DNA of 64,000 bases from an uncultured Candidatus Saccharibacteria bacterium (lineage in GTDB: Bacteria > Patescibacteriota > Minisyncoccia > Phycocordibacterales > JAKAEA01): contig CAZNZK010000005.1 of NCBI GenBank assembly GCA_964577595.1, positions 10,885 to 74,884 on the forward strand, written 5' to 3'. Below the pieces are notes generated by a model that made no database searches, was not told the origin of the DNA, and saw only the letters and a program-made list of their open reading frames with translations. Numbering within the stretch: position 1 is the stretch's first letter; the number at the start of each line of letters is the position of its first letter. Shown piece by piece: positions 1 through 64,000 of the stretch. A program made the translations under genes and the position numbers.

Positions 1-47
1 TGCCCAGCACCACTTTCGGCGCCCCTGGTCTGGCCTACGAATTTGAA

Positions 48-1079
48 ATGATCACGCTTAATTTGGACGGCAAACAAAAATCGCAGGAAAAAATCGGCAA
101 TGTCCTCACGCATCGCATTGGCCGCAGGGGATACTTGTACAAATTACTTTATCCGTTTGCGGCACTCTACCTAGCGCGCCGGCTCCACAAGAAAAACCCG
201 TTCAATGCCACCTGGAGCGTCATGGCCAGCTTCTCCGGCTTCGCCGCGCTATTTTTTAAGTTCTTCTATCCAAAAATTCCCTTCATTCTAACGCTTCAGG
301 AGGGCGATCCTTTAAGCCGCCCGCAGCGTCGTTCCTTTCTAGTGCGTCCACTTTTTGTGCGTATCTTTCGCTATGCCGACCGCATTCAGGCCATCTCCAC
401 CTATCTCGGCAATTTTGCCGAAAAAATGGGCGCAAAAAACAAACCCGTCATCATCCCCAATGGCGTTGATGTGCCACTTTTTAGCGCGCCTGTCGCTGAA
501 ATAGAAAAGCAAAAAATTCGCCAACGGCTTCCAAACGTAAGCACGCGCCTCATCACCGTTTCCCGCTTAGTAGAAAAGAATGGGGTGGGGGACATCGTCG
601 CCGCGCTCAAGCTGTTGCCGGAATCAATCGGCCTTTTTATCGTCGGCGCGGGTGGACTTGAGAAGAAATTAAAAGCTCAAGCCACTAACCTCGGCCTCAC
701 CCAAAGAATTTTTTTCGCCGGCCACGTTGCATATAAAGAATTACCGAAATGGCTGACAGCGAGCGACATTTTCATTCGCCCCTCGCTCTCCGAGGGCATG
801 GGCAACAGTTTCATTGAAGCTATGGCCGCCGGTGTTCCCATTATTGGCACAGCAGTAGGCGGCATTCCCGATTTTCTGCGCGACAAAGAAACCGGCCTTT
901 TCTGTCAATCCAAAAATCCCCAAAGTATTGCCGAGGCGGTCACAACCCTCCTTGCTGATTCCTCGCTAAAAAATCGCCTCATCGAAAACGGTACAAAACT
1001 CGCGGGGGACTATGATTGGGGCGCTATTGCCGAGCGGATGGACATAGAAGTTTTTAGTCATGATCAAAGTATTCTATAA
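48..1079 (+). CDS. Glycosyltransferase family 4 (GT-B), probably 5'-truncated by window edge
   Basis: C-terminal GT1/GT4 signature (EAMAAGVPIIGTAVGGIPDFLRDKETGLF). The N-domain is too short for a full GT4, and the frame is open back to nt 3 with no stop, so the gene probably starts upstream of the window. Confidence 0.7.
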   Translation: MITLNLDGKQKSQEKIGNVLTHRIGRRGYLYKLLYPFAALYLARRLHKKNPFNATWSVMASFSGFAALFFKFFYPKIPFILTLQEGDPLSRPQRRSFLVRPLFVRIFRYADRIQAISTYLGNFAEKMGAKNKPVIIPNGVDVPLFSAPVAEIEKQKIRQRLPNVSTRLITVSRLVEKNGVGDIVAALKLLPESIGLFIVGAGGLEKKLKAQATNLGLTQRIFFAGHVAYKELPKWLTASDIFIRPSLSEGMGNSFIEAMAAGVPIIGTAVGGIPDFLRDKETGLFCQSKNPQSIAEAVTTLLADSSLKNRLIENGTKLAGDYDWGAIAERMDIEVFSHDQSIL

Positions 1080-2106
1080 ATTCACAATCCTACTGGTGGT
1101 GCTTTGTACACTTTTTTTGTTTGTAAGTGTTAATAAAATCAAAGCCGCCACAACGCCGCACCAATTTGAGCGGCTTTTCTATATGTCAAAATTGCATTTG
1201 GCTGACGGCTTGCAAAGCTTGCAGAAAAACGCGGCCTCTATAGATGTGGTTGCTCCGCAATTGTATACGGTTGACCCGAATTTAATTGCCACCGGCTCGG
1301 TGCCTCTGGCCATCCAAACTATCGCGCAGGCAAATGGCATAAAAATTATGCCACTTATTGCCAATGGGGGATTTAGCCGAAGTACTATTCATAATCTTCT
1401 CATTTCAAATGCGGCCCAAAATGCTGTCATCGCGTTTTTGATTGGGGAGGCTGAGGCGCATCGGTATGTGGGCTGGCAATTTGATTTTGAGGCCATACCG
1501 GCTGCTGATCGTGACGCGTACAGCGCTTTTGTTGAAAAAACGGCGGCGGCTTTGCATGCCCGGAATTTGCAATTTTCCGTGGCGGTGGTGGCAAGGGCCA
1601 GCGACGATGCTACCACGAGTTTTTATCAAAATTGGAGCGGTGCTTTTGATTACGCGCGTATCGCCAACGCTGCGGATTTTATTAGCTTGATGACCTATGA
1701 TGATCCTGCTTCAAGCGGGCCGACCGCTTCAGTGCCCTATGTGCAAAGCGTGCTCACGTACGCGCTGACGAAAATACCGCCCAGCAAAATTTCCCTCGGC
1801 GTGCCGCTTTATTATTGGGGTTGGAATGCGACGACGCAAAAAAGGGTGCGCGCCGACGGCGCCTATTCGCGGTTGCAACAAGTGCGGGCAAGGTATGGGG
1901 TGATTGAGGGTTTTAACCCTGTCTATCAGGTGCCCTACCTCATTTACTCCTTGGGGAAATATATCTACACCATTTGGCACGAAGACGCGCAAAGCATGCA
2001 GGCGAAATTGAATCTTATGAAAGCCGACAATCTGCGCGGCTTTTCCGCCTGGGTTTTAGGGGTGGAGGACCCGAGTGTGTGGAATGCTATTAACGCGTCC
2101 AATTAA
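1060..2106 (+). CDS. GH18-like glycoside hydrolase with N-terminal signal anchor
   Basis: GWQFDFE (DxE catalytic-type motif), SLMTYDD and YYWGW motifs typical of family 18 hydrolases; hydrophobic N-terminus. ATG at 1060 overlaps the upstream stop by 20 nt. Confidence 0.55.
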   Translation: MIKVFYKFTILLVVLCTLFLFVSVNKIKAATTPHQFERLFYMSKLHLADGLQSLQKNAASIDVVAPQLYTVDPNLIATGSVPLAIQTIAQANGIKIMPLIANGGFSRSTIHNLLISNAAQNAVIAFLIGEAEAHRYVGWQFDFEAIPAADRDAYSAFVEKTAAALHARNLQFSVAVVARASDDATTSFYQNWSGAFDYARIANAADFISLMTYDDPASSGPTASVPYVQSVLTYALTKIPPSKISLGVPLYYWGWNATTQKRVRADGAYSRLQQVRARYGVIEGFNPVYQVPYLIYSLGKYIYTIWHEDAQSMQAKLNLMKADNLRGFSAWVLGVEDPSVWNAINASN

Positions 2107-2123
2107 CTGTATACTAACACCAC

Positions 2124-2996
2124 GTGATTAAAAGAATAAGCAAAATCGTGGGTTTTTTTGAAAATGCGCGCATCTTGATTGGAACGAATTTTAACCTGCC
2201 GCATCAGGCATCTAGTAAATTGCGGCTATTATGGTGCTACCTACAACTGCATCTTAAAATGAACCTATTGGCACCGCGGAAGCATGTATCTGAAAAAATC
2301 CTTGATTTTACGGTTGAGGCGTTTAATCGTCCATCTATCACTCTGCTTTTTGATGAAATTTTTATTTGCAATGAATACCACACGCCCGAGCTTGGGACTT
2401 CCCAACCGGTTATTATTGATGCCGGAGCAAATATTGGCTTGGCCACGCTCTATTTCAAATGGCGGTTTCCTCACAGTACGGTATATGCTTTTGAGGCCGA
2501 TCCGCATACTTTTACGGCTCTAGAGAAAAATATTTCCAATAACAAGCTCTCAAACGCCTTTGCTTTTAATTGCGCTCTTTCTAACGAGGACAAGGATGTT
2601 TCGTTGTATGTGGAAAAGGGTGAGGCGGGCTCGGGTAGAACAAGTATTTTAGAGGGACGCAACGTTCATGGAAACGTGCTCCATGTTCCCGGCAAGCGAC
2701 TCTCTTCATTTCTTGAGGAGCAAAAAATTACGAGTGTTGATGTAATCAAGATGGATGTGGAGGGGGCAGAATGGTTGGTTGTTGCGGATTTGGTAGCGCA
2801 CAACGTCTTGCCGAAAATTAAGCGGTTCATTATTGAATACCACCACCGCACTGGCGCCGAAAAATCCAAGCTCGCGGATTTTTTGAACATTTTTGAAAAA
2901 AATGGTTTTGAATACAATATTAACGCGCGATTTACGCCTTCTAGTGGCGAAGGATCTGTGCAGGATATTCTCATTTATTTGTACCGGCCTTCCTAG
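2124..2996 (+). CDS. FkbM-family SAM-dependent methyltransferase
   Basis: VIIDAGANIGLATLYF motif characteristic of the FkbM domain. Start is ambiguous: GTG at 2124 or ATG at 2259. Confidence 0.65.
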   Translation: MIKRISKIVGFFENARILIGTNFNLPHQASSKLRLLWCYLQLHLKMNLLAPRKHVSEKILDFTVEAFNRPSITLLFDEIFICNEYHTPELGTSQPVIIDAGANIGLATLYFKWRFPHSTVYAFEADPHTFTALEKNISNNKLSNAFAFNCALSNEDKDVSLYVEKGEAGSGRTSILEGRNVHGNVLHVPGKRLSSFLEEQKITSVDVIKMDVEGAEWLVVADLVAHNVLPKIKRFIIEYHHRTGAEKSKLADFLNIFEKNGFEYNINARFTPSSGEGSVQDILIYLYRPS

Positions 2997-3038
2997 TTTA
3001 GTTTTGATAAAAAGGCTAAAAAACGCTATAGTAGCGAG

Positions 3039-4145
3039 GTGAAAATCCTCATTGCCACGGGCATATATCCGCCCACGGTAGGCGGGCCGGCCACCTATTC
3101 AAAACTGCTTTTTGACCGTTTTGCCGAGCGGGCAGCGCTGGCTGGCCTCACGGCGAGCGTTGAGGTGTACTCTTTTGACAGTGTGCGGCACTTACCAAAA
3201 GTGGTGCGGCATGCGCGCTATTTTTTCGGTTGTTTGCGGCGATTGCGCGGTGCGGATTTAGTTTTTGCCCAAGACCCGGTGAGCGTCGGCTTACCGGCCT
3301 GGCTGGCGGCTTTCGTGCTTGGCAAGCAGTTTATTATTCGTATGCCGGGCGACTATGCTTGGGAGCAGGCGGTTCAACGTTTTGGCGTTGCAGATACTAT
3401 TGATGATTTTCAGCAGAAAAAATATGGCTGGCGGGTGGAGCTTTTGCGCGCAGTAGAGCATTTTGTGGTGCGGCACGCGGCTTTGGTGATTGCGCCGAGC
3501 CGCTATTTTCGTGATTTGGTGCGTGGCTGGGTGCCTGTGTCGCGGCGCGAAAAAGTCATCACGATTTATAATGGTATTAATTTGAAGGATATTTCCAGGT
3601 CTTCAGAAACATACGAGCCAAAAACACTCATTTCGGCGGGGCGGTTGGTGCCCTGGAAAGGTTTTACCGAGCTCGTTGGTGCTCTGACGCTTTTGCCCGA
3701 GTGGCGGTTTGTTATTGCTGGTGATGGGCCGGAGAGGCTTCACCTAGAAACTGTGGCGAAAAAAGCCGGCGTGGCAGAGCGGGTGACTTTTTTGGGCAAT
3801 GTGCCACGCTCGCAGTTATTGGAAAAAATCAAGCGCAGCGAGATTTTCGTGCTCAACACTTCTTTTGAAAGTTTTTCTTTCCAGGTAGTTGAGGCGATGG
3901 CCTGCGGCACGCCGGTTATAACCACACGCATCGGCAATTTGGCGGAAATTATTGACGACGGCAAAGAGGGAATACTAGTCGCGCCTAATGACATGAACGC
4001 TTTTGCGCAGGCTATTAAACGTTTAGCCGAGCCGGAATGTAGGCAGAAAATTGTGGCGGCCGCCCGAAAAAAGGCGGAAACCTTTTCCATTGAGCGAACG
4101 CTGGACGCACTCGTAGAGCAATTAAAACCCTTCGTTAAAAAATAA
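3039..4145 (+). CDS. Glycosyltransferase family 4
   Basis: EAMACGTPVITTRIGNLAEIIDDGKEGILV GT4 C-domain motif; GTG start preceded by GAGG. Confidence 0.75.
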   Translation: MKILIATGIYPPTVGGPATYSKLLFDRFAERAALAGLTASVEVYSFDSVRHLPKVVRHARYFFGCLRRLRGADLVFAQDPVSVGLPAWLAAFVLGKQFIIRMPGDYAWEQAVQRFGVADTIDDFQQKKYGWRVELLRAVEHFVVRHAALVIAPSRYFRDLVRGWVPVSRREKVITIYNGINLKDISRSSETYEPKTLISAGRLVPWKGFTELVGALTLLPEWRFVIAGDGPERLHLETVAKKAGVAERVTFLGNVPRSQLLEKIKRSEIFVLNTSFESFSFQVVEAMACGTPVITTRIGNLAEIIDDGKEGILVAPNDMNAFAQAIKRLAEPECRQKIVAAARKKAETFSIERTLDALVEQLKPFVKK

Positions 4146-4149
4146 ATAA

Positions 4150-5298
4150 ATGAACCTCATTTCCATCAGCACCGACAGAAAGATTTTTGATGCCGAGAGC
4201 GCCGTGACACGGCGCATGCTTGAATATGGCACGCTGGTGGAGCAAGTGCACGTCGTTGTTTTTAACCGAGCGATAGAGAGGCAGAGGCCGGCCCGGCTCG
4301 GCAAAAATGTGTGGGTGTACCCGACAAATTCACACTCGCCTTTTTTCTATATACACGACGCCAAGCGTATAGGCACGGAAATTATAAAAAGTAATCATTT
4401 TTCGGTGGCCAATACTATCGTTTCAACTCAAGACCCATTTGAAACCGGCTTGGTGGGCAGGTTTTTGAAAAAGCGTTTTGGCCTGAAATTACAGGTGCAA
4501 ATTCATACCGATTTTTTGAGTCCGTATTTCGCTGGTTATTCTTCTCGGCATTCATTTTTAAACCGCGTGCGGCTTTGGATTGCTAGCCGTGTGTTGCCGC
4601 ACGCCGACCAAATTCGCGCCGTTTCCGAACGCATTAAAAAATCCTTGCCTGAAAAATATCAGCAAAAAACTATCGTTCTGCCGATATATACCGATGTGCA
4701 CCATTTTGATGTGCCGCCGGCATTTGACCTGCGCGCAAAATATCCGCAGTTTTCGGCGATTGTGTTGATGATGTCGCGCCTGGCACCAGAAAAAAATATG
4801 AAATTTTCCTTAAGAATTTTTAAAGAAATTCTGAAGAAATTCCCGGTAGCTGGCTTGGTTATTGTCGGTGATGGGCCGGAACGCTCGGGTTTGCTGAAAA
4901 TGGCCGCTGAACTGGGGATTACAAAATCGGTTATTTTTGAACCCTGGGCGGCCGACGTTGTACCGTACTATAAAACCGCCGATATTTTTCTTTCCACCTC
5001 ACTCTATGAGGGTTATGGCCTGTCGCTCGTGGAAGCTGGCCTGGCTGGGGCGGTGGTGGTAACATCAGATGTCGGCATTGCGGGGGAATTACTTTTGGAT
5101 AAGGAAGAGGCTCGAATTTGCCCGGTAGGGGATTCCGCTTGTTTTGTCGCCGCCCTGGAGGAATTGCTCGATTCTCCGGCAACCCGAAAAACGCTCGGTG
5201 CGGAAGCACACAACGTTCTGCTCGCCAGGATCATATCCAAAGAACAGTACCTGCAGGATTATAAAAAACTTCTTGAAGCCACTCTCAATGAAAAATAA
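4150..5298 (+). CDS. Glycosyltransferase family 4/1
   Basis: EGYGLSLVEAGLAGAVVVTSDVGIAGELL motif; ATG at 4150 lies 2 nt after the upstream stop. Confidence 0.75.
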   Translation: MNLISISTDRKIFDAESAVTRRMLEYGTLVEQVHVVVFNRAIERQRPARLGKNVWVYPTNSHSPFFYIHDAKRIGTEIIKSNHFSVANTIVSTQDPFETGLVGRFLKKRFGLKLQVQIHTDFLSPYFAGYSSRHSFLNRVRLWIASRVLPHADQIRAVSERIKKSLPEKYQQKTIVLPIYTDVHHFDVPPAFDLRAKYPQFSAIVLMMSRLAPEKNMKFSLRIFKEILKKFPVAGLVIVGDGPERSGLLKMAAELGITKSVIFEPWAADVVPYYKTADIFLSTSLYEGYGLSLVEAGLAGAVVVTSDVGIAGELLLDKEEARICPVGDSACFVAALEELLDSPATRKTLGAEAHNVLLARIISKEQYLQDYKKLLEATLNEK

Positions 5299-6139
5299 AA
5301 AAGACATAAAAATCGGTTTTATTGGCCAGGGTTGGATAGGCCAGCACTATGCCGATGATTTTGAAAATCGCGGCTACACGGTGGTGCGCTATGCTAAGGA
5401 GCCGCCGCACCACACAAATGCCACCGTCATTGGCCAGTGCGACATCGTGTTTATTGCCGTGCCGACGCCAACCACGCCTGCCGGCTGGGATGACAGTATT
5501 ATTCGCAGTGTTCTGCCGCTGGTGGGGAAGGGTAAAATCGCCGTCATAAAATCAACCCTTTTGCCCGGCACCACGGTAGCTCTGCAGAAAAAGTTCCCAG
5601 GCATTTTCGTCATTCATTCGCCGGAATTTTTGAGCACGCCCACGGCCGCTTTTGACGCGGCGCATCCGGCGCGCAATATCGTTGGCATTCCGCTCACCAC
5701 GCCCACGTATAAAAAGAAGGCCAAGCTCGTGCTCTCGGTGCTTTCACCCGCGCCGTACGCGCTCATCTGCCACTCCACTGAAGCGGAAATTATAAAATAT
5801 GGCCGAAATATTTTAGGCTATATGCGCGTGGTAGCCACGAATATTTTTTATGATCTAACCAAAAGCCTGAAAGCCGATTGGCGCCCGGTGGCTGAAGCCA
5901 TGAGCGCCGACGAATTCAACGGCCCGCGCTACATGAAAGTGGAGGACCAAAAGGGCCGTGGTGCTGGCGGCGTGTGCTTTATTAAGGATTTTGTCGCCTT
6001 CAAACGGCTCTATGAAAAGATCGGCAAGGACCCGATGGGCGTGGCAATGCTTTCGGCCATTGAAGCGAAAAATGTAGAGCTTCTGCGGGCCACTAAAAAA
6101 GACGCGGAATTGGTTCGCGGCGTGTATACTAAACACTAA
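5288..6139 (+). CDS. UDP-glucose/GDP-mannose dehydrogenase family core, lacking the C-terminal UDP-binding domain
   Basis: GFIGQGWIG Rossmann motif, IVFIAVPTP, KSTLLPGTT, HSPEFL...HPARNIVGI and catalytic-Cys motif GGVCFIKD all align with Ugd-type dehydrogenases. The protein ends at ~283 aa, directly after the central domain. ATG at 5288 overlaps the upstream stop. Confidence 0.6.
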   Translation: MKNKKDIKIGFIGQGWIGQHYADDFENRGYTVVRYAKEPPHHTNATVIGQCDIVFIAVPTPTTPAGWDDSIIRSVLPLVGKGKIAVIKSTLLPGTTVALQKKFPGIFVIHSPEFLSTPTAAFDAAHPARNIVGIPLTTPTYKKKAKLVLSVLSPAPYALICHSTEAEIIKYGRNILGYMRVVATNIFYDLTKSLKADWRPVAEAMSADEFNGPRYMKVEDQKGRGAGGVCFIKDFVAFKRLYEKIGKDPMGVAMLSAIEAKNVELLRATKKDAELVRGVYTKH

Positions 6140-6148
6140 TAAACTCCC

Positions 6149-7267
6149 GTGCCTCCCACAATCGTCCGCCCCAAAATGCTTGAAAAAAAGGAATTGCCCT
6201 GGATTGGCATTATTGTCGCGATTGGCCTGGCGGTTTTCCTCTGGCGCATTCACCTAGGCGCGCTTGATTATATCGGCGATTATAAAACCTACATTGCCAC
6301 CGGCCAATTTTACGCCGGCGTGCTGGGTGTGGCCCCGAGCATGCAGAGGGTTTTGAAGCCGCTTGAGCCCTTGGCCAATGCCGCTCTGGCACCGTTTTTC
6401 GGCTGGCGCGGCGGCTTTCTTATCGTGGTGGCGCTTTTCTACGTGCTTCTCACGGCCGCCACCTGGGTTTTCTTTCGGAAGGTTTTTAAAAAAATTACCT
6501 GGAGTGCCGACCCGCTTACTAATGAAGCCGTACTCCTGCCATTAACCGCGTGTGCCACCGCGCTTTTTGCTTTGAGTTACCCCATGCTTCGCTATGGCCT
6601 GGACGCCTACACTGAAACCGGCGCACTCTTCTTTTTCATGGCTGGCATGATAGAACTGTGGTGGTTTATCCGTTGGCCCAACTGGCGCCCGCTTGTGGCC
6701 ACGCTCGTCGCCTGCACTATCGGCTTTTTGTGGAAGGAATACGCAATTTTGCCGGTAATTATGATGCAAATTGCCATTTTATGGCACCCGCTTTTGAAAG
6801 GCCAGTGGAAAAAGAAAATCACCTACTTGGGCGTTTTTGACGGCATATTTTTTGCCGTAAACGTGGCCTGGCAGGCATTTGTCTATTTTCATTTTCACTA
6901 TAATTACCTGCAGTGGTATACCACCGGCGGGGCGAATAACTTCGCCGGCGGTTGGAGCATTTATATTGTTTTGAAAAGCCTTTTTGCGCTTCTCATTGCC
7001 GGTTGGCTTTTTGTGCCGTTTGGCTGGGCCGAATTGGGCCGGATGGCAAAAAATCTCCTGTTCTTTTTCTGGCTGGCGCTCTTTGTGCCGTTTATAGTGC
7101 TCGGCTGGGGTGCCGTTTCTTCGCGGCTCTTTTATGTGCTCATGCCCGCCTTCGTAACCCTCGCCGTTCTCGGCATGTGGCGCTGGCGTAAAAACCCTAA
7201 AGATATTGTCGCCATAACGATCGTTTTACTCGCCCTTGATTTTGCCTGGCTTTTTCTCCACCCATGA
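6149..7267 (+). CDS. Polytopic integral membrane protein, putative GT-C type glycosyltransferase/polymerase
   Basis: About 10 predicted TM segments and an aromatic-rich sequence; GTG at 6149 or ATG at 6176. No diagnostic motif recognised. Confidence 0.4.
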   Translation: MPPTIVRPKMLEKKELPWIGIIVAIGLAVFLWRIHLGALDYIGDYKTYIATGQFYAGVLGVAPSMQRVLKPLEPLANAALAPFFGWRGGFLIVVALFYVLLTAATWVFFRKVFKKITWSADPLTNEAVLLPLTACATALFALSYPMLRYGLDAYTETGALFFFMAGMIELWWFIRWPNWRPLVATLVACTIGFLWKEYAILPVIMMQIAILWHPLLKGQWKKKITYLGVFDGIFFAVNVAWQAFVYFHFHYNYLQWYTTGGANNFAGGWSIYIVLKSLFALLIAGWLFVPFGWAELGRMAKNLLFFFWLALFVPFIVLGWGAVSSRLFYVLMPAFVTLAVLGMWRWRKNPKDIVAITIVLLALDFAWLFLHP

Positions 7268-8280
7268 AGCTTCTCGTAATTACCCAGAAAATTGACGCTG
7301 ACGACGCGGGGCTCGGTTTTTTCTTCGGCTGGCTCAAGGCGCTGGCGGCTCAATGCGAGCAAGTGACGGCAATTTGCTTGGAACGCGGGGCGGGAAGCTT
7401 GCCCACCAATACCCGGGTTTTTTCGCTCGGCAAAGAAAGCCGGCCCAGCCGCTTTCTCTATGTGGTGAAATTTTACTGGTACATTGTGCGCGACTGGAAC
7501 AAGTACGACACCGTTTTTGTGCACATGAACGAGGAATATGTGTTGCTGGCCGGCTGGCTCTGGCGGCTTGGTGGCAAAAAGGTGACGCTCTGGCGCAACC
7601 ATGCTCGCGGCTCTTTCTTGACGCGCCTCGCGGTTTTTTTCTCCAATAAGGTTTTTTGCACATCCAAAAGCTCCTATACCGCCCGTTTTTCCAAAACCGT
7701 GCTCATGCCGGTGGGCGTGGATACTGACTTTTTCAAGCCTAACCCGGCCGTGGCAAAACCCGCCGGCTCGGTGCTTTTTCTCTCGCGCATTGCGCCAGTT
7801 AAAAAGCAGGACGTTTTTTTGCGGGCCATGGCAAAAATGCCCAGAGAACATTTTCAGGTGGATTTTTATGGCGATGCTCTGCCTAAAGACAAGCCCTATC
7901 ACGAGCTCTTGAGAGATATAGCGCGTGCGTTGAAATTGGAATCGGCAGTTTCTTTTTACTCTGGTGTGCCCAATACCCAAACGCCCACGCTCTACCATTC
8001 GCATCGGGTGTTTATCAACCTCACCCCGGCCGGCTCTTTTGATAAAACTATTGTGGAAGCGCTAGCCTGTGGCACTCTGGTGCTCACTACCAATACCGAC
8101 ATGCGCGACCAGTTGCCCGCCGCCTGCGTTGCCGACCAGGCAACTCTGCCCACCGCGCTTTCCGCGCTTTTGCATTTGTCGGAAACAGAATATGCCGAGC
8201 TCATTGGCTCATGCCAAAAATTCGTGGAGCACCATTCATTACGAAACTTAATCACGCGGTTACTAAAAGAGGTACAATAA
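7264..8280 (+). CDS. Glycosyltransferase family 4
   Basis: GT-B fold pattern with EALACGTLVLTT; ATG at 7264 overlaps the upstream stop by 4 nt. Confidence 0.7.
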   Translation: MKLLVITQKIDADDAGLGFFFGWLKALAAQCEQVTAICLERGAGSLPTNTRVFSLGKESRPSRFLYVVKFYWYIVRDWNKYDTVFVHMNEEYVLLAGWLWRLGGKKVTLWRNHARGSFLTRLAVFFSNKVFCTSKSSYTARFSKTVLMPVGVDTDFFKPNPAVAKPAGSVLFLSRIAPVKKQDVFLRAMAKMPREHFQVDFYGDALPKDKPYHELLRDIARALKLESAVSFYSGVPNTQTPTLYHSHRVFINLTPAGSFDKTIVEALACGTLVLTTNTDMRDQLPAACVADQATLPTALSALLHLSETEYAELIGSCQKFVEHHSLRNLITRLLKEVQ

Positions 8281-8285
8281 AACAT

Positions 8286-8696
8286 ATGTCCATTATTGCC
8301 CGATACATAGTTGCTGGAGTCGTTGGCGTGGCAGTAAACGTCGGCGTGCTCTACGGCCTCACGCGCTTTTTCGGCGTCTGGTATTTGGCCGCGTCTGTGG
8401 TCTCGTTTATTATTTCTTTGCTCGTTAGTTTTGCCCTGCAAAAAATGTGGACGTTTCAGGACAGGGGCATGGAGCTCGCCGGCCGGCAATTCCTCGTCTA
8501 CTTGGCCATTGCTCTTTTCAACCTCGGCCTCAATAGTCTCTGCATGTATTTCTTTACCAGTATTCTGGGAATATGGTATGTTATGTCACAACTGCTTTCT
8601 TCGGGCCTCATCGCCATTTCTAGTTTCTTTCTATATAGAGCATTTGTGTTTACTGCCGCCGCGCCCGTTCCAATGCCAACTAATCCACAATCATGA
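8286..8696 (+). CDS. GtrA-family membrane protein (glycan translocation/flippase accessory)
   Basis: MSIIARYIVAGVVGVAVNVGVLYGL...SLLVSFALQKMWTF is the typical GtrA signature; 4 TM. Confidence 0.75.
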   Translation: MSIIARYIVAGVVGVAVNVGVLYGLTRFFGVWYLAASVVSFIISLLVSFALQKMWTFQDRGMELAGRQFLVYLAIALFNLGLNSLCMYFFTSILGIWYVMSQLLSSGLIAISSFFLYRAFVFTAAAPVPMPTNPQS

Positions 8697-9310
8697 ACAA
8701 CACTCTCTGGTCACATAAAATATTTTCTCCGGGCGGTTTAACCACCAACGAAGTGCTTGGCGACGCCCTCGCTTTAGATGTGGGCTGTGGCCAGCGAAAA
8801 TTGCCTGGGGCTATCGGCCTTGATATTTTGCCCGGCTCCGAAGCCGACATCGTCCACAACCTCAACCGTTTTCCTTGGCCAGTGCCCTCGGCAAAATTTG
8901 ACCTGGTTTTAATGAGCCACGTTCTTGAGCATGTTGACGACGTGGTGGCGACGCTCAATGAAATCCACCGCATTTTGCGCCCTGGCGGCTCGCTCATAGT
9001 GCAGGTGCCGTATTTCCGCTCGGTTGACGCTTTTACCGACCCGACGCATAAACGTTTTTTCACCGCGCGCACGCTTGACTACGCCTGCCCGGCCACGAAG
9101 CTTGGCAACTTCAAATACACCGGAAAGCTCTATGAAAAAGCTGGTTTTTGGTATGATTGGCCCGGCCGGAAAATTTCTTTCATGGGCCATGTGCGCAAGC
9201 TTTTTCAGCGCTGGCCGTGGTTTTATGACCAGTATTTTTCTTTAGTGTTCCCAGCCCGGTGCTTAACATGGGAATTGCGCGTAGTCAACGATAATGAAGA
9301 GCGCTCTTAA
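8693..9310 (+). CDS. Class I SAM-dependent methyltransferase
   Basis: LDVGCGQRKL motif I and LVLMSHVLEHVDD motif; ATGA overlap with the upstream gene. Confidence 0.7.
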   Translation: MNNTLWSHKIFSPGGLTTNEVLGDALALDVGCGQRKLPGAIGLDILPGSEADIVHNLNRFPWPVPSAKFDLVLMSHVLEHVDDVVATLNEIHRILRPGGSLIVQVPYFRSVDAFTDPTHKRFFTARTLDYACPATKLGNFKYTGKLYEKAGFWYDWPGRKISFMGHVRKLFQRWPWFYDQYFSLVFPARCLTWELRVVNDNEERS

Positions 9311-10070
9311 AACGGTTGTCCTGTCGCTGTTTCGGGTTTTCAGGCCCAGCCTTTCGGCCGGGGCGATTTTAATGTATCACTCGGTGGGGGAAAATAACGC
9401 CTTTTTTTCGGTGCGGCCAGAGGAATTTGCCAGGCAAATGGCTTGGGTGGCTGAGCGGAAATTCAAGGTAGTTTTTCTTTCAGAATTGGTGGCCATGATT
9501 CGCCAGAAGAAAAATAGCGTTGCGGGCTATGTGGCTATCACTTTTGATGATGGCTATAAGGATTTTCTGCAAAATGCCGCGCCAGTTTTACGCCAGCATA
9601 ATTTTCCCGCTTCGGTTTTTTTAATTTCCGATATGCTCGGTGCTTCCTATACTACTTCTGATGGTATTTCTTTCCCGCTTATGAATGCGGCCGAAGCTCA
9701 AGAGGCGAAAGCGAGTGGCCGGGTAGAATATTTTCCTCACACCGCTAAGCACACTATTCTTGACCAAGTGTCGGCGCAAGAAGCTATACAAGAAATAGAA
9801 AAATCAAAAAACGATATCGCCGAAAAATTCGGCCGGTCCGCTAATATTCTTGCTTTTCCCAAAGGCCGGCACACGTCGGAAATTATTGAGTATTTGCGAC
9901 ATTCCAATTTCACGGCCGCCGTTACGGTGCAGGAAGGATTTGTCACTCCAGCGGGCGACCCATTTCTTCTGCCGCGCCTCTCGGTAGATTCCAGCACCAG
10001 CTTCGCGCAATTCAAAGCCAAGCTTTCCGACGGGTACGGTGCCTATCTTTCTTTGCGTAAGTATCTATGA
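9294..10070 (+). CDS. Polysaccharide deacetylase (CE4/NodB homology)
   Basis: ITFDDGYKDF motif and downstream His-containing motifs. Confidence 0.65.
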   Translation: MKSALKTVVLSLFRVFRPSLSAGAILMYHSVGENNAFFSVRPEEFARQMAWVAERKFKVVFLSELVAMIRQKKNSVAGYVAITFDDGYKDFLQNAAPVLRQHNFPASVFLISDMLGASYTTSDGISFPLMNAAEAQEAKASGRVEYFPHTAKHTILDQVSAQEAIQEIEKSKNDIAEKFGRSANILAFPKGRHTSEIIEYLRHSNFTAAVTVQEGFVTPAGDPFLLPRLSVDSSTSFAQFKAKLSDGYGAYLSLRKYL

Positions 10071-11131
10071 AAAAGGGAATTCGTTTTTGTTTTTTTGGTA
10101 TCTATACTCCCGGCTATGCCCGCAATCGGGTTTTTCTCAAGGGTTTGCGGCAAAATGGCGTGAGTGTGGTAGAAATTCGCCTGGATGCCGGCACACGCTG
10201 GCGCTATTTCAAATTGGCCTGGCGGCTTTTTAAAATGCGTCGCTCCTATGACGTGATAGTAGCGGCATTCCCGTCGCCAACAGCGGCTATCGTCGCCCGG
10301 CTCGTTTCCCGGAAGTTTCTTGTTGTTGACGAGTTTTATTCTATGTATGACGCGGTGGTTAATGATAGGAAGGAAATCAGTCGCTGGCACCCGCGGGCTC
10401 TGAAATTGCTAGTGCTCGATTGGCTCAGCTTGCTTTGCGCTGATTTGATTATCACCGACACTGCCGAGCATAAAAAATACTGGGCACTCTGGCTGTGGGC
10501 CAATAGTAAAAAGATGGAAGTGGTGCACATTGGTGCCGAAATTCCTAAGCTCGCCGCTAACCAGCCAAGCTCCGAAGATGGCCGGCTCGTTGTCCATTTT
10601 CACGGTTCCTACGTGCCTCTACAGGGCGTTGAGGCCATTGTCGCGGCCGCGGCGTTGCTTAAAAATGACAATCGATTCGCGTTTCGGCTTATAGGCGATG
10701 GTCAAGATTTTGAGCGGGCTATGGTTATTGCGGAAACGGCCGGCATCAAAAAAGAACTTGAAATTATTCGGCGGATAGATTATGGCACGTTGCTCAACTA
10801 TATTTCCGCGGCTGATATTGTCCTCGGCATTTTCGGCACATCGGAAAAAGCTAAGCGGGTTATTCCCAATAAAGTCTATGAAGGCGCGGCGGCAGGGAAG
10901 CCAATAGTAACCATGGACAGCCGGGCTATTCGCGAAGTTTTTTCGCCCAGCAAAGACATTCTCGTAACAGAACCAACACCCGAAGCTTTGGCCGAGGCCT
11001 TGAAACGCTTGGTTGGCGACCCGCAGTTCCGTCACGCTCTTGGCGCTGCCGCTTTGGCCACCGCTAAAAAATATAGCCCGCAGTGCGTTGCAGAAAAATT
11101 GTATACAATAGTAGAACAAAAAATAAAATGA
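10067..11131 (+). CDS. Glycosyltransferase family 4/1
   Basis: GT-B C-domain (VYEGAAAGKPIVTMDSRAIREVF); ATGA overlap. Confidence 0.65.
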   Translation: MKKGIRFCFFGIYTPGYARNRVFLKGLRQNGVSVVEIRLDAGTRWRYFKLAWRLFKMRRSYDVIVAAFPSPTAAIVARLVSRKFLVVDEFYSMYDAVVNDRKEISRWHPRALKLLVLDWLSLLCADLIITDTAEHKKYWALWLWANSKKMEVVHIGAEIPKLAANQPSSEDGRLVVHFHGSYVPLQGVEAIVAAAALLKNDNRFAFRLIGDGQDFERAMVIAETAGIKKELEIIRRIDYGTLLNYISAADIVLGIFGTSEKAKRVIPNKVYEGAAAGKPIVTMDSRAIREVFSPSKDILVTEPTPEALAEALKRLVGDPQFRHALGAAALATAKKYSPQCVAEKLYTIVEQKIK

Positions 11132-11775
11132 GCGATTTTCTTCGCGACATATACGCCGGCCGCACCGTGTACCGTTTTCTTTTTGATAGGGCTACCAAGC
11201 CACTCCTCAGCGCGCTTACTGGGGAAGTGCTTGATTTGGGTGGCAATCGCCGTTCGCCCTATTACCGTTTTTTCTCGCCGCAGGCGAACGTTACCGCCTC
11301 CAATTATCTTCCTAAAGATGGCGTAGATGTCGTCGTTGATCTTTCTAAAAAATTTCCATTGGCCAGCGAAACCTATGGTGCTGTGCTTTGTTTTAATATG
11401 CTCTATATATTAGCCGATAGGCATACGGCTCTAGTTGAAATGCGGCGTGTCCTAAAACCCGGTGGCCAGCTCATTCTTTCCATGCCATTCATCGCCAATG
11501 AAATGCCTGAGCCCACCGACTATTGCCGGCTCACCGCAGATGGTCTCAAAATAGAGTTAGAACAGGCTGGTTTTTCCGACATAAAAATCACCCGTTTCGG
11601 CGAGCGCTTTACTTCGGCCGCATACTTGCTTCATCCGCTCTATGTTTTCAACACGGTTCGACTTGTTGCTTACGCCGCGGCCTTGTTTTTGGACAAACTC
11701 CTACCAAAATCAATAAAGCGCAATCACCCTACGCCGCTTGGGTATATTGCCGTGGCGAAAAAATCCGCGCTATAG
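11128..11775 (+). CDS. Class I SAM-dependent methyltransferase
   Basis: VLDLGGN motif I and VLKPGGQLILSMPF; ATG at 11128 overlaps the upstream TGA as ATGA. Confidence 0.65.
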   Translation: MSDFLRDIYAGRTVYRFLFDRATKPLLSALTGEVLDLGGNRRSPYYRFFSPQANVTASNYLPKDGVDVVVDLSKKFPLASETYGAVLCFNMLYILADRHTALVEMRRVLKPGGQLILSMPFIANEMPEPTDYCRLTADGLKIELEQAGFSDIKITRFGERFTSAAYLLHPLYVFNTVRLVAYAAALFLDKLLPKSIKRNHPTPLGYIAVAKKSAL

Positions 11776-11884
11776 ACATTTTACTGTATTTGTTGTAGTC
11801 TTGTGATAGATATTCGCGAATAGTTCGTGAGCCCTCTATCGTGGAAAAACGGTATTTTTCGTCCTTTTCCAAAGGAGAATCGCC

Positions 11885-12850
11885 ATGAAAGCGATTGGTT
11901 TGTTTCTTGGTGCGTTGCTTGGTTGTCTAGTTTTGACCGCTTCAGCCAATGCTGCCGCTTATAGCATCACGGATTTAGGCACGCTGGGCGGTTCGTTCAG
12001 CATTGGCAATAACATGAACAGCACTGGTCAAGTTGTTGGTTCATCCATTAATTCTACTGGTGTTGAACACGCTTTCCGGTACTCTGGTGGTTCCATGATC
12101 GACCTGGGAACGCTCGGTGGTACTTACAGCACCGCCCACGGTGTCAATGTTAATGGACAAGTTGTGGGCTTCTCCGCTATTTCTGGTGGTCCTGGTGGTA
12201 CGCAACACGCCTTTCTGTATTCCGGTGGCTCTATGGCAGATCTTGGAACGCTCGGCGGCACCCAAAGCTATGCCAATGGCGTCAATAATGCCGAGCAAGT
12301 AGTTGGTCGCGCTCAAATTGCGAACGGCCTCTACCATCCATTTCTGTACGCGAACGGCTCCATAACTGATTTGGGCACGCTCGGCGGCACTTCCGCAAGT
12401 GCCCAGAGCATCAGTGACGTCGGACAGATCGTCGGCGGTTCGTACACCTCCGGAGGTGTTTACCACGCGTTTCTCTATACAGGTAGCACGATGAGCGATC
12501 TTGGCACGCTCGGCGGCATTTTTGCAAACAGTCAGGCCGACAGTGTGAACAATATCGGTCAGATTGTTGGCGAATCTTACTCCGCCGACGGTAGCATCGT
12601 CCACGCTTTCTTGTATGCCGACGGTTCGATGAAAGATTTGAACGGTCTTGTTGATCCGAGTTCGGGCTGGATGCTTGAGTACGCAAAAGCCGTTAACGAT
12701 GGCGGTCAAATTGCCGGTTATGGTATTAGTCCGTCTGGTACAGCTCATGCGTTCTTGCTCAATCCTGTTCCGGAGCCGACAACGCTCCTGGTTCTCGGGC
12801 TCGGCTCGCTTCTCGTTCTCAGGCGGCGAGGTTCATCAGTCTCAAATTGA
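11885..12850 (+). CDS. Secreted HAF-repeat protein with C-terminal PEP-CTERM sorting signal
   Basis: Signal peptide, then six repeats of ~44 aa (DLGTLGG...QVVG...HAFLY), then VPEPTTLLVLGLGSLLVLRRR (PEP motif, TM helix, Arg cluster). AAGGAG RBS 7 nt upstream of the ATG. Confidence 0.85.
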   Translation: MKAIGLFLGALLGCLVLTASANAAAYSITDLGTLGGSFSIGNNMNSTGQVVGSSINSTGVEHAFRYSGGSMIDLGTLGGTYSTAHGVNVNGQVVGFSAISGGPGGTQHAFLYSGGSMADLGTLGGTQSYANGVNNAEQVVGRAQIANGLYHPFLYANGSITDLGTLGGTSASAQSISDVGQIVGGSYTSGGVYHAFLYTGSTMSDLGTLGGIFANSQADSVNNIGQIVGESYSADGSIVHAFLYADGSMKDLNGLVDPSSGWMLEYAKAVNDGGQIAGYGISPSGTAHAFLLNPVPEPTTLLVLGLGSLLVLRRRGSSVSN

Positions 12851-12856
12851 ACAACA

Positions 12857-12884
12857 GCCGGTGGCAACCCCACCGGCTTTTTTC
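12857..12884 (+). terminator. Rho-independent terminator after the HAF/PEP-CTERM gene
   Basis: gccggtgg-caacc-ccaccggc hairpin followed by TTTTTT. Confidence 0.7.
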
Positions 12885-12946
12885 TTGTAATGATGTCATT
12901 TTTCGAGTAATATTGAAGTACTTTATTATTAGCGATTCTCACTTTT

Positions 12947-13828
12947 ATGGCTGACATTACTACTCTTGAGACGCCGTATGGCACGTTTGCTGTTGACCCT
13001 GCGCGAGACATGAAGGTATTGCGCCAAATGCAAGAATATGGTCACCATCAGTTATTTTCCATCAATCTCCTGAAATTGTTTGCCGATAGTAATTCTGTGG
13101 CGATGGACGTTGGCGCACACATAGGTACGTTTTCAATACCGTTGGCGCGCTGGTTTAAGAAGGTGATTGCTTTCGAGCCGTCACCAGAGACGCATGCTCT
13201 TCTTGTAAAAAATATCGCCCTAAACCGGCTCACCAATGTCGCCTCGCCGCAAAAAGGTCTCGGTTCTGTCGCTGGTCATGCCAGCCTAGGCACGATTTTT
13301 AGTGGCAATGCTGGTGGGCAGGCCTTACGGATAGGGGAAGGCTCTATAACTGTCTCTACGCTTGATACTGAATATCAGGAAAAAGAGCCGTTGTGTTTGA
13401 TGAAAATAGATGTTGAAGGAATGGAACTCGACGTATTTAAGGGTGGCGTAAAAACAATCGAATCGTCACGACCAGTGATTTTATTTGAAATAAATCTTCG
13501 CGAAATGAAAGCCCATAATAATTCGCCGAAAGCTATTGCCGTTTTTTTTGCTTCTCGAAATTATAAGATTTTTTATCCTTTTGAACGCTCCGGAAAAGTA
13601 TGTTTCGGGAAGATACCAAGTTTGTCTTTAGTTTTGAGTGTTGTTACGCCCCGTTCATTTTTCTTTAATGGGCCATCAATGCCTTTTGATGTGTTGGCCA
13701 TTCCACGCGAGCGGGCTGTACCCGCGCAAACGAAGGTTGTTTCGCGAACAGCACTCGTACTCTATCTTTTCCAGCTTAATATTTCCAATAAGATTCAGCG
13801 ATTTTTGTGTTTATTTAAAAAACCATAA
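12947..13828 (+). CDS. FkbM-family methyltransferase
   Basis: AMDVGAHIGTFSIPLARWF motif; second FkbM paralog in the cluster. Confidence 0.65.
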   Translation: MADITTLETPYGTFAVDPARDMKVLRQMQEYGHHQLFSINLLKLFADSNSVAMDVGAHIGTFSIPLARWFKKVIAFEPSPETHALLVKNIALNRLTNVASPQKGLGSVAGHASLGTIFSGNAGGQALRIGEGSITVSTLDTEYQEKEPLCLMKIDVEGMELDVFKGGVKTIESSRPVILFEINLREMKAHNNSPKAIAVFFASRNYKIFYPFERSGKVCFGKIPSLSLVLSVVTPRSFFFNGPSMPFDVLAIPRERAVPAQTKVVSRTALVLYLFQLNISNKIQRFLCLFKKP

Positions 13829-13833
13829 ATTTA

Positions 13834-14892
13834 ATGGTCAGCGCTTCTTCTCAGAAGAAAACCCTTAAGCCCATTCTGTGGATGTCCTTCGGGCCGATAG
13901 GCGACACGATGATGATGGTGGCCTTTTTTGACGACATTCTGCGCGTGCGGCCGGACGCCACTTTTACCGTGCTCACCAGCCGCAATGCGGCCGTGATTCG
14001 CGACCTGTGCCGGGCATACCCCTCCATAACGGTAGTAGAAATTCCTTCGCGTCTCGCAGCCGTGCCAGCGTTTCTGTTCAATATTTTCCGCAAGCGCTGG
14101 ATAGTACTCATGCCGGGCGTGGCGCACTATTATTCCACCCAGCTGAAAATTTTCTTTTTAGTGCTCTATTGTTTTCCGTGGATAACTTCCATCGGCTTCG
14201 GCGATATCCGGAAGCGCTTTGGCTGGCTGCCATTTCATACGGTTCTGCATTTTGATTTGTCGCGCACGGTGCTTCAAAATTATCGCCGGATGGCTCCTTA
14301 CTTTTTAGGCACGCCGATTCCACCCGAGCAGCTGCTTACGGCGAAGCTCGCCTTAAAAGCGCCCGCGAATTTTTCTCTCAAGAAGGGCGCTTATGTGGTT
14401 ATTCATATGTTTGGCAATAAGCGGCGGCTTTCGTTTCCCGACAGACGCTGGCGCGCGCTTACTATAGAATTAACGAAGCGCTACCCCAATTACCAGTTTG
14501 TATTTACCGGCGCGCCCAAGGACGCGCCCGCCATGGAGATAATCACCAAAGATATTCCGCGCACCACAATGCTCGTTGATTTGCCGATTTTGGAAGTCGC
14601 CTCCATTATTGATTCGGCCGCGCTTTATATTGGCGTGGATACGGGCATTACCCATTTGGCCGGCGTGATGAAAAAGAAAAGCGTGCTGGTGGAGAATAAT
14701 TCCAACCCGCTCTGGTGGCCTTCCTATAATCCCAATGCCACTATTTTGGTTAACAACAAGCGCTGTATTTGCAAAGGCGACAAAACCGACCAGTGTCGCG
14801 TGCTTGATGAAGACGGCACAAATTATTATCGTTGCACCTACGACATTACCGACCAGGCGGTTTTAGACGCCGTAGCCGCCGTTCTGAAATAA
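13834..14892 (+). CDS. Glycosyltransferase family 9 (heptosyltransferase-like)
   Basis: C-terminal VDTGITHLAGVM motif matches the GT9 DSGxxHxAAA signature. Confidence 0.6.
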   Translation: MVSASSQKKTLKPILWMSFGPIGDTMMMVAFFDDILRVRPDATFTVLTSRNAAVIRDLCRAYPSITVVEIPSRLAAVPAFLFNIFRKRWIVLMPGVAHYYSTQLKIFFLVLYCFPWITSIGFGDIRKRFGWLPFHTVLHFDLSRTVLQNYRRMAPYFLGTPIPPEQLLTAKLALKAPANFSLKKGAYVVIHMFGNKRRLSFPDRRWRALTIELTKRYPNYQFVFTGAPKDAPAMEIITKDIPRTTMLVDLPILEVASIIDSAALYIGVDTGITHLAGVMKKKSVLVENNSNPLWWPSYNPNATILVNNKRCICKGDKTDQCRVLDEDGTNYYRCTYDITDQAVLDAVAAVLK

Positions 14893-14910
14893 AATTTCAT
14901 ACAAAATTCC

Positions 14911-16023
14911 ATGCGCCTTATTTATTTAACCGGTCTCAACTATCCTTCAGCAATTGCTAATAACCAGCAGGTGATGGTGATGGCTGGGGAATTTCATACA
15001 ATTCTCGGTACTGGCGATTTTACGTTGATAGTGAACGCTTCGCGAACAGCGGGGGAATTTGCTGGTTTTCAGCCGGTGACTATTGGTTGCGGTTGGAAAC
15101 ACTTTCGTTTGTTCTACAGTGCCTGGTGGTTTTTCCGGCATGCAAAAGCACTTGTTAATGGCCGCCCCGATGTGGTGGTTTATACCAAAGATCCATATTT
15201 TTGCCTCATCAGTATTTTCTTCAAAAAAATCTTCGGCTACAAAGTAGTGTTTGAATCACACCTTTTATTTTCGCCGATGGTTGATTGGTTCATTGCTCGC
15301 TATGCCGACGCGATTCTCGTGCTGACCTCGCATTTGAAAACTGATCTAGTGGCGAAGGGTGCCTCGGCGCAGAAAATCGCCGTTGTTCCCGACGCTGTTG
15401 ATGTGGCAAAATTCAACCTCAATATTTCTGTTGCCGAAGCTCGGCAGAAATTACACCTGCCACTTGATAAAAAACTCGTCATGTATAGCGGAAGCCTCTA
15501 TGTGCATGAATGGAAAGGCGTGCCGGTGCTGTGCGAAGCCGTCCAGCTTCTACCGCCGGAATACTTAGTAGTGCTTCTGGGCGCTCGCAATGAGGCCGAG
15601 AAAAAACGGGCCGAAGAAGCCGGGAAGGGTAGGGTGCTGGTGGTGGAGCGAAAGACGCACACTGAAATTCCGCTCTATTTACAGGCCGCCGATGCACTCG
15701 TTTTGCCCAACACTCGCGGTAATGCCAATTCGGAAAAGTACACCTCGCCGCTGAAACTTTTTGAATATATGGCCGCCCGCCGGCCCATCGTCGCTTCCGA
15801 CTTACCTTCCATTCGCGAAGTGCTTTCTGAAAAGAATAGTTTTTTGGCCGAGCCTGGCTCAGCGCCGAGCCTGGCAAAAGCAATCGTTGCGGCCACAAAT
15901 AATTCTGGCACCGATTCTGGCCGTATTGTTGACCAGGCCTGGAACGATGTGAAAGACAAAACCTGGCATGCTCGCGCCGAAGACATCCTGGCTTTTATGC
16001 GCACAGCGATTACAATGAAATAA
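14911..16023 (+). CDS. Glycosyltransferase family 4
   Basis: GT-B C-domain LFEYMAARRPIVASDLPSIREVL. Confidence 0.7.
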   Translation: MRLIYLTGLNYPSAIANNQQVMVMAGEFHTILGTGDFTLIVNASRTAGEFAGFQPVTIGCGWKHFRLFYSAWWFFRHAKALVNGRPDVVVYTKDPYFCLISIFFKKIFGYKVVFESHLLFSPMVDWFIARYADAILVLTSHLKTDLVAKGASAQKIAVVPDAVDVAKFNLNISVAEARQKLHLPLDKKLVMYSGSLYVHEWKGVPVLCEAVQLLPPEYLVVLLGARNEAEKKRAEEAGKGRVLVVERKTHTEIPLYLQAADALVLPNTRGNANSEKYTSPLKLFEYMAARRPIVASDLPSIREVLSEKNSFLAEPGSAPSLAKAIVAATNNSGTDSGRIVDQAWNDVKDKTWHARAEDILAFMRTAITMK

Positions 16024-16033
16024 CAGTAAAACA

Positions 16034-16663
16034 ATGGCAAAAATTAGAGATTTCCTGACCGGCAAATTAACCCGCATCCCTTTGGACGCTTTCGTAAAGC
16101 GGCATGCTTCCGACGCCTACACTCTGGATGTCGGCTGTTCGCATTCGCCCTATTCGCAGTTTTTCAAAAACCGCGTCGGCTTTGACATCGCCCCCGGCCC
16201 AGGCGTTGATGTGGTTGGCGACGCCCATGCTATGCCTTTTGCCGCCAACACTTTTGACCTCATTGTGGCTACAGAAGTATTGGAGCACCTCCACTCGCCC
16301 TGGCTGGCCGTTGCCGAAATGCACCGCGTCCTCAAAAAAGGTGGCCATCTCCTCCTCACCACTCGCTTTTTTCAAGTTATCCACGATGCGCCGCACGATT
16401 ATTATCGCTACACCGAATACGGCTTGCGCTACTTGCTGGCCGATTTCAATATTGTTGAGCTTGATGAAGAATTTCCGCCCAAAAATACCATTGCCATGCT
16501 CATCCAACGCGCTGGTCTCAATAAAAATCTTCGGGGTGGCATTCTCGCTCGCGGCTTTTTCCTGGTATTGGCCCGATGTGTCTATGCTCTACCGACATTT
16601 TCTCGCCGCAAAACCGGTCATGCTTTCACTTCCGGCTACTACGTCTTCGCCGCCAAAAAATAG
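16034..16663 (+). CDS. Class I SAM-dependent methyltransferase
   Basis: LDVGCSHSPYS motif I and ATEVLEHLHSP. Confidence 0.7.
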   Translation: MAKIRDFLTGKLTRIPLDAFVKRHASDAYTLDVGCSHSPYSQFFKNRVGFDIAPGPGVDVVGDAHAMPFAANTFDLIVATEVLEHLHSPWLAVAEMHRVLKKGGHLLLTTRFFQVIHDAPHDYYRYTEYGLRYLLADFNIVELDEEFPPKNTIAMLIQRAGLNKNLRGGILARGFFLVLARCVYALPTFSRRKTGHAFTSGYYVFAAKK

Positions 16664-16684
16664 GCGAAATACCGAAAGGCAACC

Positions 16685-17863
16685 ATGTTCAAAAAAACCA
16701 GAGATACGATTAAAAATTACAGCCTGCTTGCTCTCTGTTTTTGCTACGCCCTTGTTCGCGGTTCCGCCAAAAAGCTCGGCACGGAAGTCAACAATATTCT
16801 CATCGTCCACGACGCTAAAATGGGGGATATGGTTTGCCTTACGCCCACCATTCGCGCCGCAAAGCAGGCCCGCCCGCAAGCGCGGGTGTTTGTGTACGGG
16901 AACGCTATTGGCCGGGCTATTCTCGCCGGGAACCAGGCGGTCGGCGGCTATATAGAGAGTAACCAGAACATGTTTGCGCTCATTAAAAGTTTTCGCCAAA
17001 ACAACATTGACTACGTCGCCATCGCCGCGCCCGACTTTCGCGCCGCCGCCATTGCTTTTTTAGCCGGCATCAAAACCATTTGTTGTTCCAACGTTGAAGG
17101 CGGTTTTTCTCCCTGGGAAACCGCGGCCTATGGCTTGCTCAAAAAACTGACGTTCCAGTATCCTCTGCGTATGAATTTTTACGCTCCCGCCGAATATCTC
17201 GGGGCTCTCGCGCCCTTGGGGAGCACTACAAATGCCGCGGGTATTACTAGTGCCGCAAGCTTCACCGACACGCGCAAAGAGCTCTACTATTCCCCGCAAG
17301 CCGCCGAGCGTATTAAGCAGTTTTTCGCCGAGCACCACCTTACTCCGAAAAAAGATTTCATTGTCGCTATTTCTCCCTCGGCAGGCAATAAAATAAAGAA
17401 TTGGCCGGGCGAGCGCTTTGCCGAAGTGGCCGCCTATGCCCATAAAAAGCACAATGCAAAAATCATCATCATCGGTAGCCGCGTAGACGGGCCTGAAGTT
17501 GAGGGAATGCTCCGCCACATGGCTCCGGGCGTGCCCCTTATAAACACCCTCAACCTCTTTTCAATTGACGAGCTCAAAGCTTTTCTTTCGCAAGTAAGCC
17601 TCTTGGTGGCCGTGGACACTGGGCCCATTTACATTGCCGAAGCTTTTGGTGTGCCGACCATTGATATCATTGGCCCCGTCAGTGAGAAGGAACAGCCGCC
17701 CATTTCCGCCATCCACAAAATTGTTTTTCTGCGCGACAGAAAAGCGCCTGCTGTGCATATCATGAACGCCCGCATCTACGACTCCGCCGAAGCCCGCCGC
17801 CAAGTTGAGGGGATTACTGTGGCGATGGTTGAGGAGGTTTTGGAGGAGGTGGTGGGGAAGTAG
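16685..17863 (+). CDS. Glycosyltransferase family 9 (heptosyltransferase-like), second copy
   Basis: VDTGPIYIAEAFGVPTIDIIGP GT9 signature. Confidence 0.6.
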   Translation: MFKKTRDTIKNYSLLALCFCYALVRGSAKKLGTEVNNILIVHDAKMGDMVCLTPTIRAAKQARPQARVFVYGNAIGRAILAGNQAVGGYIESNQNMFALIKSFRQNNIDYVAIAAPDFRAAAIAFLAGIKTICCSNVEGGFSPWETAAYGLLKKLTFQYPLRMNFYAPAEYLGALAPLGSTTNAAGITSAASFTDTRKELYYSPQAAERIKQFFAEHHLTPKKDFIVAISPSAGNKIKNWPGERFAEVAAYAHKKHNAKIIIIGSRVDGPEVEGMLRHMAPGVPLINTLNLFSIDELKAFLSQVSLLVAVDTGPIYIAEAFGVPTIDIIGPVSEKEQPPISAIHKIVFLRDRKAPAVHIMNARIYDSAEARRQVEGITVAMVEEVLEEVVGK

Positions 17864-17890
17864 TTTATTGACTGGTGGATAAAATTATTG

Positions 17891-17918
17891 TTGAAAAATG
17901 CTCAGGTGGTATTATAGA
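17891..17918 (+). promoter_or_regulatory. Weak sigma70-like promoter candidate (TTGAAA-16-TATAGA)
   Basis: Hexamers read from the sequence upstream of the ATG at 17948; weak match. Confidence 0.25.
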
Positions 17919-17947
17919 GTGAACTTTAATCATTTCTTATTAATAAT

Positions 17948-19609
17948 ATGCCTGATCAAAACCTGCTCAACTACATTAAAACCGCGCTCGCGCAAGGTAA
18001 GAGTCGCCAGGAAATTACGGCCACGCTTATGGCTCAAGGCGGTTGGACCCAGGCGGATATAGATGCTGTTTTTGCGACCTTGCCGCCAGTGCCGCCGTCA
18101 GCCCCAACGAATCCACAGGTTCCGTCATTCAAGCCGCAAGGAAGTGTGCCGCCGCTTTCGCCAATGAACGTATATACGGTTCCTGGTGCTGGTCAAAACT
18201 ATCGGCCGCAAAATTCTGGCTCGCACTGGCTTCTCGGCTTGATTACTTTAGCTGTCGCCTTGGTGGGTACGTATTTTAGTTGGTACGTATTGATCGGTAA
18301 TTCAACTGTGGCGTTATGGATTGCTGGTAGCATGGATGCTATTCTGCTTTTTGAAATTTTGTTTATTTGGATTATTGCCGCGCTTTTTCGGGTTCCCAAT
18401 AACTCATTTTCCAAGCCCTTACTGATTGGTGGTGTTCTTGGGGTGATGTATATTCCTGTGCTTTTCCTGTATTACAACGTTCCTGTTTTCTCTAGTATAG
18501 CGGGCGTTGTTGAATTTATCATCTATATCGTACTCTTGGTTAAGATATATGGGATTTCCATTGGCAAAAGTATTGGTATTGCTGTTGTTGCCGGTATTCC
18601 TACTATGATTGTTGCTGGGGTTATCGTCATGGCTTTGTTGTTTAAAGGACTCTTTTCTCTTGTTACGGTTGCTGAAAACTATAACGCGCAAAATGCGCAG
18701 ATACAAAATTCTTCGGCATCAAGCGTTATGATTGATTCAGATTCGCTTACTACCTCATCCGCGTTCCCGACAATTACCGGTATGACCGCTAATTTATCAT
18801 CAGTAAGCGTTGATGTGGATGGTTTTGTTCCAGCAAAGGGTGGTACTGTCGCCCTTTATGATGGCACGGTTCCTGTCGTAAATGGTGCGTGGTCTTTCAC
18901 AGTATCAGCATCAAATGCCGCCTTCGGCGGACCCCAAGGACTTGCGCCGGGGAACTATACTGTTGTTGTTGGAGCAACAGAAGCGGCGGCGCTTGCTAGT
19001 AGCACCCTCACTGTTTCAAACGGTTCGCAAATGCCGGCTACTAGTGTTGCGGGTATGCAGCAATACTCCGTGCCAGCGTGGCCGTTTACTATTTCCTATC
19101 CATCCGATTTTGCGCCTACCGATACCCTAACTACCGCGCAACAAAATTCAGTTGCTTCATATATGGGAACATGTTCTGTGGGGCCTGCCGGTCATTCTAA
19201 TGATGTTGCTCAAGTTCAGCTTTGCTACATTGGCACGCAAAAACCCGATGGCTTTGCGTCTGCAGGCGTAAATATTATGCCAAACCATGCTATAAGCGCG
19301 CAGGATTGCCAGAAACCGGAAGACAGCGGTAATACTTCATCATTGGCTTCACAAACAGCTACCATTAATGGCGCTACATTTTACGAAAACACATTCAGCG
19401 ACGCGGCCCTCGGCCACTATCTGTCAATCGATTCGTACCGGACATACCAAGGCGGCACGTGCTATACGGTAGACTTAAAATTTGAAACTGACCGAGGCAC
19501 ATCTGAAAAAGGGCTTAATGACCCTAGTTTTGCCGCGACAATGCAGGCGAAGTTGAAAGCAATTCTCTCTACGATTACATTTTCGCAGAATTCTGCAACT
19601 ATAAATTAA
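17948..19609 (+). CDS. Hypothetical membrane/surface protein with extracellular Ig-like region
   Basis: Soluble N-domain, a cluster of TM helices, then a Ser/Thr/Ala-rich extracellular region with a beta-rich segment. Confidence 0.5.
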   Translation: MPDQNLLNYIKTALAQGKSRQEITATLMAQGGWTQADIDAVFATLPPVPPSAPTNPQVPSFKPQGSVPPLSPMNVYTVPGAGQNYRPQNSGSHWLLGLITLAVALVGTYFSWYVLIGNSTVALWIAGSMDAILLFEILFIWIIAALFRVPNNSFSKPLLIGGVLGVMYIPVLFLYYNVPVFSSIAGVVEFIIYIVLLVKIYGISIGKSIGIAVVAGIPTMIVAGVIVMALLFKGLFSLVTVAENYNAQNAQIQNSSASSVMIDSDSLTTSSAFPTITGMTANLSSVSVDVDGFVPAKGGTVALYDGTVPVVNGAWSFTVSASNAAFGGPQGLAPGNYTVVVGATEAAALASSTLTVSNGSQMPATSVAGMQQYSVPAWPFTISYPSDFAPTDTLTTAQQNSVASYMGTCSVGPAGHSNDVAQVQLCYIGTQKPDGFASAGVNIMPNHAISAQDCQKPEDSGNTSSLASQTATINGATFYENTFSDAALGHYLSIDSYRTYQGGTCYTVDLKFETDRGTSEKGLNDPSFAATMQAKLKAILSTITFSQNSATIN

Positions 19610-19631
19610 ATCAGTATTATATTTCACCCTC

Positions 19632-20462
19632 ATGAAAATTTCTCAAAAAGGTTTTATTGTTCCGTTACTAATATTGTTAGTCGTTGTGATTGCTATTATT
19701 ATAGGAGCTTTTTTGTTTTTACAGTCATCACTCCCATCAGCTTTTAGTAACAATTCTCCGGCAGCACCCCCACAGAATCTCCTCACGTTGTCATGTGGCG
19801 CTAGTAGCTTCGTGATTTCAGGCGAACCATTCAATAGTACGAATTATCCGTTTGCTCATGATTATAAAATAAAAGTATCTATTTTGTTAAATGGCAAGTT
19901 GGTTCAGAAAGACACCGTAGACAAGACGTGGTCTGTTATCTACCCACCAATCCTACAGTCGTATAAAGATAAGTACGCTTCCACAAGTGTATATTTTTTA
20001 CCTGAACCGAACTTGAGTAGTTGGCAATCATCAGTAAATTATTTAAGCATTTACGTTTCATCGAAAAATTTTTCTGAAACTGAATATCGGGGCTTTGTGG
20101 ATTGCGTAAAAAATAACCAGCAAACGATCGATAGTGCCCTTAGTAAGACCTATACCATTCAGGTGGGTACATCAGAATTTCCAGCTACTACTTTTTATCA
20201 AGGTATCCTTATGGTGGCATACGGTAATCCGTATTCTGATACTATCTTGAATTGTCCGGATGAGGCTGGATATGTTACTAGTATCAACCCAGTCGGTTTC
20301 GTGATTCAAACAGACCCCGGCAGTAGTGGTATGGTGGGAAACATTATACTAGACGGGGGAAGGGAGGTATGGCAAGCTGAGTTCCCCTTAAATAATGCTA
20401 AATTAAATTCCTGCACGCTTCCTGACGGCACAAATTTTTTACAAAAATATCCACCAGTCTAG
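19632..20462 (+). CDS. Hypothetical signal-anchored secreted protein
   Basis: N-terminal TM (LLILLVVVIAIIIGAFLFL); AT-rich gene. Confidence 0.5.
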   Translation: MKISQKGFIVPLLILLVVVIAIIIGAFLFLQSSLPSAFSNNSPAAPPQNLLTLSCGASSFVISGEPFNSTNYPFAHDYKIKVSILLNGKLVQKDTVDKTWSVIYPPILQSYKDKYASTSVYFLPEPNLSSWQSSVNYLSIYVSSKNFSETEYRGFVDCVKNNQQTIDSALSKTYTIQVGTSEFPATTFYQGILMVAYGNPYSDTILNCPDEAGYVTSINPVGFVIQTDPGSSGMVGNIILDGGREVWQAEFPLNNAKLNSCTLPDGTNFLQKYPPV

Positions 20463-20502
20463 AGAACGTTACTGCTTCACTTACAAATTAATTAGAAATC
20501 CC

Positions 20503-21222
20503 ATGAAAACTGCTTCAAAACTATTTTTGATTTTATACGCAATATTCGGCGTACTTTCTATTCCCGGCGCGATAGCAGTCAGCTTAATGATTGGTCTCTT
20601 TGGAGGATGGATTCCCTTGATAATTATGCTATTGGTAATTGAGGTGCCGACGTGGGGATTTTTTCTTATCGCTTTCTTGTTCTATAAAAAACAAAAGTAT
20701 GTTGGGTGTTTTGTATTCCTGGCTCTTCCTTGCCTGGCATTGCTTGTGTCTGGTATTTATTATTTTCATTCCGTGCCTTCTAATTTTCGATCTCGCTCCA
20801 CCGTTGCGAGCGGGTTCTTAGTGCCATCTCCGCAGTCAGTCCCAACAGGTTTTCAAGCAACAAATCCCAGTTACACTAATGGCGCATATATAGCACGGTA
20901 TACCGACCCGTCAGTTCAGCCGTATGACGCATATATTGAGTTTGACGAAATTAAAAATCTCCCCGCACGCTACAACTACACATACACCGTTGGCCGGTGG
21001 GCACAATCTAGTGCCGATCAAAAAGTAACCAACTTTACCTTTGACAACCATCCAGGAGAAGTGCGCGTATATAACACTACTATCGGTTCAGAGAATACGA
21101 CCACTTACAATTTAGTTTGGGATGATAGTGGTTCCTTATTAAAAGTAACCTTTTTTGGCGTTTCGGCAATACAATCCCCGCAAGATGTTGTGAATGTTCT
21201 AAACACAATGGTTCGGAGTTAA
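20503..21222 (+). CDS. Hypothetical membrane protein
   Basis: Several N-terminal TM helices; no recognisable domain. Confidence 0.45.
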   Translation: MKTASKLFLILYAIFGVLSIPGAIAVSLMIGLFGGWIPLIIMLLVIEVPTWGFFLIAFLFYKKQKYVGCFVFLALPCLALLVSGIYYFHSVPSNFRSRSTVASGFLVPSPQSVPTGFQATNPSYTNGAYIARYTDPSVQPYDAYIEFDEIKNLPARYNYTYTVGRWAQSSADQKVTNFTFDNHPGEVRVYNTTIGSENTTTYNLVWDDSGSLLKVTFFGVSAIQSPQDVVNVLNTMVRS

Positions 21223-21225
21223 CCG

Positions 21226-21263
21226 CGTTACTGCAACGCACCCAGTGCCGCGATGGTTTGTGG
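21226..21263 (-). pseudogene. Relic 3' end of a PG-binding/amidase-like gene
   Basis: The reverse complement encodes ...PQTIAALGALQ*. It is 33/38 nt identical to the real 3' end of the amidase gene at 24427-24464, and the differences fall at wobble positions. Only ~19 codons remain open. Confidence 0.55.
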
Positions 21264-21269
21264 TATAAT
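21261..21269 (+). promoter_or_regulatory. Extended -10 element (TGgTATAAT), 8 nt upstream of ATG (leaderless-type)
   Basis: TGGTATAAT, then 8 nt, then the ATG at 21278. Confidence 0.45.
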
Positions 21270-21277
21270 TTTAAGCA

Positions 21278-22579
21278 ATGAAAACATCTAAAAAGGGCTC
21301 AGTGGTTGTAGTTTTACTAACCTTAATTGTCGTCGTCTTGGTTGTTCTTGGCGGTGTCTATATTTATTATCAAAACCAACCAAATCAAAGCGGTGCAGTC
21401 AGTCCGTCGCAAACAGAAGTGGCTAACCAGACACCCGTAGCGTCGGACAATCAGACCATTAACTCAAGCCAGGGTACTATTTCAACACCAAACACTCCTC
21501 CAACAGTTGGCTGGAACGTATTCACTAGTTCCTTGTACGGTTTTCAGATAAGTTACCCAAATACATATGGTGCTTATAAATATCAATCTGATGACAATGG
21601 TGGTGGTAGCTATCTGCCTATAACTACAAATACGGATATTGCAAAACTTTCCGGAATATATCAAGGTGTTTTCATCACTCTCCCTCAGGCAATTGCGGCA
21701 GTAAACAAAGCGGCTGATCCCTATGCTCTTGTACCGGCGGCATATGTAACAATACAAATATCTGTGACTAAAACACCTGGAGTGGGATATGCTAGCCTGG
21801 AACAATACAAGAATTTTGAGATCAGCAGTGATGCTACAGCCCAACAAAAATGGGTTTATAGCGACACGACCATAAATGGCCAGCCCGCTTTCAAAGAAAT
21901 TTTTACAAGCTCCAAGGGGACGTATTACAGATTGTCCTTATTCAAGGGTAATGCTCTGTACCTTCTTGATGTAGATCCAAACTCTTATACTCAAGATTCT
22001 GCGACTATTGACGCTATCGCAAATTCCTTTAAGTTTACAAATTCTGCAACGGCTGTTTCTTCCGCTACTGGCGTGACACAACCCGTAGCTCCGACCACCA
22101 ACACCACTTCCACCGCGGGCTGGAAGACCTACACTGATTCGCAGTATGGATTTTCGTTTCAATATCCATCTGCTCTTCCATACTCACTCTTTGCGTCTCT
22201 TAATGGCACACCGACTGCTCTTACTGCTTCTTCAAAAAATAACATTGATAGCAATGGTTGTTATGTCCCCAGCATCTATGCTGGAACAGAAAGGGCTGGC
22301 ACAACAGATTCTAACATCACTCTCAATAAAATATCTTTTTGTGCCTCAAATTATGGCGATCCCGGCGCTGGTCAACTATATACCGCTTACTCATATACCA
22401 CATATCGGAATGGTAACTATGTTACCCTCCAATACGTTGTTCACACACCAAACGGTTGCGGCGCGTATCAAGGAACCGATAAATACCAAGCATGCACTAC
22501 TTTCTTCCAGAGCGGTTTTAATACTGGCGTATTACAACCGATTCAACAGAGTGTCGCAACACTGATGTTTACTCAATAA
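21278..22579 (+). CDS. Hypothetical signal-anchored secreted protein
   Basis: N-terminal TM; two W-x-TYT-x-QYGFSFQYP modules. Confidence 0.5.
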   Translation: MKTSKKGSVVVVLLTLIVVVLVVLGGVYIYYQNQPNQSGAVSPSQTEVANQTPVASDNQTINSSQGTISTPNTPPTVGWNVFTSSLYGFQISYPNTYGAYKYQSDDNGGGSYLPITTNTDIAKLSGIYQGVFITLPQAIAAVNKAADPYALVPAAYVTIQISVTKTPGVGYASLEQYKNFEISSDATAQQKWVYSDTTINGQPAFKEIFTSSKGTYYRLSLFKGNALYLLDVDPNSYTQDSATIDAIANSFKFTNSATAVSSATGVTQPVAPTTNTTSTAGWKTYTDSQYGFSFQYPSALPYSLFASLNGTPTALTASSKNNIDSNGCYVPSIYAGTERAGTTDSNITLNKISFCASNYGDPGAGQLYTAYSYTTYRNGNYVTLQYVVHTPNGCGAYQGTDKYQACTTFFQSGFNTGVLQPIQQSVATLMFTQ

Positions 22580-22626
22580 AAAATCAATCTATTCACATAA
22601 GTCTCGCTATCCGTTAATTACTGACT

Positions 22627-23967
22627 ATGAATCCCAACCAAAACTATTCTAGCCCAATATCACCAACGCCGATTAGTAAGGGGAAGGTTTTTCTCGGACT
22701 GGTTGTCTCCCTAATTCTTGCCTTCGTGGCAATTTTTATTCCGAACTTACTAGTGGTCGCCCAACCCCTCTTCGCCCTCTTTTTTGCGGGCATACCTTTC
22801 GGTGTGTTTCTATTCAGTGGTGTAATTTTTATAATCCTAAACTTCATTGCTCAGAAAATATTCAGGAATTCTCCTTCTCTAAAGAAAGGCATGAAATGGG
22901 GTTATCTATTCATAATTATTGTCGCGGTTTTCTCGCTGTCAACTGATATTACTGCCTTGCAAAACATGAGTGCTCTGCAAGGCAGTTATGCCGCGTCTTC
23001 CAGTGGGGATGTCAGTGGTTGTCTTAAAGTCAACGATCCTTATGACAAAGATATGACGATAGATACTTGTCTTCAGAATATTCACGATCAAAAACCGGGC
23101 GATTCAACGATTTGCGACAGTATGATTACGGATTCAGCAAATCCAACAGACTTGATGCGAACGCAAAGCTTCAAACCTCAGTGTTATGACGATGTTAATG
23201 CTTGGAATGCCGCTAATTCGGGTGATATTTCTTTGTGTAAAAAAATGTCGTTCACCACGGATATTGATTCGTGTTACCAGACTGTTGCAATCAGAACAAC
23301 AAACTATTCTTACTGTCAAAATCTCTCTTCGCCTGATCTGGTGCAAAATTGTTACAAGGTTTTTCTACTAGATCATAAAACACCTCAATTTATGCAGAGT
23401 GTGTGCCCGTTGATAACCAATCAAACCTACTACGGATTAGCGGGGTGTACGGCGACTGGTGTGACACTGCCCGTAGCTCCGACCACCAACACCACTTCCA
23501 CTGCTGCTTGGCAAACATATACGAGCACCCAATATGGATTTTCAATGAAGTATCCTCAGGGCTGGAGCGTCACTGGTTCGCAACCACTTTCCTATGTTAA
23601 TCCACTTACCTTGTCAAAAACATTTGGTACTGGTCCCCAAGGATACACTTGCAGTTCAGTGGTTAGTTTGATTTCAACGAGCGTGCTTGATCAAAATGCT
23701 TCCGGATGGGGAGCAAAGACTCCTTTTGTGAGCGCTACTAATCGCTTAGTTGCTGGCTGGACTAAAAGTAATGACTTCCCTGGTACATTTGACTATTTTC
23801 TGAAAAATACGAACAGTCAGTATTCGTATCAGGTTTTTGATTCTACTCAAACTTTTGGAAGTTATAGTCAAGATCCTAACGCTGAAATAACCCCCTCAAA
23901 AAACATCTACGTAAAAGAATGTACGGATATTTTCTCCCAAATGCTCTCAACGTTCACTTTCATTTAA
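22627..23967 (+). CDS. Hypothetical membrane protein with Cys-rich extracellular region
   Basis: Three or four TM helices, a Cys-rich region, and the same PVAPTTNTTSTA-W-TYT-QYGFS-YP module as the preceding gene (32-nt identical stretch). Confidence 0.5.
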   Translation: MNPNQNYSSPISPTPISKGKVFLGLVVSLILAFVAIFIPNLLVVAQPLFALFFAGIPFGVFLFSGVIFIILNFIAQKIFRNSPSLKKGMKWGYLFIIIVAVFSLSTDITALQNMSALQGSYAASSSGDVSGCLKVNDPYDKDMTIDTCLQNIHDQKPGDSTICDSMITDSANPTDLMRTQSFKPQCYDDVNAWNAANSGDISLCKKMSFTTDIDSCYQTVAIRTTNYSYCQNLSSPDLVQNCYKVFLLDHKTPQFMQSVCPLITNQTYYGLAGCTATGVTLPVAPTTNTTSTAAWQTYTSTQYGFSMKYPQGWSVTGSQPLSYVNPLTLSKTFGTGPQGYTCSSVVSLISTSVLDQNASGWGAKTPFVSATNRLVAGWTKSNDFPGTFDYFLKNTNSQYSYQVFDSTQTFGSYSQDPNAEITPSKNIYVKECTDIFSQMLSTFTFI

Positions 23968-23973
23968 TAAAAT

Positions 23974-24315
23974 ATGAATAATCCGATTGCTACTCCGGCA
24001 CAAAAAGTACTTCGCATTTGTCGTATTGTCTTATTCATACTTACACCATGGAATGTGTTGGTAGGGTTGTTGCTGTTTGTGGGTTCTGATTTATCCCACG
24101 ACCCACAATCAATTTCGCTGTCAATCCCGCTATTCTCCCTTCTCCTTCTGGTATTTAGTATTATTTTAATAAATAAAATAGGACGATGGTTGTGTTATCC
24201 TGCCGCGGAATTAAAACCGGAGCTGCTTACTCCCATATTCATAGTAACGATCTTGGTCGTGATAGCGGCAATTATACCTACGCTAGTTGTTTCTGGTGTG
24301 TTTGGTAGTTTCTAG
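23974..24315 (+). CDS. Small hypothetical membrane protein
   Basis: Three TM helices; 113 aa. Confidence 0.4.
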   Translation: MNNPIATPAQKVLRICRIVLFILTPWNVLVGLLLFVGSDLSHDPQSISLSIPLFSLLLLVFSIILINKIGRWLCYPAAELKPELLTPIFIVTILVVIAAIIPTLVVSGVFGSF

Positions 24316-24428
24316 TTCTGGTATCTGGGTGGTAAACTTGTGGGGTGAAAAAACAACGGAACTACATTTTATTTTGTGACTCACCACTATTTATTTAACG
24401 GCAGCACGTTAGTAAGCACGCAGTAACG

Positions 24429-25706
24429 TTACTGCAACGCACTCAGTGCCGCAATAGTCTGCGGGCCGGCGAAGCCATTTTCCCCGGTGATATTTTGCTC
24501 TGTCTGAAAGTTTTGAAGGGCAACACGGGTGCAGGTGCCAAAGATGCCGCTTCGTGGGCAGGTATTATTTGTTTTGTCGTTGGGTGGATAGGTGCCAGCA
24601 TAGGCCAGGGCAGTTTGGAGGGCGAAAATGTCTAAGGCTGAACCGTTGGTGGCAGTAACTGGCGCGTTCCAGGTGTGGGGCAGAACGAGGGTGTCATAAG
24701 GGGTGGCAAGCTTGGCGGAGCTCGCCGGGTCAAAAAAGTCTTGAAGGCCGAGATAGGTTTGAAAGGCAAGGTCATTGAGAGCAGTGCTTCGGAGGGCGGG
24801 ATTGGTAAACTGGGCTTCATAGATGTAGCCATACTCAATGAGCATGCTGGCGGCATCGGCGGTATCGTAGGAACCGAGAGCGATGAGCTCGGGGTCGTCA
24901 ACGATGCCGCTGGACTCGGCGGGTAGGTTACTAACGGGATTGTACTTTTTTAAGCGGTTGAAAATGGTAGCGGCAACAGCTTTTGTGGTGGCGCTATTTT
25001 CATATTGTTCGGCCGGCACATACATAGCAAAGCCGGAGTATTTCCCGACATTCATTCCTTGGCGGCCAGCGTAATCGTTGAAATGAATATGGAGAACAAT
25101 GTCAATGTCGTTTTCATTGGCCCACTTGGTCATGCCATACAGGCGGGTGGCGCTGGCAGGCGGGGTAGAGAGGTGATCGATAGTTACGACAGGCGCGGTA
25201 ATTGCCCCAATTGCCACAAGGTGTGAAAACGACGCATATGACGCGTTTTGCCAGGCTTGAATATCGCTCCAGTTGTTCTGGAAATAACTGGTGAGTTCGG
25301 GGCTCCAGGCGGTATTGTCACGGGCGATGAATACTTGGTAATGAGTATTTGAGGCTAATAATTTCTGGAGATCCTGGCCGAGCTCCACGGTCATGTTTCG
25401 CTCTTTAAGCGAGCCGAATTCCGCGCCGCCAGAATCGGGGTTGTGGCCGGGTACGATGAGAATACGGACTTTTTTAGCCTGATTAGTACTTGTGTCGACG
25501 TAGTCGTTTTTGATTTGAGCGATTGTTCTGGGGTTGTGGCTGAGGATGACAGCAGCTAATTGTTCACCGATGTTTTCTACTGCCGAGACAATTGCTTGGG
25601 TTGCCTGTGGGTGGTCGTAGGCAAGTTGCGCGGTGACAAAAAGGGCGAGGCATGCAAATAGGCCGAACACGTGCACCTTTCTGAAATGCTTTTTCGGAGG
25701 TTCCAT
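24429..25706 (-). CDS. N-acetylmuramoyl-L-alanine amidase (Amidase_3) with C-terminal peptidoglycan-binding domain
   Basis: Signal peptide; ILIVPGHNPDSGGAEF and VLHIHFNDYAG Amidase_3 motifs; C-terminal GENGFAGPQTIAALSALQ PG_binding_1-like. Confidence 0.7.
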   Translation of the reverse strand: MEPPKKHFRKVHVFGLFACLALFVTAQLAYDHPQATQAIVSAVENIGEQLAAVILSHNPRTIAQIKNDYVDTSTNQAKKVRILIVPGHNPDSGGAEFGSLKERNMTVELGQDLQKLLASNTHYQVFIARDNTAWSPELTSYFQNNWSDIQAWQNASYASFSHLVAIGAITAPVVTIDHLSTPPASATRLYGMTKWANENDIDIVLHIHFNDYAGRQGMNVGKYSGFAMYVPAEQYENSATTKAVAATIFNRLKKYNPVSNLPAESSGIVDDPELIALGSYDTADAASMLIEYGYIYEAQFTNPALRSTALNDLAFQTYLGLQDFFDPASSAKLATPYDTLVLPHTWNAPVTATNGSALDIFALQTALAYAGTYPPNDKTNNTCPRSGIFGTCTRVALQNFQTEQNITGENGFAGPQTIAALSALQ

Positions 25707-25733
25707 TTTCTGTAAGTATACAATATTCAGTAC

Positions 25734-28328
25734 TTACGCCGCAGTAAACCACCTTCCAAAAGAGTGCACGCGTTCATCGAGGCGGGCATCGGCGAGGGCG
25801 GATTCTATGTTTTGTACTTGGGTTGGATTTTCCGCGAGGTTGGAAAGCAGAGTGACAAGCCCGAGGCGCTTGAGTTCTAAAGTGAGGGAAGTGACGGTGG
25901 CGTCGTTGGGAACTAGGCCAATAAGCTGACTTTGTGCGGTAGTGAAAGTAATGTGTTTGCCGGCAATATCTAAGCCGACACATAATCCTCCGGCAATAAT
26001 TGGGCGGATTTTTTGGGTGATGGTTGTGTCGGCGAGATTGTCGGTGATCGTGCCATTCAGGCCGGAAATGGTGAAGGTGCCATTTTTATAATCGCGGGGT
26101 TCTATGATTGTGGCTGGCACTTTTTTACCCGCAACAGAAAAGGTAATTTCAACGGCTGGCTTCCCGGCGCGTTTTTTGAGGCGCGCGCTTATGATAGGTG
26201 CATTATTCATAAGCGTTTTTATGAGTGCTATGCCGTGGTAGGCGTAGGCGGATTGGTTGAATGTCATGCTGGTGATTTCCGACAGGATTTCTTTTAAGGG
26301 TTGAATCCATGGCAAATACGCAGTGTCTTCGGCGGCCACGACGTGCGCGAAATTTTTGAAATATTTTTTATTGCCGAGATATTTTTTGGGAAAAACGGGG
26401 GTGTCTAAAATGAGGCCGATGGTGCTTGTGTCAAATTTTTCCAGGAAAGCGAGAACGGGGGCGACTTGGGCTACTGGCACGCCGACGTATATCCAGGCGG
26501 CTTTTCGCACAAGGTATTTGGGCAAATTGGGGAGGGGCACGACATCATAGTGCTTGGGGCCAATATAAATGCGGCGGGCTCCTTCCGCGTAGACGCCGGT
26601 GATTTCAAATTTTCCGGTTGCTTCTATGGCAGGAAGGACGTCGGTTTGGGCACGCTTGCCGGCACCGATGACGATAATATTTTTGCGTCCCGTTGTTTTC
26701 GCACGCTGTTTGGGTGCGGGCAATTCTTTTACATCCATTTTCTTTTTCAGAGTATCGGCAAGGCGGACAGCGAGAGCGCACATGGCGTAGGTTGGGTTGG
26801 CACAGCCGCTGGTGGGGAAAACGGAACCGCCACAAATGTACAAGTTGCTAACGGTGTGAACGCGAAGGTTGGCATCAGCTACGGATGTTTTCGGATCCTT
26901 GCCCATGCGTGTGCCGCCGAGGTGATGGCTGGCGTCAAAGTTGATGGGCCAGGGCGCGCGTTCGGCCAAGTTACTCTCTAGGGTGCCAACACCGTTCTTC
27001 TCCATTTCCTCGGCGAAAATGCGGTGGAGCTCAATGAGTGATTTTCTATCAAGGGCGGAGGTGTTCACGTTGACGGCGGGCACGGGCAGGCCGTTTTCGT
27101 CGCGCTCATCGGAAAGGGTTAAACGGTTTTCCGGCAGGGGTTCCATTTCCATGAAATTGCGCAGTTCGCCGGCTTTGGCGCGGAAGCCTTTTTTGCCACG
27201 AAGGCGGTAGAGTGCGAAGGCGGCAATGGTTGGTAGGTTTATGACGATGGAAAAATATTGAGCGAGGCGGCTCTCCTTTGCGGGTTGGTGTTTAATAATG
27301 CCAAGCAAAGCTTTGACACCTTTATTGTTGGTCCAGGGAAAAATGGGTTCAAGGCGGAAGTAGCTATTGAGGAGGCCGAGCTCGCGCTGAGCGCTTTCAG
27401 AAAGACGAAAACCAGTGTAGCCAACCCAGCCGTTTTTTGCATTGCCGAAAGGGTAGGGGATATTGTGCGGTGAGCCGCGCTTTAGGCGAAATGTGCCGAC
27501 ATTGCCTTTGGGATGATTCATTAAATAGCGGCCAACTTGGTCGCGCTCATTGCCGAGGCCGCTTGGGTTGGTGTCGCGGGAAAGCAAAAGGAGGCGCGCG
27601 CTTTCCAGGCCGCCCGCCGCCATCACGAATATTTTCGCGGAAATGGTGCGCTCGGTGCCGTTTTGGGAGCGGATGCTGGCGCTGGTGACGCTGACTGCGC
27701 CGCTAGTGTCGCGTGTTGAATTCAATTTAAGAACAGTAGCATCAAGCCAGAGGTCAACATTTGGCCCGTAAAAAATCCACTGATGTTTTTTGACGAAATC
27801 CCAGGGCGGCACGCTGGCGATGAAGCGCTTGCCGTTGAGGCGACTGGTGTTCACCAGCATATTGTTGCTATCGTCGGTGGTTTCAAAAAGAGCTAGGGGC
27901 GGGAAACCGTAAGCTGTGGTGCGTTCGTAAAAAGGCGCGAGCTCGGCCGCGCTTACTGGCCAGCCAGCAGGGTTAGAAAGAAACGGGCGAAATTCCAGGT
28001 CAATAGCATCCATGGGCGCACTGCCGCCGCCCCACATGAGCGTGGCGCCGCCGAGCACGCGTTCGCGCGAAGAGGGCTTGGTAGCTATTTCGCCGAGGTT
28101 TTGGACTTTGCGCAAGGCATTGCCGTAAGGGCTGGTTTTTAAGCTGCCACTTTCCAAAACGCAGATGCGTTTGCCCGCCATTTTCGTATCGGCCGCTAAT
28201 TCGGTGGCAAGAGTGATGCTCACCGGCCCAGCGCCAATAATGCAGATGTCGTAAGTTGTGTCGGAGGCTTGGTTTGCGGCGTCCTTCGGGATGTGGTGCT
28301 CTGCGTCGTCGGAATATTTTACCGCCAT
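25734..28328 (-). CDS. Fusion protein: GMC-family FAD oxidoreductase (N) + Gfo/Idh/MocA-like NAD-binding domain (C)
   Basis: DICIIGAGPVSITLATELAA FAD dinucleotide motif and HHLGGTRMG...NLYICGGSVFPTSGCANPT GMC C-terminal signature. A ~330-aa extension follows, starting NIIVIGAGKRAQTDVLPAIEA (Rossmann). ATG at 28328; GTG alternative at 28346. Confidence 0.6.
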   Translation of the reverse strand: MAVKYSDDAEHHIPKDAANQASDTTYDICIIGAGPVSITLATELAADTKMAGKRICVLESGSLKTSPYGNALRKVQNLGEIATKPSSRERVLGGATLMWGGGSAPMDAIDLEFRPFLSNPAGWPVSAAELAPFYERTTAYGFPPLALFETTDDSNNMLVNTSRLNGKRFIASVPPWDFVKKHQWIFYGPNVDLWLDATVLKLNSTRDTSGAVSVTSASIRSQNGTERTISAKIFVMAAGGLESARLLLLSRDTNPSGLGNERDQVGRYLMNHPKGNVGTFRLKRGSPHNIPYPFGNAKNGWVGYTGFRLSESAQRELGLLNSYFRLEPIFPWTNNKGVKALLGIIKHQPAKESRLAQYFSIVINLPTIAAFALYRLRGKKGFRAKAGELRNFMEMEPLPENRLTLSDERDENGLPVPAVNVNTSALDRKSLIELHRIFAEEMEKNGVGTLESNLAERAPWPINFDASHHLGGTRMGKDPKTSVADANLRVHTVSNLYICGGSVFPTSGCANPTYAMCALAVRLADTLKKKMDVKELPAPKQRAKTTGRKNIIVIGAGKRAQTDVLPAIEATGKFEITGVYAEGARRIYIGPKHYDVVPLPNLPKYLVRKAAWIYVGVPVAQVAPVLAFLEKFDTSTIGLILDTPVFPKKYLGNKKYFKNFAHVVAAEDTAYLPWIQPLKEILSEITSMTFNQSAYAYHGIALIKTLMNNAPIISARLKKRAGKPAVEITFSVAGKKVPATIIEPRDYKNGTFTISGLNGTITDNLADTTITQKIRPIIAGGLCVGLDIAGKHITFTTAQSQLIGLVPNDATVTSLTLELKRLGLVTLLSNLAENPTQVQNIESALADARLDERVHSFGRWFTAA

Positions 28329-28411
28329 ATTGGGCGATTGTAGCACGGAAATTTTTCTGATACTATCAATCTAATTGTGATTTGCGGTCGCTCTATTGCG
28401 TACTATTTTTC

Positions 28412-29647
28412 ATGAAAATTCTCATTCTTTCGGACGATTTTCCGCCGATGAGCTTCGGTGCCGGCGTGGTGGCCGCCAACCTGGCCGGCGAATATAAACG
28501 CCGCGGCGATGAGGTGATTGTTGTTACAACTGTTCGCGACAGTGCGCAGGGCGGCGTGGCAACATATGAAGGCATGAAAGTGCATCGTATCGTCACTTCT
28601 TACAATACTTTTTTTCAGGCGTACGTTGGCTTGTGGAACCCGGGGGTGGTGCGGCAAGTCAAAAAAATCCTGGCGGAATATAAGCCCGAAGTGGTGCATG
28701 CGCATAATTTGCATGGTTATCTTTCCTACATCTCGCTCGTGGAGGCCAAGCGTGCCGGCGCGCGGGTGATTGTGACTTGCCACGACGTTCTCTCTTTTCA
28801 TTATGGAAAATTCGTGGAATTTATTGACCGCTCCAGCACGGCTATTCCGCAGAGTTTTAATTACCGCATAAGCCCGTGGCGGCAACTGCGCGCATATCGT
28901 TTCCGCTACAATCCATTTCGCAATCTAATTATTAGAAGGATTTTTCGCAACCACGTTGATCACGTGGTGGCAGTGAGCAATACTTTGCAGGAGGCGATGC
29001 TGGCTAATGGTATTAAAAATGTCAGCGTTGTTCACAACGGCATTGACCCAGAGGCGTGGAAAGTTTCGGCCGAAGAATTGGCAGCGTTTAAAGATGCGCA
29101 CAACATTTCCAATCGCCGCATTGTGCTCTTTGGTGGCCGCTTGAGCGGGCCGAAAGGGGGAGCGGAAACTATTGCCGCCATGGAGCTTGTTTCAAAGGAA
29201 ATTTCCGATGCCACACTTCTGGTGGTGGGGCCAAAAGAGGGCTATGGGGAGACTATGGAAAAGCTGGCCACGCAAAAGGGTATTCACACCGTTTTTACGG
29301 GCGTTTTGGCTGGCCCAGGGCTTCACGCCGCCTATGCCGCCGCCGACGTGGTTTTGTTTCCTTCGGTGTGCTTTGATACCTTTGGAATGGTCAATATTGA
29401 GGGTATGAGCGCCCAAAAGCCGGTAGTAGCCACTTGCTTCGGGGGTGCCCCGGAAATCGTCCAGAATGGCGAAACGGGCTATATAGTGAACCCGTATAAC
29501 ATCGCCGATATGGCCGCCAAGATTAGCGCTCTTTTGGCCGACCCTGCCAAAGCGCGAAAAATGGGCGAGGCTGGTTACCAGCGAATGCTCGCCGCCTTTA
29601 CCCTCAAGCGCCAGGCCGATTCTTATTATGATTTATTTCATCACTAA
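28412..29647 (+). CDS. Glycosyltransferase family 4
   Basis: MKILILSDDFPP start and GT-B C-domain VNIEGMSAQKPVVATCFGGAPEIVQNGETGYIV. TTG alternative at 28382. Confidence 0.7.
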   Translation: MKILILSDDFPPMSFGAGVVAANLAGEYKRRGDEVIVVTTVRDSAQGGVATYEGMKVHRIVTSYNTFFQAYVGLWNPGVVRQVKKILAEYKPEVVHAHNLHGYLSYISLVEAKRAGARVIVTCHDVLSFHYGKFVEFIDRSSTAIPQSFNYRISPWRQLRAYRFRYNPFRNLIIRRIFRNHVDHVVAVSNTLQEAMLANGIKNVSVVHNGIDPEAWKVSAEELAAFKDAHNISNRRIVLFGGRLSGPKGGAETIAAMELVSKEISDATLLVVGPKEGYGETMEKLATQKGIHTVFTGVLAGPGLHAAYAAADVVLFPSVCFDTFGMVNIEGMSAQKPVVATCFGGAPEIVQNGETGYIVNPYNIADMAAKISALLADPAKARKMGEAGYQRMLAAFTLKRQADSYYDLFHH

Positions 29648-30677
29648 ATCCGGTCGCGATGCCGGCAGTTCCCGCCAGCGCGGTTTTCTCATGGCGGAAT
29701 TTTTGAACAAAGCCGGCTTTCCGGCCGAAGTAATTGCTCCACCAGAATATCTGGCTGGCACGACGCTTTTTCAAAAATGGGGGATGCAGTGGCGCTACAC
29801 GCGGAAAATTCTCTCCATCAAAAAAACCGACACGGTTGTTTTACAAAATATCATCAGAAATATTCGCCTTATTATGCTCGTGGCCGTGCTAAAAACCTTT
29901 CGCCATCCGCGCACTATTTTTGATATTGATGACGGCAGTTATATGCGCAACCCGTGGATTGTAAAAACACTCGTGGCTCTTTCCGACAAAATTGTGGTGG
30001 CCAGCCACCGCCTTGCGGAGTGGCCGGGTTTTCAAAAGAAGCCCATTCATATTATGCCCAACCCCGTGGATGCAGAGTTGGCCGCGCGTTTTTCCGCAAA
30101 AGAAAAAGGGGGCGAAAAAAACGGAGGCGACGTAGTCGTGGGCTGGATAGGTGGCGGTCCGGGAAGTATCCCTAATTTAAAATTGCTCGTGCCAATTTTT
30201 CAGCGCTTGGTGGCGCAAAAAATTTCATTTCGTTTTCGGTTTATTGGCACGCTCGGCAACGTGCGGGTTGAGGAATTATTTTCCTCCATCCCCGGCCTCA
30301 ACGCTGAACTGGTGGAAAAAATTGATTGGGCCAAGCTCGGTGAAATTCAGAAGGCTAATGCCGTTTTTGATATTGGTGTGTGCCCGCTAGTTGATAACGA
30401 AGAGAGCCGGGTGCGCTGTAGCCTAAAAGTGCTTGATTATATGGCTGCCGGCATCCCCGTGGTTATTTCGCCGATAGGGGAGAACAATTATTTTATTAAA
30501 AACGGCGAGCAAGGTTTTTTGCCCGCAACGTTAGATGAGTGGGCCGAAAAATTAACGTTGCTTATAAAAGACGCCGCGCTTCGCCAACGCCTCGGTGCGG
30601 CTGGCCAAAAACGCGTAGCCGAAAAATTCAGCTATCAAGCGCAAGTGCCTGGTTTCGCCAATTTTATTTTCCACTAG
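29628..30677 (+). CDS. Glycosyltransferase family 1
   Basis: LDYMAAGIPVVISPIGENNYFIKNGEQGF; overlaps upstream gene by 20 nt. Confidence 0.6.
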   Translation: MIYFITKSGRDAGSSRQRGFLMAEFLNKAGFPAEVIAPPEYLAGTTLFQKWGMQWRYTRKILSIKKTDTVVLQNIIRNIRLIMLVAVLKTFRHPRTIFDIDDGSYMRNPWIVKTLVALSDKIVVASHRLAEWPGFQKKPIHIMPNPVDAELAARFSAKEKGGEKNGGDVVVGWIGGGPGSIPNLKLLVPIFQRLVAQKISFRFRFIGTLGNVRVEELFSSIPGLNAELVEKIDWAKLGEIQKANAVFDIGVCPLVDNEESRVRCSLKVLDYMAAGIPVVISPIGENNYFIKNGEQGFLPATLDEWAEKLTLLIKDAALRQRLGAAGQKRVAEKFSYQAQVPGFANFIFH

Positions 30678-30678
30678 C

Positions 30679-31032
30679 ATGCGCGTTCAAAAGGAAATTG
30701 TCGGTATTGGTACCGATATTGTGGAAATTGAGCGCCTGCGCAATGCGCGGGAATTGAAGCGCGCCGCCGATTTCTTTTTCCTACCAAGCGAATTGCGCGA
30801 TATGAAAAAAAGCCGCAACCAAGCTGAGTTTGTGGCCTCCCGCCTAGCCGCCAAAGAAGCAGTCATTAAGGCCTATCCAGGAACAATTCATTATCACGAC
30901 ATCGCCATAACCAAACGCGGCAAAAAAATCATCGCAAAATTAGTTCGTCCCGCCGACAAAAAATTTACGGTTTTTGTCAGTATTGCTCATGAAAAAAAAT
31001 ATGCACTCGGCTATGCAATTTTATGTACGTAG
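30679..31032 (+). CDS. acpS: Holo-[acyl-carrier-protein] synthase (4'-phosphopantetheinyl transferase)
   Basis: IVGIGTDIVEIERL and LAAKEAVIKA motifs; 117 aa. Confidence 0.8.
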   Translation: MRVQKEIVGIGTDIVEIERLRNARELKRAADFFFLPSELRDMKKSRNQAEFVASRLAAKEAVIKAYPGTIHYHDIAITKRGKKIIAKLVRPADKKFTVFVSIAHEKKYALGYAILCT

Positions 31033-31121
31033 GCTTGCAGAATTAAGGGTTTTTAGCTGAAGCTGTTGTGGGTAAGTCATATGTTGTTTTTTGTTATCAG
31101 TAGTTGTATAGTCGACTATGA

Positions 31122-31430
31122 ATGTTGCATATGAATTCCTTTAATCAACAATCTCGCATACCCCGGTGGCTACGCATCACTGGAACTATCCTTGAGATGA
31201 TGCTCATCTATGTCGCATGCTTCCCGTTTTCTATCGGCGTGGCAATATTCTTAGCGTGGATTGGAGGCCAACGCGGAATCTATGTGTTTGGACTTGTTCC
31301 GTTACCCGGCTTTTTTCTTGGAGGCCCTCTTGTGATTGAGTGCCTGATTTTTATTTTTCATAAACCATCAAGACAATGGTTAAGAAAGCGTTTTTCTCGT
31401 GATCCACTACCACCTCTGTCGAGTACTTAA
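31122..31430 (+). CDS. Small hypothetical membrane protein
   Basis: Three TM helices; 102 aa. Confidence 0.35.
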   Translation: MLHMNSFNQQSRIPRWLRITGTILEMMLIYVACFPFSIGVAIFLAWIGGQRGIYVFGLVPLPGFFLGGPLVIECLIFIFHKPSRQWLRKRFSRDPLPPLSST

Positions 31431-31474
31431 TTTAGTACATTGTTATTCGTTCTAGAATTGAGTATTGTTTGCCC

Positions 31475-33154
31475 ATGAACGTCTTGGAATATCTTAAAAA
31501 AGCATCTGAACATAAGAAAAGTTCACTCATAGGTGCAGAAATGCGCATCGCTATCGTCAGTAATTTTACCGACGACATTTTGGAGAAAATTTTTGTGGGT
31601 ATGTGCCTCACGGAAAACATTCAGCCCGATATTTTTCGCGTGCCATTCAAACAGTATCTTTTTCAGTTACAAGATTCAACTTCCGCTTTGGCCAAACACA
31701 AGGCCCAGGCCACATTTGTCTTCTTTGACGTTAACCCCTATTTAGAATCGGAATTCACTTCTGATCTGAATCATATTGATGAAATAATCGCCGATTTGGA
31801 GCGTTTTGCCACAGCCAGTGCGGGAAGCGTAATCCTGCACACTATCGCTTTGCCCACCAGCCTCCAGCATGGCCGACTTTTCCGCGAGCATCCGCTCCAA
31901 GCCGCAATTAACCGCTACAATTCGGCGATTAAAAAGCTTGCCGAAAAATCTTCAAATGTTTTCATTATTGAAACCGAACGTTTGGTGGCCGCAATGGGGG
32001 AGAGCAAGGCTCGCGACATGCGCGGGCTTTATGCCTTTGGCCAGCCGTTTAGTCACGAATATCTGCTTCGTGTCGCGCAGGAATGGATGGCCTACGTGCG
32101 CTCGCTCGCCGGCAAAATCCGCAAATGCATCGTGGTTGATTTGGACAACACTCTTTGGGGCGGTATTGTGGGCGAGGTGGGGCCGCTTGAAATAAAACTT
32201 GGGCCCGATTACCCGGGCAATGCCTACCGCGAATTTCAGCGCGTTTTGTTGGACTATTATAACCACGGCATTATTTTGGCCGCCAATAGTCGCAACAATG
32301 CCGCCGACGTTGACGAAGTTTTTGAGAAAAATCCGTACATGATTTTGAAAAAGTCGCATTTTGCCGCTTTTCTCACGAATTGGAAAACCAAGCCGGAAAA
32401 TTTGCGCACTATTGCCGAAGACCTCAATATCGGCCTAGATAGTATCGTTTTTCTTGATGACGACCCCGTCAACCGCGACATGGTTAAAACGCAGTTGCCC
32501 GAAGTGCTGGTACCCGATTTTTCCCTGCCGCCGGAGGAATATGCACGCACCCTTTTAGATTTGGACGCTTTTCACACCCTCAAAATGACCACCGAGGATA
32601 AAGAGCGCGGCAAAATGTACGCCGCCGAGCGCGAGCGAAAGGTTGCTGAAAAGGAAACGCAAAATCCTGAGGAGTATATAAAAACCCTCAATATAAAGAT
32701 GGATTTTTCCTGTAACGACATTGCGCTCATTCCGCGCCTCGCCCAGCTCACCCAGAAAACCAATCAGTTTAACTTGACCACCTGCCGCTCCACCGAAGCC
32801 GAGCTTACCGAGTGGATTAAGAACGGCGCGCTCATTTACGCTGGCGATATTAAAGATAAATTTGGTCCGTATGGCATCACAGTTATGGCGGCCATTAAAC
32901 CGACGAGTAAAACTGAAGCCGACCTGGCCATTTTCCTGATGAGTTGCCGCGTCTTTGGCCGGAACATAGAATTTGATTTTATGAAAAAGATTTTGGCCGA
33001 CCTCAAAGAGCGTGGCTTCAAAAAGCTAACCACTCACTTCATTCCCACCGCCAAAAACGCGCCGTCAAAGGAGTTTCTTAAGACCGCAGGTTTCAAGGAA
33101 GTTGAGCGAAAAAATTCTGGTGAAGTTGTTTGTGAAATTAATGTAAAATCTTAG
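31475..33154 (+). CDS. FkbH-like HAD-IIIC family protein (phosphatase/acyl-carrier loading enzyme)
   Basis: IVVDLDNTLWGG, ANSRNN...FAAFLTNWKTKPENL and IVFLDDDPVNRDMV match the HAD-IIIC/FkbH signature (TIGR01681/01686-like); ~560 aa as in FkbH/OzmB-type proteins. ATG at 31475 (TTG at 31469). Confidence 0.7.
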   Translation: MNVLEYLKKASEHKKSSLIGAEMRIAIVSNFTDDILEKIFVGMCLTENIQPDIFRVPFKQYLFQLQDSTSALAKHKAQATFVFFDVNPYLESEFTSDLNHIDEIIADLERFATASAGSVILHTIALPTSLQHGRLFREHPLQAAINRYNSAIKKLAEKSSNVFIIETERLVAAMGESKARDMRGLYAFGQPFSHEYLLRVAQEWMAYVRSLAGKIRKCIVVDLDNTLWGGIVGEVGPLEIKLGPDYPGNAYREFQRVLLDYYNHGIILAANSRNNAADVDEVFEKNPYMILKKSHFAAFLTNWKTKPENLRTIAEDLNIGLDSIVFLDDDPVNRDMVKTQLPEVLVPDFSLPPEEYARTLLDLDAFHTLKMTTEDKERGKMYAAERERKVAEKETQNPEEYIKTLNIKMDFSCNDIALIPRLAQLTQKTNQFNLTTCRSTEAELTEWIKNGALIYAGDIKDKFGPYGITVMAAIKPTSKTEADLAIFLMSCRVFGRNIEFDFMKKILADLKERGFKKLTTHFIPTAKNAPSKEFLKTAGFKEVERKNSGEVVCEINVKS

Positions 33155-33659
33155 AATAGTTGAATTTCTTTAATTGACCCTCAATATCAGTATATTTTTT
33201 ACCGCAGAGCATCCCTCCGGCGATAAAATCTTCCTGGGTGACTTCCGCCAAAACCCATAATGGTGCGACAAATTTCTTCTTCTCTTTGTTGGATTTGAAT
33301 TCAACATCAATTAAAATCAGACCTTGTAAATCTCCCTGAAACACATCAATCTCGTACACATATCCGTTTTCTTTATAAAGATATCGATTTTTTACAACCC
33401 TTTTTCCTTTCAGCATACTCAATTCCTTAAACTCTTCTTTGGTAAGTGGTATTGTCATTTCCAGCTGATACGAAGAATCCCCGTTCTTAATCGGCTGTTT
33501 CTTAGTCATTTCATATTTTTCACCCGATCGTCTTATTCGCAATGTGGGGTGTTTCGCTGTTGAGGGGATGTATATGTCCAACATTGCTTTGAAAGGGGCG
33601 TCTTTCAGTTTTTGTACAACTTCTTTCTTTGCCAAATATGTCAGTTCAAATTCTTCCAT
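33138..33659 (-). CDS. CYTH-like domain protein
   Basis: N-terminal ExExxY pattern and a 173-aa length consistent with the CYTH fold; weak assignment. Confidence 0.4.
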   Translation of the reverse strand: MEEFELTYLAKKEVVQKLKDAPFKAMLDIYIPSTAKHPTLRIRRSGEKYEMTKKQPIKNGDSSYQLEMTIPLTKEEFKELSMLKGKRVVKNRYLYKENGYVYEIDVFQGDLQGLILIDVEFKSNKEKKKFVAPLWVLAEVTQEDFIAGGMLCGKKYTDIEGQLKKFNYSKILH

Positions 33660-33673
33660 AGAAAAAGCATATC

Positions 33674-34324
33674 TTAAATTAGTCGCTCCGTATAGCCCTG
33701 TGCGAGCAAGTATTCATAGGCGGCCCAAACGTCACTGGGAATACTCTGCTCTATTTGAAAGCCTTTCTTGGGATATTCTTTGATGCGTTGAAGATCGCCG
33801 ACCATGGTGTTGATTACGTTATTTTTGTCCCGGCCTTCTATTGGGTAGTCGTGAAATGAAATTTGTGGTGACGTTACCAAGAGCTCAACATCGGGCAACC
33901 ATACTTTACCAGTCGCATATGTTCTGCGTTCCATATATGGTTTCTGTACCAGAATCATTCTTTTAGGCTCAATGCCGTGTTCGTGCAGTTTCTTAATGGC
34001 AAATTCATAATTTTGACCTGTGTTTTGTGATTGATTTTCAATAATGAGCGCTTCTTTTGGCACGCCTATTTTTATGGCAATATTCGCAAACACTTCAGCC
34101 TCAGTACTTCCCGCAAATTGTTCTCGGCCGGGCTTGTGGTTGTGGATGGATCCGGAACCGGCACACAACAGTACCGGTGCCCAGCCGTCTAAATAGAGTT
34201 GGGCCGCACACTCAGCGACGCGCGTATCTCTGTTGCCTAAAACAAAAATGACATCAGACTTTTTCAGCTCGTGATGCATGAGCATGTAATCCCAAATTTT
34301 TTGTGCGGCGGTGTCAGTGGTCAT
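33674..34324 (-). CDS. DUF218/YdcF (ElyC-like) family protein
   Basis: VIFVLGNRD...LLCAGSGS...IIENQSQNTGQN conserved DUF218 core; ATGA overlap with the downstream hydrolase gene. Confidence 0.6.
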   Translation of the reverse strand: MTTDTAAQKIWDYMLMHHELKKSDVIFVLGNRDTRVAECAAQLYLDGWAPVLLCAGSGSIHNHKPGREQFAGSTEAEVFANIAIKIGVPKEALIIENQSQNTGQNYEFAIKKLHEHGIEPKRMILVQKPYMERRTYATGKVWLPDVELLVTSPQISFHDYPIEGRDKNNVINTMVGDLQRIKEYPKKGFQIEQSIPSDVWAAYEYLLAQGYTERLI

Positions 34325-34920
34325 AAGTTTTGTATATCCTCCACCAATTCCGGAAGGTGCGTTTGATTAAAGTGTCCGCGATCTGTAAAAACCCATTCTT
34401 TCGCAGAAGGGAGGGCGTGTTTGTATTTTTCTAGATTCGAAAACGGGACAACGTTGTCGTCTTTACTTTGATAGATGAAAATCTTTCCGCCTTGCTTCTC
34501 TAGGCCGGCAAGCGATTGGGGAAGGCTAAAATCGGCTAGCGTGTAATCAGTTCCGGAGGTATCAAACGGGGCCGCAATCAAGAAAGTGGCCCGTATCTTT
34601 TTTGGATAGGTATTTTCAGAAAAATATTTTGCCAGGAATATGCCGCCGAGGGAATGGCCCACAAACACGACTTCTTCGTCCAAAAAGGGAATGATTTTTT
34701 CAAACCATATTTTCCACTCGCTGTATTTCGCGTTAGCTTGGTTGGGCATTTTGGGGAGAACTACCCGGAACTCGCTACCTAGTTCCTGTTCAAGGTTTTC
34801 TTTCCAGCCCCTCCGCAACATTTTACTGAAATCAATAATAAACGATTTTAGCGACGCAATATATTCTGTATAGGTATTGAAGGTGTCGCCTCCGTGAATT
34901 ATTACTACTTGTTTTTTCAT
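34321..34920 (-). CDS. Alpha/beta-fold serine hydrolase (YdeN/RBBP9-like esterase)
   Basis: VVFVGHSLGG nucleophile elbow; ~200 aa. Confidence 0.6.
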   Translation of the reverse strand: MKKQVVIIHGGDTFNTYTEYIASLKSFIIDFSKMLRRGWKENLEQELGSEFRVVLPKMPNQANAKYSEWKIWFEKIIPFLDEEVVFVGHSLGGIFLAKYFSENTYPKKIRATFLIAAPFDTSGTDYTLADFSLPQSLAGLEKQGGKIFIYQSKDDNVVPFSNLEKYKHALPSAKEWVFTDRGHFNQTHLPELVEDIQNL

Positions 34921-34985
34921 GACCAAAATATAACACGTTTTTAAGGAACTATGCAGCTAATAATATTCAATGTTATAGTAGTTCT

Positions 34986-35222
34986 ATGAGCAAATTAACT
35001 CACATTTTCTCCTCGGTTTTGGGCGTAGATGAGGCAAAAGTGGTACCGGACATGGCGCCGGCAAATACAAGCTCGTGGGATTCATTGAATGCTATTATTT
35101 TGCTGACGGAAATTGAAAAGGCATTTGAGACGCGTTTTGAATATGAAGAGGCGATGAATATTAAGAATTTTGGCGATGTGTTGAAATTGGTGGCGGGGAA
35201 GGGGAAAGATCCGCAGGCTTAA
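34986..35222 (+). CDS. DltC-like acyl/peptidyl carrier protein
   Basis: 78 aa; SSWDSLNAIILLTEIEKAF with the DSL phosphopantetheine-attachment serine; resembles D-alanyl carrier proteins. Confidence 0.7.
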   Translation: MSKLTHIFSSVLGVDEAKVVPDMAPANTSSWDSLNAIILLTEIEKAFETRFEYEEAMNIKNFGDVLKLVAGKGKDPQA

Positions 35223-35296
35223 AAATATGCCTATCATTGGCCCAAAAATTGGTGACAGCACAGAATAGCGTGAAGATTCTGAAAATCTCATAAGAA

Positions 35297-36757
35297 ATGA
35301 AACACATCCATACTGACACGCTGATTATTGGTGCGGGGCCAGCCGGCCTGGCGGCGGCCATAAAATTAGCCGAGGCCGGTAAAGATTTCGTTATTATTGA
35401 AAAGAGTGATATGGTCGGCGGTTTGGCAAAAACTCGCACGTTTGTCGAGGGCGATGACGTTTTTCTAACCGATCAGGGTCCGCATCGTTTTTTTTCAAAA
35501 AATCCCGAGCTCTATCATTTCATTGAAGACCTCTTGCAGGAGCGTTGGATTAAGGTGAAGCGTTATACTCGCCAGTATATTGCCGGCAAGTTCTACGACT
35601 ATCCGCTCAAGCCGTTTCAGGCTTTAAAAAATATCGGCCCATGGAAGGCGGCCGGTATGCTCTACGATTACGCCGTGGCGACGGTACGCTACAAACTACT
35701 TGGCCGTCCACTCGCAACTTTTGCCGATTATGTGTATGCAAATTTTGGAAAATCGCTTGGTAAATTTTGCATGATAAATTACACCGAGAAAATTTGGGGA
35801 TTGCCCGCCGAAAAAATTCACCCTGACTGGGCATCCCAGCGTCTTAAGGGTCTCAGTGTTTATGGCCTTCTGAAAGACTTTTTAAGAATTTCGCGAAAAA
35901 AGGACGGCCCCAAATCGCTCATTGACACTTTTTATTATCCTGAACGGGGTGCTGGTGAGGTGTATGAAGCTATTCAAAAAAAGCTGGAGGCCCTTGGGTA
36001 TACAGTGCTAACAAAAACGCAACCAACAAAAATATTCCACGAGAATAATAAAATCACCGCTGCCCTCTGCCAGTCGCCCGAGGGCGAAATACGCTTCACA
36101 TTCAATCATCTTATAGAGTCGGTACCCATAAAAAATTTTGTTACTCTTTTTGAAAAAACGGCCGTACGTCACGTATCCGAAAGTATGCGAAATCTCTCGT
36201 ACCGCCACCAGGTATACCTATTCATAACGCTCAATAAGCCCAAGGTTACCGACGATCAGTGGATCTATTTCCCCGAAACACATATTCCGATAGGTCGGAT
36301 GAGTGAGATGAAAAATTTTAGCCAAGCTATGGCTCCAGCCGATAAAACTTCTCTTTTTTTGGAATTTTTTTGCTCAACCAATGATGCTGTTTGGAAGATG
36401 GGCCCAACTGAGGTTTTTGAACTGGCCGTTCCCTGGCTTGAGCAAATGGGGTTTGTTACCCGCACGGAAGTGAGGCGCTCATATGTTTTCAAAGAAGAGA
36501 ATGTGTATCCAGTATACGACCTGGGTTATAAGAAACACCTGGAAGAAATTAAGAATTTTTTAAACAAATTTAACAATCTCTTATATGTCGGCCGACCGGG
36601 CCGTTTTAAGTATAATAATCAGGACCATTCTCTGGAAATGGGTTTCTTGGCGGCCCAAAGTATTATTGATGGGCATCCTTACGACATTGAAGCGGTTGGT
36701 GAGGATAAAAAACATTATGAGTCGGGAACAATATATGACAAAAGAACAACGCATTGA
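35297..36757 (+). CDS. FAD-dependent oxidoreductase (amine-oxidase-like fold)
   Basis: LIIGAGPAGLAAAIKLAEAGKDFVIIEKSDMVGGLA dinucleotide-binding motif. Confidence 0.6.
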   Translation: MKHIHTDTLIIGAGPAGLAAAIKLAEAGKDFVIIEKSDMVGGLAKTRTFVEGDDVFLTDQGPHRFFSKNPELYHFIEDLLQERWIKVKRYTRQYIAGKFYDYPLKPFQALKNIGPWKAAGMLYDYAVATVRYKLLGRPLATFADYVYANFGKSLGKFCMINYTEKIWGLPAEKIHPDWASQRLKGLSVYGLLKDFLRISRKKDGPKSLIDTFYYPERGAGEVYEAIQKKLEALGYTVLTKTQPTKIFHENNKITAALCQSPEGEIRFTFNHLIESVPIKNFVTLFEKTAVRHVSESMRNLSYRHQVYLFITLNKPKVTDDQWIYFPETHIPIGRMSEMKNFSQAMAPADKTSLFLEFFCSTNDAVWKMGPTEVFELAVPWLEQMGFVTRTEVRRSYVFKEENVYPVYDLGYKKHLEEIKNFLNKFNNLLYVGRPGRFKYNNQDHSLEMGFLAAQSIIDGHPYDIEAVGEDKKHYESGTIYDKRTTH

Positions 36758-38093
36758 GTTTTGGTATGGCGCGGCTATTGTAGTGCTCGCATGTGTCTAT
36801 ATTTTCTGCTGGTTCTGTACAATCTATCTTGCTACCGGCCGAGAACAGCAACAAAGCGGTAGCGGTTTACTTGTCTTGGAAGTCAATGGCGACAGCCGCC
36901 AATACGTGGCCTTGGCCCACTCGCTCCTCACGAGCCATACATTTCCTGCGACCAACCACTCGCCAACACCGTTCGTGCCGGAAACATTCCGTGTACCGGG
37001 GTACCCTCTTTTTGTTGCCATTTTCTCATTATTTGGAAAAGTTTTTTTTGTCACCACTCTCGTCCAAATCATCCTGGCTTTCTGTACGGCTTTTTTAATA
37101 CGTCGATTGGGTTGTTTTTTCTTTTCCGACACTGTTGGTTGTGTCGCCGCTGTTCTCTTTCTTCTTGACCCTACAACCCTACTTCTCTCGCTTGCACTAT
37201 TGTCTGACATGTTATTTGTATTTCTGTTCATTGCTGGCTTCTATTTGCTTGTCAGTAGACTCCATAAAAAACCGCTTTTGGTAACAGTATCTGCTGGCCT
37301 CATTTTTTCCTACGCGGTGTGTGTGCGGCCGGTTGGCTTATTTGCCTTACCGATTTTTTTCGCGCCAGTGTTTATAAGCAAGGCTTCTTTGCGGCATAAA
37401 ATATATTCCGCTATAGGCATATTGGTCATTATTACTGCTGCTGTCGCGCCATGGATGTGGCGCAACTATAAAGAAGCTGGCGCGTTCACGTTCAGTTCTC
37501 TTCCTGCCTACAACATTGCCAAATACAATATTCCAATTTTTCTGGCAACACGGGGAGTAACGGCCGAAGAGAGCCGGGCTCTTGTTGAAAAAAAATCTGG
37601 CGTTTCTCCTGATCGTTGGCGCGATGTGGAAGCGTCGGCGGCTCTTAATAAGGCATCAAGGAACATTCTCGGGCATCAATTGCTTTCCTATGTGGTTTTT
37701 CATATAGAAGGCTCCGTTATCGCCAGCCTCTCTTCCTCGTTAAATACATTCATCAGTACCTATAACACTATTGTTCCAATTTCCATCGATACATCTCCCA
37801 TAAAACTTTCTGATCTTTTAATCAGCTGGAAACAAAGCGTGTTTATTTTTGGCCACTTTTGGTGGCGTTTTGTCGAGGGGTTTATGTGGGCAGGCGCATT
37901 TGCCTGCGCTGGGGTAGCCTTTTGGATACATCGTCGATATCTCTTTTCGTGGGCGTTTGTTCTTATCGTCGTATATATCTTATTACTTATTGGTCCGGTT
38001 GTTGATGTGCGCTATCGCACGCCCGCTGTCCCTTTCATATTCCTTATGGCGGTCGCGGGTGCCGGCTGGCTTAGGAAACGTTTGTTCGATTGA
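36717..38093 (+). CDS. GT-C family membrane glycosyltransferase (ArnT/PMT, COG1807-like)
   Basis: N-terminal D..Y...A...PGYPLF loop pattern of GT39/83 enzymes; ~11 TM. Start 36717 or 36735; the ORF-track extension to 36585 overlaps the previous gene. Confidence 0.5.
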   Translation: MSREQYMTKEQRIEFWYGAAIVVLACVYIFCWFCTIYLATGREQQQSGSGLLVLEVNGDSRQYVALAHSLLTSHTFPATNHSPTPFVPETFRVPGYPLFVAIFSLFGKVFFVTTLVQIILAFCTAFLIRRLGCFFFSDTVGCVAAVLFLLDPTTLLLSLALLSDMLFVFLFIAGFYLLVSRLHKKPLLVTVSAGLIFSYAVCVRPVGLFALPIFFAPVFISKASLRHKIYSAIGILVIITAAVAPWMWRNYKEAGAFTFSSLPAYNIAKYNIPIFLATRGVTAEESRALVEKKSGVSPDRWRDVEASAALNKASRNILGHQLLSYVVFHIEGSVIASLSSSLNTFISTYNTIVPISIDTSPIKLSDLLISWKQSVFIFGHFWWRFVEGFMWAGAFACAGVAFWIHRRYLFSWAFVLIVVYILLLIGPVVDVRYRTPAVPFIFLMAVAGAGWLRKRLFD

Positions 38094-38131
38094 TTTCTCT
38101 CATAAAAAAGTGTTTAATGGAGGTGCTTTGT

Positions 38132-38542
38132 ATGTCTAAAATCGGCGCAAAAATTGGTGATAGTGCAGAATTTTCTGTCGAAGTTACTGCCGATATGGTG
38201 GACGCTTTTGCGAAGCTTTCGGGGGATATGAACGCTTTGCATATGGATGAAAAGTTTGCGCAGAGCAAGAAATTTGAAGGCCGAGTGGCGCATGGCATGC
38301 TTGGTGCCAGCTTTTTCTCGCGGCTGGTGGGCATGCATTTGCCGGGGAAAAATTCACTCTATCTTTCACAGTCACTTTTTTTTCGCCGGCCTATATATAT
38401 AGGAATGAAGGTGACCGTAAAAGGTGTAGTGATGCAAACGACGACAGCGACGCGGACGGTCAAAATAAAAACGGAGATACTTAATAGCGCCAATGCGGAG
38501 TGCTTGCTGGACGGCGAGGCGCTTGTTAAAGTGCTGGAATAG
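38132..38542 (+). CDS. MaoC-like (R)-specific dehydratase, hotdog fold
   Basis: FAKLSGDMNALHMDEKFA and RVAHGMLGASF motifs; strong GGAGG RBS 9 nt upstream. Confidence 0.7.
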   Translation: MSKIGAKIGDSAEFSVEVTADMVDAFAKLSGDMNALHMDEKFAQSKKFEGRVAHGMLGASFFSRLVGMHLPGKNSLYLSQSLFFRRPIYIGMKVTVKGVVMQTTTATRTVKIKTEILNSANAECLLDGEALVKVLE

Positions 38543-38562
38543 CTACTCTCACTCTGGCCGCG

Positions 38563-40044
38563 ATGCTCTTTAACTCCTTTTCCTTCCTTATATTTTTCCC
38601 GATAGTGGTAGTGCTTTACTACAGCATTCCGCGGCGGTTCCGAGTGTATTTTTTGTTGCTTGCGAGCTGTATTTTCTATATGGCTTTTGTGCCGTGGTAT
38701 ATCCTTATTTTGTTCTTTCTTATCGGTATTGATTTTTTCCTCGGGCAGGCCATTGAAAAGCGCACGGGCCATGCGCGGCGGGTATTGCTTGTAGTGAGTG
38801 TTATTTCCAACCTCGGTACGCTTTTTGTTTTTAAATATTTGAATTTTTTTGATGCAAATATTGCAGCGTTGGCGCATGCGTTGCATTGGAATTATTCCTT
38901 GCCGCTTTTGTCGCTGGTGGTGCCGCTTGGCCTTTCATTCCACGTGTTCCAGAGCTTGAGTTATGTGATTGAGGTTTACAGGGGCAAGTGGAAAGCGGAG
39001 CGGAACTTTTTCGTGTATGCGCTCTACGTGATGTTCTTTCCGCAATTGGTGGCGGGCCCTATTGAGCGGCCGCAACATCTTTTGCCGCAGTTTCGGGCGG
39101 AACACCAGTGGCGCGACGAAAATGCAATTACTGGCTTGGAGCGTATGCTCTGGGGATTTTTCAAGAAGATGGTGATTGCGGATAACTTAGCACCGATTGT
39201 TGATCATATTTTTGGCACGGTGCCACATAATGGGCCGGTACTTATTTTGGGAGTAGTGCTCTTTACCTATCAGCTTTACTGCGATTTCTCGGGCTATTCG
39301 GACATTGCCGTGGGCACGGCGCGAGTTTTGGGTTTTGAAATTATGGAAAACTTTAATAGGCCGTTTGCGGCGCGCTCCATTGCAGACTTTTGGCGGCGCT
39401 GGCACATTTCGCTTTCAAGCTGGCTTCGCGATTATTTATTTACCCCGCTTTTGTGGCTGTGGCGCGGTGCCGGGCAACTAGGTTTTTATGCGAGTTTGCT
39501 GGTAACATTCACGCTTATTGGCCTGTGGCATGGTGCGAACTGGACGTATGTGGTTTTCGGCGCATTGCATGGAGCATATATGGTGATTGGCGCGGCGACG
39601 CAAAAATGGCGCAACCGTTTTGCGGAACTTATTGGCCTGGTGCGGCTTCCGCGCCTTCGCGCGGCTTTGCAAACGCTGACGGTATTTGCGCTGGTATGTT
39701 TCAGTACGCTCTTTTTCCGGGCTGACACTATTGGCCAAGCATTCACTATGCTCGCACATATGGCCGATCATTTAGCGCAGGCGTTTAGCGTGAGTTTTTG
39801 GTGGCGGGAGGCGCCGGGCTTAATGGGGCTTTCGGCCCGCGGGGCAAAGGTGTATTTGTTTCTACTCATTTTAGCTATTATCGGCATGGAGGTTCTGCAG
39901 TATTTTCAGGAAAAGAAGGCGACGCTTTTAGTGTGGGCAAAATGGCCGAGCTGGGGGCGCATCAGCTGGCGCTATGCGGCGCTGGCGGCCATTGTCTTTT
40001 TCGGCTACCTGGGTGCGACGCCGTTTATCTATTTTAAGTTTTAG
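38563..40044 (+). CDS. MBOAT family membrane-bound O-acyltransferase (DltB/AlgI-like)
   Basis: FWRRWHISLSSWLRDYLF conserved-His motif; ~11 TM; 493 aa. Confidence 0.8.
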   Translation: MLFNSFSFLIFFPIVVVLYYSIPRRFRVYFLLLASCIFYMAFVPWYILILFFLIGIDFFLGQAIEKRTGHARRVLLVVSVISNLGTLFVFKYLNFFDANIAALAHALHWNYSLPLLSLVVPLGLSFHVFQSLSYVIEVYRGKWKAERNFFVYALYVMFFPQLVAGPIERPQHLLPQFRAEHQWRDENAITGLERMLWGFFKKMVIADNLAPIVDHIFGTVPHNGPVLILGVVLFTYQLYCDFSGYSDIAVGTARVLGFEIMENFNRPFAARSIADFWRRWHISLSSWLRDYLFTPLLWLWRGAGQLGFYASLLVTFTLIGLWHGANWTYVVFGALHGAYMVIGAATQKWRNRFAELIGLVRLPRLRAALQTLTVFALVCFSTLFFRADTIGQAFTMLAHMADHLAQAFSVSFWWREAPGLMGLSARGAKVYLFLLILAIIGMEVLQYFQEKKATLLVWAKWPSWGRISWRYAALAAIVFFGYLGATPFIYFKF

Positions 40045-40070
40045 TTTAAATTCTGATTATTTTTATTACC

Positions 40071-41213
40071 ATGTGGAAATTCCTGCTCAAATTTATTCTC
40101 TATATAGGCGTGCCGGTGGTGCTGGTGCTGGCGTTTCCACTCTATGTATATTGGCAGGCGCGTGAGTTCACGAGCGTGCATGACGCCATTACCACCCAGG
40201 CCGCTTCCAGCTCAGCGCTTTTTGGCATTGGCTACGACTATGCCAGCCGGGCATATAAAGAGGCGATGCTTGCCGAGAAGCCGGCCGATGTGGTAATTCT
40301 CGGCTCGTCGCGCGTGCTTGAGTTGCACCAACTGTTTTTTGCCTCGTCTACCAGGTTGGTGAATGCTGGCCTCGGACTGCCCGACATGTCTCGTTTGCCG
40401 GCTCTGCTTAATGACCACCCGGCAGGAAGCGAGCCGAAAGTGATTTTATTGGGAATTGACCCGTGGATGTTTAAGCCGGGGGAGGAAACGGTCAATATTC
40501 CCCAACAGGTGACGCTTGGTGACAGGCTCTGGGCTTTTGTGAGTGGCGCCTGGCGCACGGTGTATTCCGACTATTTTCTTTTCCATAAATTTGGCTTGGG
40601 CCAACTTGCCGCCGCCAGAAGCACGTCGTCTTCTATTGGCATTAATGCGCTTATTAACGATGAAGGATTTATGGCCGATGGCAGTGAACTCTATGGCCGA
40701 CGGGGCGAGCTTGAGAATTATGTGAATGTTGTGGCGCCGCAGGCTATAGAGCAAATGCGGGCATCGGTTGCCAGCGACCGGGCCGATTTTGATTTTGGTA
40801 CGAGCACGTCGGCGGCAAGCCTTCGCGAGTTAAATATCTTTTTGGCCACTGCCGAGGCGCGCGGCATTCATGTTGTTGGTTTTATTACGCCGTATCCACA
40901 TGCGGTTTTCCAGCAATTAATGAGCGTGCATGATAGTTATGCGCAAGAGGCGGTGCTTTTGCCAGCCGTGCTCAATGCGTTTTTCACTCATTACAATTTT
41001 CCATTCTTTAATTATATGGATGCGGCCAGCGCCGGCATTCCAGATAGCGAATTTTTGGACTTTCAGCACGTCACCGACAAAGGCGCTTTGCGGATACTTA
41101 TTGCTATGGCGCAAGGCGACAGCACGTTACGCGCATACGTTTCCCTGCCGAATTTAAAATCGCTCTTAGCTCACACCCCCGACGCTTTTATTGATCCAGC
41201 CGATTTAAAGTGA
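40071..41213 (+). CDS. DltD-like SGNH-type protein partner of MBOAT
   Basis: N-terminal anchor, VVILGSSRVLEL (DltD LGSSE-like) and C-terminal DFQHVTDKG (DxxH). Confidence 0.55.
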   Translation: MWKFLLKFILYIGVPVVLVLAFPLYVYWQAREFTSVHDAITTQAASSSALFGIGYDYASRAYKEAMLAEKPADVVILGSSRVLELHQLFFASSTRLVNAGLGLPDMSRLPALLNDHPAGSEPKVILLGIDPWMFKPGEETVNIPQQVTLGDRLWAFVSGAWRTVYSDYFLFHKFGLGQLAAARSTSSSIGINALINDEGFMADGSELYGRRGELENYVNVVAPQAIEQMRASVASDRADFDFGTSTSAASLRELNIFLATAEARGIHVVGFITPYPHAVFQQLMSVHDSYAQEAVLLPAVLNAFFTHYNFPFFNYMDAASAGIPDSEFLDFQHVTDKGALRILIAMAQGDSTLRAYVSLPNLKSLLAHTPDAFIDPADLK

Positions 41214-42163
41214 GTGGCAATGCTACGAATAATAGCGTCTAAGGATGTTTTTGGTTTCCAGCCGGTTAAAGCTTGGATGCGGGCGGTGTCGGGCACTCGC
41301 CGCGTCATATCTTCAAAACCTGGCCCGTAGGCTTCTCCATAGGGAACGGTAATAATTTTTGAGCGGCTCTTGAGTTGTTTTTTTATCCGTAACGCCAATT
41401 CCATTATGGTAATTTCTTCCTGACTGCCAATGTTATAGAGCGTGCCAATCGCGTCTGTTTTAGTTAACAGACTTTTAAGAGCTTTTACGACGTCGTTGAC
41501 GTCACAAAAACAGCGCGACTGTGTGCCGTCGCCATACACCGTAATGTCCTCGTTTTTAAGGGCTTGAGAGATGAAACGTGGCATCACCATGCCATATTGG
41601 CCGCTTTGGCGTGGTCCGACAGTATTGAAAAGCCGTACCAAAATAACGGGTAAATCGTACTGGTGGTGATAGGCTAGGGCGAGAAACTCATCAACCATTT
41701 TAGTGGCGGCGTAGGCCCAGCGGGATTTATTAGTGGTGCCCAAAACAACATCATCTTTTTCATTGTAGGGGATGCGGGTGCTTTTTCCATAGACTTCAGA
41801 GGTGCTGGCGACTAAAGTTTTACAGCGATAGCGCAGAGCTGTTTTGAGAACCGCTTCAGTGCCCATGATATTTGTTTCAATAGTGTGTACTGGCTGGTCA
41901 ACGATAAGCTTGACGCCAACAGCCGCGGCTAAGTGGATAACAGTATCAACTTGGCTCATAAGGCGATCCAACACGGTTTCGTTACGGATATCGGCAATGG
42001 CATAACTGAAATTCTTGTTGGAAATGAGGTGCGCGATATTGCGCATACTGCCAGTGGAAAGATTGTCTATGATGGAAACGGCGATGCCGTCCTTTAAAAG
42101 CGATTCGGCCAGATGGCTGCCGATAAAACCGGCGCCACCCGTAATGAGAATTTTTTTAGGCAT
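41171..42163 (-). CDS. NAD-dependent epimerase/dehydratase (SDR, UDP-sugar decarboxylase/epimerase-like)
   Basis: ILITGGAGFIGSHL and YAATK motifs; ATG at 42163. Confidence 0.7.
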   Translation of the reverse strand: MPKKILITGGAGFIGSHLAESLLKDGIAVSIIDNLSTGSMRNIAHLISNKNFSYAIADIRNETVLDRLMSQVDTVIHLAAAVGVKLIVDQPVHTIETNIMGTEAVLKTALRYRCKTLVASTSEVYGKSTRIPYNEKDDVVLGTTNKSRWAYAATKMVDEFLALAYHHQYDLPVILVRLFNTVGPRQSGQYGMVMPRFISQALKNEDITVYGDGTQSRCFCDVNDVVKALKSLLTKTDAIGTLYNIGSQEEITIMELALRIKKQLKSRSKIITVPYGEAYGPGFEDMTRRVPDTARIQALTGWKPKTSLDAIIRSIATHFKSAGSIKASGV

Positions 42164-43106
42164 ATCTTTTAATGTATGAGCGAATATGGTGATTCCGTTC
42201 GTTTTTGTAAAAGGTGAGGATCTTCGCGGCTTCTTTTTTGGGAATGTTATTTTTAGAAATATACATTCGGGCCAGTTTCCGATGGAGGCGGATACTAGCG
42301 AGAGTTTCCCAGAAGCGTAAGGGCTTGTCAATAATGTACTGTAAAAGCATGTCGGCCTCGGCCTTGGATATGCTGAAATAGGGGATGATATTATTTTGGA
42401 TAATATCTATCACCAATGTGGCGGCTCTCGGAGCGAATGATTCGTGGTGGGTGATAGAAGCGCCGCGCATCCGGTATTTGTATAACACAGAATCAAGATT
42501 AGCCAGAGCTTTCCCTTTTTGAACGAGGCGGCATTGAATTTCATAATCATCCACCGGCACATAGGCCGGATCATATCCGCCAATATCGGTAAGGGCTTGT
42601 TTGGTGACGAGCATACTGCCGTGGATAAACTGCGGCCGGAGGAGCAATAGAAAAAGAAGCAGGGTTTGATCGGTTGATTTGCGTTTTATGCCTAAAATCG
42701 TGCTGCCATCTTCGCTCATTAATTCCACCGAACAGCTAACGCCCGCGTACTCTTTATGTTTTTCCAAAAAGGCCACCTCTTCATCTAAGCGGGTGGGCAG
42801 AGAAATATCATCTGAATCTTGAATAGCTACATATACACCTTTGGCTAGAGCCGTAGCATCGTTCAATGCTGGCCCAGGGCCGCCACCGGAAACATTTCGG
42901 CGGATGAGCTTGATTCGCTGGTCGCGGCGTATGTAGCTCTCTACAACGCTTACGGTGTTGTCGGTTGAAGCGTCGTCAGCAATAATGAGCTCCCAATTCG
43001 GATAGGTTTGTTTTTGGATGCTCTCAATGGTTTCGCCAATGTATTTTTCAACATTGTGGGCGGCTGATATGACCGAAACGAGTGGTTGTGTTTTGCTACT
43101 GGGCAT
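42156..43106 (-). CDS. Glycosyltransferase family 2
   Basis: VSVISAAHNVEKYIGETIESIQKQTYPNWELIIADDASTDNT GT2 N-terminal signature. Confidence 0.75.
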   Translation of the reverse strand: MPSSKTQPLVSVISAAHNVEKYIGETIESIQKQTYPNWELIIADDASTDNTVSVVESYIRRDQRIKLIRRNVSGGGPGPALNDATALAKGVYVAIQDSDDISLPTRLDEEVAFLEKHKEYAGVSCSVELMSEDGSTILGIKRKSTDQTLLLFLLLLRPQFIHGSMLVTKQALTDIGGYDPAYVPVDDYEIQCRLVQKGKALANLDSVLYKYRMRGASITHHESFAPRAATLVIDIIQNNIIPYFSISKAEADMLLQYIIDKPLRFWETLASIRLHRKLARMYISKNNIPKKEAAKILTFYKNERNHHIRSYIKRYA

Positions 43107-43107
43107 T

Positions 43108-44358
43108 TTATGTGATGATTTTGGCGGCCACTATACTATTGATAAAACCATCAATACGGTGAAAGGTGGTATGTTTGGCGAATGTTTCGCGCATAGCATT
43201 CATTGCCCAGCGTTGCGCCATTTCCGGGTCGCGTTGGATTTTCTCAAAGTAATCACGATATTCGGCGGGGGAGTGAGCAATAAAAATTGTTTCTGGGCCA
43301 TATAATTTTTCCAGAATTTTTGCCGCGTCGGTTACTTGGGGAGTGCCGCAGGCCGCGAGCATATAACAACGCTCGTTTGTTTCGTCGGCGACGTGAAGGG
43401 AGTGAGGAAGGTTGATATTAACACCCACTTTCGCTCGCGCGTAGAGGTAGCGGTGCAGGTCGCGGTCAAAGGAAAAGTTTTTGATTTTTGCCCAGCCGGG
43501 CCCATCAATGAGGCCGGGATATTTTCGGGCAACCGTTCCTAAGTATTTCAGGTACGGTTCGGATTTCAGACTATTAATTGAGGCCAAAAAAACGTAGGGG
43601 ATATCGCGCGGGATATTGGCTACGGGGTAGTATTCAAGAATATTGGCCCCAAAGAGTAAGGAAAAAATAGGGTAGCCGGCGTCGCGGATTGGCTGGTAGA
43701 GTGGGCTCTCGGCGACGAAATCTTGGTGGTGAAAACAGTAGAAAAAGGTGACGCCGACTGAGGCCGCCCAGGCTATTCGCTCGGGCATTTTTTCCTTCCA
43801 TTCGTGTGGCTGGGGGACGATGCCGAGCGCGAGCTCATGGCTGGCGCGGTATTTTTTTAAAAAGCCCCAGTCTATTGTTGCAATATGGATAACGCTGTCC
43901 ACGGTCAAAAACATCGTTGGCTTAAATGTTTCAATAACTTGTTTGAAATTGGAGCCGGAATAGAAAAATTCGCACGCCACGCCCATGAAGGAGAAGGCTT
44001 GCTGAAAATTAAGGGCGTATGAGTATCCTCCCGGCGACTGGAATTGGTCGGGCAGATGAATCAGTACCCGCAATCCGGTAGTATTGGCGTGTTTGTTTTT
44101 AAATTGTTGGCAGGTTTTTTCGCGTAATGCATAGCCTTCGCGGACGATAGGGTCGGTTGAGTGCGCATATGCTTCGGGGCTCTCGTGCTGTGATTTTTTA
44201 CTAAGCCAGTTTTTAGTTTCAGCTAACAGGTGTTCGCGATTATTCCAGGTTTCCGGCCGGACCATGGCTTGAAACAGTAATAGGGTTCGGCCATTGTCAG
44301 GCTTACCCAGTGCTTTAGCCAGGTGGTATTTTGCCAGTCGTTCAAGATACTCTCTCAT
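43108..44358 (-). CDS. Hypothetical protein, possible CgeB/DUF3880-like GT-B fold protein
   Basis: No diagnostic motif; the C-terminal half resembles GT-B C-domains; lies between GT2 and the ABC exporter genes. Confidence 0.3.
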   Translation of the reverse strand: MREYLERLAKYHLAKALGKPDNGRTLLLFQAMVRPETWNNREHLLAETKNWLSKKSQHESPEAYAHSTDPIVREGYALREKTCQQFKNKHANTTGLRVLIHLPDQFQSPGGYSYALNFQQAFSFMGVACEFFYSGSNFKQVIETFKPTMFLTVDSVIHIATIDWGFLKKYRASHELALGIVPQPHEWKEKMPERIAWAASVGVTFFYCFHHQDFVAESPLYQPIRDAGYPIFSLLFGANILEYYPVANIPRDIPYVFLASINSLKSEPYLKYLGTVARKYPGLIDGPGWAKIKNFSFDRDLHRYLYARAKVGVNINLPHSLHVADETNERCYMLAACGTPQVTDAAKILEKLYGPETIFIAHSPAEYRDYFEKIQRDPEMAQRWAMNAMRETFAKHTTFHRIDGFINSIVAAKIIT

Positions 44359-45565
44359 GGGAAAAACGCGACGCTATTTCTACGAGGCCGGTACCGACCG
44401 GGTTGTGCTGGTTGTGCGGGTCAACGACATGAAAGACGGCGCATCCTGGCATGTAGTATTGTTGCTGGACGCTTACGCCAAGCTCGTAGGAATTCGGCAA
44501 TAATATATTCTGAATCTGTACTTTTATAATGTGCGTGCCTTTTTCAAGTTGTCGCACGTCGTCGTGGACCGAGCCAACACGCTCGCTGTTGATGGAGTCA
44601 ATGAAAAAGCCGATCTGGAATGAGGGTTGGTCAACCAACACTTCCAATTCAACCTCAACTTCTATGGGCTCACCATAGGGAAATGTCCAGGGGCGATTGT
44701 TGCCGTGGACTGATTGCAGGCGGGTAATGTGGAAATCTTTACTGGTGGCGCGCGGAACGACGACAGATGGTGTGTCGGCCGTGTGGAGATAGTGATTAAT
44801 AATTTCATCGGTCGGCCCGATTTTATCTATCTTTCCTTTAGAAAAAAGGATTGTTCGCGGACACAGGCGCTTGATGGCATCAAGGTTGTGACTGATGAAC
44901 ATGATGGTTCGCTTTTGATCGCGGGTCACTTCTTCCATTTTACCCAAGCATTTTTTCTGGAATTCAGCATCGCCAACGGCTAACACTTCGTCAACGAGCA
45001 AAATCTCCGGCTCCATGTGGGCGGCCACGGAAAAAGCCAGGCGAACATACATGCCGCTTGAATAGCGCTTCACTGGCGTGTCAATAAACTTGCCAATGCC
45101 GGCGAATTCAACTATTTGATCAAATTTTCGGGCAATTTCTTTGCCAGTCATGCCCATAATGGCGCCGTTAAGAAAAATGTTTTCGCGGCCGGTTAATTCT
45201 GGGTGGAAGCCGGTGCCGACTTCAAGCAGGCTACCAACCTTGCCACGCAAAATGATTTCGCCTTCGGTCGGCGGAGTGATTTGCGAAAGAATTTTCAGCA
45301 GGGTGGATTTACCAGCACCGTTGGCGCCTATGACGCCGACAATTTCACCTTTATTGATTTCAAATGACACATTTTTGAGGGCCCAAAATTCCTCCTTCTT
45401 TTCCAGACCAACCATACGCCGCGCTTTGGTTTTGGCGAAGGCAAAAGGCTTGCGCAGGGTAGTGGCTATAACGTCGCGTAGGGCCACGTAGCCACCACGC
45501 TCGTGGGTAATGGTGTAGCGCTTGCTGATATTTTTTACTTCAATTATGGGGGTGTTGGTGGGCAT
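44342..45565 (-). CDS. Polysaccharide ABC exporter ATP-binding protein (Wzt/TagH-like) with C-terminal extension
   Basis: Walker A GANGAGKST, ABC signature YSSGMYVRLAFS, Walker B LLVDEVLAVGD; extra ~150-aa C-terminal domain. Confidence 0.8.
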   Translation of the reverse strand: MPTNTPIIEVKNISKRYTITHERGGYVALRDVIATTLRKPFAFAKTKARRMVGLEKKEEFWALKNVSFEINKGEIVGVIGANGAGKSTLLKILSQITPPTEGEIILRGKVGSLLEVGTGFHPELTGRENIFLNGAIMGMTGKEIARKFDQIVEFAGIGKFIDTPVKRYSSGMYVRLAFSVAAHMEPEILLVDEVLAVGDAEFQKKCLGKMEEVTRDQKRTIMFISHNLDAIKRLCPRTILFSKGKIDKIGPTDEIINHYLHTADTPSVVVPRATSKDFHITRLQSVHGNNRPWTFPYGEPIEVEVELEVLVDQPSFQIGFFIDSINSERVGSVHDDVRQLEKGTHIIKVQIQNILLPNSYELGVSVQQQYYMPGCAVFHVVDPHNQHNPVGTGLVEIASRFSHERVS

Positions 45566-45570
45566 GTTTT

Positions 45571-46398
45571 TTAGACGATATCAGCAAAATAACGCTCAAC
45601 TTTTTTGAACATATATACACCAACAATAAGGAGAAGCGTGGAGCTGGCTAGGGAAATGAAGATGAGTGCCCAGTTGATAGGCGTGGTTCCTAAAAGTACC
45701 GCTCGGGCGTTTTGGACTACGGCCATCATAGGGTTGATGGCCAGGATTTTTGAATATTTTCCGGCGATGCTGGCTGGATAGATGACTGGTGTGACGAAAA
45801 TAAGTAATTGCATGAAGAAGGGTAGAATGTAGCGCACATCACGATACTTGACGTTGATGGCCGCCAGAATAAGTCCGAGGCCGCTTGCACACATAAAGGT
45901 AATGACGAAGACGATCGGAATAACGACGAAGCTCATAGCGCTCGGAGTGATGCCGTAGTAAATCATTAATCCGCCGAGGATAACGGCGGCTATGGCAAAA
46001 TCAACAAACTTGGTGACCACGGATGAAATACAAATAATAAGACGGGGGAAATAGACCTTGGTGATGATGGCTTGATTGGTGACGAGTGAATTACTGACAT
46101 CGCCCAAAGCGTCGGAAAATAGTTGCCAGAAGAGCAGGCCTGTATATACGAAAATCGGATACGGGACGTTATCGGATGGCACTTTTACCAGGCTGCCAAA
46201 GAACACAGAAAAAATCACCATCGTGACGAATGGTTGGACGACAGCCCAAATGACGCCAATCATGGTTTGGCGGTAGCGGACCTTTAAATCGCGCCAGCTA
46301 AAAAAATAAAGCAACTCGCGATAATCCCAGATCTCTTTGAAATCAGCGAGTCGGAAAATCTTCTTTGGTTTGATTATGGTGACGTTTGGTTGCGCCAT
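45571..46398 (-). CDS. ABC-2 type polysaccharide exporter permease (Wzm/TagG-like)
   Basis: Six TM helices and an ABC-2 family pattern; upstream of the Wzt-like gene. Confidence 0.75.
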   Translation of the reverse strand: MAQPNVTIIKPKKIFRLADFKEIWDYRELLYFFSWRDLKVRYRQTMIGVIWAVVQPFVTMVIFSVFFGSLVKVPSDNVPYPIFVYTGLLFWQLFSDALGDVSNSLVTNQAIITKVYFPRLIICISSVVTKFVDFAIAAVILGGLMIYYGITPSAMSFVVIPIVFVITFMCASGLGLILAAINVKYRDVRYILPFFMQLLIFVTPVIYPASIAGKYSKILAINPMMAVVQNARAVLLGTTPINWALIFISLASSTLLLIVGVYMFKKVERYFADIV

Positions 46399-46499
46399 TT
46401 TCGGCTATTCTACCATGAAAGTCGCCGGCCGTGTAGCCGTGGTATATGTTGTGTGTTAGGATGAATCGGTCTGCTTTTTAAAAAATAACGCTCATTATT

Positions 46500-48980
46500 A
46501 TGGCTCTTAATCGCGCGCTTCGTTGGATTTGTGTTGCCGGCTTGTTTGCTTTGGCGTTCGTGCCGCTTTTTGTCTCCAATCATCTATTTTTCCCCTTTAT
46601 CAGTGGTAAGGGTTTTTATTTTCGCATCATCACGGAAATTATTCTTGCGGCGTGGGTAGTTCTGGCAATAACCGACGTCTCAGTGCGCCCGAAAAAATCT
46701 TGGCTTGGCTGGGCCGCCGTGGCTTTTGTCGGCATTATTTTCCTAGCCGACGTGTTTGGCGAGTATCCCTACAAGAGTTTTTGGTCCAATTACGAGCGTA
46801 TGGAGGGTTGGGTAACGCTCGCGCACCTCTTAGGGTACGGTATTGTCGCCGCTACGGTTTTGGGGCGCGATATGTGGGAGCGTTTGTGGCAAACCTGGAT
46901 AGGCGTGGGTATGACACTCATTTTGTATTCTTTCCTGCAAATCGCTAACCTGCTTCGTATTGACCAAGGTGCCAACCGCGTGGACGCTACGCTCGGCAAC
47001 TCCGCCTACCTGGCTATTTACATGCTTTTTGTCGTATTTTTGATTTTGTTTTTCTTGGTGCGGCGCGGAAAAGAATTCAACGCCCGTAGTCACTGGTGGT
47101 TGGCGCTCGGTTTCAATGCCGGCTTTCTGGTGTTTTGCGCCTTACATCTTTACGGTAATGCTATTAGTGCTGACACGGTATCGCCAGCGATTTTTTGGGC
47201 CATAGCGGGGCTCGTTATCGGTGACTTGCTCATGCTTTTTTCTGCGCTTTTTGAACGCGGCCGATGGCTTTACGGTTTGCTCGCGGTGTTGAGTTTCTTT
47301 GTGATTTTTCAAACGGAAACGCGCGGTACGTTGCTTGGTCTTGTTGGCGGTATCGCTCTAGCCGCGCTCCTTCTGGGTCTCTTTGAAAAAGAACGTGTTT
47401 GGCTAAAGCGTACAGGCTGGGGTATTGTCATTGGTTTATGCGTTGTTGTCGCCCTCTTTATGGGGTTGCGACACAGCTCGTTGGTACGTTCTAATAGCAC
47501 GCTCTCGCGTTTGGCCGATATTTCCATATCCGATCCGACCACGCAGTCGCGTTTTCTGTTGTGGGACATGAGTTGGCAAGGTTTTTTAGAGCGGCCCATT
47601 CTCGGTTGGGGTCAGGAGAGCTTTAATTACGTATTCAATAAATTCTACGACCCGCGTCTTTACAGCGATGAACAGTGGTTTGACCGTGCTCACGACATTG
47701 TCTTTGATTGGCTAACGGCCGGTGGAGCACTAGGTCTTCTTTCTTACTTTGCTCTTTTTGGCGCTATTTTATGGTATGTGTGGGTTGGGGAGGGTACTGG
47801 GCGGAAGGAGGGCGCTGTTAATCGTGGTGGCTGGGAGGCCTGGAAACAGTTTGGTGGCGTAGCCGGTGGTAATCCATTTTCTATCGCGGAGCGGGCCATG
47901 TTAACGGGTTTACTCGCCGGTTATCTCGTGCATAATCTTTTTGTTTTTGACAACATTACCAGCTACCTTTTCTACGTTACTCTTGCGGCGTATGTGTATG
48001 CGCGGCGCACTATGTGGCCGGCTGAAGGCGTTGGGGCAACTCACGTTCACGTGCGGCCCAACCGTTTTGTACTTCCGGCAGTCGCAGTAGTGCTTGTTCT
48101 TGTGGTCTATTACATCAATGTTAAGCCTTTGGCTGCTAATATTGATTTAATCAATGCTATTTCGCCGGCGACCCAGCCAACGGTTAGCGATACTATCACT
48201 GCTTATCAGGCCGCTCTGGCTTGGCGCTCATTTGGTGACTCGGAAGTTCGTGAGCAGGTCTTCGGTTCACTTGACCAGCTCGCGGGTCAGGTAAGCAATT
48301 CTGCCCAGCAAACGGGCACTGGCCAGCCAGATCCTGCTTTGGTGGCAGAAGAAAGTAAGATGATCACGTTTGTTAAAGAGCAGGCGCAAGTGCAACTTAC
48401 GCGTACTCCAAATGATACGCGCTACTATCTACTTCCCGCTTCAGTTTTAGCAGATGCTGGAGATTATGCGTCAGCCTTGCTATTGCTTCAGCAGGCCGTG
48501 GTTCTATCGCCGAAGAAGCAGACGGTTTTGTTTGAGTTGGCCTCAGTGTATATTGGAGAACAAAAGTTTGACCAAGCTCTGGCAACGCTTCAGACAGCTT
48601 TCCAGCTTGACACTTCCGACCAAATGGCACATTTGTTGTATGCCGCTGCCGCTATCTATGACAAAAAGGAGCCGTTGGCCAATCAAATTCTACAAACGCC
48701 ACCTGCCGTTTCCGCCGCTGATGCGGCTGGGAGCGATGCTGTCCTGCACGCCTACTATTTCATCGGCGATTATAAAGCCGTTCTCAATGTGTGGCAGGCC
48801 CGCGTAGCCGCCGCGCCCGACAATATTAACAATTATGTTTCTTTAGCCGGCGCCTACCTTCTGTTAAAGGATAGTCGCGATGCTATCGCCACTCTCCAGA
48901 AAGTGGAACAGCTTCAGCCCCAATACAAGACTCAGGTTGATCAATATATTACAGCCATTCAACAAGGTAAAACCCCGTAA
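46500..48980 (+). CDS. Wzy_C (O-antigen ligase family) membrane protein fused to C-terminal TPR repeats
   Basis: About 12 TM helices, then a periplasmic loop with FQTETRGTLLGLVGG, further TM helices, then a ~280-aa TPR-like region. Confidence 0.65.
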   Translation: MALNRALRWICVAGLFALAFVPLFVSNHLFFPFISGKGFYFRIITEIILAAWVVLAITDVSVRPKKSWLGWAAVAFVGIIFLADVFGEYPYKSFWSNYERMEGWVTLAHLLGYGIVAATVLGRDMWERLWQTWIGVGMTLILYSFLQIANLLRIDQGANRVDATLGNSAYLAIYMLFVVFLILFFLVRRGKEFNARSHWWLALGFNAGFLVFCALHLYGNAISADTVSPAIFWAIAGLVIGDLLMLFSALFERGRWLYGLLAVLSFFVIFQTETRGTLLGLVGGIALAALLLGLFEKERVWLKRTGWGIVIGLCVVVALFMGLRHSSLVRSNSTLSRLADISISDPTTQSRFLLWDMSWQGFLERPILGWGQESFNYVFNKFYDPRLYSDEQWFDRAHDIVFDWLTAGGALGLLSYFALFGAILWYVWVGEGTGRKEGAVNRGGWEAWKQFGGVAGGNPFSIAERAMLTGLLAGYLVHNLFVFDNITSYLFYVTLAAYVYARRTMWPAEGVGATHVHVRPNRFVLPAVAVVLVLVVYYINVKPLAANIDLINAISPATQPTVSDTITAYQAALAWRSFGDSEVREQVFGSLDQLAGQVSNSAQQTGTGQPDPALVAEESKMITFVKEQAQVQLTRTPNDTRYYLLPASVLADAGDYASALLLLQQAVVLSPKKQTVLFELASVYIGEQKFDQALATLQTAFQLDTSDQMAHLLYAAAAIYDKKEPLANQILQTPPAVSAADAAGSDAVLHAYYFIGDYKAVLNVWQARVAAAPDNINNYVSLAGAYLLLKDSRDAIATLQKVEQLQPQYKTQVDQYITAIQQGKTP

Positions 48981-49060
48981 AATTTGACAGTATCGGTGAT
49001 TGTGCTATACTGCGTGGCGTGAGTGCAGAACTTCGGTTCTTGCTTCTCTACAATGTAGCG

Positions 49061-49089
49061 AAAAAACCTGGCATCAGCCAGGTTTTTTT
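49061..49089. terminator. Bidirectional-type rho-independent terminator
   Basis: AAAAAA-cctggc-atca-gccagg-TTTTTTT. Confidence 0.7.
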
Positions 49090-49236
49090 GTTGCTTCTCG
49101 GTTTTTTATTGCTTCGCATGATGAGCTGTACTACACTAGGGTAGGGTTGTATCAAGAATTGGTTGACGGTCGCACTCACATACTACATTGTTTTGGAGGT
49201 AGCCCCGTCAACCAATTCTGGACGCAATCTTATTTT

Positions 49237-50250
49237 ATGATTGAAATTAAAGAGCATATTGCCTTGGCCGACCATGGTACATTCAGGGTCGGTGGCCCAG
49301 CTCGTTTTTTTGTGGAAGCGACAACACTGGCTGATATAAAAGAGGCTTTGGTTTTTCAACGGGCGGCCAGTATGCCACTTTTTGTGCTTGGTGGCGGTTC
49401 TAATATGCTTTTTAGTGACGGCGGTTTTGACGGCCTCGTTTTAAAGATGTGCCTGCGCGGCATTGTCCACGAAGGTGATGAATTGGTGGCCGGGGCTGGT
49501 GTTACCTGGGATGATTTGGTGGCCTACGCGGTGACCCGCGAGCTCGGCGGCTTGGAAAACCTCTCCGGTATTCCCGGTACCGTTGGCGGGGCGGTTGTGG
49601 GAAATATTGGTGCCTACGGAAAGGAAGTGAAAGACATTCTGCGGTGGGTGGAGATACTTGATGGCGGCAAAGTGCGACGCCTTTTACCGAGCGAGTGCGC
49701 CTTTGTGTATCGCTCCAGTGTTTTCAAGACATCGGTGGGACGGCAGTATATTGTGTTGCGGGCGGCATTTAATGCAAAGAAGCAAACTAAGCCGATCCTT
49801 AATTATCCCGATTTGTTGCGTCACTTTAACGCGCGCGATACCTTGCCGCCTACGCTGACGCCGGCTGTGGTACGCAGGGCGGTCCTTGAAATCCGCGCGG
49901 CAAAATTGCCCGACATTCGTAAGGTCGGCACAGCCGGCTCATTTTTTAAGAACCCAATTATTTCAATCGAGCAGTATACTGAGCTCAAGAAGCGTTTTCC
50001 TGAAATGCCAAGTTTCCCCGTGGCCGAAGCAGGCCGGGTCAAAGTGCCGGCTGGTTGGATTCTGGATAAAATATGCGGCTTTAAGGGTAAGCGTTGGGGT
50101 GCTGTGGGCACCTACGAACAGCAGGCTTTGGTGTTGGTTAATTGGGGCGATGCCACTGCCGAAGATGTTATCCGTGCCGCCGACGAAATAATCGCGGCTG
50201 TTGCCGCCGCTACGAATATTACTCTGGAGCGAGAGGTTGAATATGTCTAA
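49237..50250 (+). CDS. murB: UDP-N-acetylenolpyruvoylglucosamine reductase
   Basis: FRVGGPARFF...LGGGSNMLFSD FAD-binding motif; 337 aa. The ORF-track extension to 49000 runs through the terminator and is rejected. Confidence 0.75.
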   Translation: MIEIKEHIALADHGTFRVGGPARFFVEATTLADIKEALVFQRAASMPLFVLGGGSNMLFSDGGFDGLVLKMCLRGIVHEGDELVAGAGVTWDDLVAYAVTRELGGLENLSGIPGTVGGAVVGNIGAYGKEVKDILRWVEILDGGKVRRLLPSECAFVYRSSVFKTSVGRQYIVLRAAFNAKKQTKPILNYPDLLRHFNARDTLPPTLTPAVVRRAVLEIRAAKLPDIRKVGTAGSFFKNPIISIEQYTELKKRFPEMPSFPVAEAGRVKVPAGWILDKICGFKGKRWGAVGTYEQQALVLVNWGDATAEDVIRAADEIIAAVAAATNITLEREVEYV

Positions 50251-51193
50251 GGGGGAATCGTAAAATAAATAACGTATCCGTTTCGGCACTTTGAACGTCC
50301 ACTGAACCCCCGAATTCTTTTTCCATAATGTCTTTAACCAACGAGAGGCCGATGCCGTTACCTTGCCCGGCCGGTTTGGTGGTAAAAAATGGCTCAAAAA
50401 TTTTTGGTAAAATATGCTCTGGAATTTTGGGGCCATTATTTTTTATGGCCACGTGTAGTGTGCCGCCATCTTGATGTGTTTGGATAGTACAGTGGCGGTC
50501 TGTTCCGTGACTATTGTTTTCACAAGCATCAATGGCATTAGCTACAATATTGGTTATGGTTTGATGAAAACGTAAAGCGTTTCCAAAGAGTAGGATGTCG
50601 TTGGGGGTTATGTGGCTAAGGGTCACCCCAGCCCCCCTCGCTTTGTATGCCAGAATATCTATAACTTCTCTTATCTCGTTGACTACGGAAAATTCCGCGT
50701 TCTCATTGGGATGTTCCTGAATTTGTTTGTTGATGATGGCGACGAGATTTTTCATCCGTTCGGTGGCTTTCAGGGCTTGGTCAATTCTCTGTCGCGTCTC
50801 AACAGCTTGAGGTGTTTGGCAGCATTTCAAGTCTTCAATAGTAATAGCGACGGCGGTTAGGGGGTTGACGAGATCGTGAAAGATACCACATGAGAGCTTG
50901 CCAAATTTAGCAATACGATACAAGTGTGCCAGTTTTTCCAACTGAACTTTTTTCAACTCACGAGTCCTCTCCTCAACTTGTCGTTCCAGAGAATTCCGCT
51001 CTTCTCGTATGGCGATTTCAGAGCGCTGGATACGGCGCAGTGATTCTCTAATTTCCCAATGCGATAGTCCAAAAATAACCGCGGTCGTGAAAAAAAGAAT
51101 GACAAAATCAACCGTGTGCAGTTTCCAAGCCGTTAAAGCAAAGCCAAGCTGGGCGCCGAGCATGAATGCCAGGATGATTCTGTTGGAATTCAT
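50219..51193 (-). CDS. Sensor histidine kinase
   Basis: Two N-terminal TM helices, H-box FHDLVNPL, N-box and GNGIGLSLV G2 box. Confidence 0.75.
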   Translation of the reverse strand: MNSNRIILAFMLGAQLGFALTAWKLHTVDFVILFFTTAVIFGLSHWEIRESLRRIQRSEIAIREERNSLERQVEERTRELKKVQLEKLAHLYRIAKFGKLSCGIFHDLVNPLTAVAITIEDLKCCQTPQAVETRQRIDQALKATERMKNLVAIINKQIQEHPNENAEFSVVNEIREVIDILAYKARGAGVTLSHITPNDILLFGNALRFHQTITNIVANAIDACENNSHGTDRHCTIQTHQDGGTLHVAIKNNGPKIPEHILPKIFEPFFTTKPAGQGNGIGLSLVKDIMEKEFGGSVDVQSAETDTLFILRFPLRHIQPLAPE

Positions 51194-51199
51194 ATGAGG

Positions 51200-51874
51200 T
51201 TACGAAGACGTGTCTATTCTATAGCCACGTCCAGGCACCGTATGCAGAAGGCGGTGACTTTTACTGTCGCCAATTTTCCGGCGAATATTTAAAATGTGCG
51301 CTTCAATAGTATTTGAAAAAGGGTCAGTTCCCGCGTTCCAAACGTGCTCCATAATGAGTGATCGGGAAACGACTTGGCCCCGATGCCGCAACATGAATTC
51401 AAGCAGGGTGAACTCTTTGCGGGTTAGATATATTTCTTTGTTGGCGCGGACAACCCGTTGTTCTTGAATATTCAGCCGAAGGTCGGCGATTTCTAAGGTG
51501 TCCGATTCAAGGACTCGTGGTCGACGGGAGAGTGCCCGGACTCGGGCCATCAGTTCGCGAAACGAAAACGGCTTTGTGACATAATCATCGGCACCGGCCT
51601 GGAGTAGTCGCACTTTTTGCTCAACGCTGGCGTTGACGGAAAGCATTAAGATGGGACAGGTGCGGCCATATCGGCGTAACTCCGCGCATATCGTGCAACC
51701 ATCTTTTTCAGGTAACATGAGATCAAGAACAATAAAATCGTACTCATTGGTTTTTCCAAGGAAAGAAGCGTGGTCACCGCTACTGGATGTATCCACGATT
51801 ATTCCTTCACTGCTGAAGCCTCGGTGGAGAGAATCCAGGAGGTCTACATCGTCGTCCACAATGAGCATTCTCAT
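51200..51874 (-). CDS. OmpR-family response regulator
   Basis: REC domain (MLIVDDD, phosphoacceptor Asp in DLMLP) plus a winged-helix C-terminal domain. Confidence 0.8.
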   Translation of the reverse strand: MRMLIVDDDVDLLDSLHRGFSSEGIIVDTSSSGDHASFLGKTNEYDFIVLDLMLPEKDGCTICAELRRYGRTCPILMLSVNASVEQKVRLLQAGADDYVTKPFSFRELMARVRALSRRPRVLESDTLEIADLRLNIQEQRVVRANKEIYLTRKEFTLLEFMLRHRGQVVSRSLIMEHVWNAGTDPFSNTIEAHILNIRRKIGDSKSHRLLHTVPGRGYRIDTSS

Positions 51875-52078
51875 GATTGTCGAGTTGGTGGGTAATAGTC
51901 TGAGCCTAGCAGATATTACGCAAAGGAGGGAAACGGAACGGGGGATAGGTCTTTATAAAGTTTTTATCTCGATTTTCGTGGGTAGTAATCTTTACAGGTG
52001 CATCTTTCTGTTTTGTGAAGCAAAAAACAGCCTGTAATGCTTGCCTCTGCTACACCCTCTACGATAGAATTACCAACC

Positions 52079-54778
52079 ATGAGCATAACTATCACCAAAC
52101 ACGACGGTACGAAAGAAGTTTTTAATGCCGATAAAATTAACCGGTCAATTGAGCGCGCCTGCAGAGGCCTTTCTAATCCGGTTGGGATGGTCACGCAAAT
52201 CGCTACCGAAACAGAATTGACGCTCTATGATGGCATGACCACCGATGAAATGGATCAGGCCACCATCAGCGCCGCCGTTCAAAATATTCAGCAAGATATT
52301 GAATACGATAAAGTAGCCACGCGCCTTTTGTTGAAAACTGTGTACCGCCGAGTGGTGGGGGAATACGACAAAGATGACACTGAAGACCTTCGCATTAAGC
52401 ACCGCGATGCTTTTATTAAGTATGTTAAAGACGGCATCAGTAACAATCGCCTCCACCCTGACATGGCCGCCAAGTTTAATTTGGAGAAAATCGCCGACGC
52501 CTTGCGGCCTGAACGCGACGACATGTTCATCTATTCGGGCTTAGACGGCATGATGAATCGCTATGCAATAAAAGACATGCAGCAGAAATCTATGGAAACG
52601 CCCCAGTTTCTTTTTATGCGCATTGCTATGGGCCTTTCCTATAATGAGAAAGATCCTACCGCCTGGGCTATCAGGTTTTATAACAAAATGTCTAAGCATG
52701 AGTATATCGCCGGCGGCTCTACCAACCTCGGTGCTGGCACGATGCGCCCGGCTCTTTCCAACTGTTTCCTTTTGGAAATGCACGACAATATGGAGCATAT
52801 CGCCAAAACAGTTTCCGATGTTCTCCTGCTTTCTAAGGCCTCGGGCGGTATTGGCGCGAGTATAACCAAGTTGCGTGCCAGCGGCTCGCCACTTAAGAGT
52901 AATTATGGCGGCGCCTCCACCGGTCCCACTTCTTTTGCTAAGGTTATTGATACTGCCATTCGTGCCGTAATGCGCGGTGGCAAAAAGAAAGGTGCCCTGG
53001 CCTTCTATATGGAAAACTGGCACTTGGATTTTCCGGAATTTTTAGATTGGAAGAGTAACAACGGCGACGATTACATGCGCATGCGCACTGCCAACACGGC
53101 CGTCTTCTTGAGCGATGAATTCATGAAGCGTGTGGAAAAAGGTCAGGACTGGTACATGTTTGACCCTGTTGAAGTTATGGATCTCAACGAGCTCTATGGC
53201 ACCGCTTTCTCCGAGCGCTATCAGCACTATATAGAAATGGCTGATACGGGCAAAATGCGCACCTACAAAAAAGTGCCGGCTTCTGAACAGTTACGCCAAA
53301 TTCTTGTTTCTCTGCAAAGCACGGCTCATCCCTGGCTTATTTGGAAGGATACCATCAACCTACGCGCCCTCAACAACAACACCGGCACCATCCACATGTC
53401 CAATTTATGCACGGAAATTTGCTTGCCGCAGGACAAAGACCATATCGCCGTTTGTAACCTTGCTTCGCTCAATCTCGGCGCGCACATTGTTAATAAGGAA
53501 GTTAACTGGATGAAGTTGGAAGAATCTGTGCGTATGGCAATCCGCCAGCTCGATAACTTGGTTGATATCAACAAGTTGCCAATTCCCGAAGCGGAACGTT
53601 CCGATAAAGAAAATCGTGCCATCGGCCTCGGCGTCATGGGTCTTGCTGATGCTCTTGAGCAACTCGGCCTTGCCTATGATTCCGAATACGCCTGGGATTT
53701 TACCGATCGCATTTTTGAATTCGTCAGTTATATGGCAATTGATGAGTCCACTAACTTGGCCCGCGAGCGCGGTTCCTACTCCAATTTCGCCGGTTCTGAA
53801 TGGTCAAAAGGTAAGGTGCCCATTGATTCTATCGCTACCCTGGAAGCTGGTCGTGGTCGCCCCGTGACGGTTTCTAAAGAAAGCCGCCATCGTGGCCTTA
53901 ATTGGGATATTTTGCGCGAAAAGGTCCGAAGGGGTATGCGCAACGCCACGCTTATGGCTGTGGCACCCAACGCCAATATCGGCCTTTTGGTAGGCACTAC
54001 ACCAGGCATTGACCCACGTTTCTCGCAGGTTTTTGCTCGAAATAAAATTTCCGGCAAATACATGGATATCAACCATAACCTGGTGAAGGATTTGAAGAAT
54101 ATGGGCATCTGGGAAAAAGTTCGCGATCAAATCATTGAAAACCAAGGTGACATTACCGACATCGTCGGTATTCCACAGCACATTCAGCACATTTATAAAA
54201 CATCGTTCAGCACCTCGCCTTACGCCTTCATTGAGGTAGCCGCCCGCGCTCAGAAGTGGGTTGACCAAGCTCTTTCGCGCAATATGTATCTGGACACTCG
54301 CGACACCGATGAAATCATGCGCATCTATCAAACCGCCTGGGACAAAGGGCTCAAGAGCACCTATTACTTGCACATGAAGCCTCGCCACACTGCCGAGCAA
54401 AGCACCGTAGCGGTCAATAAGGCCACGCAAATAGGCAAAATCGGCTTTGCCGGCCTGCGTTTCAAAACCGCTCCCGCTGCTACACCAGCCTCACTGTCGC
54501 CTTTTTCCGTTCCACTTCAAAAAACCCTTGAGATTCCCGTTGAGTCCACCACAACCTCTTCTGATGGCCAAAGCCAGATGGTGACTGCCGAACAACCAAC
54601 TACTGTTGAAAAAGTCGAACCAAAAGCAGAGATAAAAGCAGAGCAACCGGTCACAACTAAAGGTTTCGCGGCAATCAAAAAACCAGAGCAAAAAATCGAG
54701 CACAAGCCCGAACAGCCAGCTTCCGTGCCCCCTGCCGCTAAAGCAAAAAAGTACATCTCTCTAGACAAGCTGAAATAA
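52079..54778 (+). CDS. nrdA: Ribonucleoside-diphosphate reductase alpha subunit (class I) with ATP-cone and unusual Cys-free C-terminal tail
   Basis: ATP-cone (ITKHDGTKEVFNADKI), SNLCTEICLP...VCNLASLNL active site and TYY motif. The last ~130 aa are K/E/P/T-rich with no cysteine. Alternative ATG at 52037. Confidence 0.8.
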   Translation: MSITITKHDGTKEVFNADKINRSIERACRGLSNPVGMVTQIATETELTLYDGMTTDEMDQATISAAVQNIQQDIEYDKVATRLLLKTVYRRVVGEYDKDDTEDLRIKHRDAFIKYVKDGISNNRLHPDMAAKFNLEKIADALRPERDDMFIYSGLDGMMNRYAIKDMQQKSMETPQFLFMRIAMGLSYNEKDPTAWAIRFYNKMSKHEYIAGGSTNLGAGTMRPALSNCFLLEMHDNMEHIAKTVSDVLLLSKASGGIGASITKLRASGSPLKSNYGGASTGPTSFAKVIDTAIRAVMRGGKKKGALAFYMENWHLDFPEFLDWKSNNGDDYMRMRTANTAVFLSDEFMKRVEKGQDWYMFDPVEVMDLNELYGTAFSERYQHYIEMADTGKMRTYKKVPASEQLRQILVSLQSTAHPWLIWKDTINLRALNNNTGTIHMSNLCTEICLPQDKDHIAVCNLASLNLGAHIVNKEVNWMKLEESVRMAIRQLDNLVDINKLPIPEAERSDKENRAIGLGVMGLADALEQLGLAYDSEYAWDFTDRIFEFVSYMAIDESTNLARERGSYSNFAGSEWSKGKVPIDSIATLEAGRGRPVTVSKESRHRGLNWDILREKVRRGMRNATLMAVAPNANIGLLVGTTPGIDPRFSQVFARNKISGKYMDINHNLVKDLKNMGIWEKVRDQIIENQGDITDIVGIPQHIQHIYKTSFSTSPYAFIEVAARAQKWVDQALSRNMYLDTRDTDEIMRIYQTAWDKGLKSTYYLHMKPRHTAEQSTVAVNKATQIGKIGFAGLRFKTAPAATPASLSPFSVPLQKTLEIPVESTTTSSDGQSQMVTAEQPTTVEKVEPKAEIKAEQPVTTKGFAAIKKPEQKIEHKPEQPASVPPAAKAKKYISLDKLK

Positions 54779-54857
54779 AAGTACTTCGCAGTAATCTTGT
54801 GCATAAAACTTGGCCATAGTATCATTGCCAAACAACTTTAATTTTAATCATACTATT

Positions 54858-55880
54858 ATGCTCATCGGCAAAGCTTCTCCGGAAGACATGAATCTCCACC
54901 CGCTTAATTACAAGTGGGCGTATGATCTCTATAATCAGGCAGTGCGCAACACCTGGTTCTCGCACGAAATCGCTCTCAAGGAAGATTTGGAAGATTGGAA
55001 TAAAATGACCGACGACGAGCGTCACGCGGTGGAGTTTCTTATGGCCTTCTTTAATCCGGCCGAGCTTATCGTTAATCGTTCCATTGCTCTCGGCATTTAT
55101 CCTTATTTGAAATCGCCGGAATGCCACCTCTACCTCGCCAAGCAAATGTGGGAAGAAGCCAACCACTGCGTGGCTTTTGAATACGTGCTGGAAACCTTCC
55201 CGCTCGATCGCGACAAGGTATACACGGTGCATTTGAATCTTCCTTCCATGCAGGCCAAGGAGCATTTTATTTTTAAGTATATGGAGCGGATGACGGAAAA
55301 GTCGCTGGACATCGCCACTATTGAAGGAAAGAAAGATTTTCTTCGCAATTTAGTGGCCACTAATATTGTGATGGAAGGTATTTGGTTTTATTCCGGCTTC
55401 ATGGTGGCGCTTTCGTTTCGCCAGCGCAACCAGCTTCGCAACTTGGGTTCTATGATCAATTGGGTTTTGCGCGATGAATCCCTCCACCTGAAATTCGGTA
55501 TTAATCTCATCCACAATGTTCTTGAGGAAAATCCGGATCTTCTCACTGAAGAATTTGCCGAAGAAATCCGCCAACTTATCATTACAGGGGTTGAGCTTGA
55601 AGTTGCGTATAATAAAGATCTGTTTCCGAAGGGCATTCTGGGCTTGAATGCCGACTACGTTAACCAGTACGTGCAATACGTAGCCGATCGTCGCCTTGAA
55701 GAGCTTGGCCTGCCGAAACATTTCAACGTTACTAACCCGGCAAAGTGGATGGCCACTTCTACCGACGTTTTTGAGCTTGTTAATTTCTTTGAAGCCCAAA
55801 ACACCAGCTACGAAGTTGATTCCGCCGCCTCAAAAAAGAAGCCGGAGAAAAGCGCATCCGCTGAAATGGGTGGGGAATAG
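54858..55880 (+). CDS. nrdB: Ribonucleoside-diphosphate reductase beta subunit (class I)
   Basis: Ferritin-like metal ligands (WEEANHCVAFEYVLE, RDESLHLKFG) and MEGIWFYSGF; TTG alternative at 54810. Confidence 0.75.
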   Translation: MLIGKASPEDMNLHPLNYKWAYDLYNQAVRNTWFSHEIALKEDLEDWNKMTDDERHAVEFLMAFFNPAELIVNRSIALGIYPYLKSPECHLYLAKQMWEEANHCVAFEYVLETFPLDRDKVYTVHLNLPSMQAKEHFIFKYMERMTEKSLDIATIEGKKDFLRNLVATNIVMEGIWFYSGFMVALSFRQRNQLRNLGSMINWVLRDESLHLKFGINLIHNVLEENPDLLTEEFAEEIRQLIITGVELEVAYNKDLFPKGILGLNADYVNQYVQYVADRRLEELGLPKHFNVTNPAKWMATSTDVFELVNFFEAQNTSYEVDSAASKKKPEKSASAEMGGE

Positions 55881-55906
55881 CCTCTTTTTGCACGCATAAA
55901 ATTTTG

Positions 55907-55935
55907 TTGCAAAACTCTCGGCGGTGGCGTAGTAT
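55907..55935 (+). promoter_or_regulatory. Sigma70-like promoter (TTGCAA-17-TAGTAT)
   Basis: Hexamers and spacer read directly from the sequence. Confidence 0.4.
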
Positions 55936-55944
55936 GGCCTTCTT

Positions 55945-56046
55945 ATGGGCAAGAAATTACTCTTTTTCGTGCTTCTGCCGATTTATGGGACACTAGGCCT
56001 TTTTCTCCTACTGACCTACGAGTGGTGGACTGGCCTCATTGGTTAA
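55945..56046 (+). CDS. Small hydrophobic peptide (33 aa), stop/start-coupled to downstream gene
   Basis: MGKKLLFFVLLPIYGTLGLFLLLTYEWWTGLIG*; its stop lies 1 nt before the ATG at 56048. Confidence 0.3.
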   Translation: MGKKLLFFVLLPIYGTLGLFLLLTYEWWTGLIG

Positions 56047-56047
56047 T

Positions 56048-57103
56048 ATGCTTTTTCGTCTTAAATTGGTGGTTTTTTTCGCTCTCGGCGTAATCGTGGG
56101 GTTTCTTTTAGCTTTTGGTCGGGTGCACTGGGCGGCGTATCTGCAATCTTTCTCGGCGACAGCATCGTCACGGACCGACCTGGCTTTTCCTGTGAGCGGC
56201 ACTTTAGCGTTCATTATGCCAACCGGAAAAAAAGTGGCGACGGGGGATATTGTTGCCGAATTAACCGACCGTGACGCCTCTTCCGCATTGGTTGCCGCGC
56301 AATCGGCTTTGACGGTTGAAAAAGCAAAACAAACAGAGATCGCTACTCTTATTGCTAACCAACAAATGCTTACCCGGCAGGCTAAAAACCATATACAAAT
56401 AACGCTCATCGCCGACAGTCGCCGTTTGGCCGGGACACTTGCTGTTGCCAGTTCTTCAGTTTCGTCGGCCATTACTAAAAGCGATGCTCTTTTTGCGGAC
56501 GCGACCAGTTCCAATCCTCAGCTTCTGGTGAGCGCTGACAAACTTTCCGCGGCTGCTGCCGAATCAGGCCGTGTGGCTGTTTCCGCTAGTATCGGCCACT
56601 TAGTACTGATCGTTGGTTCAATAAGCGCTTCCTCTACTCCGGCCGACGTGCTCACGGTCGCTACAGGTGCCAGCGCCGACCTGGCCGAAATCCAGCTTTT
56701 TTTAGAAAGTCTCAATTTTCTTCAAAAAGAAAACAGCGGTACTGCTACCAGCTCGGGGCTGTTGTGGACGAGTAATCTTGCTTCTGCTCAAGCAAGTGTT
56801 AGCGGCGCTATTCAATCTATTTTTACCGACGAGGGGAAAGTTGTGGTTGATCAAGCGGCTCTGGAAAGCGCTATTGGCGGGGTGTCGGTTACTCAGCTTC
56901 TCGCCGAAGATGTCGCCGAGCAGAAACTGGTCGCGGCGGCGCAAGTCGCGGTCAGTAATGCTTCAAGCACCTTGGCCGCCAGTGTTCTGCGCGCCCCTAT
57001 GAGCGGCACGCTTGCTGTGCCGGCTACGCTTTCGGCGTTACCGACTATCGGCAAAATTATTATCGCCAACCAGCCCGTTATATCGCTTGAAAGCGGCCAG
57101 TGA
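56048..57103 (+). CDS. Hypothetical Ala/Ser-rich signal-anchored protein
   Basis: N-terminal TM and low-complexity A/S/L-rich sequence; the ORF-track start at 56039 is TTG. Confidence 0.45.
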   Translation: MLFRLKLVVFFALGVIVGFLLAFGRVHWAAYLQSFSATASSRTDLAFPVSGTLAFIMPTGKKVATGDIVAELTDRDASSALVAAQSALTVEKAKQTEIATLIANQQMLTRQAKNHIQITLIADSRRLAGTLAVASSSVSSAITKSDALFADATSSNPQLLVSADKLSAAAAESGRVAVSASIGHLVLIVGSISASSTPADVLTVATGASADLAEIQLFLESLNFLQKENSGTATSSGLLWTSNLASAQASVSGAIQSIFTDEGKVVVDQAALESAIGGVSVTQLLAEDVAEQKLVAAAQVAVSNASSTLAASVLRAPMSGTLAVPATLSALPTIGKIIIANQPVISLESGQ

Positions 57104-57122
57104 TATACTTTCAATCACGCCC

Positions 57123-57374
57123 ATGTTTATGCTCACTTTAGAAATTATTCTCGGAGCCCTTGTGGTTAGTTTTTTAGTTCTCGTAATATACGCAAGTATG
57201 TGGTTGTACGCTCTTCTGCGTGTTTCCAAGGCTCTCCAGAAAGAAACCAACAGCCTTATTCTTGATGTCCACGAATTGCGTGCCGGTTTGAAAAACCAGC
57301 AGGGTATCGGCGCCAAGGCCGGTTTAGTCGGCCGCTCCATTAAAAAGGCGTTCTTGCGCTGGCTTATTTCATGA
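57123..57374 (+). CDS. Small membrane protein
   Basis: One TM helix; 83 aa; ATGA-coupled to the downstream methyltransferase gene. Confidence 0.35.
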   Translation: MFMLTLEIILGALVVSFLVLVIYASMWLYALLRVSKALQKETNSLILDVHELRAGLKNQQGIGAKAGLVGRSIKKAFLRWLIS

Positions 57375-58120
57375 AAACACACGAAACTTCCTGGCAGGAT
57401 GTCGCCGAATGGTATGGTGATTATTCCGCCGCAAAAGGCAATTATCACCAAACGGTTATTATTCCCAATTTATTGCGCGTGCTCCAGCCCAAGGCCGGGC
57501 AGACTATTCTTGACTTGGCTTGCGGGGCTGGCGTAGTGAGCACTGATCTCGCGGCTGCCGGCGCCACGGTTATTGGTGTTGATGCCAGTGCCGCGCTTAT
57601 TGCCAAGGCTCGTCAGGCGGTGCCAACTGCCACGTTTCATGTTGCCGGTGCTGAAAAAACGCCACTCGTTGCTAAAACAGCGGACGCGGCAATTTGCGTT
57701 TTGGCAATTCAAAACATCGCACCAGTCAAAGAAACTTTTGCGGAGTGCGCGCGCATTTTAAAACAGGGCGGCCACTTTTTTCTCGTCCTCAATCATCCTG
57801 CATTTCGCGTGCCACAAGGCTCTAGTTGGGGCTGGGACGAGGCAGCCAAGAAGCAGTATCGTCGGGTTGATGAGTATCTTTCGGAAAAAACCGTCAGCAT
57901 CGTTGCGCACCCAGGCCAGCAGGCCTCGGAAACTACGGTTTCATTTCACCGCTCGCTCCAGTATTATTTCAAACTTCTCGCGAGCGCCGGTTTTGCCGTC
58001 ACTCGCCTGGAAGAATGGATCTCGCCTAAAAAATCCCAATCCGGTCCGCGTCAAAAAGAAGAGGACCGTACCCGCAAGGAAATCCCACTTTTTATGCTTT
58101 TAGAAGCTAAGTTGCTATAA
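57371..58120 (+). CDS. Class I SAM-dependent methyltransferase
   Basis: ILDLACGAGVVSTDLAAAGATVIGVDAS motif I. Confidence 0.7.
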   Translation: MKTHETSWQDVAEWYGDYSAAKGNYHQTVIIPNLLRVLQPKAGQTILDLACGAGVVSTDLAAAGATVIGVDASAALIAKARQAVPTATFHVAGAEKTPLVAKTADAAICVLAIQNIAPVKETFAECARILKQGGHFFLVLNHPAFRVPQGSSWGWDEAAKKQYRRVDEYLSEKTVSIVAHPGQQASETTVSFHRSLQYYFKLLASAGFAVTRLEEWISPKKSQSGPRQKEEDRTRKEIPLFMLLEAKLL

Positions 58121-58121
58121 T
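58113..58121 (+). promoter_or_regulatory. Extended -10 (TGcTATAAT), 6 nt upstream of ATG (leaderless-type)
   Basis: Read directly from the sequence. Confidence 0.4.
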
Positions 58122-58127
58122 ACTGGC

Positions 58128-58322
58128 ATGGATCCCGATCGCCTCGCCGTTATTGAGCAGAAAATAGACGTCATGACCAAGACGGTCAAGCGCCTCAATT
58201 TATATTTCATGATAACGATTATTATCAGCGTGGGCGCTGTGCTTCTGCCGGCAATCGGCCTCATCTGGGCCATTCCACAATTTATTAACGTCTATAGCCA
58301 GCCTCTTTCAGGAAATTTTTAA
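58128..58322 (+). CDS. Small hypothetical membrane protein
   Basis: 64 aa; one TM helix. Confidence 0.3.
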   Translation: MDPDRLAVIEQKIDVMTKTVKRLNLYFMITIIISVGAVLLPAIGLIWAIPQFINVYSQPLSGNF

Positions 58323-58323
58323 A

Positions 58324-59547
58324 TTAAACCCGTCGCGGCCGGGGTGGTAGTTTGTAGGCCACAAAAATACCAACGAACGTAACCACGGCCATGGCTGCGA
58401 ATGGGCTTTGCGCTGGAAATGAACCGAGCGCGGCCAAAGCCAGCGGGGCTACTACGTATGAAAGGGGGCTAGTAGCATGAAAGACGCTGATGAAGCCGGC
58501 GTCGCTGTCGTTAACACGCCGGAAGAATGAATACTCGCTACCAATTTCCACGAAGCTGGCCCCGATGCGCGAAATGAAAAGCCAGAGTGCCCACACCTCC
58601 CAATTGTGGCTTTGGGTCAGGAACATGACGATACATGCTCCGGTCATGATAATAAAGCCGGTCATGAGGGTGTCGCGTTCAATGCGAAAACGATCAAAGA
58701 GGTGGCCGAGCGGGGCTTCAAAGATAACGAATGGCAAAAGCATGATAGCCAAAATGAGGCCGATAGTTTGCCAGTCAAAGCCGATAAAGACGTGCAGGTA
58801 GATTGGCGTAAAGATCGTCATAAGGGCGTAAAAACATTGCAGAAGAAAATCAGAGCCGAGAGCGTCTAAAAGGCCGCGTCGAGCGGGGATTTGGCGCAAG
58901 CTGTCGGTGAAGCTGATTTGGCGAAAGCGGCGTGGTTCCTGACCGCTAAAACGGCCATCAACAAGTAAAATAACCCCGATAATTAAAACGCCAGCCACGG
59001 CGTAAATCGCCCGGTAGGAATATGCCTCGGCGATAGTGCCCACAAAGAACGGCACTAATACGAATGCGATGTTGCTGGCGGTTAAATAGAGCGAGCGGAC
59101 ACTGCCGGTGACGGTTTGGGTGTCTATCATCTGTTCCAAAATGACGTCAAAGGAAAAAAGGACGAGAGGCGGGAGCATTTGGTGGAGAACGAAGAAAATG
59201 GCGATCCAAAGCGGGCTGGTCACTTGTGTTAGGCCGAGTAAGGCAACTGCCTGAGCAACTAAAATAGCGGTGAGCCAGCTAAAATTACTCCAACGCCGAA
59301 TAACGCTCGCACCGATTGCTAAACCCATCAAACTGCCGGCGGCGCCGAAAAGGTAGAGGGCGTCGAGCATGCTTGGCGCGAAATAGAGCGACAAAAAGTT
59401 AGAATCAATGTAAAGCGTGGCCGCATACGAAAGCGACAAAATAATCATCGTTAAATAGATGATTTTGTATGAGTGGCGTGGGTGCGTCGGATGCAAGAGT
59501 GCCCGTAAAGTCCAACGCGAGGTAGTCGAAGAAGTAGAGGAGGACAT
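58324..59547 (-). CDS. MFS transporter
   Basis: Twelve TM helices; ATG at 59547 chosen so the gene does not overlap the upstream small gene. Confidence 0.65.
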   Translation of the reverse strand: MSSSTSSTTSRWTLRALLHPTHPRHSYKIIYLTMIILSLSYAATLYIDSNFLSLYFAPSMLDALYLFGAAGSLMGLAIGASVIRRWSNFSWLTAILVAQAVALLGLTQVTSPLWIAIFFVLHQMLPPLVLFSFDVILEQMIDTQTVTGSVRSLYLTASNIAFVLVPFFVGTIAEAYSYRAIYAVAGVLIIGVILLVDGRFSGQEPRRFRQISFTDSLRQIPARRGLLDALGSDFLLQCFYALMTIFTPIYLHVFIGFDWQTIGLILAIMLLPFVIFEAPLGHLFDRFRIERDTLMTGFIIMTGACIVMFLTQSHNWEVWALWLFISRIGASFVEIGSEYSFFRRVNDSDAGFISVFHATSPLSYVVAPLALAALGSFPAQSPFAAMAVVTFVGIFVAYKLPPRPRRV

Positions 59548-59570
59548 CGTTAGTAGTATAGCAGAAAAAA

Positions 59571-59864
59571 TTATGGCATCGGCCCCAAACCTCCCGAAAT
59601 AATCAGGAGTAGAAGCGCGCCGAGGCCGCCGGCTACCACGATGCCTGAAAGAACGATTCCCCAAATCGCCAGCGCTTCGCCCGCCGCTCTGATTCCTAGT
59701 ATTCCCAAAATAAACCCGATTATCGCACTACAGCAAAAGAAAACGCCGAAAATCATGATCCAACTGAGTGAATTGGGATTGTAGAGCGCGAATACTATAA
59801 AGAGCATTAGAAAACCGAGGATGCTCGCGCCACCAAGAATGCATGACCAAAGCGAATATGACAT
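59571..59864 (-). CDS. Small membrane protein
   Basis: Three TM helices; Gly-rich. Confidence 0.35.
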   Translation of the reverse strand: MSYSLWSCILGGASILGFLMLFIVFALYNPNSLSWIMIFGVFFCCSAIIGFILGILGIRAAGEALAIWGIVLSGIVVAGGLGALLLLIISGGLGPMP

Positions 59865-59906
59865 GGCTATAGTATAGCAAATGGCTCTATAGAGCCGCGC
59901 TATAGC

Positions 59907-59936
59907 TTGACAAACTAGCTTAAAAAATGTTATAAT
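59907..59936 (+). promoter_or_regulatory. Near-consensus sigma70 promoter (TTGACA-18-tgtTATAAT)
   Basis: Perfect -35 and -10 hexamers with a TG extension, ~80 nt upstream of the PEP-CTERM gene. Confidence 0.6.
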
Positions 59937-60016
59937 ACACCCAGACGATATGAAACGGGCAATGTGCTCGTTTTTATCAAAAATACACGTTCGTTGACTT
60001 TTTGAAAGGAGTCAAG

Positions 60017-61057
60017 ATGAAAACTCTCATGGTAGTAGTGTCGGTGCTTTGCGCGCTGGCGACCTCTGTGGCGGCATCTACGTTCACGGTGGGCATTGAC
60101 CCGAGCAACCCCTTGTCGCAGTCGGTGTATACCGACTACAACACAGGGGCGCAAAACGTTCCAGTGTTCGTCTTCAACGCGGCTGGTAGTAGTGGTGACA
60201 GTGTGTTGACCGACTTCACGGTTACGCCAACACAAAACTTCGCCACGGGTGATTTTGTGCCCGCATCTTCTATTAATCTGATGCAGAACGGCAACATTAT
60301 CGCCAGTCAGTCGTTGAATGGGACCAGTCCGGTAACATTCAACCATCTGAACGCGCTCATTCCTTCGGGAGTGACCCAACCATTTGTGTTGGAGGTTTCG
60401 GTGCCTGCGCCAGGTCTCACCAATAATGAAAATGGCACCACCGTGTTCCAGGCCTCGGTTACTAGCGTCAGTTATACGACCAACGCTGGTAATGGGGCGT
60501 TTCCGACTTCCCTCGTTGGCAAGGCTCAACACTTCTTTAGTGGCGTGCCGAACATGCAGCCCATTACGTCGTCGGTTTCGGAAAGTGTGAACAAGAACGG
60601 TGGGACGCAAAGTGCCAACGAAAACCTCACTTTCTCTGTAACGCCCCATGGCGGCATCATGATGGAGCCGTCGGCATCCGATTTCACCATCGGTTTCGGC
60701 CGCTCGTTGGCTGAGGCGGAAAATAATATTTTGCCCGCCAGCCAAATGGTACTCACGTCCATTACGCCAACGCCGCCAACGTCATCGACGCCTCTGTCAC
60801 AAGGTCAGGAGTATATCGTTTCTCTTGATGCTACCGCGCTGACTCCGCAGTTCACTACCTCGGGCGCCTATCAGTTCTATCTTTTAGGTGCGAACACTAC
60901 TGTGGTCAATCCCGACGGCGCGCTCGTCACTACTGATCAAACCTGGGGCTTGGAAAACTTCACGTCCGGCGGAATTGGAGTGACCGCAACCCCCGAACCG
61001 GCATCGCTCGGAATTCTCGGAGCATTTGCTCTCTGCCTCCTGCGTCGCCGGCGGTAA
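60017..61057 (+). CDS. Secreted protein with PEP-CTERM sorting signal
   Basis: Signal peptide; C-terminal TPEPASLGILGAFALCLLRRRR; AAGGAG RBS 5 nt upstream. Confidence 0.8.
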   Translation: MKTLMVVVSVLCALATSVAASTFTVGIDPSNPLSQSVYTDYNTGAQNVPVFVFNAAGSSGDSVLTDFTVTPTQNFATGDFVPASSINLMQNGNIIASQSLNGTSPVTFNHLNALIPSGVTQPFVLEVSVPAPGLTNNENGTTVFQASVTSVSYTTNAGNGAFPTSLVGKAQHFFSGVPNMQPITSSVSESVNKNGGTQSANENLTFSVTPHGGIMMEPSASDFTIGFGRSLAEAENNILPASQMVLTSITPTPPTSSTPLSQGQEYIVSLDATALTPQFTTSGAYQFYLLGANTTVVNPDGALVTTDQTWGLENFTSGGIGVTATPEPASLGILGAFALCLLRRRR

Positions 61058-61074
61058 TCGTTCTTTCAAGTCAA

Positions 61075-61108
61075 CTTAGTCCAAAGGCCGAGCTCTCACG
61101 AGTTTCGG
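61075..61108 (+). terminator. Rho-independent terminator
   Basis: aaggccga-loop-tcggcctt followed by TTTTTT. Confidence 0.7.
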
Positions 61109-61165
61109 CCTTTTTTCTTGGCTGATTTTGAATTGGCGCTTGACCCCCATCACACTCAAAATGTA

Positions 61166-61195
61166 TTGACGTAGTAGTGTTAAGTGTGGTATTAT
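61166..61195 (+). promoter_or_regulatory. Sigma70-like promoter (TTGACG-18-tgGTATTAT)
   Basis: Read from the sequence. Confidence 0.45.
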
Positions 61196-61268
61196 TTCCG
61201 ACAGTTGCTAAAGCGAAACCACTGTGGCCAAGCTTGTAGCAGAATGTTCTTTTATAAGGAAACTGACC

Positions 61269-61949
61269 ATGGATACCATGCTCAGCAAGGCGCTCCGCGA
61301 ATTTATGACCGGACCGCTTAATCAACTCATTGTGAATCTTGCGGGCCAGGATGGCTCTTTATGGGAAGCGGAACTGCATAAGTTCAACCGCAAGGAAACC
61401 TGTTGGCCTTCGGAAAGGGTCTCTAAAGCTCTTCCTAAAACGTCATCCCAGTCGCTTTTCGTAGACGTGAAGAACGTCACCCTCCGCGCCTCAGCCAAAA
61501 AGCTCACGGCGGAATGCTTCACCAACCGCTTGCGCTACTATTCTCGCGATGGTGACTTGGACAAGTGGCTCCCCAAGAGCCAACCAGCTCAAGCCGAGCA
61601 GGAGTTCCGAGCGCAGGAATTGGCGCGCAAAGCGAGCTTCATAGAAATGCTGAAGTATATCTTCGGCACCGGAGGTGATGCCGCCAGCGACTCCAAGCTT
61701 CTCGTTGAAGGTGGTCATACTGTGGCCCTTCCAAAAATTGAGGAGCTCATTGAGCGCCAAGAGAAGGGCGATGACGTTGGCCTCCACACTAACGGCTCTG
61801 CCAACTTGTTCTTTGTTCTCAATGACGATGGAACTGTTTCCGTCGTACACGTGCACCGCCACGCTGGGCCGTGGAACGTGTACGTGCACCGGCTTGACTA
61901 CGCTGACCGTTGGTACGCTGAGGACCGCGTGTTCCTTCGCAACTCTTGA
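61269..61949 (+). CDS. Hypothetical protein
   Basis: 226-aa ORF with AAGGA upstream; no recognisable domain; GTG alternative at 61224. Confidence 0.4.
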   Translation: MDTMLSKALREFMTGPLNQLIVNLAGQDGSLWEAELHKFNRKETCWPSERVSKALPKTSSQSLFVDVKNVTLRASAKKLTAECFTNRLRYYSRDGDLDKWLPKSQPAQAEQEFRAQELARKASFIEMLKYIFGTGGDAASDSKLLVEGGHTVALPKIEELIERQEKGDDVGLHTNGSANLFFVLNDDGTVSVVHVHRHAGPWNVYVHRLDYADRWYAEDRVFLRNS

Positions 61950-61990
61950 CCCTCTATGACCCTTTGTCTTTTGGACACTTAGTCCCTTAC

Positions 61991-62024
61991 CCCGCATGTA
62001 CCGAAAGGTGGATGCGGGTTTTTT
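61991..62024 (+). terminator. Rho-independent terminator
   Basis: cccgcat...GAAA...atgcggg followed by TTTTTT. Confidence 0.6.
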
Positions 62025-62034
62025 CTACGAATTT

Positions 62035-63894
62035 TTAGACTCCAAGTAAAACGGGAATAACTATCGGGCGCTTGGCGGTTTGCTGGAAGAGGTATTTAGA
62101 GACGGCGTCGGTGACGGCCTGCTTCACGTAGTCAAAGTTGATGGGATTCATACCGGCAGTGGCGTCTTCAATGGTTTTCTTGATAATCCAGCGTGTTTGG
62201 TGGAGTAAATCCTGGGATTCACGCAAGTAAACGAAACCGCGGGAGATGATATCGGGGCTTTTCTTAAGCTTGCCATTAGCGACGTTGATGGAAGCGATGA
62301 GCACAAACATGCCGTCTTGGGCGAGGGTTTGGCGGTCGCGAATAACCACTTCCTGAGCTTCGCCGATGCGGAAGCCTTCCACGAACATGTCGTCGTGCGG
62401 GGCGCGCTCGGGCAGGACTTTAATCTGCAGTTCTTTTGATTCGCTACCGCTCAGGCCGATTTCAACGACAGAGCCGTTGTCGGGCACGATAATGTTTTTT
62501 GGATCGGCGCCAAGAGTGCGCGCCAGCTCGGCATGCATTTTCAACATGAAGTGGTAGCCGTGCACGGGCATGAAGAATTGATAGGGGATTTGGCGGTGGA
62601 TCCATTCCAATTCGCCACGCTTGCCGTGGCCGGAGGCGTGGACATCGGAATCAAGATAGGTGATGATTTTGGCGTTGTGGCGATAGAGATTGTCCTTAAG
62701 CTTGGTGACGGCGCGCTCATTGCCCGGGATAACCGAGGACGAAAGAATAATGGTGTCGGTGTCATTCAGGCGAATGTTTTTGTGACTCTGATTGGCGATG
62801 CGCATCAGAGCGGCGAATTCTTCGCCTTGAGCGCCGGTGGCGATGACCATGATTTTGTGCGGCGGCACCGTGTCCATTTCCTCAATAGGAATGATGTGGT
62901 CCAAATTAACGAGGTTGAGTTGCTTGATGATGGCCACGTTATTTTTCATACTGCGGCCTTCAATAACAATTTTTTTCTCGTATTTGGCGGCGATTTTTAT
63001 GAATTCAATAATGCGCTCCACCTGCGAGGCGAAGGTGGCAATGATGACGCGACCGCCGACTTTTTTGACGATCTCATCAATGTTTTTAACCACATGGGAC
63101 TCGGAAACGGTCCAGCCCGGGCGATCAATGCCGGTGGAATCCATCAAAAGAAGCAACGTTTTTTCTTTTTTAAATGACTCATATTGCTCTATTTCATCGG
63201 GAGCGGGAATGCCGTCTTCGTTTTCAACACGAACATCGCCGGTGGTAACGATATTACCGAAGGGGGTGCTTATAACAATGCCGGTGGAGTCGGGAATGGA
63301 ATGGGTGAGACCGAAGAAGCGCACTTTGAGGTGTTGGCCTATTTGAATCGGCGCGTCGTTTTTGCCGACGATTTTGATATTGAGTGGCGGTAAATGGGCA
63401 AATTCTTCCTGGCGCTTTTGAATAAAGAGCGCGCCGAATTCGCGGCTGTAGAGCGGCGGGTTGCCGATAAGGGGCATAACGTAGGGAATGCCGCCGATGT
63501 GGTCAAGGTGACCGTGGGTGATGAAAACGGCGCGGATTTTGCTCTGGCGCTCCATTAAGTATTTAATATTCGGCAAAATGTAATCAACACCCGGTGTTTC
63601 GGCGTCGCTGAATTGGATGCCGGCATCAATGACGATAATGTCGTCTTTGTATTCAATGGCCGTCATGTTGCGGCCAATTTCTTCTACGCCACCAAGCGGG
63701 ATGATACGGAGATTTTCGCCTGGAGGCGGAATAACAACTGCGGCGGCTTTTGTGGCTTTTTCGTTATCATCAACAAAACCCCCCTCGTGTGGCGGCATAG
63801 TGTTGGGAGCAAAAGCGGCTGGCGTGCGCGGGCCAGCGAATTTTTGCTGGGGGCCACGTGAACCGGGGCCGAAACGCGAGTGGCGAGCCGGCAT
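62035..63894 (-). CDS. rnj: Ribonuclease J (beta-CASP metallo-beta-lactamase RNase) with Pro/Gly-rich N-terminal extension
   Basis: HGHLDHIGG motif, beta-CASP region and RNase J C-terminal domain. About 60 extra N-terminal residues; internal alternative start MPPHEGG at 63798. Confidence 0.8.
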   Translation of the reverse strand: MPARHSRFGPGSRGPQQKFAGPRTPAAFAPNTMPPHEGGFVDDNEKATKAAAVVIPPPGENLRIIPLGGVEEIGRNMTAIEYKDDIIVIDAGIQFSDAETPGVDYILPNIKYLMERQSKIRAVFITHGHLDHIGGIPYVMPLIGNPPLYSREFGALFIQKRQEEFAHLPPLNIKIVGKNDAPIQIGQHLKVRFFGLTHSIPDSTGIVISTPFGNIVTTGDVRVENEDGIPAPDEIEQYESFKKEKTLLLLMDSTGIDRPGWTVSESHVVKNIDEIVKKVGGRVIIATFASQVERIIEFIKIAAKYEKKIVIEGRSMKNNVAIIKQLNLVNLDHIIPIEEMDTVPPHKIMVIATGAQGEEFAALMRIANQSHKNIRLNDTDTIILSSSVIPGNERAVTKLKDNLYRHNAKIITYLDSDVHASGHGKRGELEWIHRQIPYQFFMPVHGYHFMLKMHAELARTLGADPKNIIVPDNGSVVEIGLSGSESKELQIKVLPERAPHDDMFVEGFRIGEAQEVVIRDRQTLAQDGMFVLIASINVANGKLKKSPDIISRGFVYLRESQDLLHQTRWIIKKTIEDATAGMNPINFDYVKQAVTDAVSKYLFQQTAKRPIVIPVLLGV

Positions 63895-64000
63895 TGCGGG
63901 CCGTGAACCAGTGTGTGCAATCGGCGACCGGCCAGGGCCGGTGCTGGTCCTGGAATGAAAAGCACGGGTGCCGCCAGGGCGCGCGTAGGGGCCTGAGCGG

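What the first reader, a model, noticed from the sequence alone, without database searches (positions are those of the whole stretch)
30679..41213. Dlt-like MBOAT surface-acylation system in which an FkbH-type loader replaces the DltA adenylase
Seen in sequence: within ~10 kb on the plus strand lie AcpS, an FkbH-like HAD-IIIC protein, a 78-aa DltC-like carrier protein (DSL serine), a DltB/AlgI-type MBOAT (FWRRWH His motif) and a DltD-like SGNH partner (LGSS, DxxH).

Established knowledge: canonical Dlt uses DltA (an adenylation enzyme) to load D-Ala onto DltC, and DltB/DltD then transfer it to teichoic acids. FkbH enzymes instead load a glyceryl unit from 1,3-bisphosphoglycerate onto a dedicated ACP.

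Inference: no adenylation-domain gene is present here, so the carrier is probably charged by FkbH with a glyceryl (or derived) acyl group. The MBOAT/DltD pair would then export it onto a cell-surface glycopolymer. The locus adjoins glycosyltransferases and the Wzm/Wzt exporter, consistent with a glycopolymer target. I do not recognise this FkbH-with-Dlt-like arrangement as a described system.
Basis: partly seen in the sequence, partly recalled or inferred. Interest (0 to 1): 0.88.

Follow-up and report, generated by a model that had tools for sequence, protein, structure and literature searches.

The report
Carrier-protein-fed surface sugar acylation cassette
A tiny uncultured (Patescibacteria-type) bacterium carries a gene cassette that probably takes a three-carbon acid straight from glycolysis, loads it on a small carrier protein and passes it through a membrane enzyme pair onto a cell-surface sugar polymer. 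Only D-alanylation of teichoic acids is known to use a carrier protein in this way.

Summary
The observed genes are real: AcpS, an FkbH-type loader (TIGR01686, 282 bits), a 78-aa carrier protein, an MBOAT and a membrane-anchored SGNH protein. They sit in a 50-kb glycan locus with a Wzm/Wzt exporter, and the window has no adenylation enzyme.

- A MaoC dehydratase lies just upstream of the MBOAT and is a conserved cassette member.
- The MBOAT ends in FIYFKF, the FxYxxF acyl-shuttle tyrosine motif of PatA-type MBOATs, so no separate DltX is needed.

All six close FkbH relatives I looked up carry AcpS–FkbH–ACP–MaoC(±KR)–MBOAT–SGNH. Among 80 metagenomic FkbH loci, MaoC and MBOAT co-occur strongly (odds ratio 34, p = 6e-6).

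Best reading: FkbH loads glyceryl onto the ACP, MaoC converts it to pyruvoyl (lactyl where a KR is present), and the acyl group passes MBOAT His323, Tyr490 and SGNH Ser80 to an exported glycopolymer.

Main caveat: 48–59% identical MBOAT/SGNH pairs exist without FkbH or ACP, so a plain acyl-CoA O-acetylation pair is not excluded. The held papers describe no such system. I rate it a new variant of a known kind.

The parts
30679..31032 (+). AcpS-type 4'-phosphopantetheinyl transferase (117 aa), dedicated to the cassette ACP
   Evidence: PF01648 E = 2e-10; TIGR00556 57.5 bits above cutoff 45.35. It lies immediately upstream of FkbH in L003, L008, L009, L010, L094 and L095. Among 80 FkbH loci it is enriched where MaoC or MBOAT is present (p = 6e-7).
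31475..33154 (+). FkbH-type loader (559 aa from the ATG; 561 aa from the TTG at 31469). It has FkbH_N, HAD-IIIC phosphatase and C-terminal Cys-bearing transferase domains.
   Evidence: TIGR01686 281.9 bits against cutoff 146.65. PDB 3slr (BF1531) E = 7e-46. D224/D226/T228 (DLDNT), D330/D331 and C493 (MSCRV) are invariant in 13 homologues.
34986..35222 (+). Dedicated 78-aa acyl carrier protein; phosphopantetheine site Ser33 in WDSL
   Evidence: PF00550 23.6 bits against cutoff 20.8. It is 55-83% identical to the ACPs that follow FkbH in L003 and L008-L010. W31 and S33 are 100% conserved in 67 ACPs. An ACP follows FkbH in 75 of 80 metagenome loci.
38117..38542 (+). MaoC-type (R)-specific hydratase/dehydratase (141 aa; 150 aa from the TTG at 38090). 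Proposed to dehydrate glyceryl-ACP.
   Evidence: PF01575 64.9 bits. The hydratase-2 motif SGDMNALH has Asp and His 100% conserved in 19 orthologues. It is present between ACP and MBOAT in all six looked-up relatives. It co-occurs with MBOAT at odds ratio 34, p = 6e-6.
38563..40044 (+). MBOAT (493 aa) with catalytic His323 (= DltB His336), His281 (= DltB His289) and the C-terminal acyl-shuttle motif FIYFKF (Tyr490)
   Evidence: PF03062 E = 2.4e-27. DltB structures 6bug and 8jem at E about 1e-26. FxYxxF at the C-terminus. The role of the motif is taken from PMC12148441. The start codon is 21 nt after the MaoC stop.
40071..41213 (+). N-terminally membrane-anchored SGNH-fold partner (380 aa), remotely DltD-like. 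Predicted triad Ser80, Asp330, His333.
33138..34920 (-). Three minus-strand genes inserted between FkbH and ACP: CYTH (33138-33659), DUF218 (33674-34324) and alpha/beta-hydrolase (34321-34920). Not part of the conserved cassette.
   Evidence: Pfam results. They are absent from the 59-83% identical compact operon in L003.
35297..38093 (+). FAD-dependent UGM/amine-oxidase-like oxidoreductase (35297-36757) and GT-C/PMT_2-like membrane protein (36717-38093), inserted between ACP and MaoC. Probably a separate extracytoplasmic glycosylation step.
   Evidence: NF005548 407 bits against cutoff 389. PMT_2 21.1 bits, below cutoff. Absent from L003.
28382..30677 (+). Two GT4/GT1-type glycosyltransferases directly upstream of AcpS (context: glycopolymer synthesis)
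   Evidence: Pfam. They are syntenic and 63-69% identical in L003.
41171..46398 (-). Convergent glycan genes: extended-SDR sugar epimerase/dehydratase, GT2, a further GT, Wzt (ABC ATPase with Wzt_C) and Wzm (ABC-2 permease)
   Evidence: Pfam. Wzt and Wzm are 82-83% identical and syntenic in L003.
46500..48980 (+). 826-aa Wzy_C (O-antigen-ligase-like) membrane protein with C-terminal TPR repeats. Candidate polymer ligase or polymerase for the same glycopolymer.
   Evidence: PF04932 68.3 bits plus TPR families. Syntenic in L003.

Best explanation
This is a carrier-protein-dependent MBOAT-SGNH system for acylating an exported cell-surface glycopolymer in a Patescibacteria-type bacterium.

Proposed steps:
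1. AcpS converts the dedicated 78-aa ACP to its holo form (inferred).
2. The FkbH-type enzyme takes 1,3-bisphosphoglycerate and removes the 3-phosphate with its HAD domain. It captures the already activated acyl group on Cys493 and passes glyceryl to the ACP. No ATP-dependent adenylation is needed (inferred from what is established for characterised FkbH enzymes).
3. The conserved MaoC dehydratase eliminates the 3-hydroxyl, giving enolpyruvoyl and then pyruvoyl-ACP. In relatives that also carry an SDR ketoreductase this would be reduced to lactyl-ACP, the same FkbH + DH + KR logic as lactate-starter loading modules of trans-AT polyketide synthases. This is the least certain step.
4. The acyl-phosphopantetheine arm enters the MBOAT from the cytoplasm. 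His323 catalyses transfer to Tyr490 of the C-terminal FIYFKF shuttle motif on the outer face (by analogy with PatA and DltB/DltX).
5. Ser80 of the membrane-anchored SGNH partner takes the acyl group and esterifies a hydroxyl of the glycopolymer. That polymer is made by the surrounding glycosyltransferases and exported by Wzm/Wzt.

Shown here: the domain identities, the conserved catalytic residues, the absence of an adenylation enzyme and the conserved gene linkage. Inferred: the substrate, the final acyl group, the ACP-to-MBOAT hand-off and the target polymer.
For: Domains and residues.

Conserved cassette:
- All six close FkbH homologues looked up (44-59% identity; two of these loci are from assemblies labelled Sungbacteria and Magasanikbacteria and one protein is named Paceibacterota) carry AcpS-FkbH-ACP-MaoC(+/-KR) next to an MBOAT. 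In five of the six the MBOAT is adjacent to the last tailoring gene on the same strand, with gaps of 3-36 nt; in L010 it lies just upstream of AcpS.
- In L003, L009, L011 and L094 the operon holds no other acyltransferase that could consume the acyl-ACP.

Metagenome survey of 80 FkbH loci:
- MaoC and MBOAT co-occur 8/5/3/64, odds ratio 34, p = 6e-6.
- The MBOAT is directly adjacent to a cassette gene in 10 of 12 loci despite shuffled gene orders. This holds across four divergent MBOAT lineages that are only 26-39% identical to each other.

Split architecture in L010:
- The MBOAT is short (393 aa, no C-terminal motif).
- A 53-aa membrane microprotein ending PFIYTLF (Pfam DUF5989, E = 5.6e-20) lies between FkbH and ACP. 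This mirrors DltX and ties the shuttle component physically into the FkbH-ACP unit.

Replaceable output module: in a Clostridia MAG (L002) the same FkbH-ACP-MaoC-KR block is followed by a GNAT next to FdtA and DegT amino-sugar genes. The block therefore behaves as an acyl-donor module with interchangeable consumers.

Precedent: DltB, the closest solved structure, uses a carrier-protein thioester. PatA uses the same phosphopantetheine arm on CoA (PMC12148441).

Host: RNase J is 66-71% identical to its closest named relatives, all Parcubacteria-group, and the nearest named FkbH homologues are also Patescibacteria. This fits a self-contained AcpS and ACP pair.
Against: - MBOAT/SGNH pairs 48-59% identical to the window's occur in glycan loci with no FkbH, ACP, MaoC or AcpS within 7-9 kb (L091, L092). 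In a neighbour-joining tree they nest among the FkbH-linked ones. No sequence signature for ACP use was found.
- The MBOAT has the fused FxYxxF motif typical of acyl-CoA-using PatA/AlgI-type enzymes.
- In this window the cassette is broken by five unrelated genes, three of them on the opposite strand.
- No ketoreductase is present here, so the product would be an alpha-keto (pyruvoyl) thioester. Pyruvoyl esters on glycans are not, to my knowledge, documented.
- The co-occurrence test is not corrected for relatedness of loci. It relies on home-made HMMs and on contigs that are often truncated.
- The SGNH model has only moderate confidence (pLDDT 71.5).
- There is no biochemical evidence for any step.
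Confidence: 0.6

Rival explanations
1. Two independent systems share one glycan locus. The MBOAT/SGNH pair is an ordinary acyl-CoA-dependent O-acetyltransferase of the PatA/PatB or AlgI/AlgJ type. The FkbH-ACP-MaoC module supplies a C3 acyl group to some other, cytoplasmic acyltransferase, for example one that N-acylates an amino sugar.
For: - Close MBOAT/SGNH homologues (48-59% identity) occur without FkbH or ACP and are not a separate clade.
- The MBOAT carries the fused FxYxxF motif described for acyl-CoA users, and the literature states that non-Dlt MBOAT/SGNH systems lack carrier proteins.
- Most FkbH-ACP loci (64 of 80) have neither MaoC nor MBOAT and sit beside other transferases such as Antibiotic_NAT, hexapeptide transferases and sulfotransferases.
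- L002 uses a GNAT.
Against: - The minimal operons (L003, L009, L011, L094) contain no alternative acyltransferase.
- MBOAT is about 14 times more frequent in MaoC-positive than in MaoC-negative FkbH loci, although all of them are glycan loci.
- Adjacency persists through rearrangements and across four MBOAT lineages.
- A DltX-like microprotein gene sits between FkbH and ACP in L010.
Confidence: 0.2
2. FkbH-loaded glyceryl-ACP is the direct donor, glycerate esters are placed on the polymer, and MaoC plays no part in the acyl chemistry (for example it acts as a hot-dog thioesterase or editing enzyme).
For: - Characterised FkbH enzymes produce glyceryl-S-carrier protein from 1,3-bisphosphoglycerate (statement in PMC13122637).
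- Three MBOAT-linked loci (L024, L039, L090) lack MaoC.
- Glycerate esters on polysaccharides exist, for example in gellan (my own knowledge).
Against: - MaoC is present in the window and in all six close relatives, placed between ACP and MBOAT. Its hydratase-2 Asp and His are 100% conserved.
- MaoC is the gene most tightly correlated with MBOAT.
- An SDR ketoreductase follows MaoC in L002, L008, L010, L011, L012, L016, L041, L043 and L095. A ketoreductase only makes sense if MaoC generates a keto group.
Confidence: 0.15
3. The FkbH-ACP genes belong to a secondary-metabolite pathway, either a hydroxymalonyl/methoxymalonyl-ACP extender unit or a tetronate/butenolide route, and are unrelated to the glycan.
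For: Nearly all papers in the held library that mention FkbH concern polyketide or non-ribosomal peptide pathways.
Against: - No ketosynthase, acyl-CoA-dehydrogenase-like FkbI, 3-hydroxyacyl-CoA-dehydrogenase-like FkbK, FabH-like tetronate enzyme, or NRPS/PKS gene is present in the 64-kb window.
- The neighbours of FkbH are glycan genes in the window, in all six relatives and in most of the 80 metagenome loci.
Confidence: 0.02

Closest known systems
Dlt pathway (DltA, DltC, DltB, DltX, DltD) for D-alanylation of teichoic acids
   Same: - The donor is a thioester on a small dedicated carrier protein (inferred here).
- The membrane component is an MBOAT whose closest solved structure is DltB (E = 4e-26), with both conserved histidines.
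- There is an FxYxxF tyrosine shuttle motif.
- The partner is an N-terminally anchored extracytoplasmic SGNH protein with a DltD-like fold.
- The target is a cell-envelope glycopolymer exported by an ABC transporter in a bacterial group usually described as lacking an outer membrane (own knowledge, not tested here).
   Different: - There is no adenylation enzyme. Loading is by an FkbH-type HAD-phosphatase/transferase from an acyl phosphate of glycolysis.
- The acyl group is a neutral C3 hydroxy or keto acid, not a cationic amino acid.
- An extra on-carrier tailoring step is present (MaoC, with or without KR).
- The shuttle motif is fused to the MBOAT in the window, although it is split in relative L010.
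- The curated DltB, DltC and DltD family thresholds are not met.
PatA/PatB, AlgI/AlgJ/AlgX and WssH/WssI type MBOAT-SGNH O-acetyltransferases
   Same: - The MBOAT is about 490 aa with a fused C-terminal FIYxxF motif and the invariant histidine.
- The SGNH partner is a separate protein.
- The pair is embedded in a polysaccharide locus.
- Homologues of the window's pair occur without any carrier protein (L091, L092).
   Different: According to PMC12148441 those systems use acyl-CoA and have no carrier protein. Here an AcpS-FkbH-ACP-MaoC block is co-operonic with the MBOAT and statistically linked to it.
FkbH-type glyceryl-carrier loaders of natural-product pathways, including FkbH + DH + KR lactate-starter loading modules of trans-AT PKSs
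   Same: - The FkbH domain matches TIGR01686 with the HAD motif and the conserved cysteine.
- A dedicated carrier protein is present.
- A dehydratase, and in relatives a ketoreductase, acts after loading. BiGMeC lists FkbH as 1,3-BPG + ACP giving D-lactate-ACP (PMC7901079).
   Different: - All proteins are stand-alone.
- The dehydratase is MaoC/hot-dog type and not a PKS DH domain.
- There is no ketosynthase or assembly line.
- The predicted consumer is a membrane acyltransferase acting on a glycan.
Campylobacter jejuni flagellin glycosylation locus gene cj1302 (FkbH domain) and Bacteroides fragilis BF1531 (PDB 3slr)
   Same: These are FkbH-like proteins in glycan or glycoprotein loci and not in PKS clusters (PMC7099621).
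   Different: Neither has been functionally characterised in the held literature, and no MBOAT link is reported for either. BF1531 is 387 aa in the crystallised N-terminal part only.

Membership tests
Dlt D-alanylation system | DltA: an ATP-dependent adenylation (AMP-binding) enzyme that loads the carrier | tested here: not met
   No AMP-binding Pfam hit in the 50 window ORFs scanned. PROSITE PS00455 has zero matches in six frames. The rest of the genome was not available.
Dlt D-alanylation system | DltC-family carrier protein | tested here: not met
   It is a generic PP-binding domain (23.6 bits against 20.8). NCBIfam hits are only AcpP-type models below cutoff, with no DltC model listed at E <= 0.01. 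The carrier-protein function itself is supported by the WDS serine, 100% conserved.
Dlt D-alanylation system | DltB equivalog (TIGR04091) | tested here: not met
   170.5 bits against a curated cutoff of 375. It is homologous to DltB structures at E about 1e-26, with His289 and His336 equivalents conserved.
Dlt D-alanylation system | DltD family (PF04914) SGNH protein | tested here: not met
Dlt D-alanylation system | Separate DltX microprotein carrying the FxYxxF tyrosine | tested here: not met
   In the window the motif (FIYFKF) is fused to the MBOAT C-terminus. A separate microprotein with the motif does exist in relative L010.
Bacterial MBOAT-SGNH polymer acyltransferase pairs (PatA/PatB type) | MBOAT with the invariant catalytic histidine | tested here: met
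   PF03062 96.6 bits. His323 aligns with DltB His336.
Bacterial MBOAT-SGNH polymer acyltransferase pairs (PatA/PatB type) | C-terminal FxYxxF acyl-shuttle motif | tested here: met
   The protein ends ...PFIYFKF (Tyr490). The same motif ends 15 of the 16 MBOATs compared. The motif definition is from PMC12148441.
Bacterial MBOAT-SGNH polymer acyltransferase pairs (PatA/PatB type) | Adjacent SGNH-fold partner with Ser/Asp/His, anchored outside the membrane | tested here: met
Bacterial MBOAT-SGNH polymer acyltransferase pairs (PatA/PatB type) | Acyl-CoA donor and no carrier protein in the pathway | not testable with these tools
   A carrier protein, its PPTase and its loader are co-operonic and statistically linked. 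Which donor the MBOAT accepts needs biochemistry.
FkbH-type glyceryl-carrier-protein loaders | FkbH domain model TIGR01686 above the curated cutoff | tested here: met
   281.9 bits against 146.65, covering residues 217-543.
FkbH-type glyceryl-carrier-protein loaders | HAD phosphatase motif I (DxDxT) and the conserved C-terminal cysteine | tested here: met
   D224-L-D226-N-T228 and M491-S-C493-R are invariant in 13 sequences, including a 29%-identical Clostridia homologue. The role of the cysteine as acyl-enzyme site is from my own knowledge of OzmB-type enzymes.
FkbH-type glyceryl-carrier-protein loaders | Dedicated carrier protein encoded alongside | tested here: met
   An ACP is found in 75 of 80 metagenome loci, nearly always directly downstream of FkbH, and downstream in all close relatives. 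In the window it lies 1.8 kb downstream because of an insertion.
FkbH-type glyceryl-carrier-protein loaders | Uses 1,3-bisphosphoglycerate to form glyceryl-S-carrier | not testable with these tools
   Inference from characterised family members (PMC13122637; PMC7901079).
FkbH + DH + KR route to lactyl-carrier (trans-AT PKS loading modules) | Dehydratase and ketoreductase acting on the FkbH-loaded carrier | tested here: inconclusive
   A MaoC-type dehydratase is present with its catalytic Asp and His. There is no ketoreductase in the window cassette. An SDR ketoreductase follows MaoC in L002, L008, L010, L011, L012, L016, L041, L043 and L095.

The most novel reading that the evidence does not exclude
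Bacteria, prominently the ultra-small Patescibacteria, possess a second carrier-protein-dependent MBOAT-SGNH pathway besides Dlt. It esterifies exported surface glycopolymers with a C3 acid (pyruvoyl, lactyl or glyceryl) drawn directly from the glycolytic intermediate 1,3-bisphosphoglycerate, without ATP-dependent activation.

The pathway would be one output of a wider modular platform for supplying acyl groups to glycans:
- A core of FkbH and ACP, with or without AcpS.
- Interchangeable tailoring: MaoC with or without a ketoreductase, a VOC/glyoxalase-like protein, or a methyltransferase.
- Interchangeable consumers: MBOAT plus SGNH outside the cell, or a GNAT inside it.
Probability: 0.5. Interest if true: 0.8.

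Novelty: new variant of a known kind. Interest (0 to 1): 0.72.

Why it matters
MBOAT-SGNH pairs are the general bacterial solution for acylating polymers outside the membrane. The current view (PMC12148441) is that only Dlt uses a carrier protein and all other pairs use acyl-CoA.

A conserved FkbH-ACP-MaoC block wired to such pairs would be a second carrier-protein-fed system. It would have a different loading chemistry (acyl phosphate instead of acyl adenylate) and a different class of acyl group.

Three open questions would become testable:
- What determines donor choice (CoA against carrier protein) in bacterial MBOATs.
- What the many FkbH-like 'HAD-IIIC phosphatases' annotated in glycan loci actually do.
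- How Patescibacteria decorate their envelope. These organisms are generally thought to lack fatty-acid synthesis and to live attached to host cells.

The work also suggests that Pfam DUF5989 microproteins are DltX-like acyl shuttles.

Tried and rejected
- **Genome-contig scan:** The cross-genome survey had to rely on metagenome contigs.
- **Partner-family alignment A2:** it was too divergent to seed a metagenome scan.
- **Word-indexed homology search for the 380-aa protein:** only 3 hits. The exhaustive profile search was needed to show that the family is large.
- **Sequence searches of the partner against PDB:** single sequence and 39-sequence profile both found nothing. Only fold comparison and a transitive profile link reach DltD.
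- **Literature:** FkbH+MBOAT, FkbH+DltB, FkbH+polysaccharide and FkbH-like/HAD-IIIC searches found no description of the system. Several broader searches were uninformative. I could not retrieve a primary paper for the DH-KR-FkbH lactate starter, so that precedent rests on my own knowledge and on one software table.
- **Promoter and terminator scan:** counts did not exceed those of shuffled sequence.
- **A distinct clade for FkbH-linked MBOATs:** rejected. Unlinked MBOATs nest among them.
- **Methoxymalonyl or tetronate pathway:** rejected for lack of FkbI, FkbK, FkbG or ketosynthase genes.
- **The 102-aa hydrophobic ORF at 31122-31430 as a DltX-like component:** rejected. It lacks the FxYxxF ending, was not called in the source contig and is absent from L003.
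- **LPS O-antigen as target:** considered unlikely because the marker gene points to Patescibacteria. GT9 'heptosyltransferase-family' genes are nevertheless present.

Full report
**1. What is in the window**

The window comes from an ENA metagenome contig (ERZ27245386, k141_311605, 83 kb). ORF listing and HMM scans give the following genes on the + strand:
- AcpS, 30679-31032 (PF01648; TIGR00556 above cutoff).
- An FkbH-type protein, 31475-33154 (TIGR01686 281.9 bits against cutoff 146.65).
- A 78-aa carrier protein, 34986-35222 (PF00550 above cutoff).
- A FAD oxidoreductase, 35297-36757.
- A GT-C/PMT_2-like membrane protein, 36717-38093.
- A MaoC dehydratase, 38117-38542.
- An MBOAT, 38563-40044.
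- A 380-aa protein with no family hit, 40071-41213.

Three minus-strand genes (CYTH, DUF218, alpha/beta-hydrolase; 33138-34920) lie between FkbH and the ACP.

The surroundings are a very large glycan locus:
- Many GT4/GT1, GT2 and GT9 glycosyltransferases.
- FkbM-type methyltransferases, a polysaccharide deacetylase and a sugar dehydrogenase.
- Wzm/Wzt and a Wzy_C-TPR protein.

No AMP-binding enzyme was found by Pfam in 50 ORFs, and the PROSITE AMP-binding pattern has no match in any frame.

**2. The host**

RNase J at the end of the window is 66-71% identical to its closest named homologues. These are named Zambryskibacteria, Taylorbacteria, Paceibacterota and Parcubacteria. The best named FkbH homologues (45-54% identity) are also Patescibacteria. 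The organism is therefore most likely a Parcubacteria-group member of the Candidate Phyla Radiation.

To my knowledge such organisms have no outer membrane and usually lack fatty-acid synthesis. That would explain why the cassette brings its own AcpS, and it makes a cell-wall-type glycopolymer the likely target rather than LPS. This is an inference.

**3. The individual parts**

*FkbH.* The HAD motif DLDNT, D330/D331 and the MSCRV cysteine are invariant across 13 homologues down to 29% identity. The only solved relative is the uncharacterised Bacteroides fragilis BF1531 (3slr, E = 7e-46).

*ACP.* W31-D32-S33 is conserved in 67 FkbH-linked ACPs (W and S 100%, D 93%). The protein looks like a generic AcpP and not like DltC.

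*MaoC.* The hydratase-2 motif is intact (SGDMNALH), with Asp and His 100% conserved in 19 orthologues.

*MBOAT.*
- It aligns to the DltB structures at E about 1e-26.
- His281 and His323 correspond to DltB His289 and His336.
- It scores far below the DltB equivalog cutoff, 170.5 against 375.
- Its last six residues are FIYFKF.

A 2025 study of PatA/PatB (PMC12148441) shows that bacterial MBOAT-SGNH systems pass the acyl group through an invariant tyrosine in a C-terminal FxYxxF motif. In Dlt that motif sits on the microprotein DltX. The same study states that the other MBOAT/SGNH pathways lack a carrier protein because they use acyl-CoA. The window's MBOAT is thus architecturally of the PatA type.

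*The 380-aa partner.*
- The word-indexed search found only three relatives. An exhaustive profile search found 3321 cluster representatives, 1005 of them at E <= 1e-30. None of ten members scanned has a Pfam domain.
- G78, S80 and H333 are invariant and D330 is nearly so.
- Other FkbH-linked cassettes carry a second partner family of about 310 aa. One member passes the Pfam DltD threshold (L061, 35.8 bits against 22.7).
- That second family aligns to the window's family by hhalign at 93.4% probability and E = 2.5e-7, with the GSS serine motifs in register.

'DltD-like' is therefore justified at superfamily level only.

**4. Is the linkage real?**

*Close relatives.* A relative whose cassette proteins are 59-83% identical (L003, on a 633-kb contig) has the compact operon AcpS-FkbH-ACP-MaoC-MBOAT-SGNH, with the same flanking GTs, Wzt/Wzm and Wzy_C-TPR. 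The five extra genes in the window are therefore insertions.

Five further FkbH homologues (44-50% identical) all show AcpS-FkbH-ACP-MaoC next to an MBOAT and a partner:
- With an SDR ketoreductase: L008, L010 and L095.
- Without one: L009 and L094.

L008 (protein named Paceibacterota), L009 (Sungbacteria assembly), L010 (Magasanikbacteria assembly) and two unnamed contigs make up these five. That is 6 of 6 looked up.

*Metagenome survey.* A scan seeded with an FkbH alignment gave 80 more loci at 32-46% identity. I annotated them with HMMs built from the cassette proteins.
- An ACP was found in 75 of 80, nearly always directly after FkbH.
- MaoC and MBOAT co-occur 8/5/3/64 (Fisher odds ratio 34, p = 6e-6).
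- AcpS is enriched in the same loci (p = 6e-7).
- The MBOAT touches a cassette gene in 10 of 12 loci, although the gene order is shuffled.
- The MBOATs involved fall into four lineages only 26-39% identical to each other.

The FkbH-ACP loci without MBOAT are also glycan loci, with sulfotransferases, deacetylases, GT2, DegT, aminoglycoside-type N-acetyltransferases and hexapeptide transferases. The enrichment is therefore not simply 'glycan locus against non-glycan locus'.

**5. Two informative variants**

*L010.* The MBOAT is short (393 aa) and lacks the C-terminal motif. A 53-aa membrane microprotein ending PFIYTLF (Pfam DUF5989, E = 5.6e-20) lies between FkbH and ACP. A second, weaker one follows the ketoreductase. 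This is the split DltB + DltX architecture, with the shuttle gene embedded in the FkbH-ACP unit.

*L002.* In this Clostridia MAG, FkbH-ACP-MaoC-KR is followed by a GNAT and preceded by FdtA and DegT. That suggests cytoplasmic N-acylation of a 3-amino sugar. The FkbH-ACP-MaoC(-KR) block thus behaves as an acyl-donor module with exchangeable consumers, and in the window the only candidate consumer is the MBOAT.

**6. The acyl group**

Characterised FkbH enzymes load glycerate derived from 1,3-bisphosphoglycerate (as stated in PMC13122637). A (3R)-hydroxyacyl dehydratase acting on 2,3-dihydroxypropanoyl-ACP would give enolpyruvoyl and then pyruvoyl-ACP. A ketoreductase would make lactyl-ACP.

This matches the FkbH + DH + KR loading logic for lactate starters in trans-AT PKSs. 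That precedent rests on my own knowledge; one software table lists FkbH as '1,3-bpg + ACP -> D-lactate-ACP' (PMC7901079).

The window has MaoC but no ketoreductase, so I predict pyruvoyl here and lactyl in the KR-bearing relatives. This is the weakest step.

**7. Counter-evidence**

MBOAT/partner pairs 48-59% identical to the window's occur in polysaccharide loci with no FkbH, ACP, MaoC or AcpS within 7-9 kb (L091, L092). They nest among the FkbH-linked MBOATs in a distance tree.

Either donor choice switches easily or the window's pair is an ordinary O-acetyltransferase. Easy switching is plausible because CoA and holo-ACP present the same phosphopantetheine arm.

I weigh the conserved, rearrangement-resistant adjacency, the lack of any other consumer and the L010 microprotein as outweighing this. 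It keeps my confidence near 0.6.

**8. Comparison and novelty**

The system works like Dlt: carrier thioester, then MBOAT, then Tyr shuttle, then SGNH, then polymer. It fails the DltA, DltB, DltC and DltD membership tests.

It meets the structural tests for PatA/PatB-type MBOAT-SGNH pairs. It differs from them in having a co-operonic carrier protein, PPTase, loader and tailoring enzyme.

Searches of the held literature found no description of the arrangement. I classify it as a new variant of a known kind.

Noticed in passing
L010 10737-10898 (+) and L010 about 12209-12382 (+): Two uncalled microprotein ORFs with one transmembrane stretch and a C-terminal FIYxxF motif. The first matches Pfam DUF5989 (E = 5.6e-20). 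DUF5989 may be a DltX-like acyl-shuttle family that serves short MBOATs lacking the fused motif.
   Followed up: partly
L002 3068-8705 (Clostridia MAG CAMWQV010000044.1): The genes FdtA, DegT, FkbH, ACP, MaoC, SDR and GNAT lie in a row. This looks like a cytoplasmic route that N-acylates a 3-amino-3,6-dideoxy sugar with the same C3 acyl-ACP.
   Followed up: partly
L014 11951-12355; L027 2338-2742; L016 7691-8101; L039 11903-12319: A different cassette variant has a VOC/glyoxalase-family protein of about 135 aa in place of MaoC, in the order FkbH-ACP-VOC-AcpS. It may act as an epimerase on the loaded acyl group, like methylmalonyl-CoA epimerase. Only the L014 and L027 proteins are confirmed as Glyoxalase_4 (one search matched 5 members); the L016 and L039 ORFs are inferred from size and position. 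L016 and L039 also carry an MBOAT and a DltD-like partner.
   Followed up: partly
L016 1916-2851 (-) and L024 3394-4329 (-): A conserved 311-aa protein with a SAM-methyltransferase-like motif, judged by eye and not scanned against Pfam (61% identical between the two loci), sits inside the FkbH/ACP/MBOAT cassettes. It might O-methylate the glyceryl unit.
   Followed up: no
window 33138-34920 (-): CYTH, DUF218 and an alpha/beta (Ser_hydrolase-type) hydrolase are inserted on the opposite strand between FkbH and its ACP. They are absent from the close relative L003. The hydrolase could be an editing thioesterase, but nothing supports that.
   Followed up: partly
window 35297-38093 (+): A FAD-dependent oxidoreductase with UDP-galactopyranose-mutase-like segments (NF005548, 407 bits) overlaps a GT-C/PMT_2-like membrane protein. 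The pair is inserted between ACP and MaoC and may add a sugar outside the membrane.
   Followed up: no
window 31122-31430 (+): A 102-aa very hydrophobic ORF lies in the 440-nt gap between AcpS and FkbH. It has no family hit, was not called in the source contig and is not conserved in L003. It is probably not a gene.
   Followed up: partly
window 17948-23967 (+): Five consecutive ORFs (553, 276, 239, 433 and 446 aa) have no Pfam hit. They lie in a stretch of lower G+C (0.42-0.45 against about 0.50) in the middle of the glycan locus.
   Followed up: no
window 25734-28346 (-): An 870-aa GMC-oxidoreductase-like protein (GMC_oxred_C 88 bits) has a long extra C-terminal part of about 330 aa. It sits next to an Amidase_3/PG_binding_1 protein (24429-25706).
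   Followed up: no
window 13834-14892 and 16685-17863 (+); also L003 and L092: GT9 'heptosyltransferase-family' genes occur in an organism that is probably a Patescibacterium and so should lack LPS. Their acceptor is unclear.
   Followed up: no
L011-L090: Most FkbH-ACP pairs in metagenomes sit in glycan loci next to sulfotransferases, polysaccharide deacetylases, aminoglycoside-type N-acetyltransferases or hexapeptide transferases, not in PKS clusters. The family's main role may be glycan decoration and is largely uncharacterised.
   Followed up: partly

What the first reader, a model, noticed from the sequence alone, without database searches (positions are those of the whole stretch)
35297..38542. 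Tailoring genes between carrier and MBOAT: FAD oxidoreductase, GT-C transferase and MaoC dehydratase
Between the DltC-like carrier and the MBOAT lie three genes: an FAD-dependent oxidoreductase, an ArnT/PMT-like GT-C membrane glycosyltransferase and a MaoC hotdog dehydratase with a strong RBS.

Inference: a MaoC dehydratase acting on a carrier-bound 2,3-dihydroxyacyl (glyceryl) thioester would give an enol/2-oxo product. The carrier-bound group may therefore be modified before transfer. The GT-C enzyme may build or decorate the periplasmic acceptor.
Basis: inference. Interest (0 to 1): 0.6.

Follow-up and report, generated by a model that had tools for sequence, protein, structure and literature searches.

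The report
Glycan acylation operon with inserted genes
The three genes are real, but only the small dehydratase belongs to the acyl-carrier system, as part of a loader–carrier–dehydratase cassette conserved across bacteria and archaea; the flavoenzyme and the membrane glycosyltransferase are a separate sugar-transfer pair inserted into this operon.

Summary
All three genes exist at the stated coordinates. They are packed into one + strand run: carrier, FAD protein, GT-C, MaoC, MBOAT, then a 380-aa membrane-anchored protein. They are not one set of tailoring genes.

**MaoC is a core member of the carrier system.**
- Its relatives were sampled in 80 species genomes. 59 lie within 5 kb of an FkbH-like loader, including all 18 with at least 47% identity.
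- The usual gene order is FkbH, ACP, MaoC, SDR. In 14 loci MaoC and the SDR are fused into one protein.
- An MBOAT follows in about a quarter of the loci.
- Best reading (inferred): FkbH makes glyceryl-S-carrier and MaoC dehydrates it to enol/pyruvoyl-S-carrier. An SDR, where present, reduces that to lactyl. The MBOAT and its partner then put the acyl group on a surface glycan. The window's cassette has no SDR.

**The FAD protein and GT-C are a separate pair.**
- Neither is linked to the cassette: FAD 0 of 80 loci, GT-C no more than a weak hit in 2 of 80.
- Both are missing from a 13-gene syntenic relative, where ACP directly precedes MaoC.
- The FAD protein resembles UDP-galactopyranose mutase, not a dehydrogenase. 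Elsewhere its family sits beside, or is fused to, GtrA and polytopic GT-C-like proteins.

Grouping all three genes as tailoring enzymes is not.

The parts
30679..31032 (+). Holo-ACP synthase (4'-phosphopantetheinyl transferase). First gene of the conserved cassette.
   Evidence: Pfam ACPS E 2e-10. TIGR00556 57.5 bits against a cut-off of 45. An ACPS precedes FkbH in L002, L004, L006 and others.
31469..33154 (+). FkbH-like loader (HAD phosphatase plus acyl-enzyme domain). Presumed to make glyceryl-S-ACP from 1,3-bisphosphoglycerate.
   Evidence: TIGR01686 FkbH 281.9 bits against a cut-off of 146.65. D224/D226, K308, D330/D331 and S492-C493-R494 are at least 95% conserved among 49 homologues. 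PDB 3slr E 7e-46.
34986..35222 (+). Acyl carrier protein (78 aa, DSL phosphopantetheine site).
   Evidence: PP-binding E 6e-5. Matches generic ACP models only. 83% identical to the ACP that directly precedes MaoC in L002.
35297..36757 (+). UDP-galactopyranose-mutase-like FAD protein (PRK07208.1-4 family). Not part of the carrier cassette.
   Evidence: Best PDB match is 4dsg, a UDP-galactopyranose mutase, E 7.5e-25 over residues 8-456. Found in 0 of 80 MaoC loci. Relatives lie next to GtrA and GT-C genes.
36717..38093 (+). GT-C fold membrane glycosyltransferase (PMT_2/ArnT-like). Its start overlaps the FAD gene.
   Evidence: PMT_2 E 3e-4, below threshold. AlphaFold model pLDDT 79 with GT-C-fold top hits. 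D59 and the R-x-P-G-Y-P motif are invariant in 6 homologues. Homologous to the FAD-adjacent PMT_2 protein of L089, E 6e-20.
38132..38542 (+). MaoC/PhaJ-type hotdog dehydratase. Core member of the FkbH-ACP cassette.
   Evidence: MaoC_dehydratas E 6.6e-18. PDB 1iq6, (R)-specific enoyl-CoA hydratase, E 1.4e-23. D32 and H37 invariant. Co-occurrence statistics. MaoC-SDR fusions.
38563..40044 (+). DltB/AlgI-type MBOAT.
   Evidence: MBOAT E 2.4e-27. TIGR04091 DltB 170 bits, below its 375-bit cut-off. 76% identical to the L002 orthologue.
40071..41213 (+). 380-aa protein with a predicted N-terminal membrane helix. Presumed SGNH/DltD-like extracytoplasmic partner of the MBOAT (inference).
   Evidence: Conserved downstream of, or beside, the MBOAT in L002, L004, L006, L010, L049, and beside the cassette in L048. 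Invariant G-x-S-R serine and a D/E-x-x-H motif. Two family members give weak DUF1574 hits (best E 2.6e-4) and two give weak Lipase_GDSL hits (best E 0.043). No DltD model hit. Structure model failed.
8211..8696 (+). GtrA-family protein, the only one found in the window. Possible distant partner of the FAD/GT-C pair (uncertain).
   Evidence: GtrA_DPMS_TM E 1.2e-22. Homologous to the GtrA genes that directly precede FAD homologues in L088, L153 and L156.

Best explanation
The interval holds parts of two different systems that share one operon.

**(1) MaoC and the acyl-donor cassette.** MaoC (38132-38542) belongs to a conserved cassette: ACPS, FkbH-like loader, ACP, MaoC, with or without an SDR. 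In this lineage the cassette feeds an MBOAT and a membrane-anchored SGNH-like partner.
- Shown: this gene linkage.
- Inferred mechanism: FkbH loads a glyceryl unit from 1,3-bisphosphoglycerate onto the holo-carrier. MaoC removes water across C2-C3, giving 2-hydroxyacryloyl (enol), which tautomerises to pyruvoyl-S-carrier. In most relatives an adjacent or fused SDR would reduce this to lactyl-S-carrier.
- The window, like L002, L004, L019 and L030, lacks that SDR. It either delivers the 2-oxo/enol acyl group or uses a reductase encoded elsewhere.
- The MBOAT passes the acyl group across the membrane and the 380-aa protein esterifies a surface glycan. This is Dlt-like logic with an FkbH loader in place of an adenylating enzyme.

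**(2) The FAD protein and GT-C.** These two genes (35297-36757 and 36717-38093) are a translationally overlapping pair present here between ACP and MaoC and absent at that junction in relatives.
- The FAD protein is a UDP-galactopyranose-mutase-like flavoenzyme. Its family normally sits beside, or is fused to, GtrA and next to polytopic GT-C-like proteins.
- The pair most likely belongs to a GtrA/GT-C-type extracytoplasmic glycosylation route. The flavoenzyme would prepare the donor sugar, possibly as a furanose, and the GT-C would transfer it from a polyprenyl-phosphate carrier.
- It does not act on the carrier-bound acyl group.
For: **MaoC and the cassette**
- The closest relatives lie in the order ACPS, FkbH, ACP, MaoC, MBOAT, ~385-aa protein (L002, L004) or with an SDR between MaoC and MBOAT (L006).
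- Among 80 species-level loci, FkbH lies within 5 kb in 59. That includes 18 of 18 loci with at least 47% MaoC identity. An SDR lies within 5 kb in 46, and an MBOAT in 20.
- 14 loci encode MaoC-SDR fusion proteins.
- Catalytic D32 and H37 are invariant. The best solved relative is PhaJ, 1iq6.
- FkbH catalytic motifs are conserved.
- Precedent: PKS loading modules that take 1,3-bisphosphoglycerate-derived starters produce a 2-methoxyacrylyl unit (PMC6174933).
- From my own knowledge, not retrieved here: the FR901464 loading module converts glyceryl-ACP to pyruvoyl-ACP and then lactyl-ACP with a DH and a KR (He et al., Angew Chem 2014).
- MBOAT-SGNH pairs are the general route for polymer acylation (PMC12148441).

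**FAD protein and GT-C**
- FAD is found in 0 of 80 MaoC loci. GT-C gives weak hits in 2 of 80 loci, only one within 5 kb of MaoC.
- 13 genes are collinear with L002 at 59-83% amino-acid identity, and L002 lacks exactly the FAD/GT-C pair at the ACP-MaoC junction.
- The non-syntenic genes have lower GC3, mean about 0.45 against about 0.53.
- The FAD protein matches UDP-galactopyranose mutase over its full length. It keeps the histidine loop, R334, Y404, R433, Y439 and N441-Q-D-H.
- GtrA lies directly upstream of FAD homologues in L088, L153 and L156. FAD-GtrA fusions exist: P0126, P0165, P0176, P0209. A polytopic or PMT_2-like protein lies beside the FAD gene in all 7 contexts examined.
- None of those contexts has FkbH or an MBOAT.
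Against: - No biochemistry exists for any member, so the substrate of FkbH, the product of MaoC and the acceptor are all inferred.
- MaoC/PhaJ enzymes normally act on 3-hydroxyacyl thioesters without a 2-hydroxyl. Use of an ACP rather than CoA thioester is not shown.
- The window's cassette has no SDR. A pyruvoyl (alpha-keto) ester on a glycan would be chemically labile and unusual.
- 21 of 80 MaoC relatives lack FkbH. Some of these loci are short. The Bacillaceae group shares a different, conserved context, and in the one scanned (L022) an AMP-binding enzyme precedes MaoC.
- The FAD protein lacks the arginine of the UGM 'MRPYNFKVW' segment (it has MINYTEKIW). It scores far below the UGM equivalog cut-off (59.7 against 303.75 bits), so mutase activity is uncertain.
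- The tight packing, including the overlap with the FAD gene and 38 nt to MaoC, means the pair is almost certainly co-transcribed with the acylation genes. A functional link, for example GT-C building the acceptor, cannot be excluded.
- Only 7 FAD contexts were examined.
- The SGNH assignment of the 380-aa protein rests on motifs and weak hits.
Confidence: 0.6

Rival explanations
1. One reading: all three genes tailor the carrier-bound group or its acceptor as one unit. The FAD enzyme would be the redox partner of MaoC, for example replacing the SDR that relatives carry by reducing or oxidising the C3 acyl-S-carrier.
For: The genes lie between ACP and MBOAT with overlapping or very short spacers. 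The window's cassette lacks the SDR found in most relatives, so a reductase slot is open.
Against: - The collinear relative L002, and also L004, L019 and L030, lack both the SDR and the FAD protein.
- FAD homologues occur in 0 of 80 cassettes.
- The FAD protein's nearest solved relatives are UDP-galactopyranose mutases, and it keeps their sugar-binding residues.
- Its family, at 55-61% identity, sits with GtrA and GT-C genes away from any FkbH or MBOAT.
Confidence: 0.08
2. The two modules are evolutionarily separate but functionally coupled here. The GT-C, with a donor prepared by the flavoenzyme, adds the side-chain sugar that the MBOAT and its partner then acylate. The insertion would create a new 'glycosylate then acylate' decoration.
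For: One tightly packed operon. Both reactions are extracytoplasmic modifications of a finished polymer. The cluster also has an ABC-transporter export route (Wzm/Wzt-like genes at 44342-46398). GT-C side-chain systems are modular and are gained and lost readily (PMC11127046).
Against: There is no recurrence of this combination in 80 cassettes or 7 FAD contexts. Co-location may simply reflect insertion into a permissive operon. L002 acylates, presumably, without these genes.
Confidence: 0.22
3. MaoC is an ordinary (R)-specific enoyl-CoA hydratase of lipid or PHA metabolism that merely lies in this operon.
For: The best solved relatives are PhaJ enzymes. 21 of 80 relatives have no FkbH nearby. 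The Bacillaceae group shares a different conserved context, and the one scanned (L022) has an AMP-binding enzyme before MaoC.
Against: 18 of 18 closest relatives, and 59 of 80 overall, are adjacent to FkbH and ACP across Patescibacteria, Thaumarchaeota, Acidobacteria and others. There are 14 fusions to the cassette SDR. Patescibacteria-type genomes generally lack fatty-acid and PHA pathways (general knowledge).
Confidence: 0.05
4. The cassette's FkbH-like enzyme loads something other than glycerate. MaoC with or without the SDR would then process a different hydroxyacyl-S-carrier, for example a C4 unit.
For: No member of this glycan-associated FkbH clade has been assayed. The Pfam FkbH_N match is weak (E 8.7e-6). 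The solved relative 3slr is annotated only as 'uncharacterized protein BF1531'.
Against: TIGR01686 scores well above its cut-off. The HAD phosphatase motifs and the S-C-R cysteine are conserved. To my knowledge all characterised FkbH-family members use 1,3-bisphosphoglycerate.
Confidence: 0.12

Closest known systems
Dlt D-alanylation pathway (DltA/DltC/DltB/DltD) and other MBOAT-SGNH polymer acylation systems (PatA/PatB, AlgI/AlgJ/AlgX)
   Same: A small carrier protein, a DltB-type MBOAT (170 bits to the DltB model) and a membrane-anchored downstream protein with a Ser and D/E-x-x-H motif, in one operon inside a surface-glycan cluster. The general MBOAT-SGNH logic is described in PMC12148441.
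   Different: - There is no adenylating DltA; the loader is an FkbH-type phosphatase/acyl-enzyme.
- The acyl group is a C3 hydroxy/oxo acid, not D-alanine or acetate.
- An on-carrier dehydratase, with or without a reductase, is interposed.
- The MBOAT is below the DltB equivalog cut-off.
- The carrier does not match DltC models.
- The partner protein does not match DltD models.
FkbH/OzmB-type glyceryl-ACP formation, and PKS loading modules FkbH-ACP-DH(-KR or -OMT) that make lactyl or 2-methoxyacrylyl starters (FR901464, phormidolide, oocydin)
   Same: An FkbH loader, a carrier, a dehydratase, and optionally a ketoreductase, acting on a 1,3-bisphosphoglycerate-derived unit. PMC6174933 was retrieved here; He et al. 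2014 is from my own knowledge.
   Different: - These are stand-alone proteins, not PKS domains.
- The dehydratase is a single-hotdog MaoC/PhaJ type, not a PKS double-hotdog DH.
- The product is handed to glycan acyltransferases (MBOAT, or GNAT/NAT types in other phyla), not to a ketosynthase.
(R)-specific enoyl-CoA hydratase PhaJ (PDB 1iq6, 5cpg)
   Same: Same length and fold family, E 1.4e-23. The Asp/His catalytic pair is conserved.
   Different: The genomic context points to an ACP-bound C3 2,3-dihydroxyacyl substrate rather than medium-chain enoyl-CoA. It has not been assayed.
Eukaryote-type UDP-galactopyranose mutase (T. cruzi 4dsg, A. fumigatus 3ute)
   Same: Full-length similarity (E 7.5e-25). 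Conserved features are the histidine loop, the R-x-S/T-x-x-x-N-(F/Y)-S arginine, Y-P, G-R-x-G, Y and N-Q-D-H-S motifs.
   Different: - It scores only 59.7 bits against the bacterial UGM equivalog (cut-off 303.75).
- The histidine loop reads G-P-H rather than G-G-H.
- It lacks the Arg of the M-R-P-Y-N segment.
- It belongs to the uncharacterised PRK07208.1-4 family.
- It is often fused to, or adjacent to, GtrA.
Three-component extracytoplasmic glycosylation (GtrA/GtrB/Gtr* GT-C); mycobacterial Rv3789-DprE1/E2-AftA; pentofuranose systems (PMC11127046)
   Same: GtrA-family protein, a donor-modifying enzyme and a GT-C transferase as neighbours in relatives (L088, L153, L156, L160). The GT-C fold of the window protein is confirmed.
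   Different: - The donor-modifying enzyme is a UGM-like flavoprotein. The retrieved paper's text contains no mention of FAD, flavin, mutase or oxidoreductase.
- In the window, GtrA is 27 kb away.
- No polyprenyl-phosphate sugar synthase has been assigned.

Membership tests
MaoC/PhaJ (R)-hydratase/dehydratase hotdog family | MaoC_dehydratas domain above the Pfam threshold | tested here: met
   64.9 bits against a cut-off of 27. PDB 1iq6 E 1.4e-23.
MaoC/PhaJ (R)-hydratase/dehydratase hotdog family | Catalytic Asp and His in the G-D-x-N-P-x-H motif | tested here: met
   D32 and H37 are invariant in 29 sequences. The window protein reads GDMNALH.
MaoC/PhaJ (R)-hydratase/dehydratase hotdog family | Activity on 3-hydroxyacyl or enoyl thioesters (CoA or ACP) | not testable with these tools
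   Only genomic linkage to FkbH and ACP is available.
FkbH family (glyceryl-ACP forming) | TIGR01686 FkbH domain above the cut-off | tested here: met
   281.9 bits against 146.65.
FkbH family (glyceryl-ACP forming) | HAD D-x-D nucleophile motif and a conserved C-terminal cysteine (S-C-R) | tested here: met
   D224, D226 and S492-C493-R494 are at least 95% conserved in 49 homologues.
FkbH family (glyceryl-ACP forming) | Uses 1,3-bisphosphoglycerate to give glyceryl-S-ACP | not testable with these tools
   Inferred from characterised family members.
Dlt pathway | DltA-type adenylating (AMP-binding) loader | tested here: not met
   No AMP-binding domain in any gene between 25.7 and 46.4 kb. The loader is FkbH.
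Dlt pathway | DltB equivalog | tested here: not met
   TIGR04091 170.5 bits against a cut-off of 375. MBOAT family membership is met, 96.6 bits against 27.
Dlt pathway | DltD partner protein | tested here: inconclusive
   - No DltD model hit.
- Weak DUF1574 and Lipase_GDSL hits in family members.
- Conserved Ser and D/E-x-x-H.
- A profile search against the PDB was empty.
- The single-sequence model failed, pLDDT 37.
UDP-galactopyranose mutase | Equivalog-level match (TIGR00031) | tested here: not met
   59.7 bits against a cut-off of 303.75, covering the N-terminal part only.
UDP-galactopyranose mutase | Full-length fold-level similarity and substrate-site residues | tested here: inconclusive
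   4dsg E 7.5e-25 over residues 8-456. The His loop, R334, Y404, R433, Y439 and N441 are conserved. One diphosphate-binding Arg is replaced.
GT-C glycosyltransferases (PMT_2/ArnT-like) | Pfam PMT_2 above threshold | tested here: not met
   About 21 bits against a cut-off of 26.1. Homologues P0243-P0246 and L089_445 do pass.
GT-C glycosyltransferases (PMT_2/ArnT-like) | GT-C fold | tested here: met
   Model pLDDT 79.4, pTM 0.84. The top Foldseek PDB matches are AglB, ArnT, STT3, PglB, ALG3/9/12, Pmt4, Emb and PimE, with probability up to 1.00.
GT-C glycosyltransferases (PMT_2/ArnT-like) | Acidic residue in the first extracytoplasmic loop | tested here: met
   D59 is invariant. In the model it lies just after the first transmembrane helix. 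Only 6 sequences were available.
Gtr-type three-component glycosylation | GtrA-family protein and a polyprenyl-phosphate sugar synthase beside the GT-C | tested here: inconclusive
   GtrA is adjacent to, or fused with, the FAD protein in relatives. In the window the only GtrA is at 8211-8696. The role of the GT2 gene at 42156-43106 is unknown.

The most novel reading that the evidence does not exclude
The window carries two systems that the literature searched here does not describe.

(a) A stand-alone FkbH, ACP, MaoC (with or without SDR) pathway that is widespread in Bacteria and Archaea. It would make C3 2-oxo or 2-hydroxy acyl donors (pyruvoyl or lactyl) for glycan decoration. In Patescibacteria it would be exported through an MBOAT and its partner, giving a Dlt-like route with no adenylating enzyme. 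Elsewhere it would hand the acyl group to GNAT/NAT N-acyltransferases next to NeuB-type genes. The SDR-less form found here would deliver a pyruvoyl/enol ester.

(b) A GtrA, UGM-like flavoenzyme and GT-C module that would be a new hexofuranose-type 'three-component' glycosylation system. The flavoenzyme might act on a lipid-linked sugar.
Probability: 0.3. Interest if true: 0.75.

Novelty: new variant of a known kind. Interest (0 to 1): 0.58.

Why it matters
**The acylation route.**
- Polymer acylation through MBOAT-SGNH pairs is known for acetyl and D-alanyl groups.
- How other short acyl decorations are activated and exported is largely unknown. Examples are lactyl, glyceroyl and pyruvoyl esters and amides on capsules, O-antigens and nonulosonic acids.
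- A conserved loader, carrier, dehydratase and reductase cassette found in many phyla, including ultra-small Patescibacteria and Thaumarchaeota, gives a directly testable route. Four small soluble proteins can be reconstituted and read out by mass shifts on the carrier.
- It also gives a genomic marker for predicting such decorations.

**The flavoenzyme family.**
- The UGM-like flavoenzyme family that travels with GtrA and GT-C is large, highly conserved and unannotated.
- It may extend the recently generalised 'three-component' periplasmic glycosylation concept.

**Annotation.** The result warns against reading every gene inside a tight operon as one pathway.

Tried and rejected
- **Metagenome scan with the FAD alignment.** The degenerate patterns hit generic GAGPAG dinucleotide-binding motifs. 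Only 3 of 63 loci were real relatives, so FAD contexts had to come from 7 exact-protein look-ups instead.
- **Promoter and terminator scan of 30.5-42.5 kb.** Counts did not differ from shuffled sequence, so it gives no evidence about transcription units. The operon inference rests on spacing only.
- **The 380-aa protein.** A profile search of its family against PDB sequences found nothing. A single-sequence AlphaFold model gave pLDDT 37 and was unusable. Its SGNH/DltD-like nature therefore stays an inference.
- **Search for the cassette SDR in the window.** Nothing was found; the best hit had E 0.18.
- **GT-C homologue search.** It returned only 5 relatives because the family is fast-evolving. 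No statistics were possible from that side.
- **Literature searches.** FkbH+MBOAT, FkbH+lactyl, glyceryl-ACP+pyruvoyl, FkbH+DltB/DltD and PRK07208 found no description of either module. The nearest finds were:
  - the fkbH-domain gene cj1302 in the Campylobacter jejuni flagellar glycosylation locus (PMC7099621);
  - PKS loading modules (PMC6174933).
- **Rejected: the FAD protein as a replacement for the SDR.** See the first rival explanation.
- **Rejected: the carrier as a true DltC.** It gives only generic ACP hits.

Full report
**Observation**

The interval 35297-38542 contains three + strand genes.

- **FAD protein (35297-36757, 486 aa).** It matches Amino_oxidase (E 1.5e-17) and NAD_binding_8, and has a partial GLF match. 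It passes the NCBIfam model PRK07208.1-4, named only 'hypothetical protein', at 407 bits against a cut-off of 389.
- **GT-C (likely start 36717 or 36735, end 38093).** The start overlaps the FAD gene by 41 or 23 nt. The PMT_2 match is sub-threshold, E about 3e-4 and 21 bits against 26.1.
- **MaoC (38132-38542, 136 aa).** MaoC_dehydratas E 6.6e-18. GGAGG lies 8 nt upstream of the ATG.

The flanking genes are a 78-aa PP-binding carrier (34986-35222), a DltB-like MBOAT (38563-40044) and a 380-aa protein with a predicted N-terminal membrane helix (40071-41213). Spacers are 74, -41, 38, 20 and 26 nt. A consensus promoter/terminator scan was no better than shuffled sequence. Co-transcription is therefore inferred from spacing only.

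Upstream lies a second + strand run: GT4, GT4-like, ACPS, a 102-aa membrane protein and an FkbH-like gene (28382-33154). FkbH scores 282 bits on TIGR01686 against a cut-off of 147. Three minus-strand genes (CYTH, DUF218, alpha/beta hydrolase) separate this run from the carrier.

Because the Pfam evidence for the GT-C was weak, I modelled it with its five detectable homologues. The model has pLDDT 79.4 and pTM 0.84. Its Foldseek matches in the PDB are essentially all GT-C-fold enzymes, including AglB, ArnT, STT3, PglB, ALG3/9/12, Pmt4, EmbA/B and PimE. D59, just after the first transmembrane helix, and an R-x-P-G-Y-P motif are invariant.

**MaoC belongs to a conserved cassette**

Homologues at 50-61% identity come mostly from Patescibacteria. 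Three look-ups showed the same neighbourhood.
- L002 and L004: ACPS, FkbH, ACP, MaoC, MBOAT, ~385-aa protein.
- L006: the same, with an SDR between MaoC and the MBOAT.

A scan of one genome per species returned 80 loci. They come from Patescibacteria, Thaumarchaeota, Nano- and Woesearchaeota, Acidobacteriota, Omnitrophota, Firmicutes and others. tblastn with the window's proteins gave these counts:

| Gene | Loci with a hit within 5 kb of MaoC (of 80) |
|---|---|
| FkbH | 59 (18 of 18 with at least 47% MaoC identity) |
| SDR | 46 |
| ACP | 39 |
| MBOAT | 20 |
| FAD protein | 0 |
| GT-C | 1 (weak; 2 of 80 anywhere in the locus) |

- The commonest order is FkbH, ACP, MaoC, SDR.
- In 14 loci MaoC and the SDR are one polypeptide. 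This is strong evidence that the two act consecutively.
- The MaoC family keeps the hydratase Asp/His pair, D32 and H37. Its best solved relative is PhaJ, 1iq6, E 1.4e-23.
- The FkbH homologues keep the HAD D-x-D motif and an S-C-R cysteine.
- Where no MBOAT is present, the cassette is followed by GNAT-type or aminoglycoside-N-acetyltransferase-type acyltransferases. It lies next to NeuB or NDP-hexose dehydratase genes. It therefore looks like a general supplier of an acyl donor for glycans.
- A group of Bacillaceae relatives (39-46% identity) shares a different conserved context without FkbH. In the one scanned, L022, an AMP-binding enzyme precedes MaoC.

**Mechanism (inferred)**

1. FkbH-family enzymes convert 1,3-bisphosphoglycerate to glyceryl-S-carrier.
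2. A PhaJ-type dehydratase removing the C3 hydroxyl and the C2 proton would give 2-hydroxyacryloyl-S-carrier, which tautomerises to pyruvoyl-S-carrier.
3. The SDR would reduce this to lactyl-S-carrier.

The same chemical logic is known in PKS loading modules that take 1,3-bisphosphoglycerate-derived starters, for example the 2-methoxyacrylyl starter (PMC6174933). From my own knowledge, the FR901464 loading module makes lactyl-ACP through pyruvoyl-ACP (He et al. 2014; not retrieved here).

The MBOAT and the downstream protein would then esterify a surface polymer, as in MBOAT-SGNH systems (PMC12148441). That protein has an invariant G-x-S-R serine and a D/E-x-x-H motif, and family members give weak DUF1574 and GDSL hits.

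The window, like L002, L004, L019 and L030, has MaoC directly followed by the MBOAT with no SDR. There is no SDR homologue anywhere in the 64 kb. In this variant the transferred group may be the 2-oxo/enol form, or a reductase may be encoded elsewhere. This is unresolved.

**The FAD protein and GT-C are a different module**

- The window is collinear with L002 over 13 genes at 59-83% amino-acid identity. The collinear block runs from the first GT4 gene to the Wzy/TPR gene.
- The genes present only in the window are the 102-aa protein, the CYTH/DUF218/hydrolase trio, the FAD/GT-C pair and an epimerase. In L002 the ACP stop codon is 5 nt from the MaoC start.
- These window-only genes have lower GC3, mean about 0.45 against about 0.53. 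This is weakly consistent with later acquisition.
- The FAD protein's best solved relatives are eukaryote-type UDP-galactopyranose mutases: 4dsg at E 7.5e-25 over residues 8-456, and 3ute and others at about 1e-20.
- The alignment conserves the histidine loop (G-P-H here), the Arg of the 'R-x-S-x-x-x-N-F-S' segment, Y-P, G-R-P-G, Y and N-Q-D-H-S. The Arg of the UGM 'M-R-P-Y-N' segment is not conserved. The protein falls far short of the UGM equivalog model.
- Its family is very large and conserved, at 53-61% identity across Patescibacteria, Nanoarchaeota and the actinobacterium Microlunatus. Several members are fused to a GtrA domain.

Contexts of FAD homologues:

| Locus | Arrangement |
|---|---|
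| L088 (Microlunatus) | GtrA, FAD, 481-aa polytopic protein, epimerase |
| L153-155 | GtrA, FAD, 374-aa PMT_2-like protein |
| L156 | GtrA, FAD, DUF1761, 500-aa polytopic protein |
| L089 | a second FAD paralogue followed by a 445-aa PMT_2 protein homologous to the window's GT-C (E 6e-20) |
| L158 | FAD convergent with a PMT_2-like protein |
| L160 | FAD-GtrA fusion, then a 574-aa protein, then a PMT_2/GT9 protein |

None of these contexts has FkbH or an MBOAT. The window GT-C's best homologue (33% identity) lies in a cluster with GtrA, a GT2 gene and another PMT_2 protein, and no FAD gene.

This pattern matches the GtrA/GT-C 'three-component' logic for extracytoplasmic glycosylation reviewed in PMC11127046. 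That paper's text contains no mention of FAD, flavin, mutase or oxidoreductase.

I infer that the flavoenzyme prepares the donor sugar, possibly as a furanose, for a GT-C. Confidence is low.

- The MaoC inference, dehydration of a carrier-bound glyceryl unit to an enol/2-oxo product, is the best-supported reading. It is now backed by comparative genomics.
Their orthologues consistently occur in other contexts.
- A local functional link, with the GT-C adding the residue that is then acylated, remains possible.

**Novelty**

Searches of the held literature found no description of an FkbH-ACP-MaoC cassette coupled to an MBOAT, nor of the PRK07208/GtrA/GT-C module. The nearest hint is an fkbH-domain gene in the Campylobacter flagellar glycosylation locus (PMC7099621).

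I rate this a new variant of known kinds. One kind is Dlt-like/MBOAT-SGNH acylation; the other is three-component glycosylation. Interest is moderate to good. The cassette is widespread, small and directly testable by mass shifts on the carrier.

Noticed in passing
window 25734-28346 (-): An 870-aa protein. The N-terminal ~540 aa are a GMC-type flavin oxidoreductase (GMC_oxred_C E 8e-25, pyranose-oxidase-like). The C-terminal ~330 aa have no family match. It is absent from the syntenic relative L002.
   Followed up: partly
window 5144-8696 (+): The run is a UDP-glucose dehydrogenase-like gene, a 372-aa polytopic protein (6149-7267), a GT4 gene and GtrA (8211-8696). The 372-aa protein is homologous (E 1e-8) to the PMT_2-like protein that sits beside the FAD homologue in L158. 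The run resembles the L153 module 'GtrA, FAD, small GT-C, UDPG-dehydrogenase' without the FAD gene.
   Followed up: partly
window 33138-34926 (-): A CYTH / DUF218 / alpha-beta-hydrolase trio on the opposite strand splits the FkbH gene from its carrier gene. It is absent in L002. The CYTH gene has very low GC3 (0.39).
   Followed up: partly
window 31122-31430 (+): A 102-aa predicted membrane protein with no family match lies between ACPS and FkbH. It is absent from L002. A role in the acylation system, such as a DltX-like helper, was not examined.
   Followed up: no
L027 9953-11161, and L026, L028, L033, L036, L040, L046, L052, L055, L056, L058, L065, L072, L080: MaoC-SDR fusion proteins of 393-506 aa. 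In L027 the fusion lies next to FkbH, ACP, a GNAT-type acyltransferase and a NeuB-type nonulosonic acid synthase. This suggests N-acylation of amino or nonulosonic sugars with the same C3 unit.
   Followed up: partly
L011, L012, L018, L020 (Nitrososphaeria / Nitrosopumilales): The archaeal version of the cassette has the order FkbH, ACP, MaoC, ACPS, with no SDR or MBOAT detected. In L011 it lies next to a GT4 gene and an NDP-hexose 2,3-dehydratase.
   Followed up: partly
L022-L024, L032, L035, L041, L075 (Ornithinibacillus, Paucisalibacillus, Virgibacillus): MaoC relatives at 39-46% identity lie in a different conserved operon without FkbH. In L022, the one scanned, a ~500-aa AMP-binding enzyme precedes MaoC. 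This may be an adenylation-loaded analogue of the cassette.
   Followed up: partly
P0126, P0165, P0176, P0209; L160 6001-7851: The UGM-like flavoprotein is fused to a C-terminal GtrA transmembrane domain (616-633 aa). This implies that the enzyme works at the membrane, possibly on lipid-linked sugars.
   Followed up: partly
window 41171-41213: The 3' ends of the 380-aa gene (+) and the NAD-dependent epimerase/dehydratase gene (-) overlap convergently by 43 nt. The epimerase gene is absent from L002.
   Followed up: no
L004 7672-9126 (-): In the Kaiserbacteria SDR-less cassette, a B12-binding radical SAM enzyme lies immediately downstream of the ~382-aa partner gene, on the opposite strand. Whether it acts on the acyl group is unknown.
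   Followed up: no
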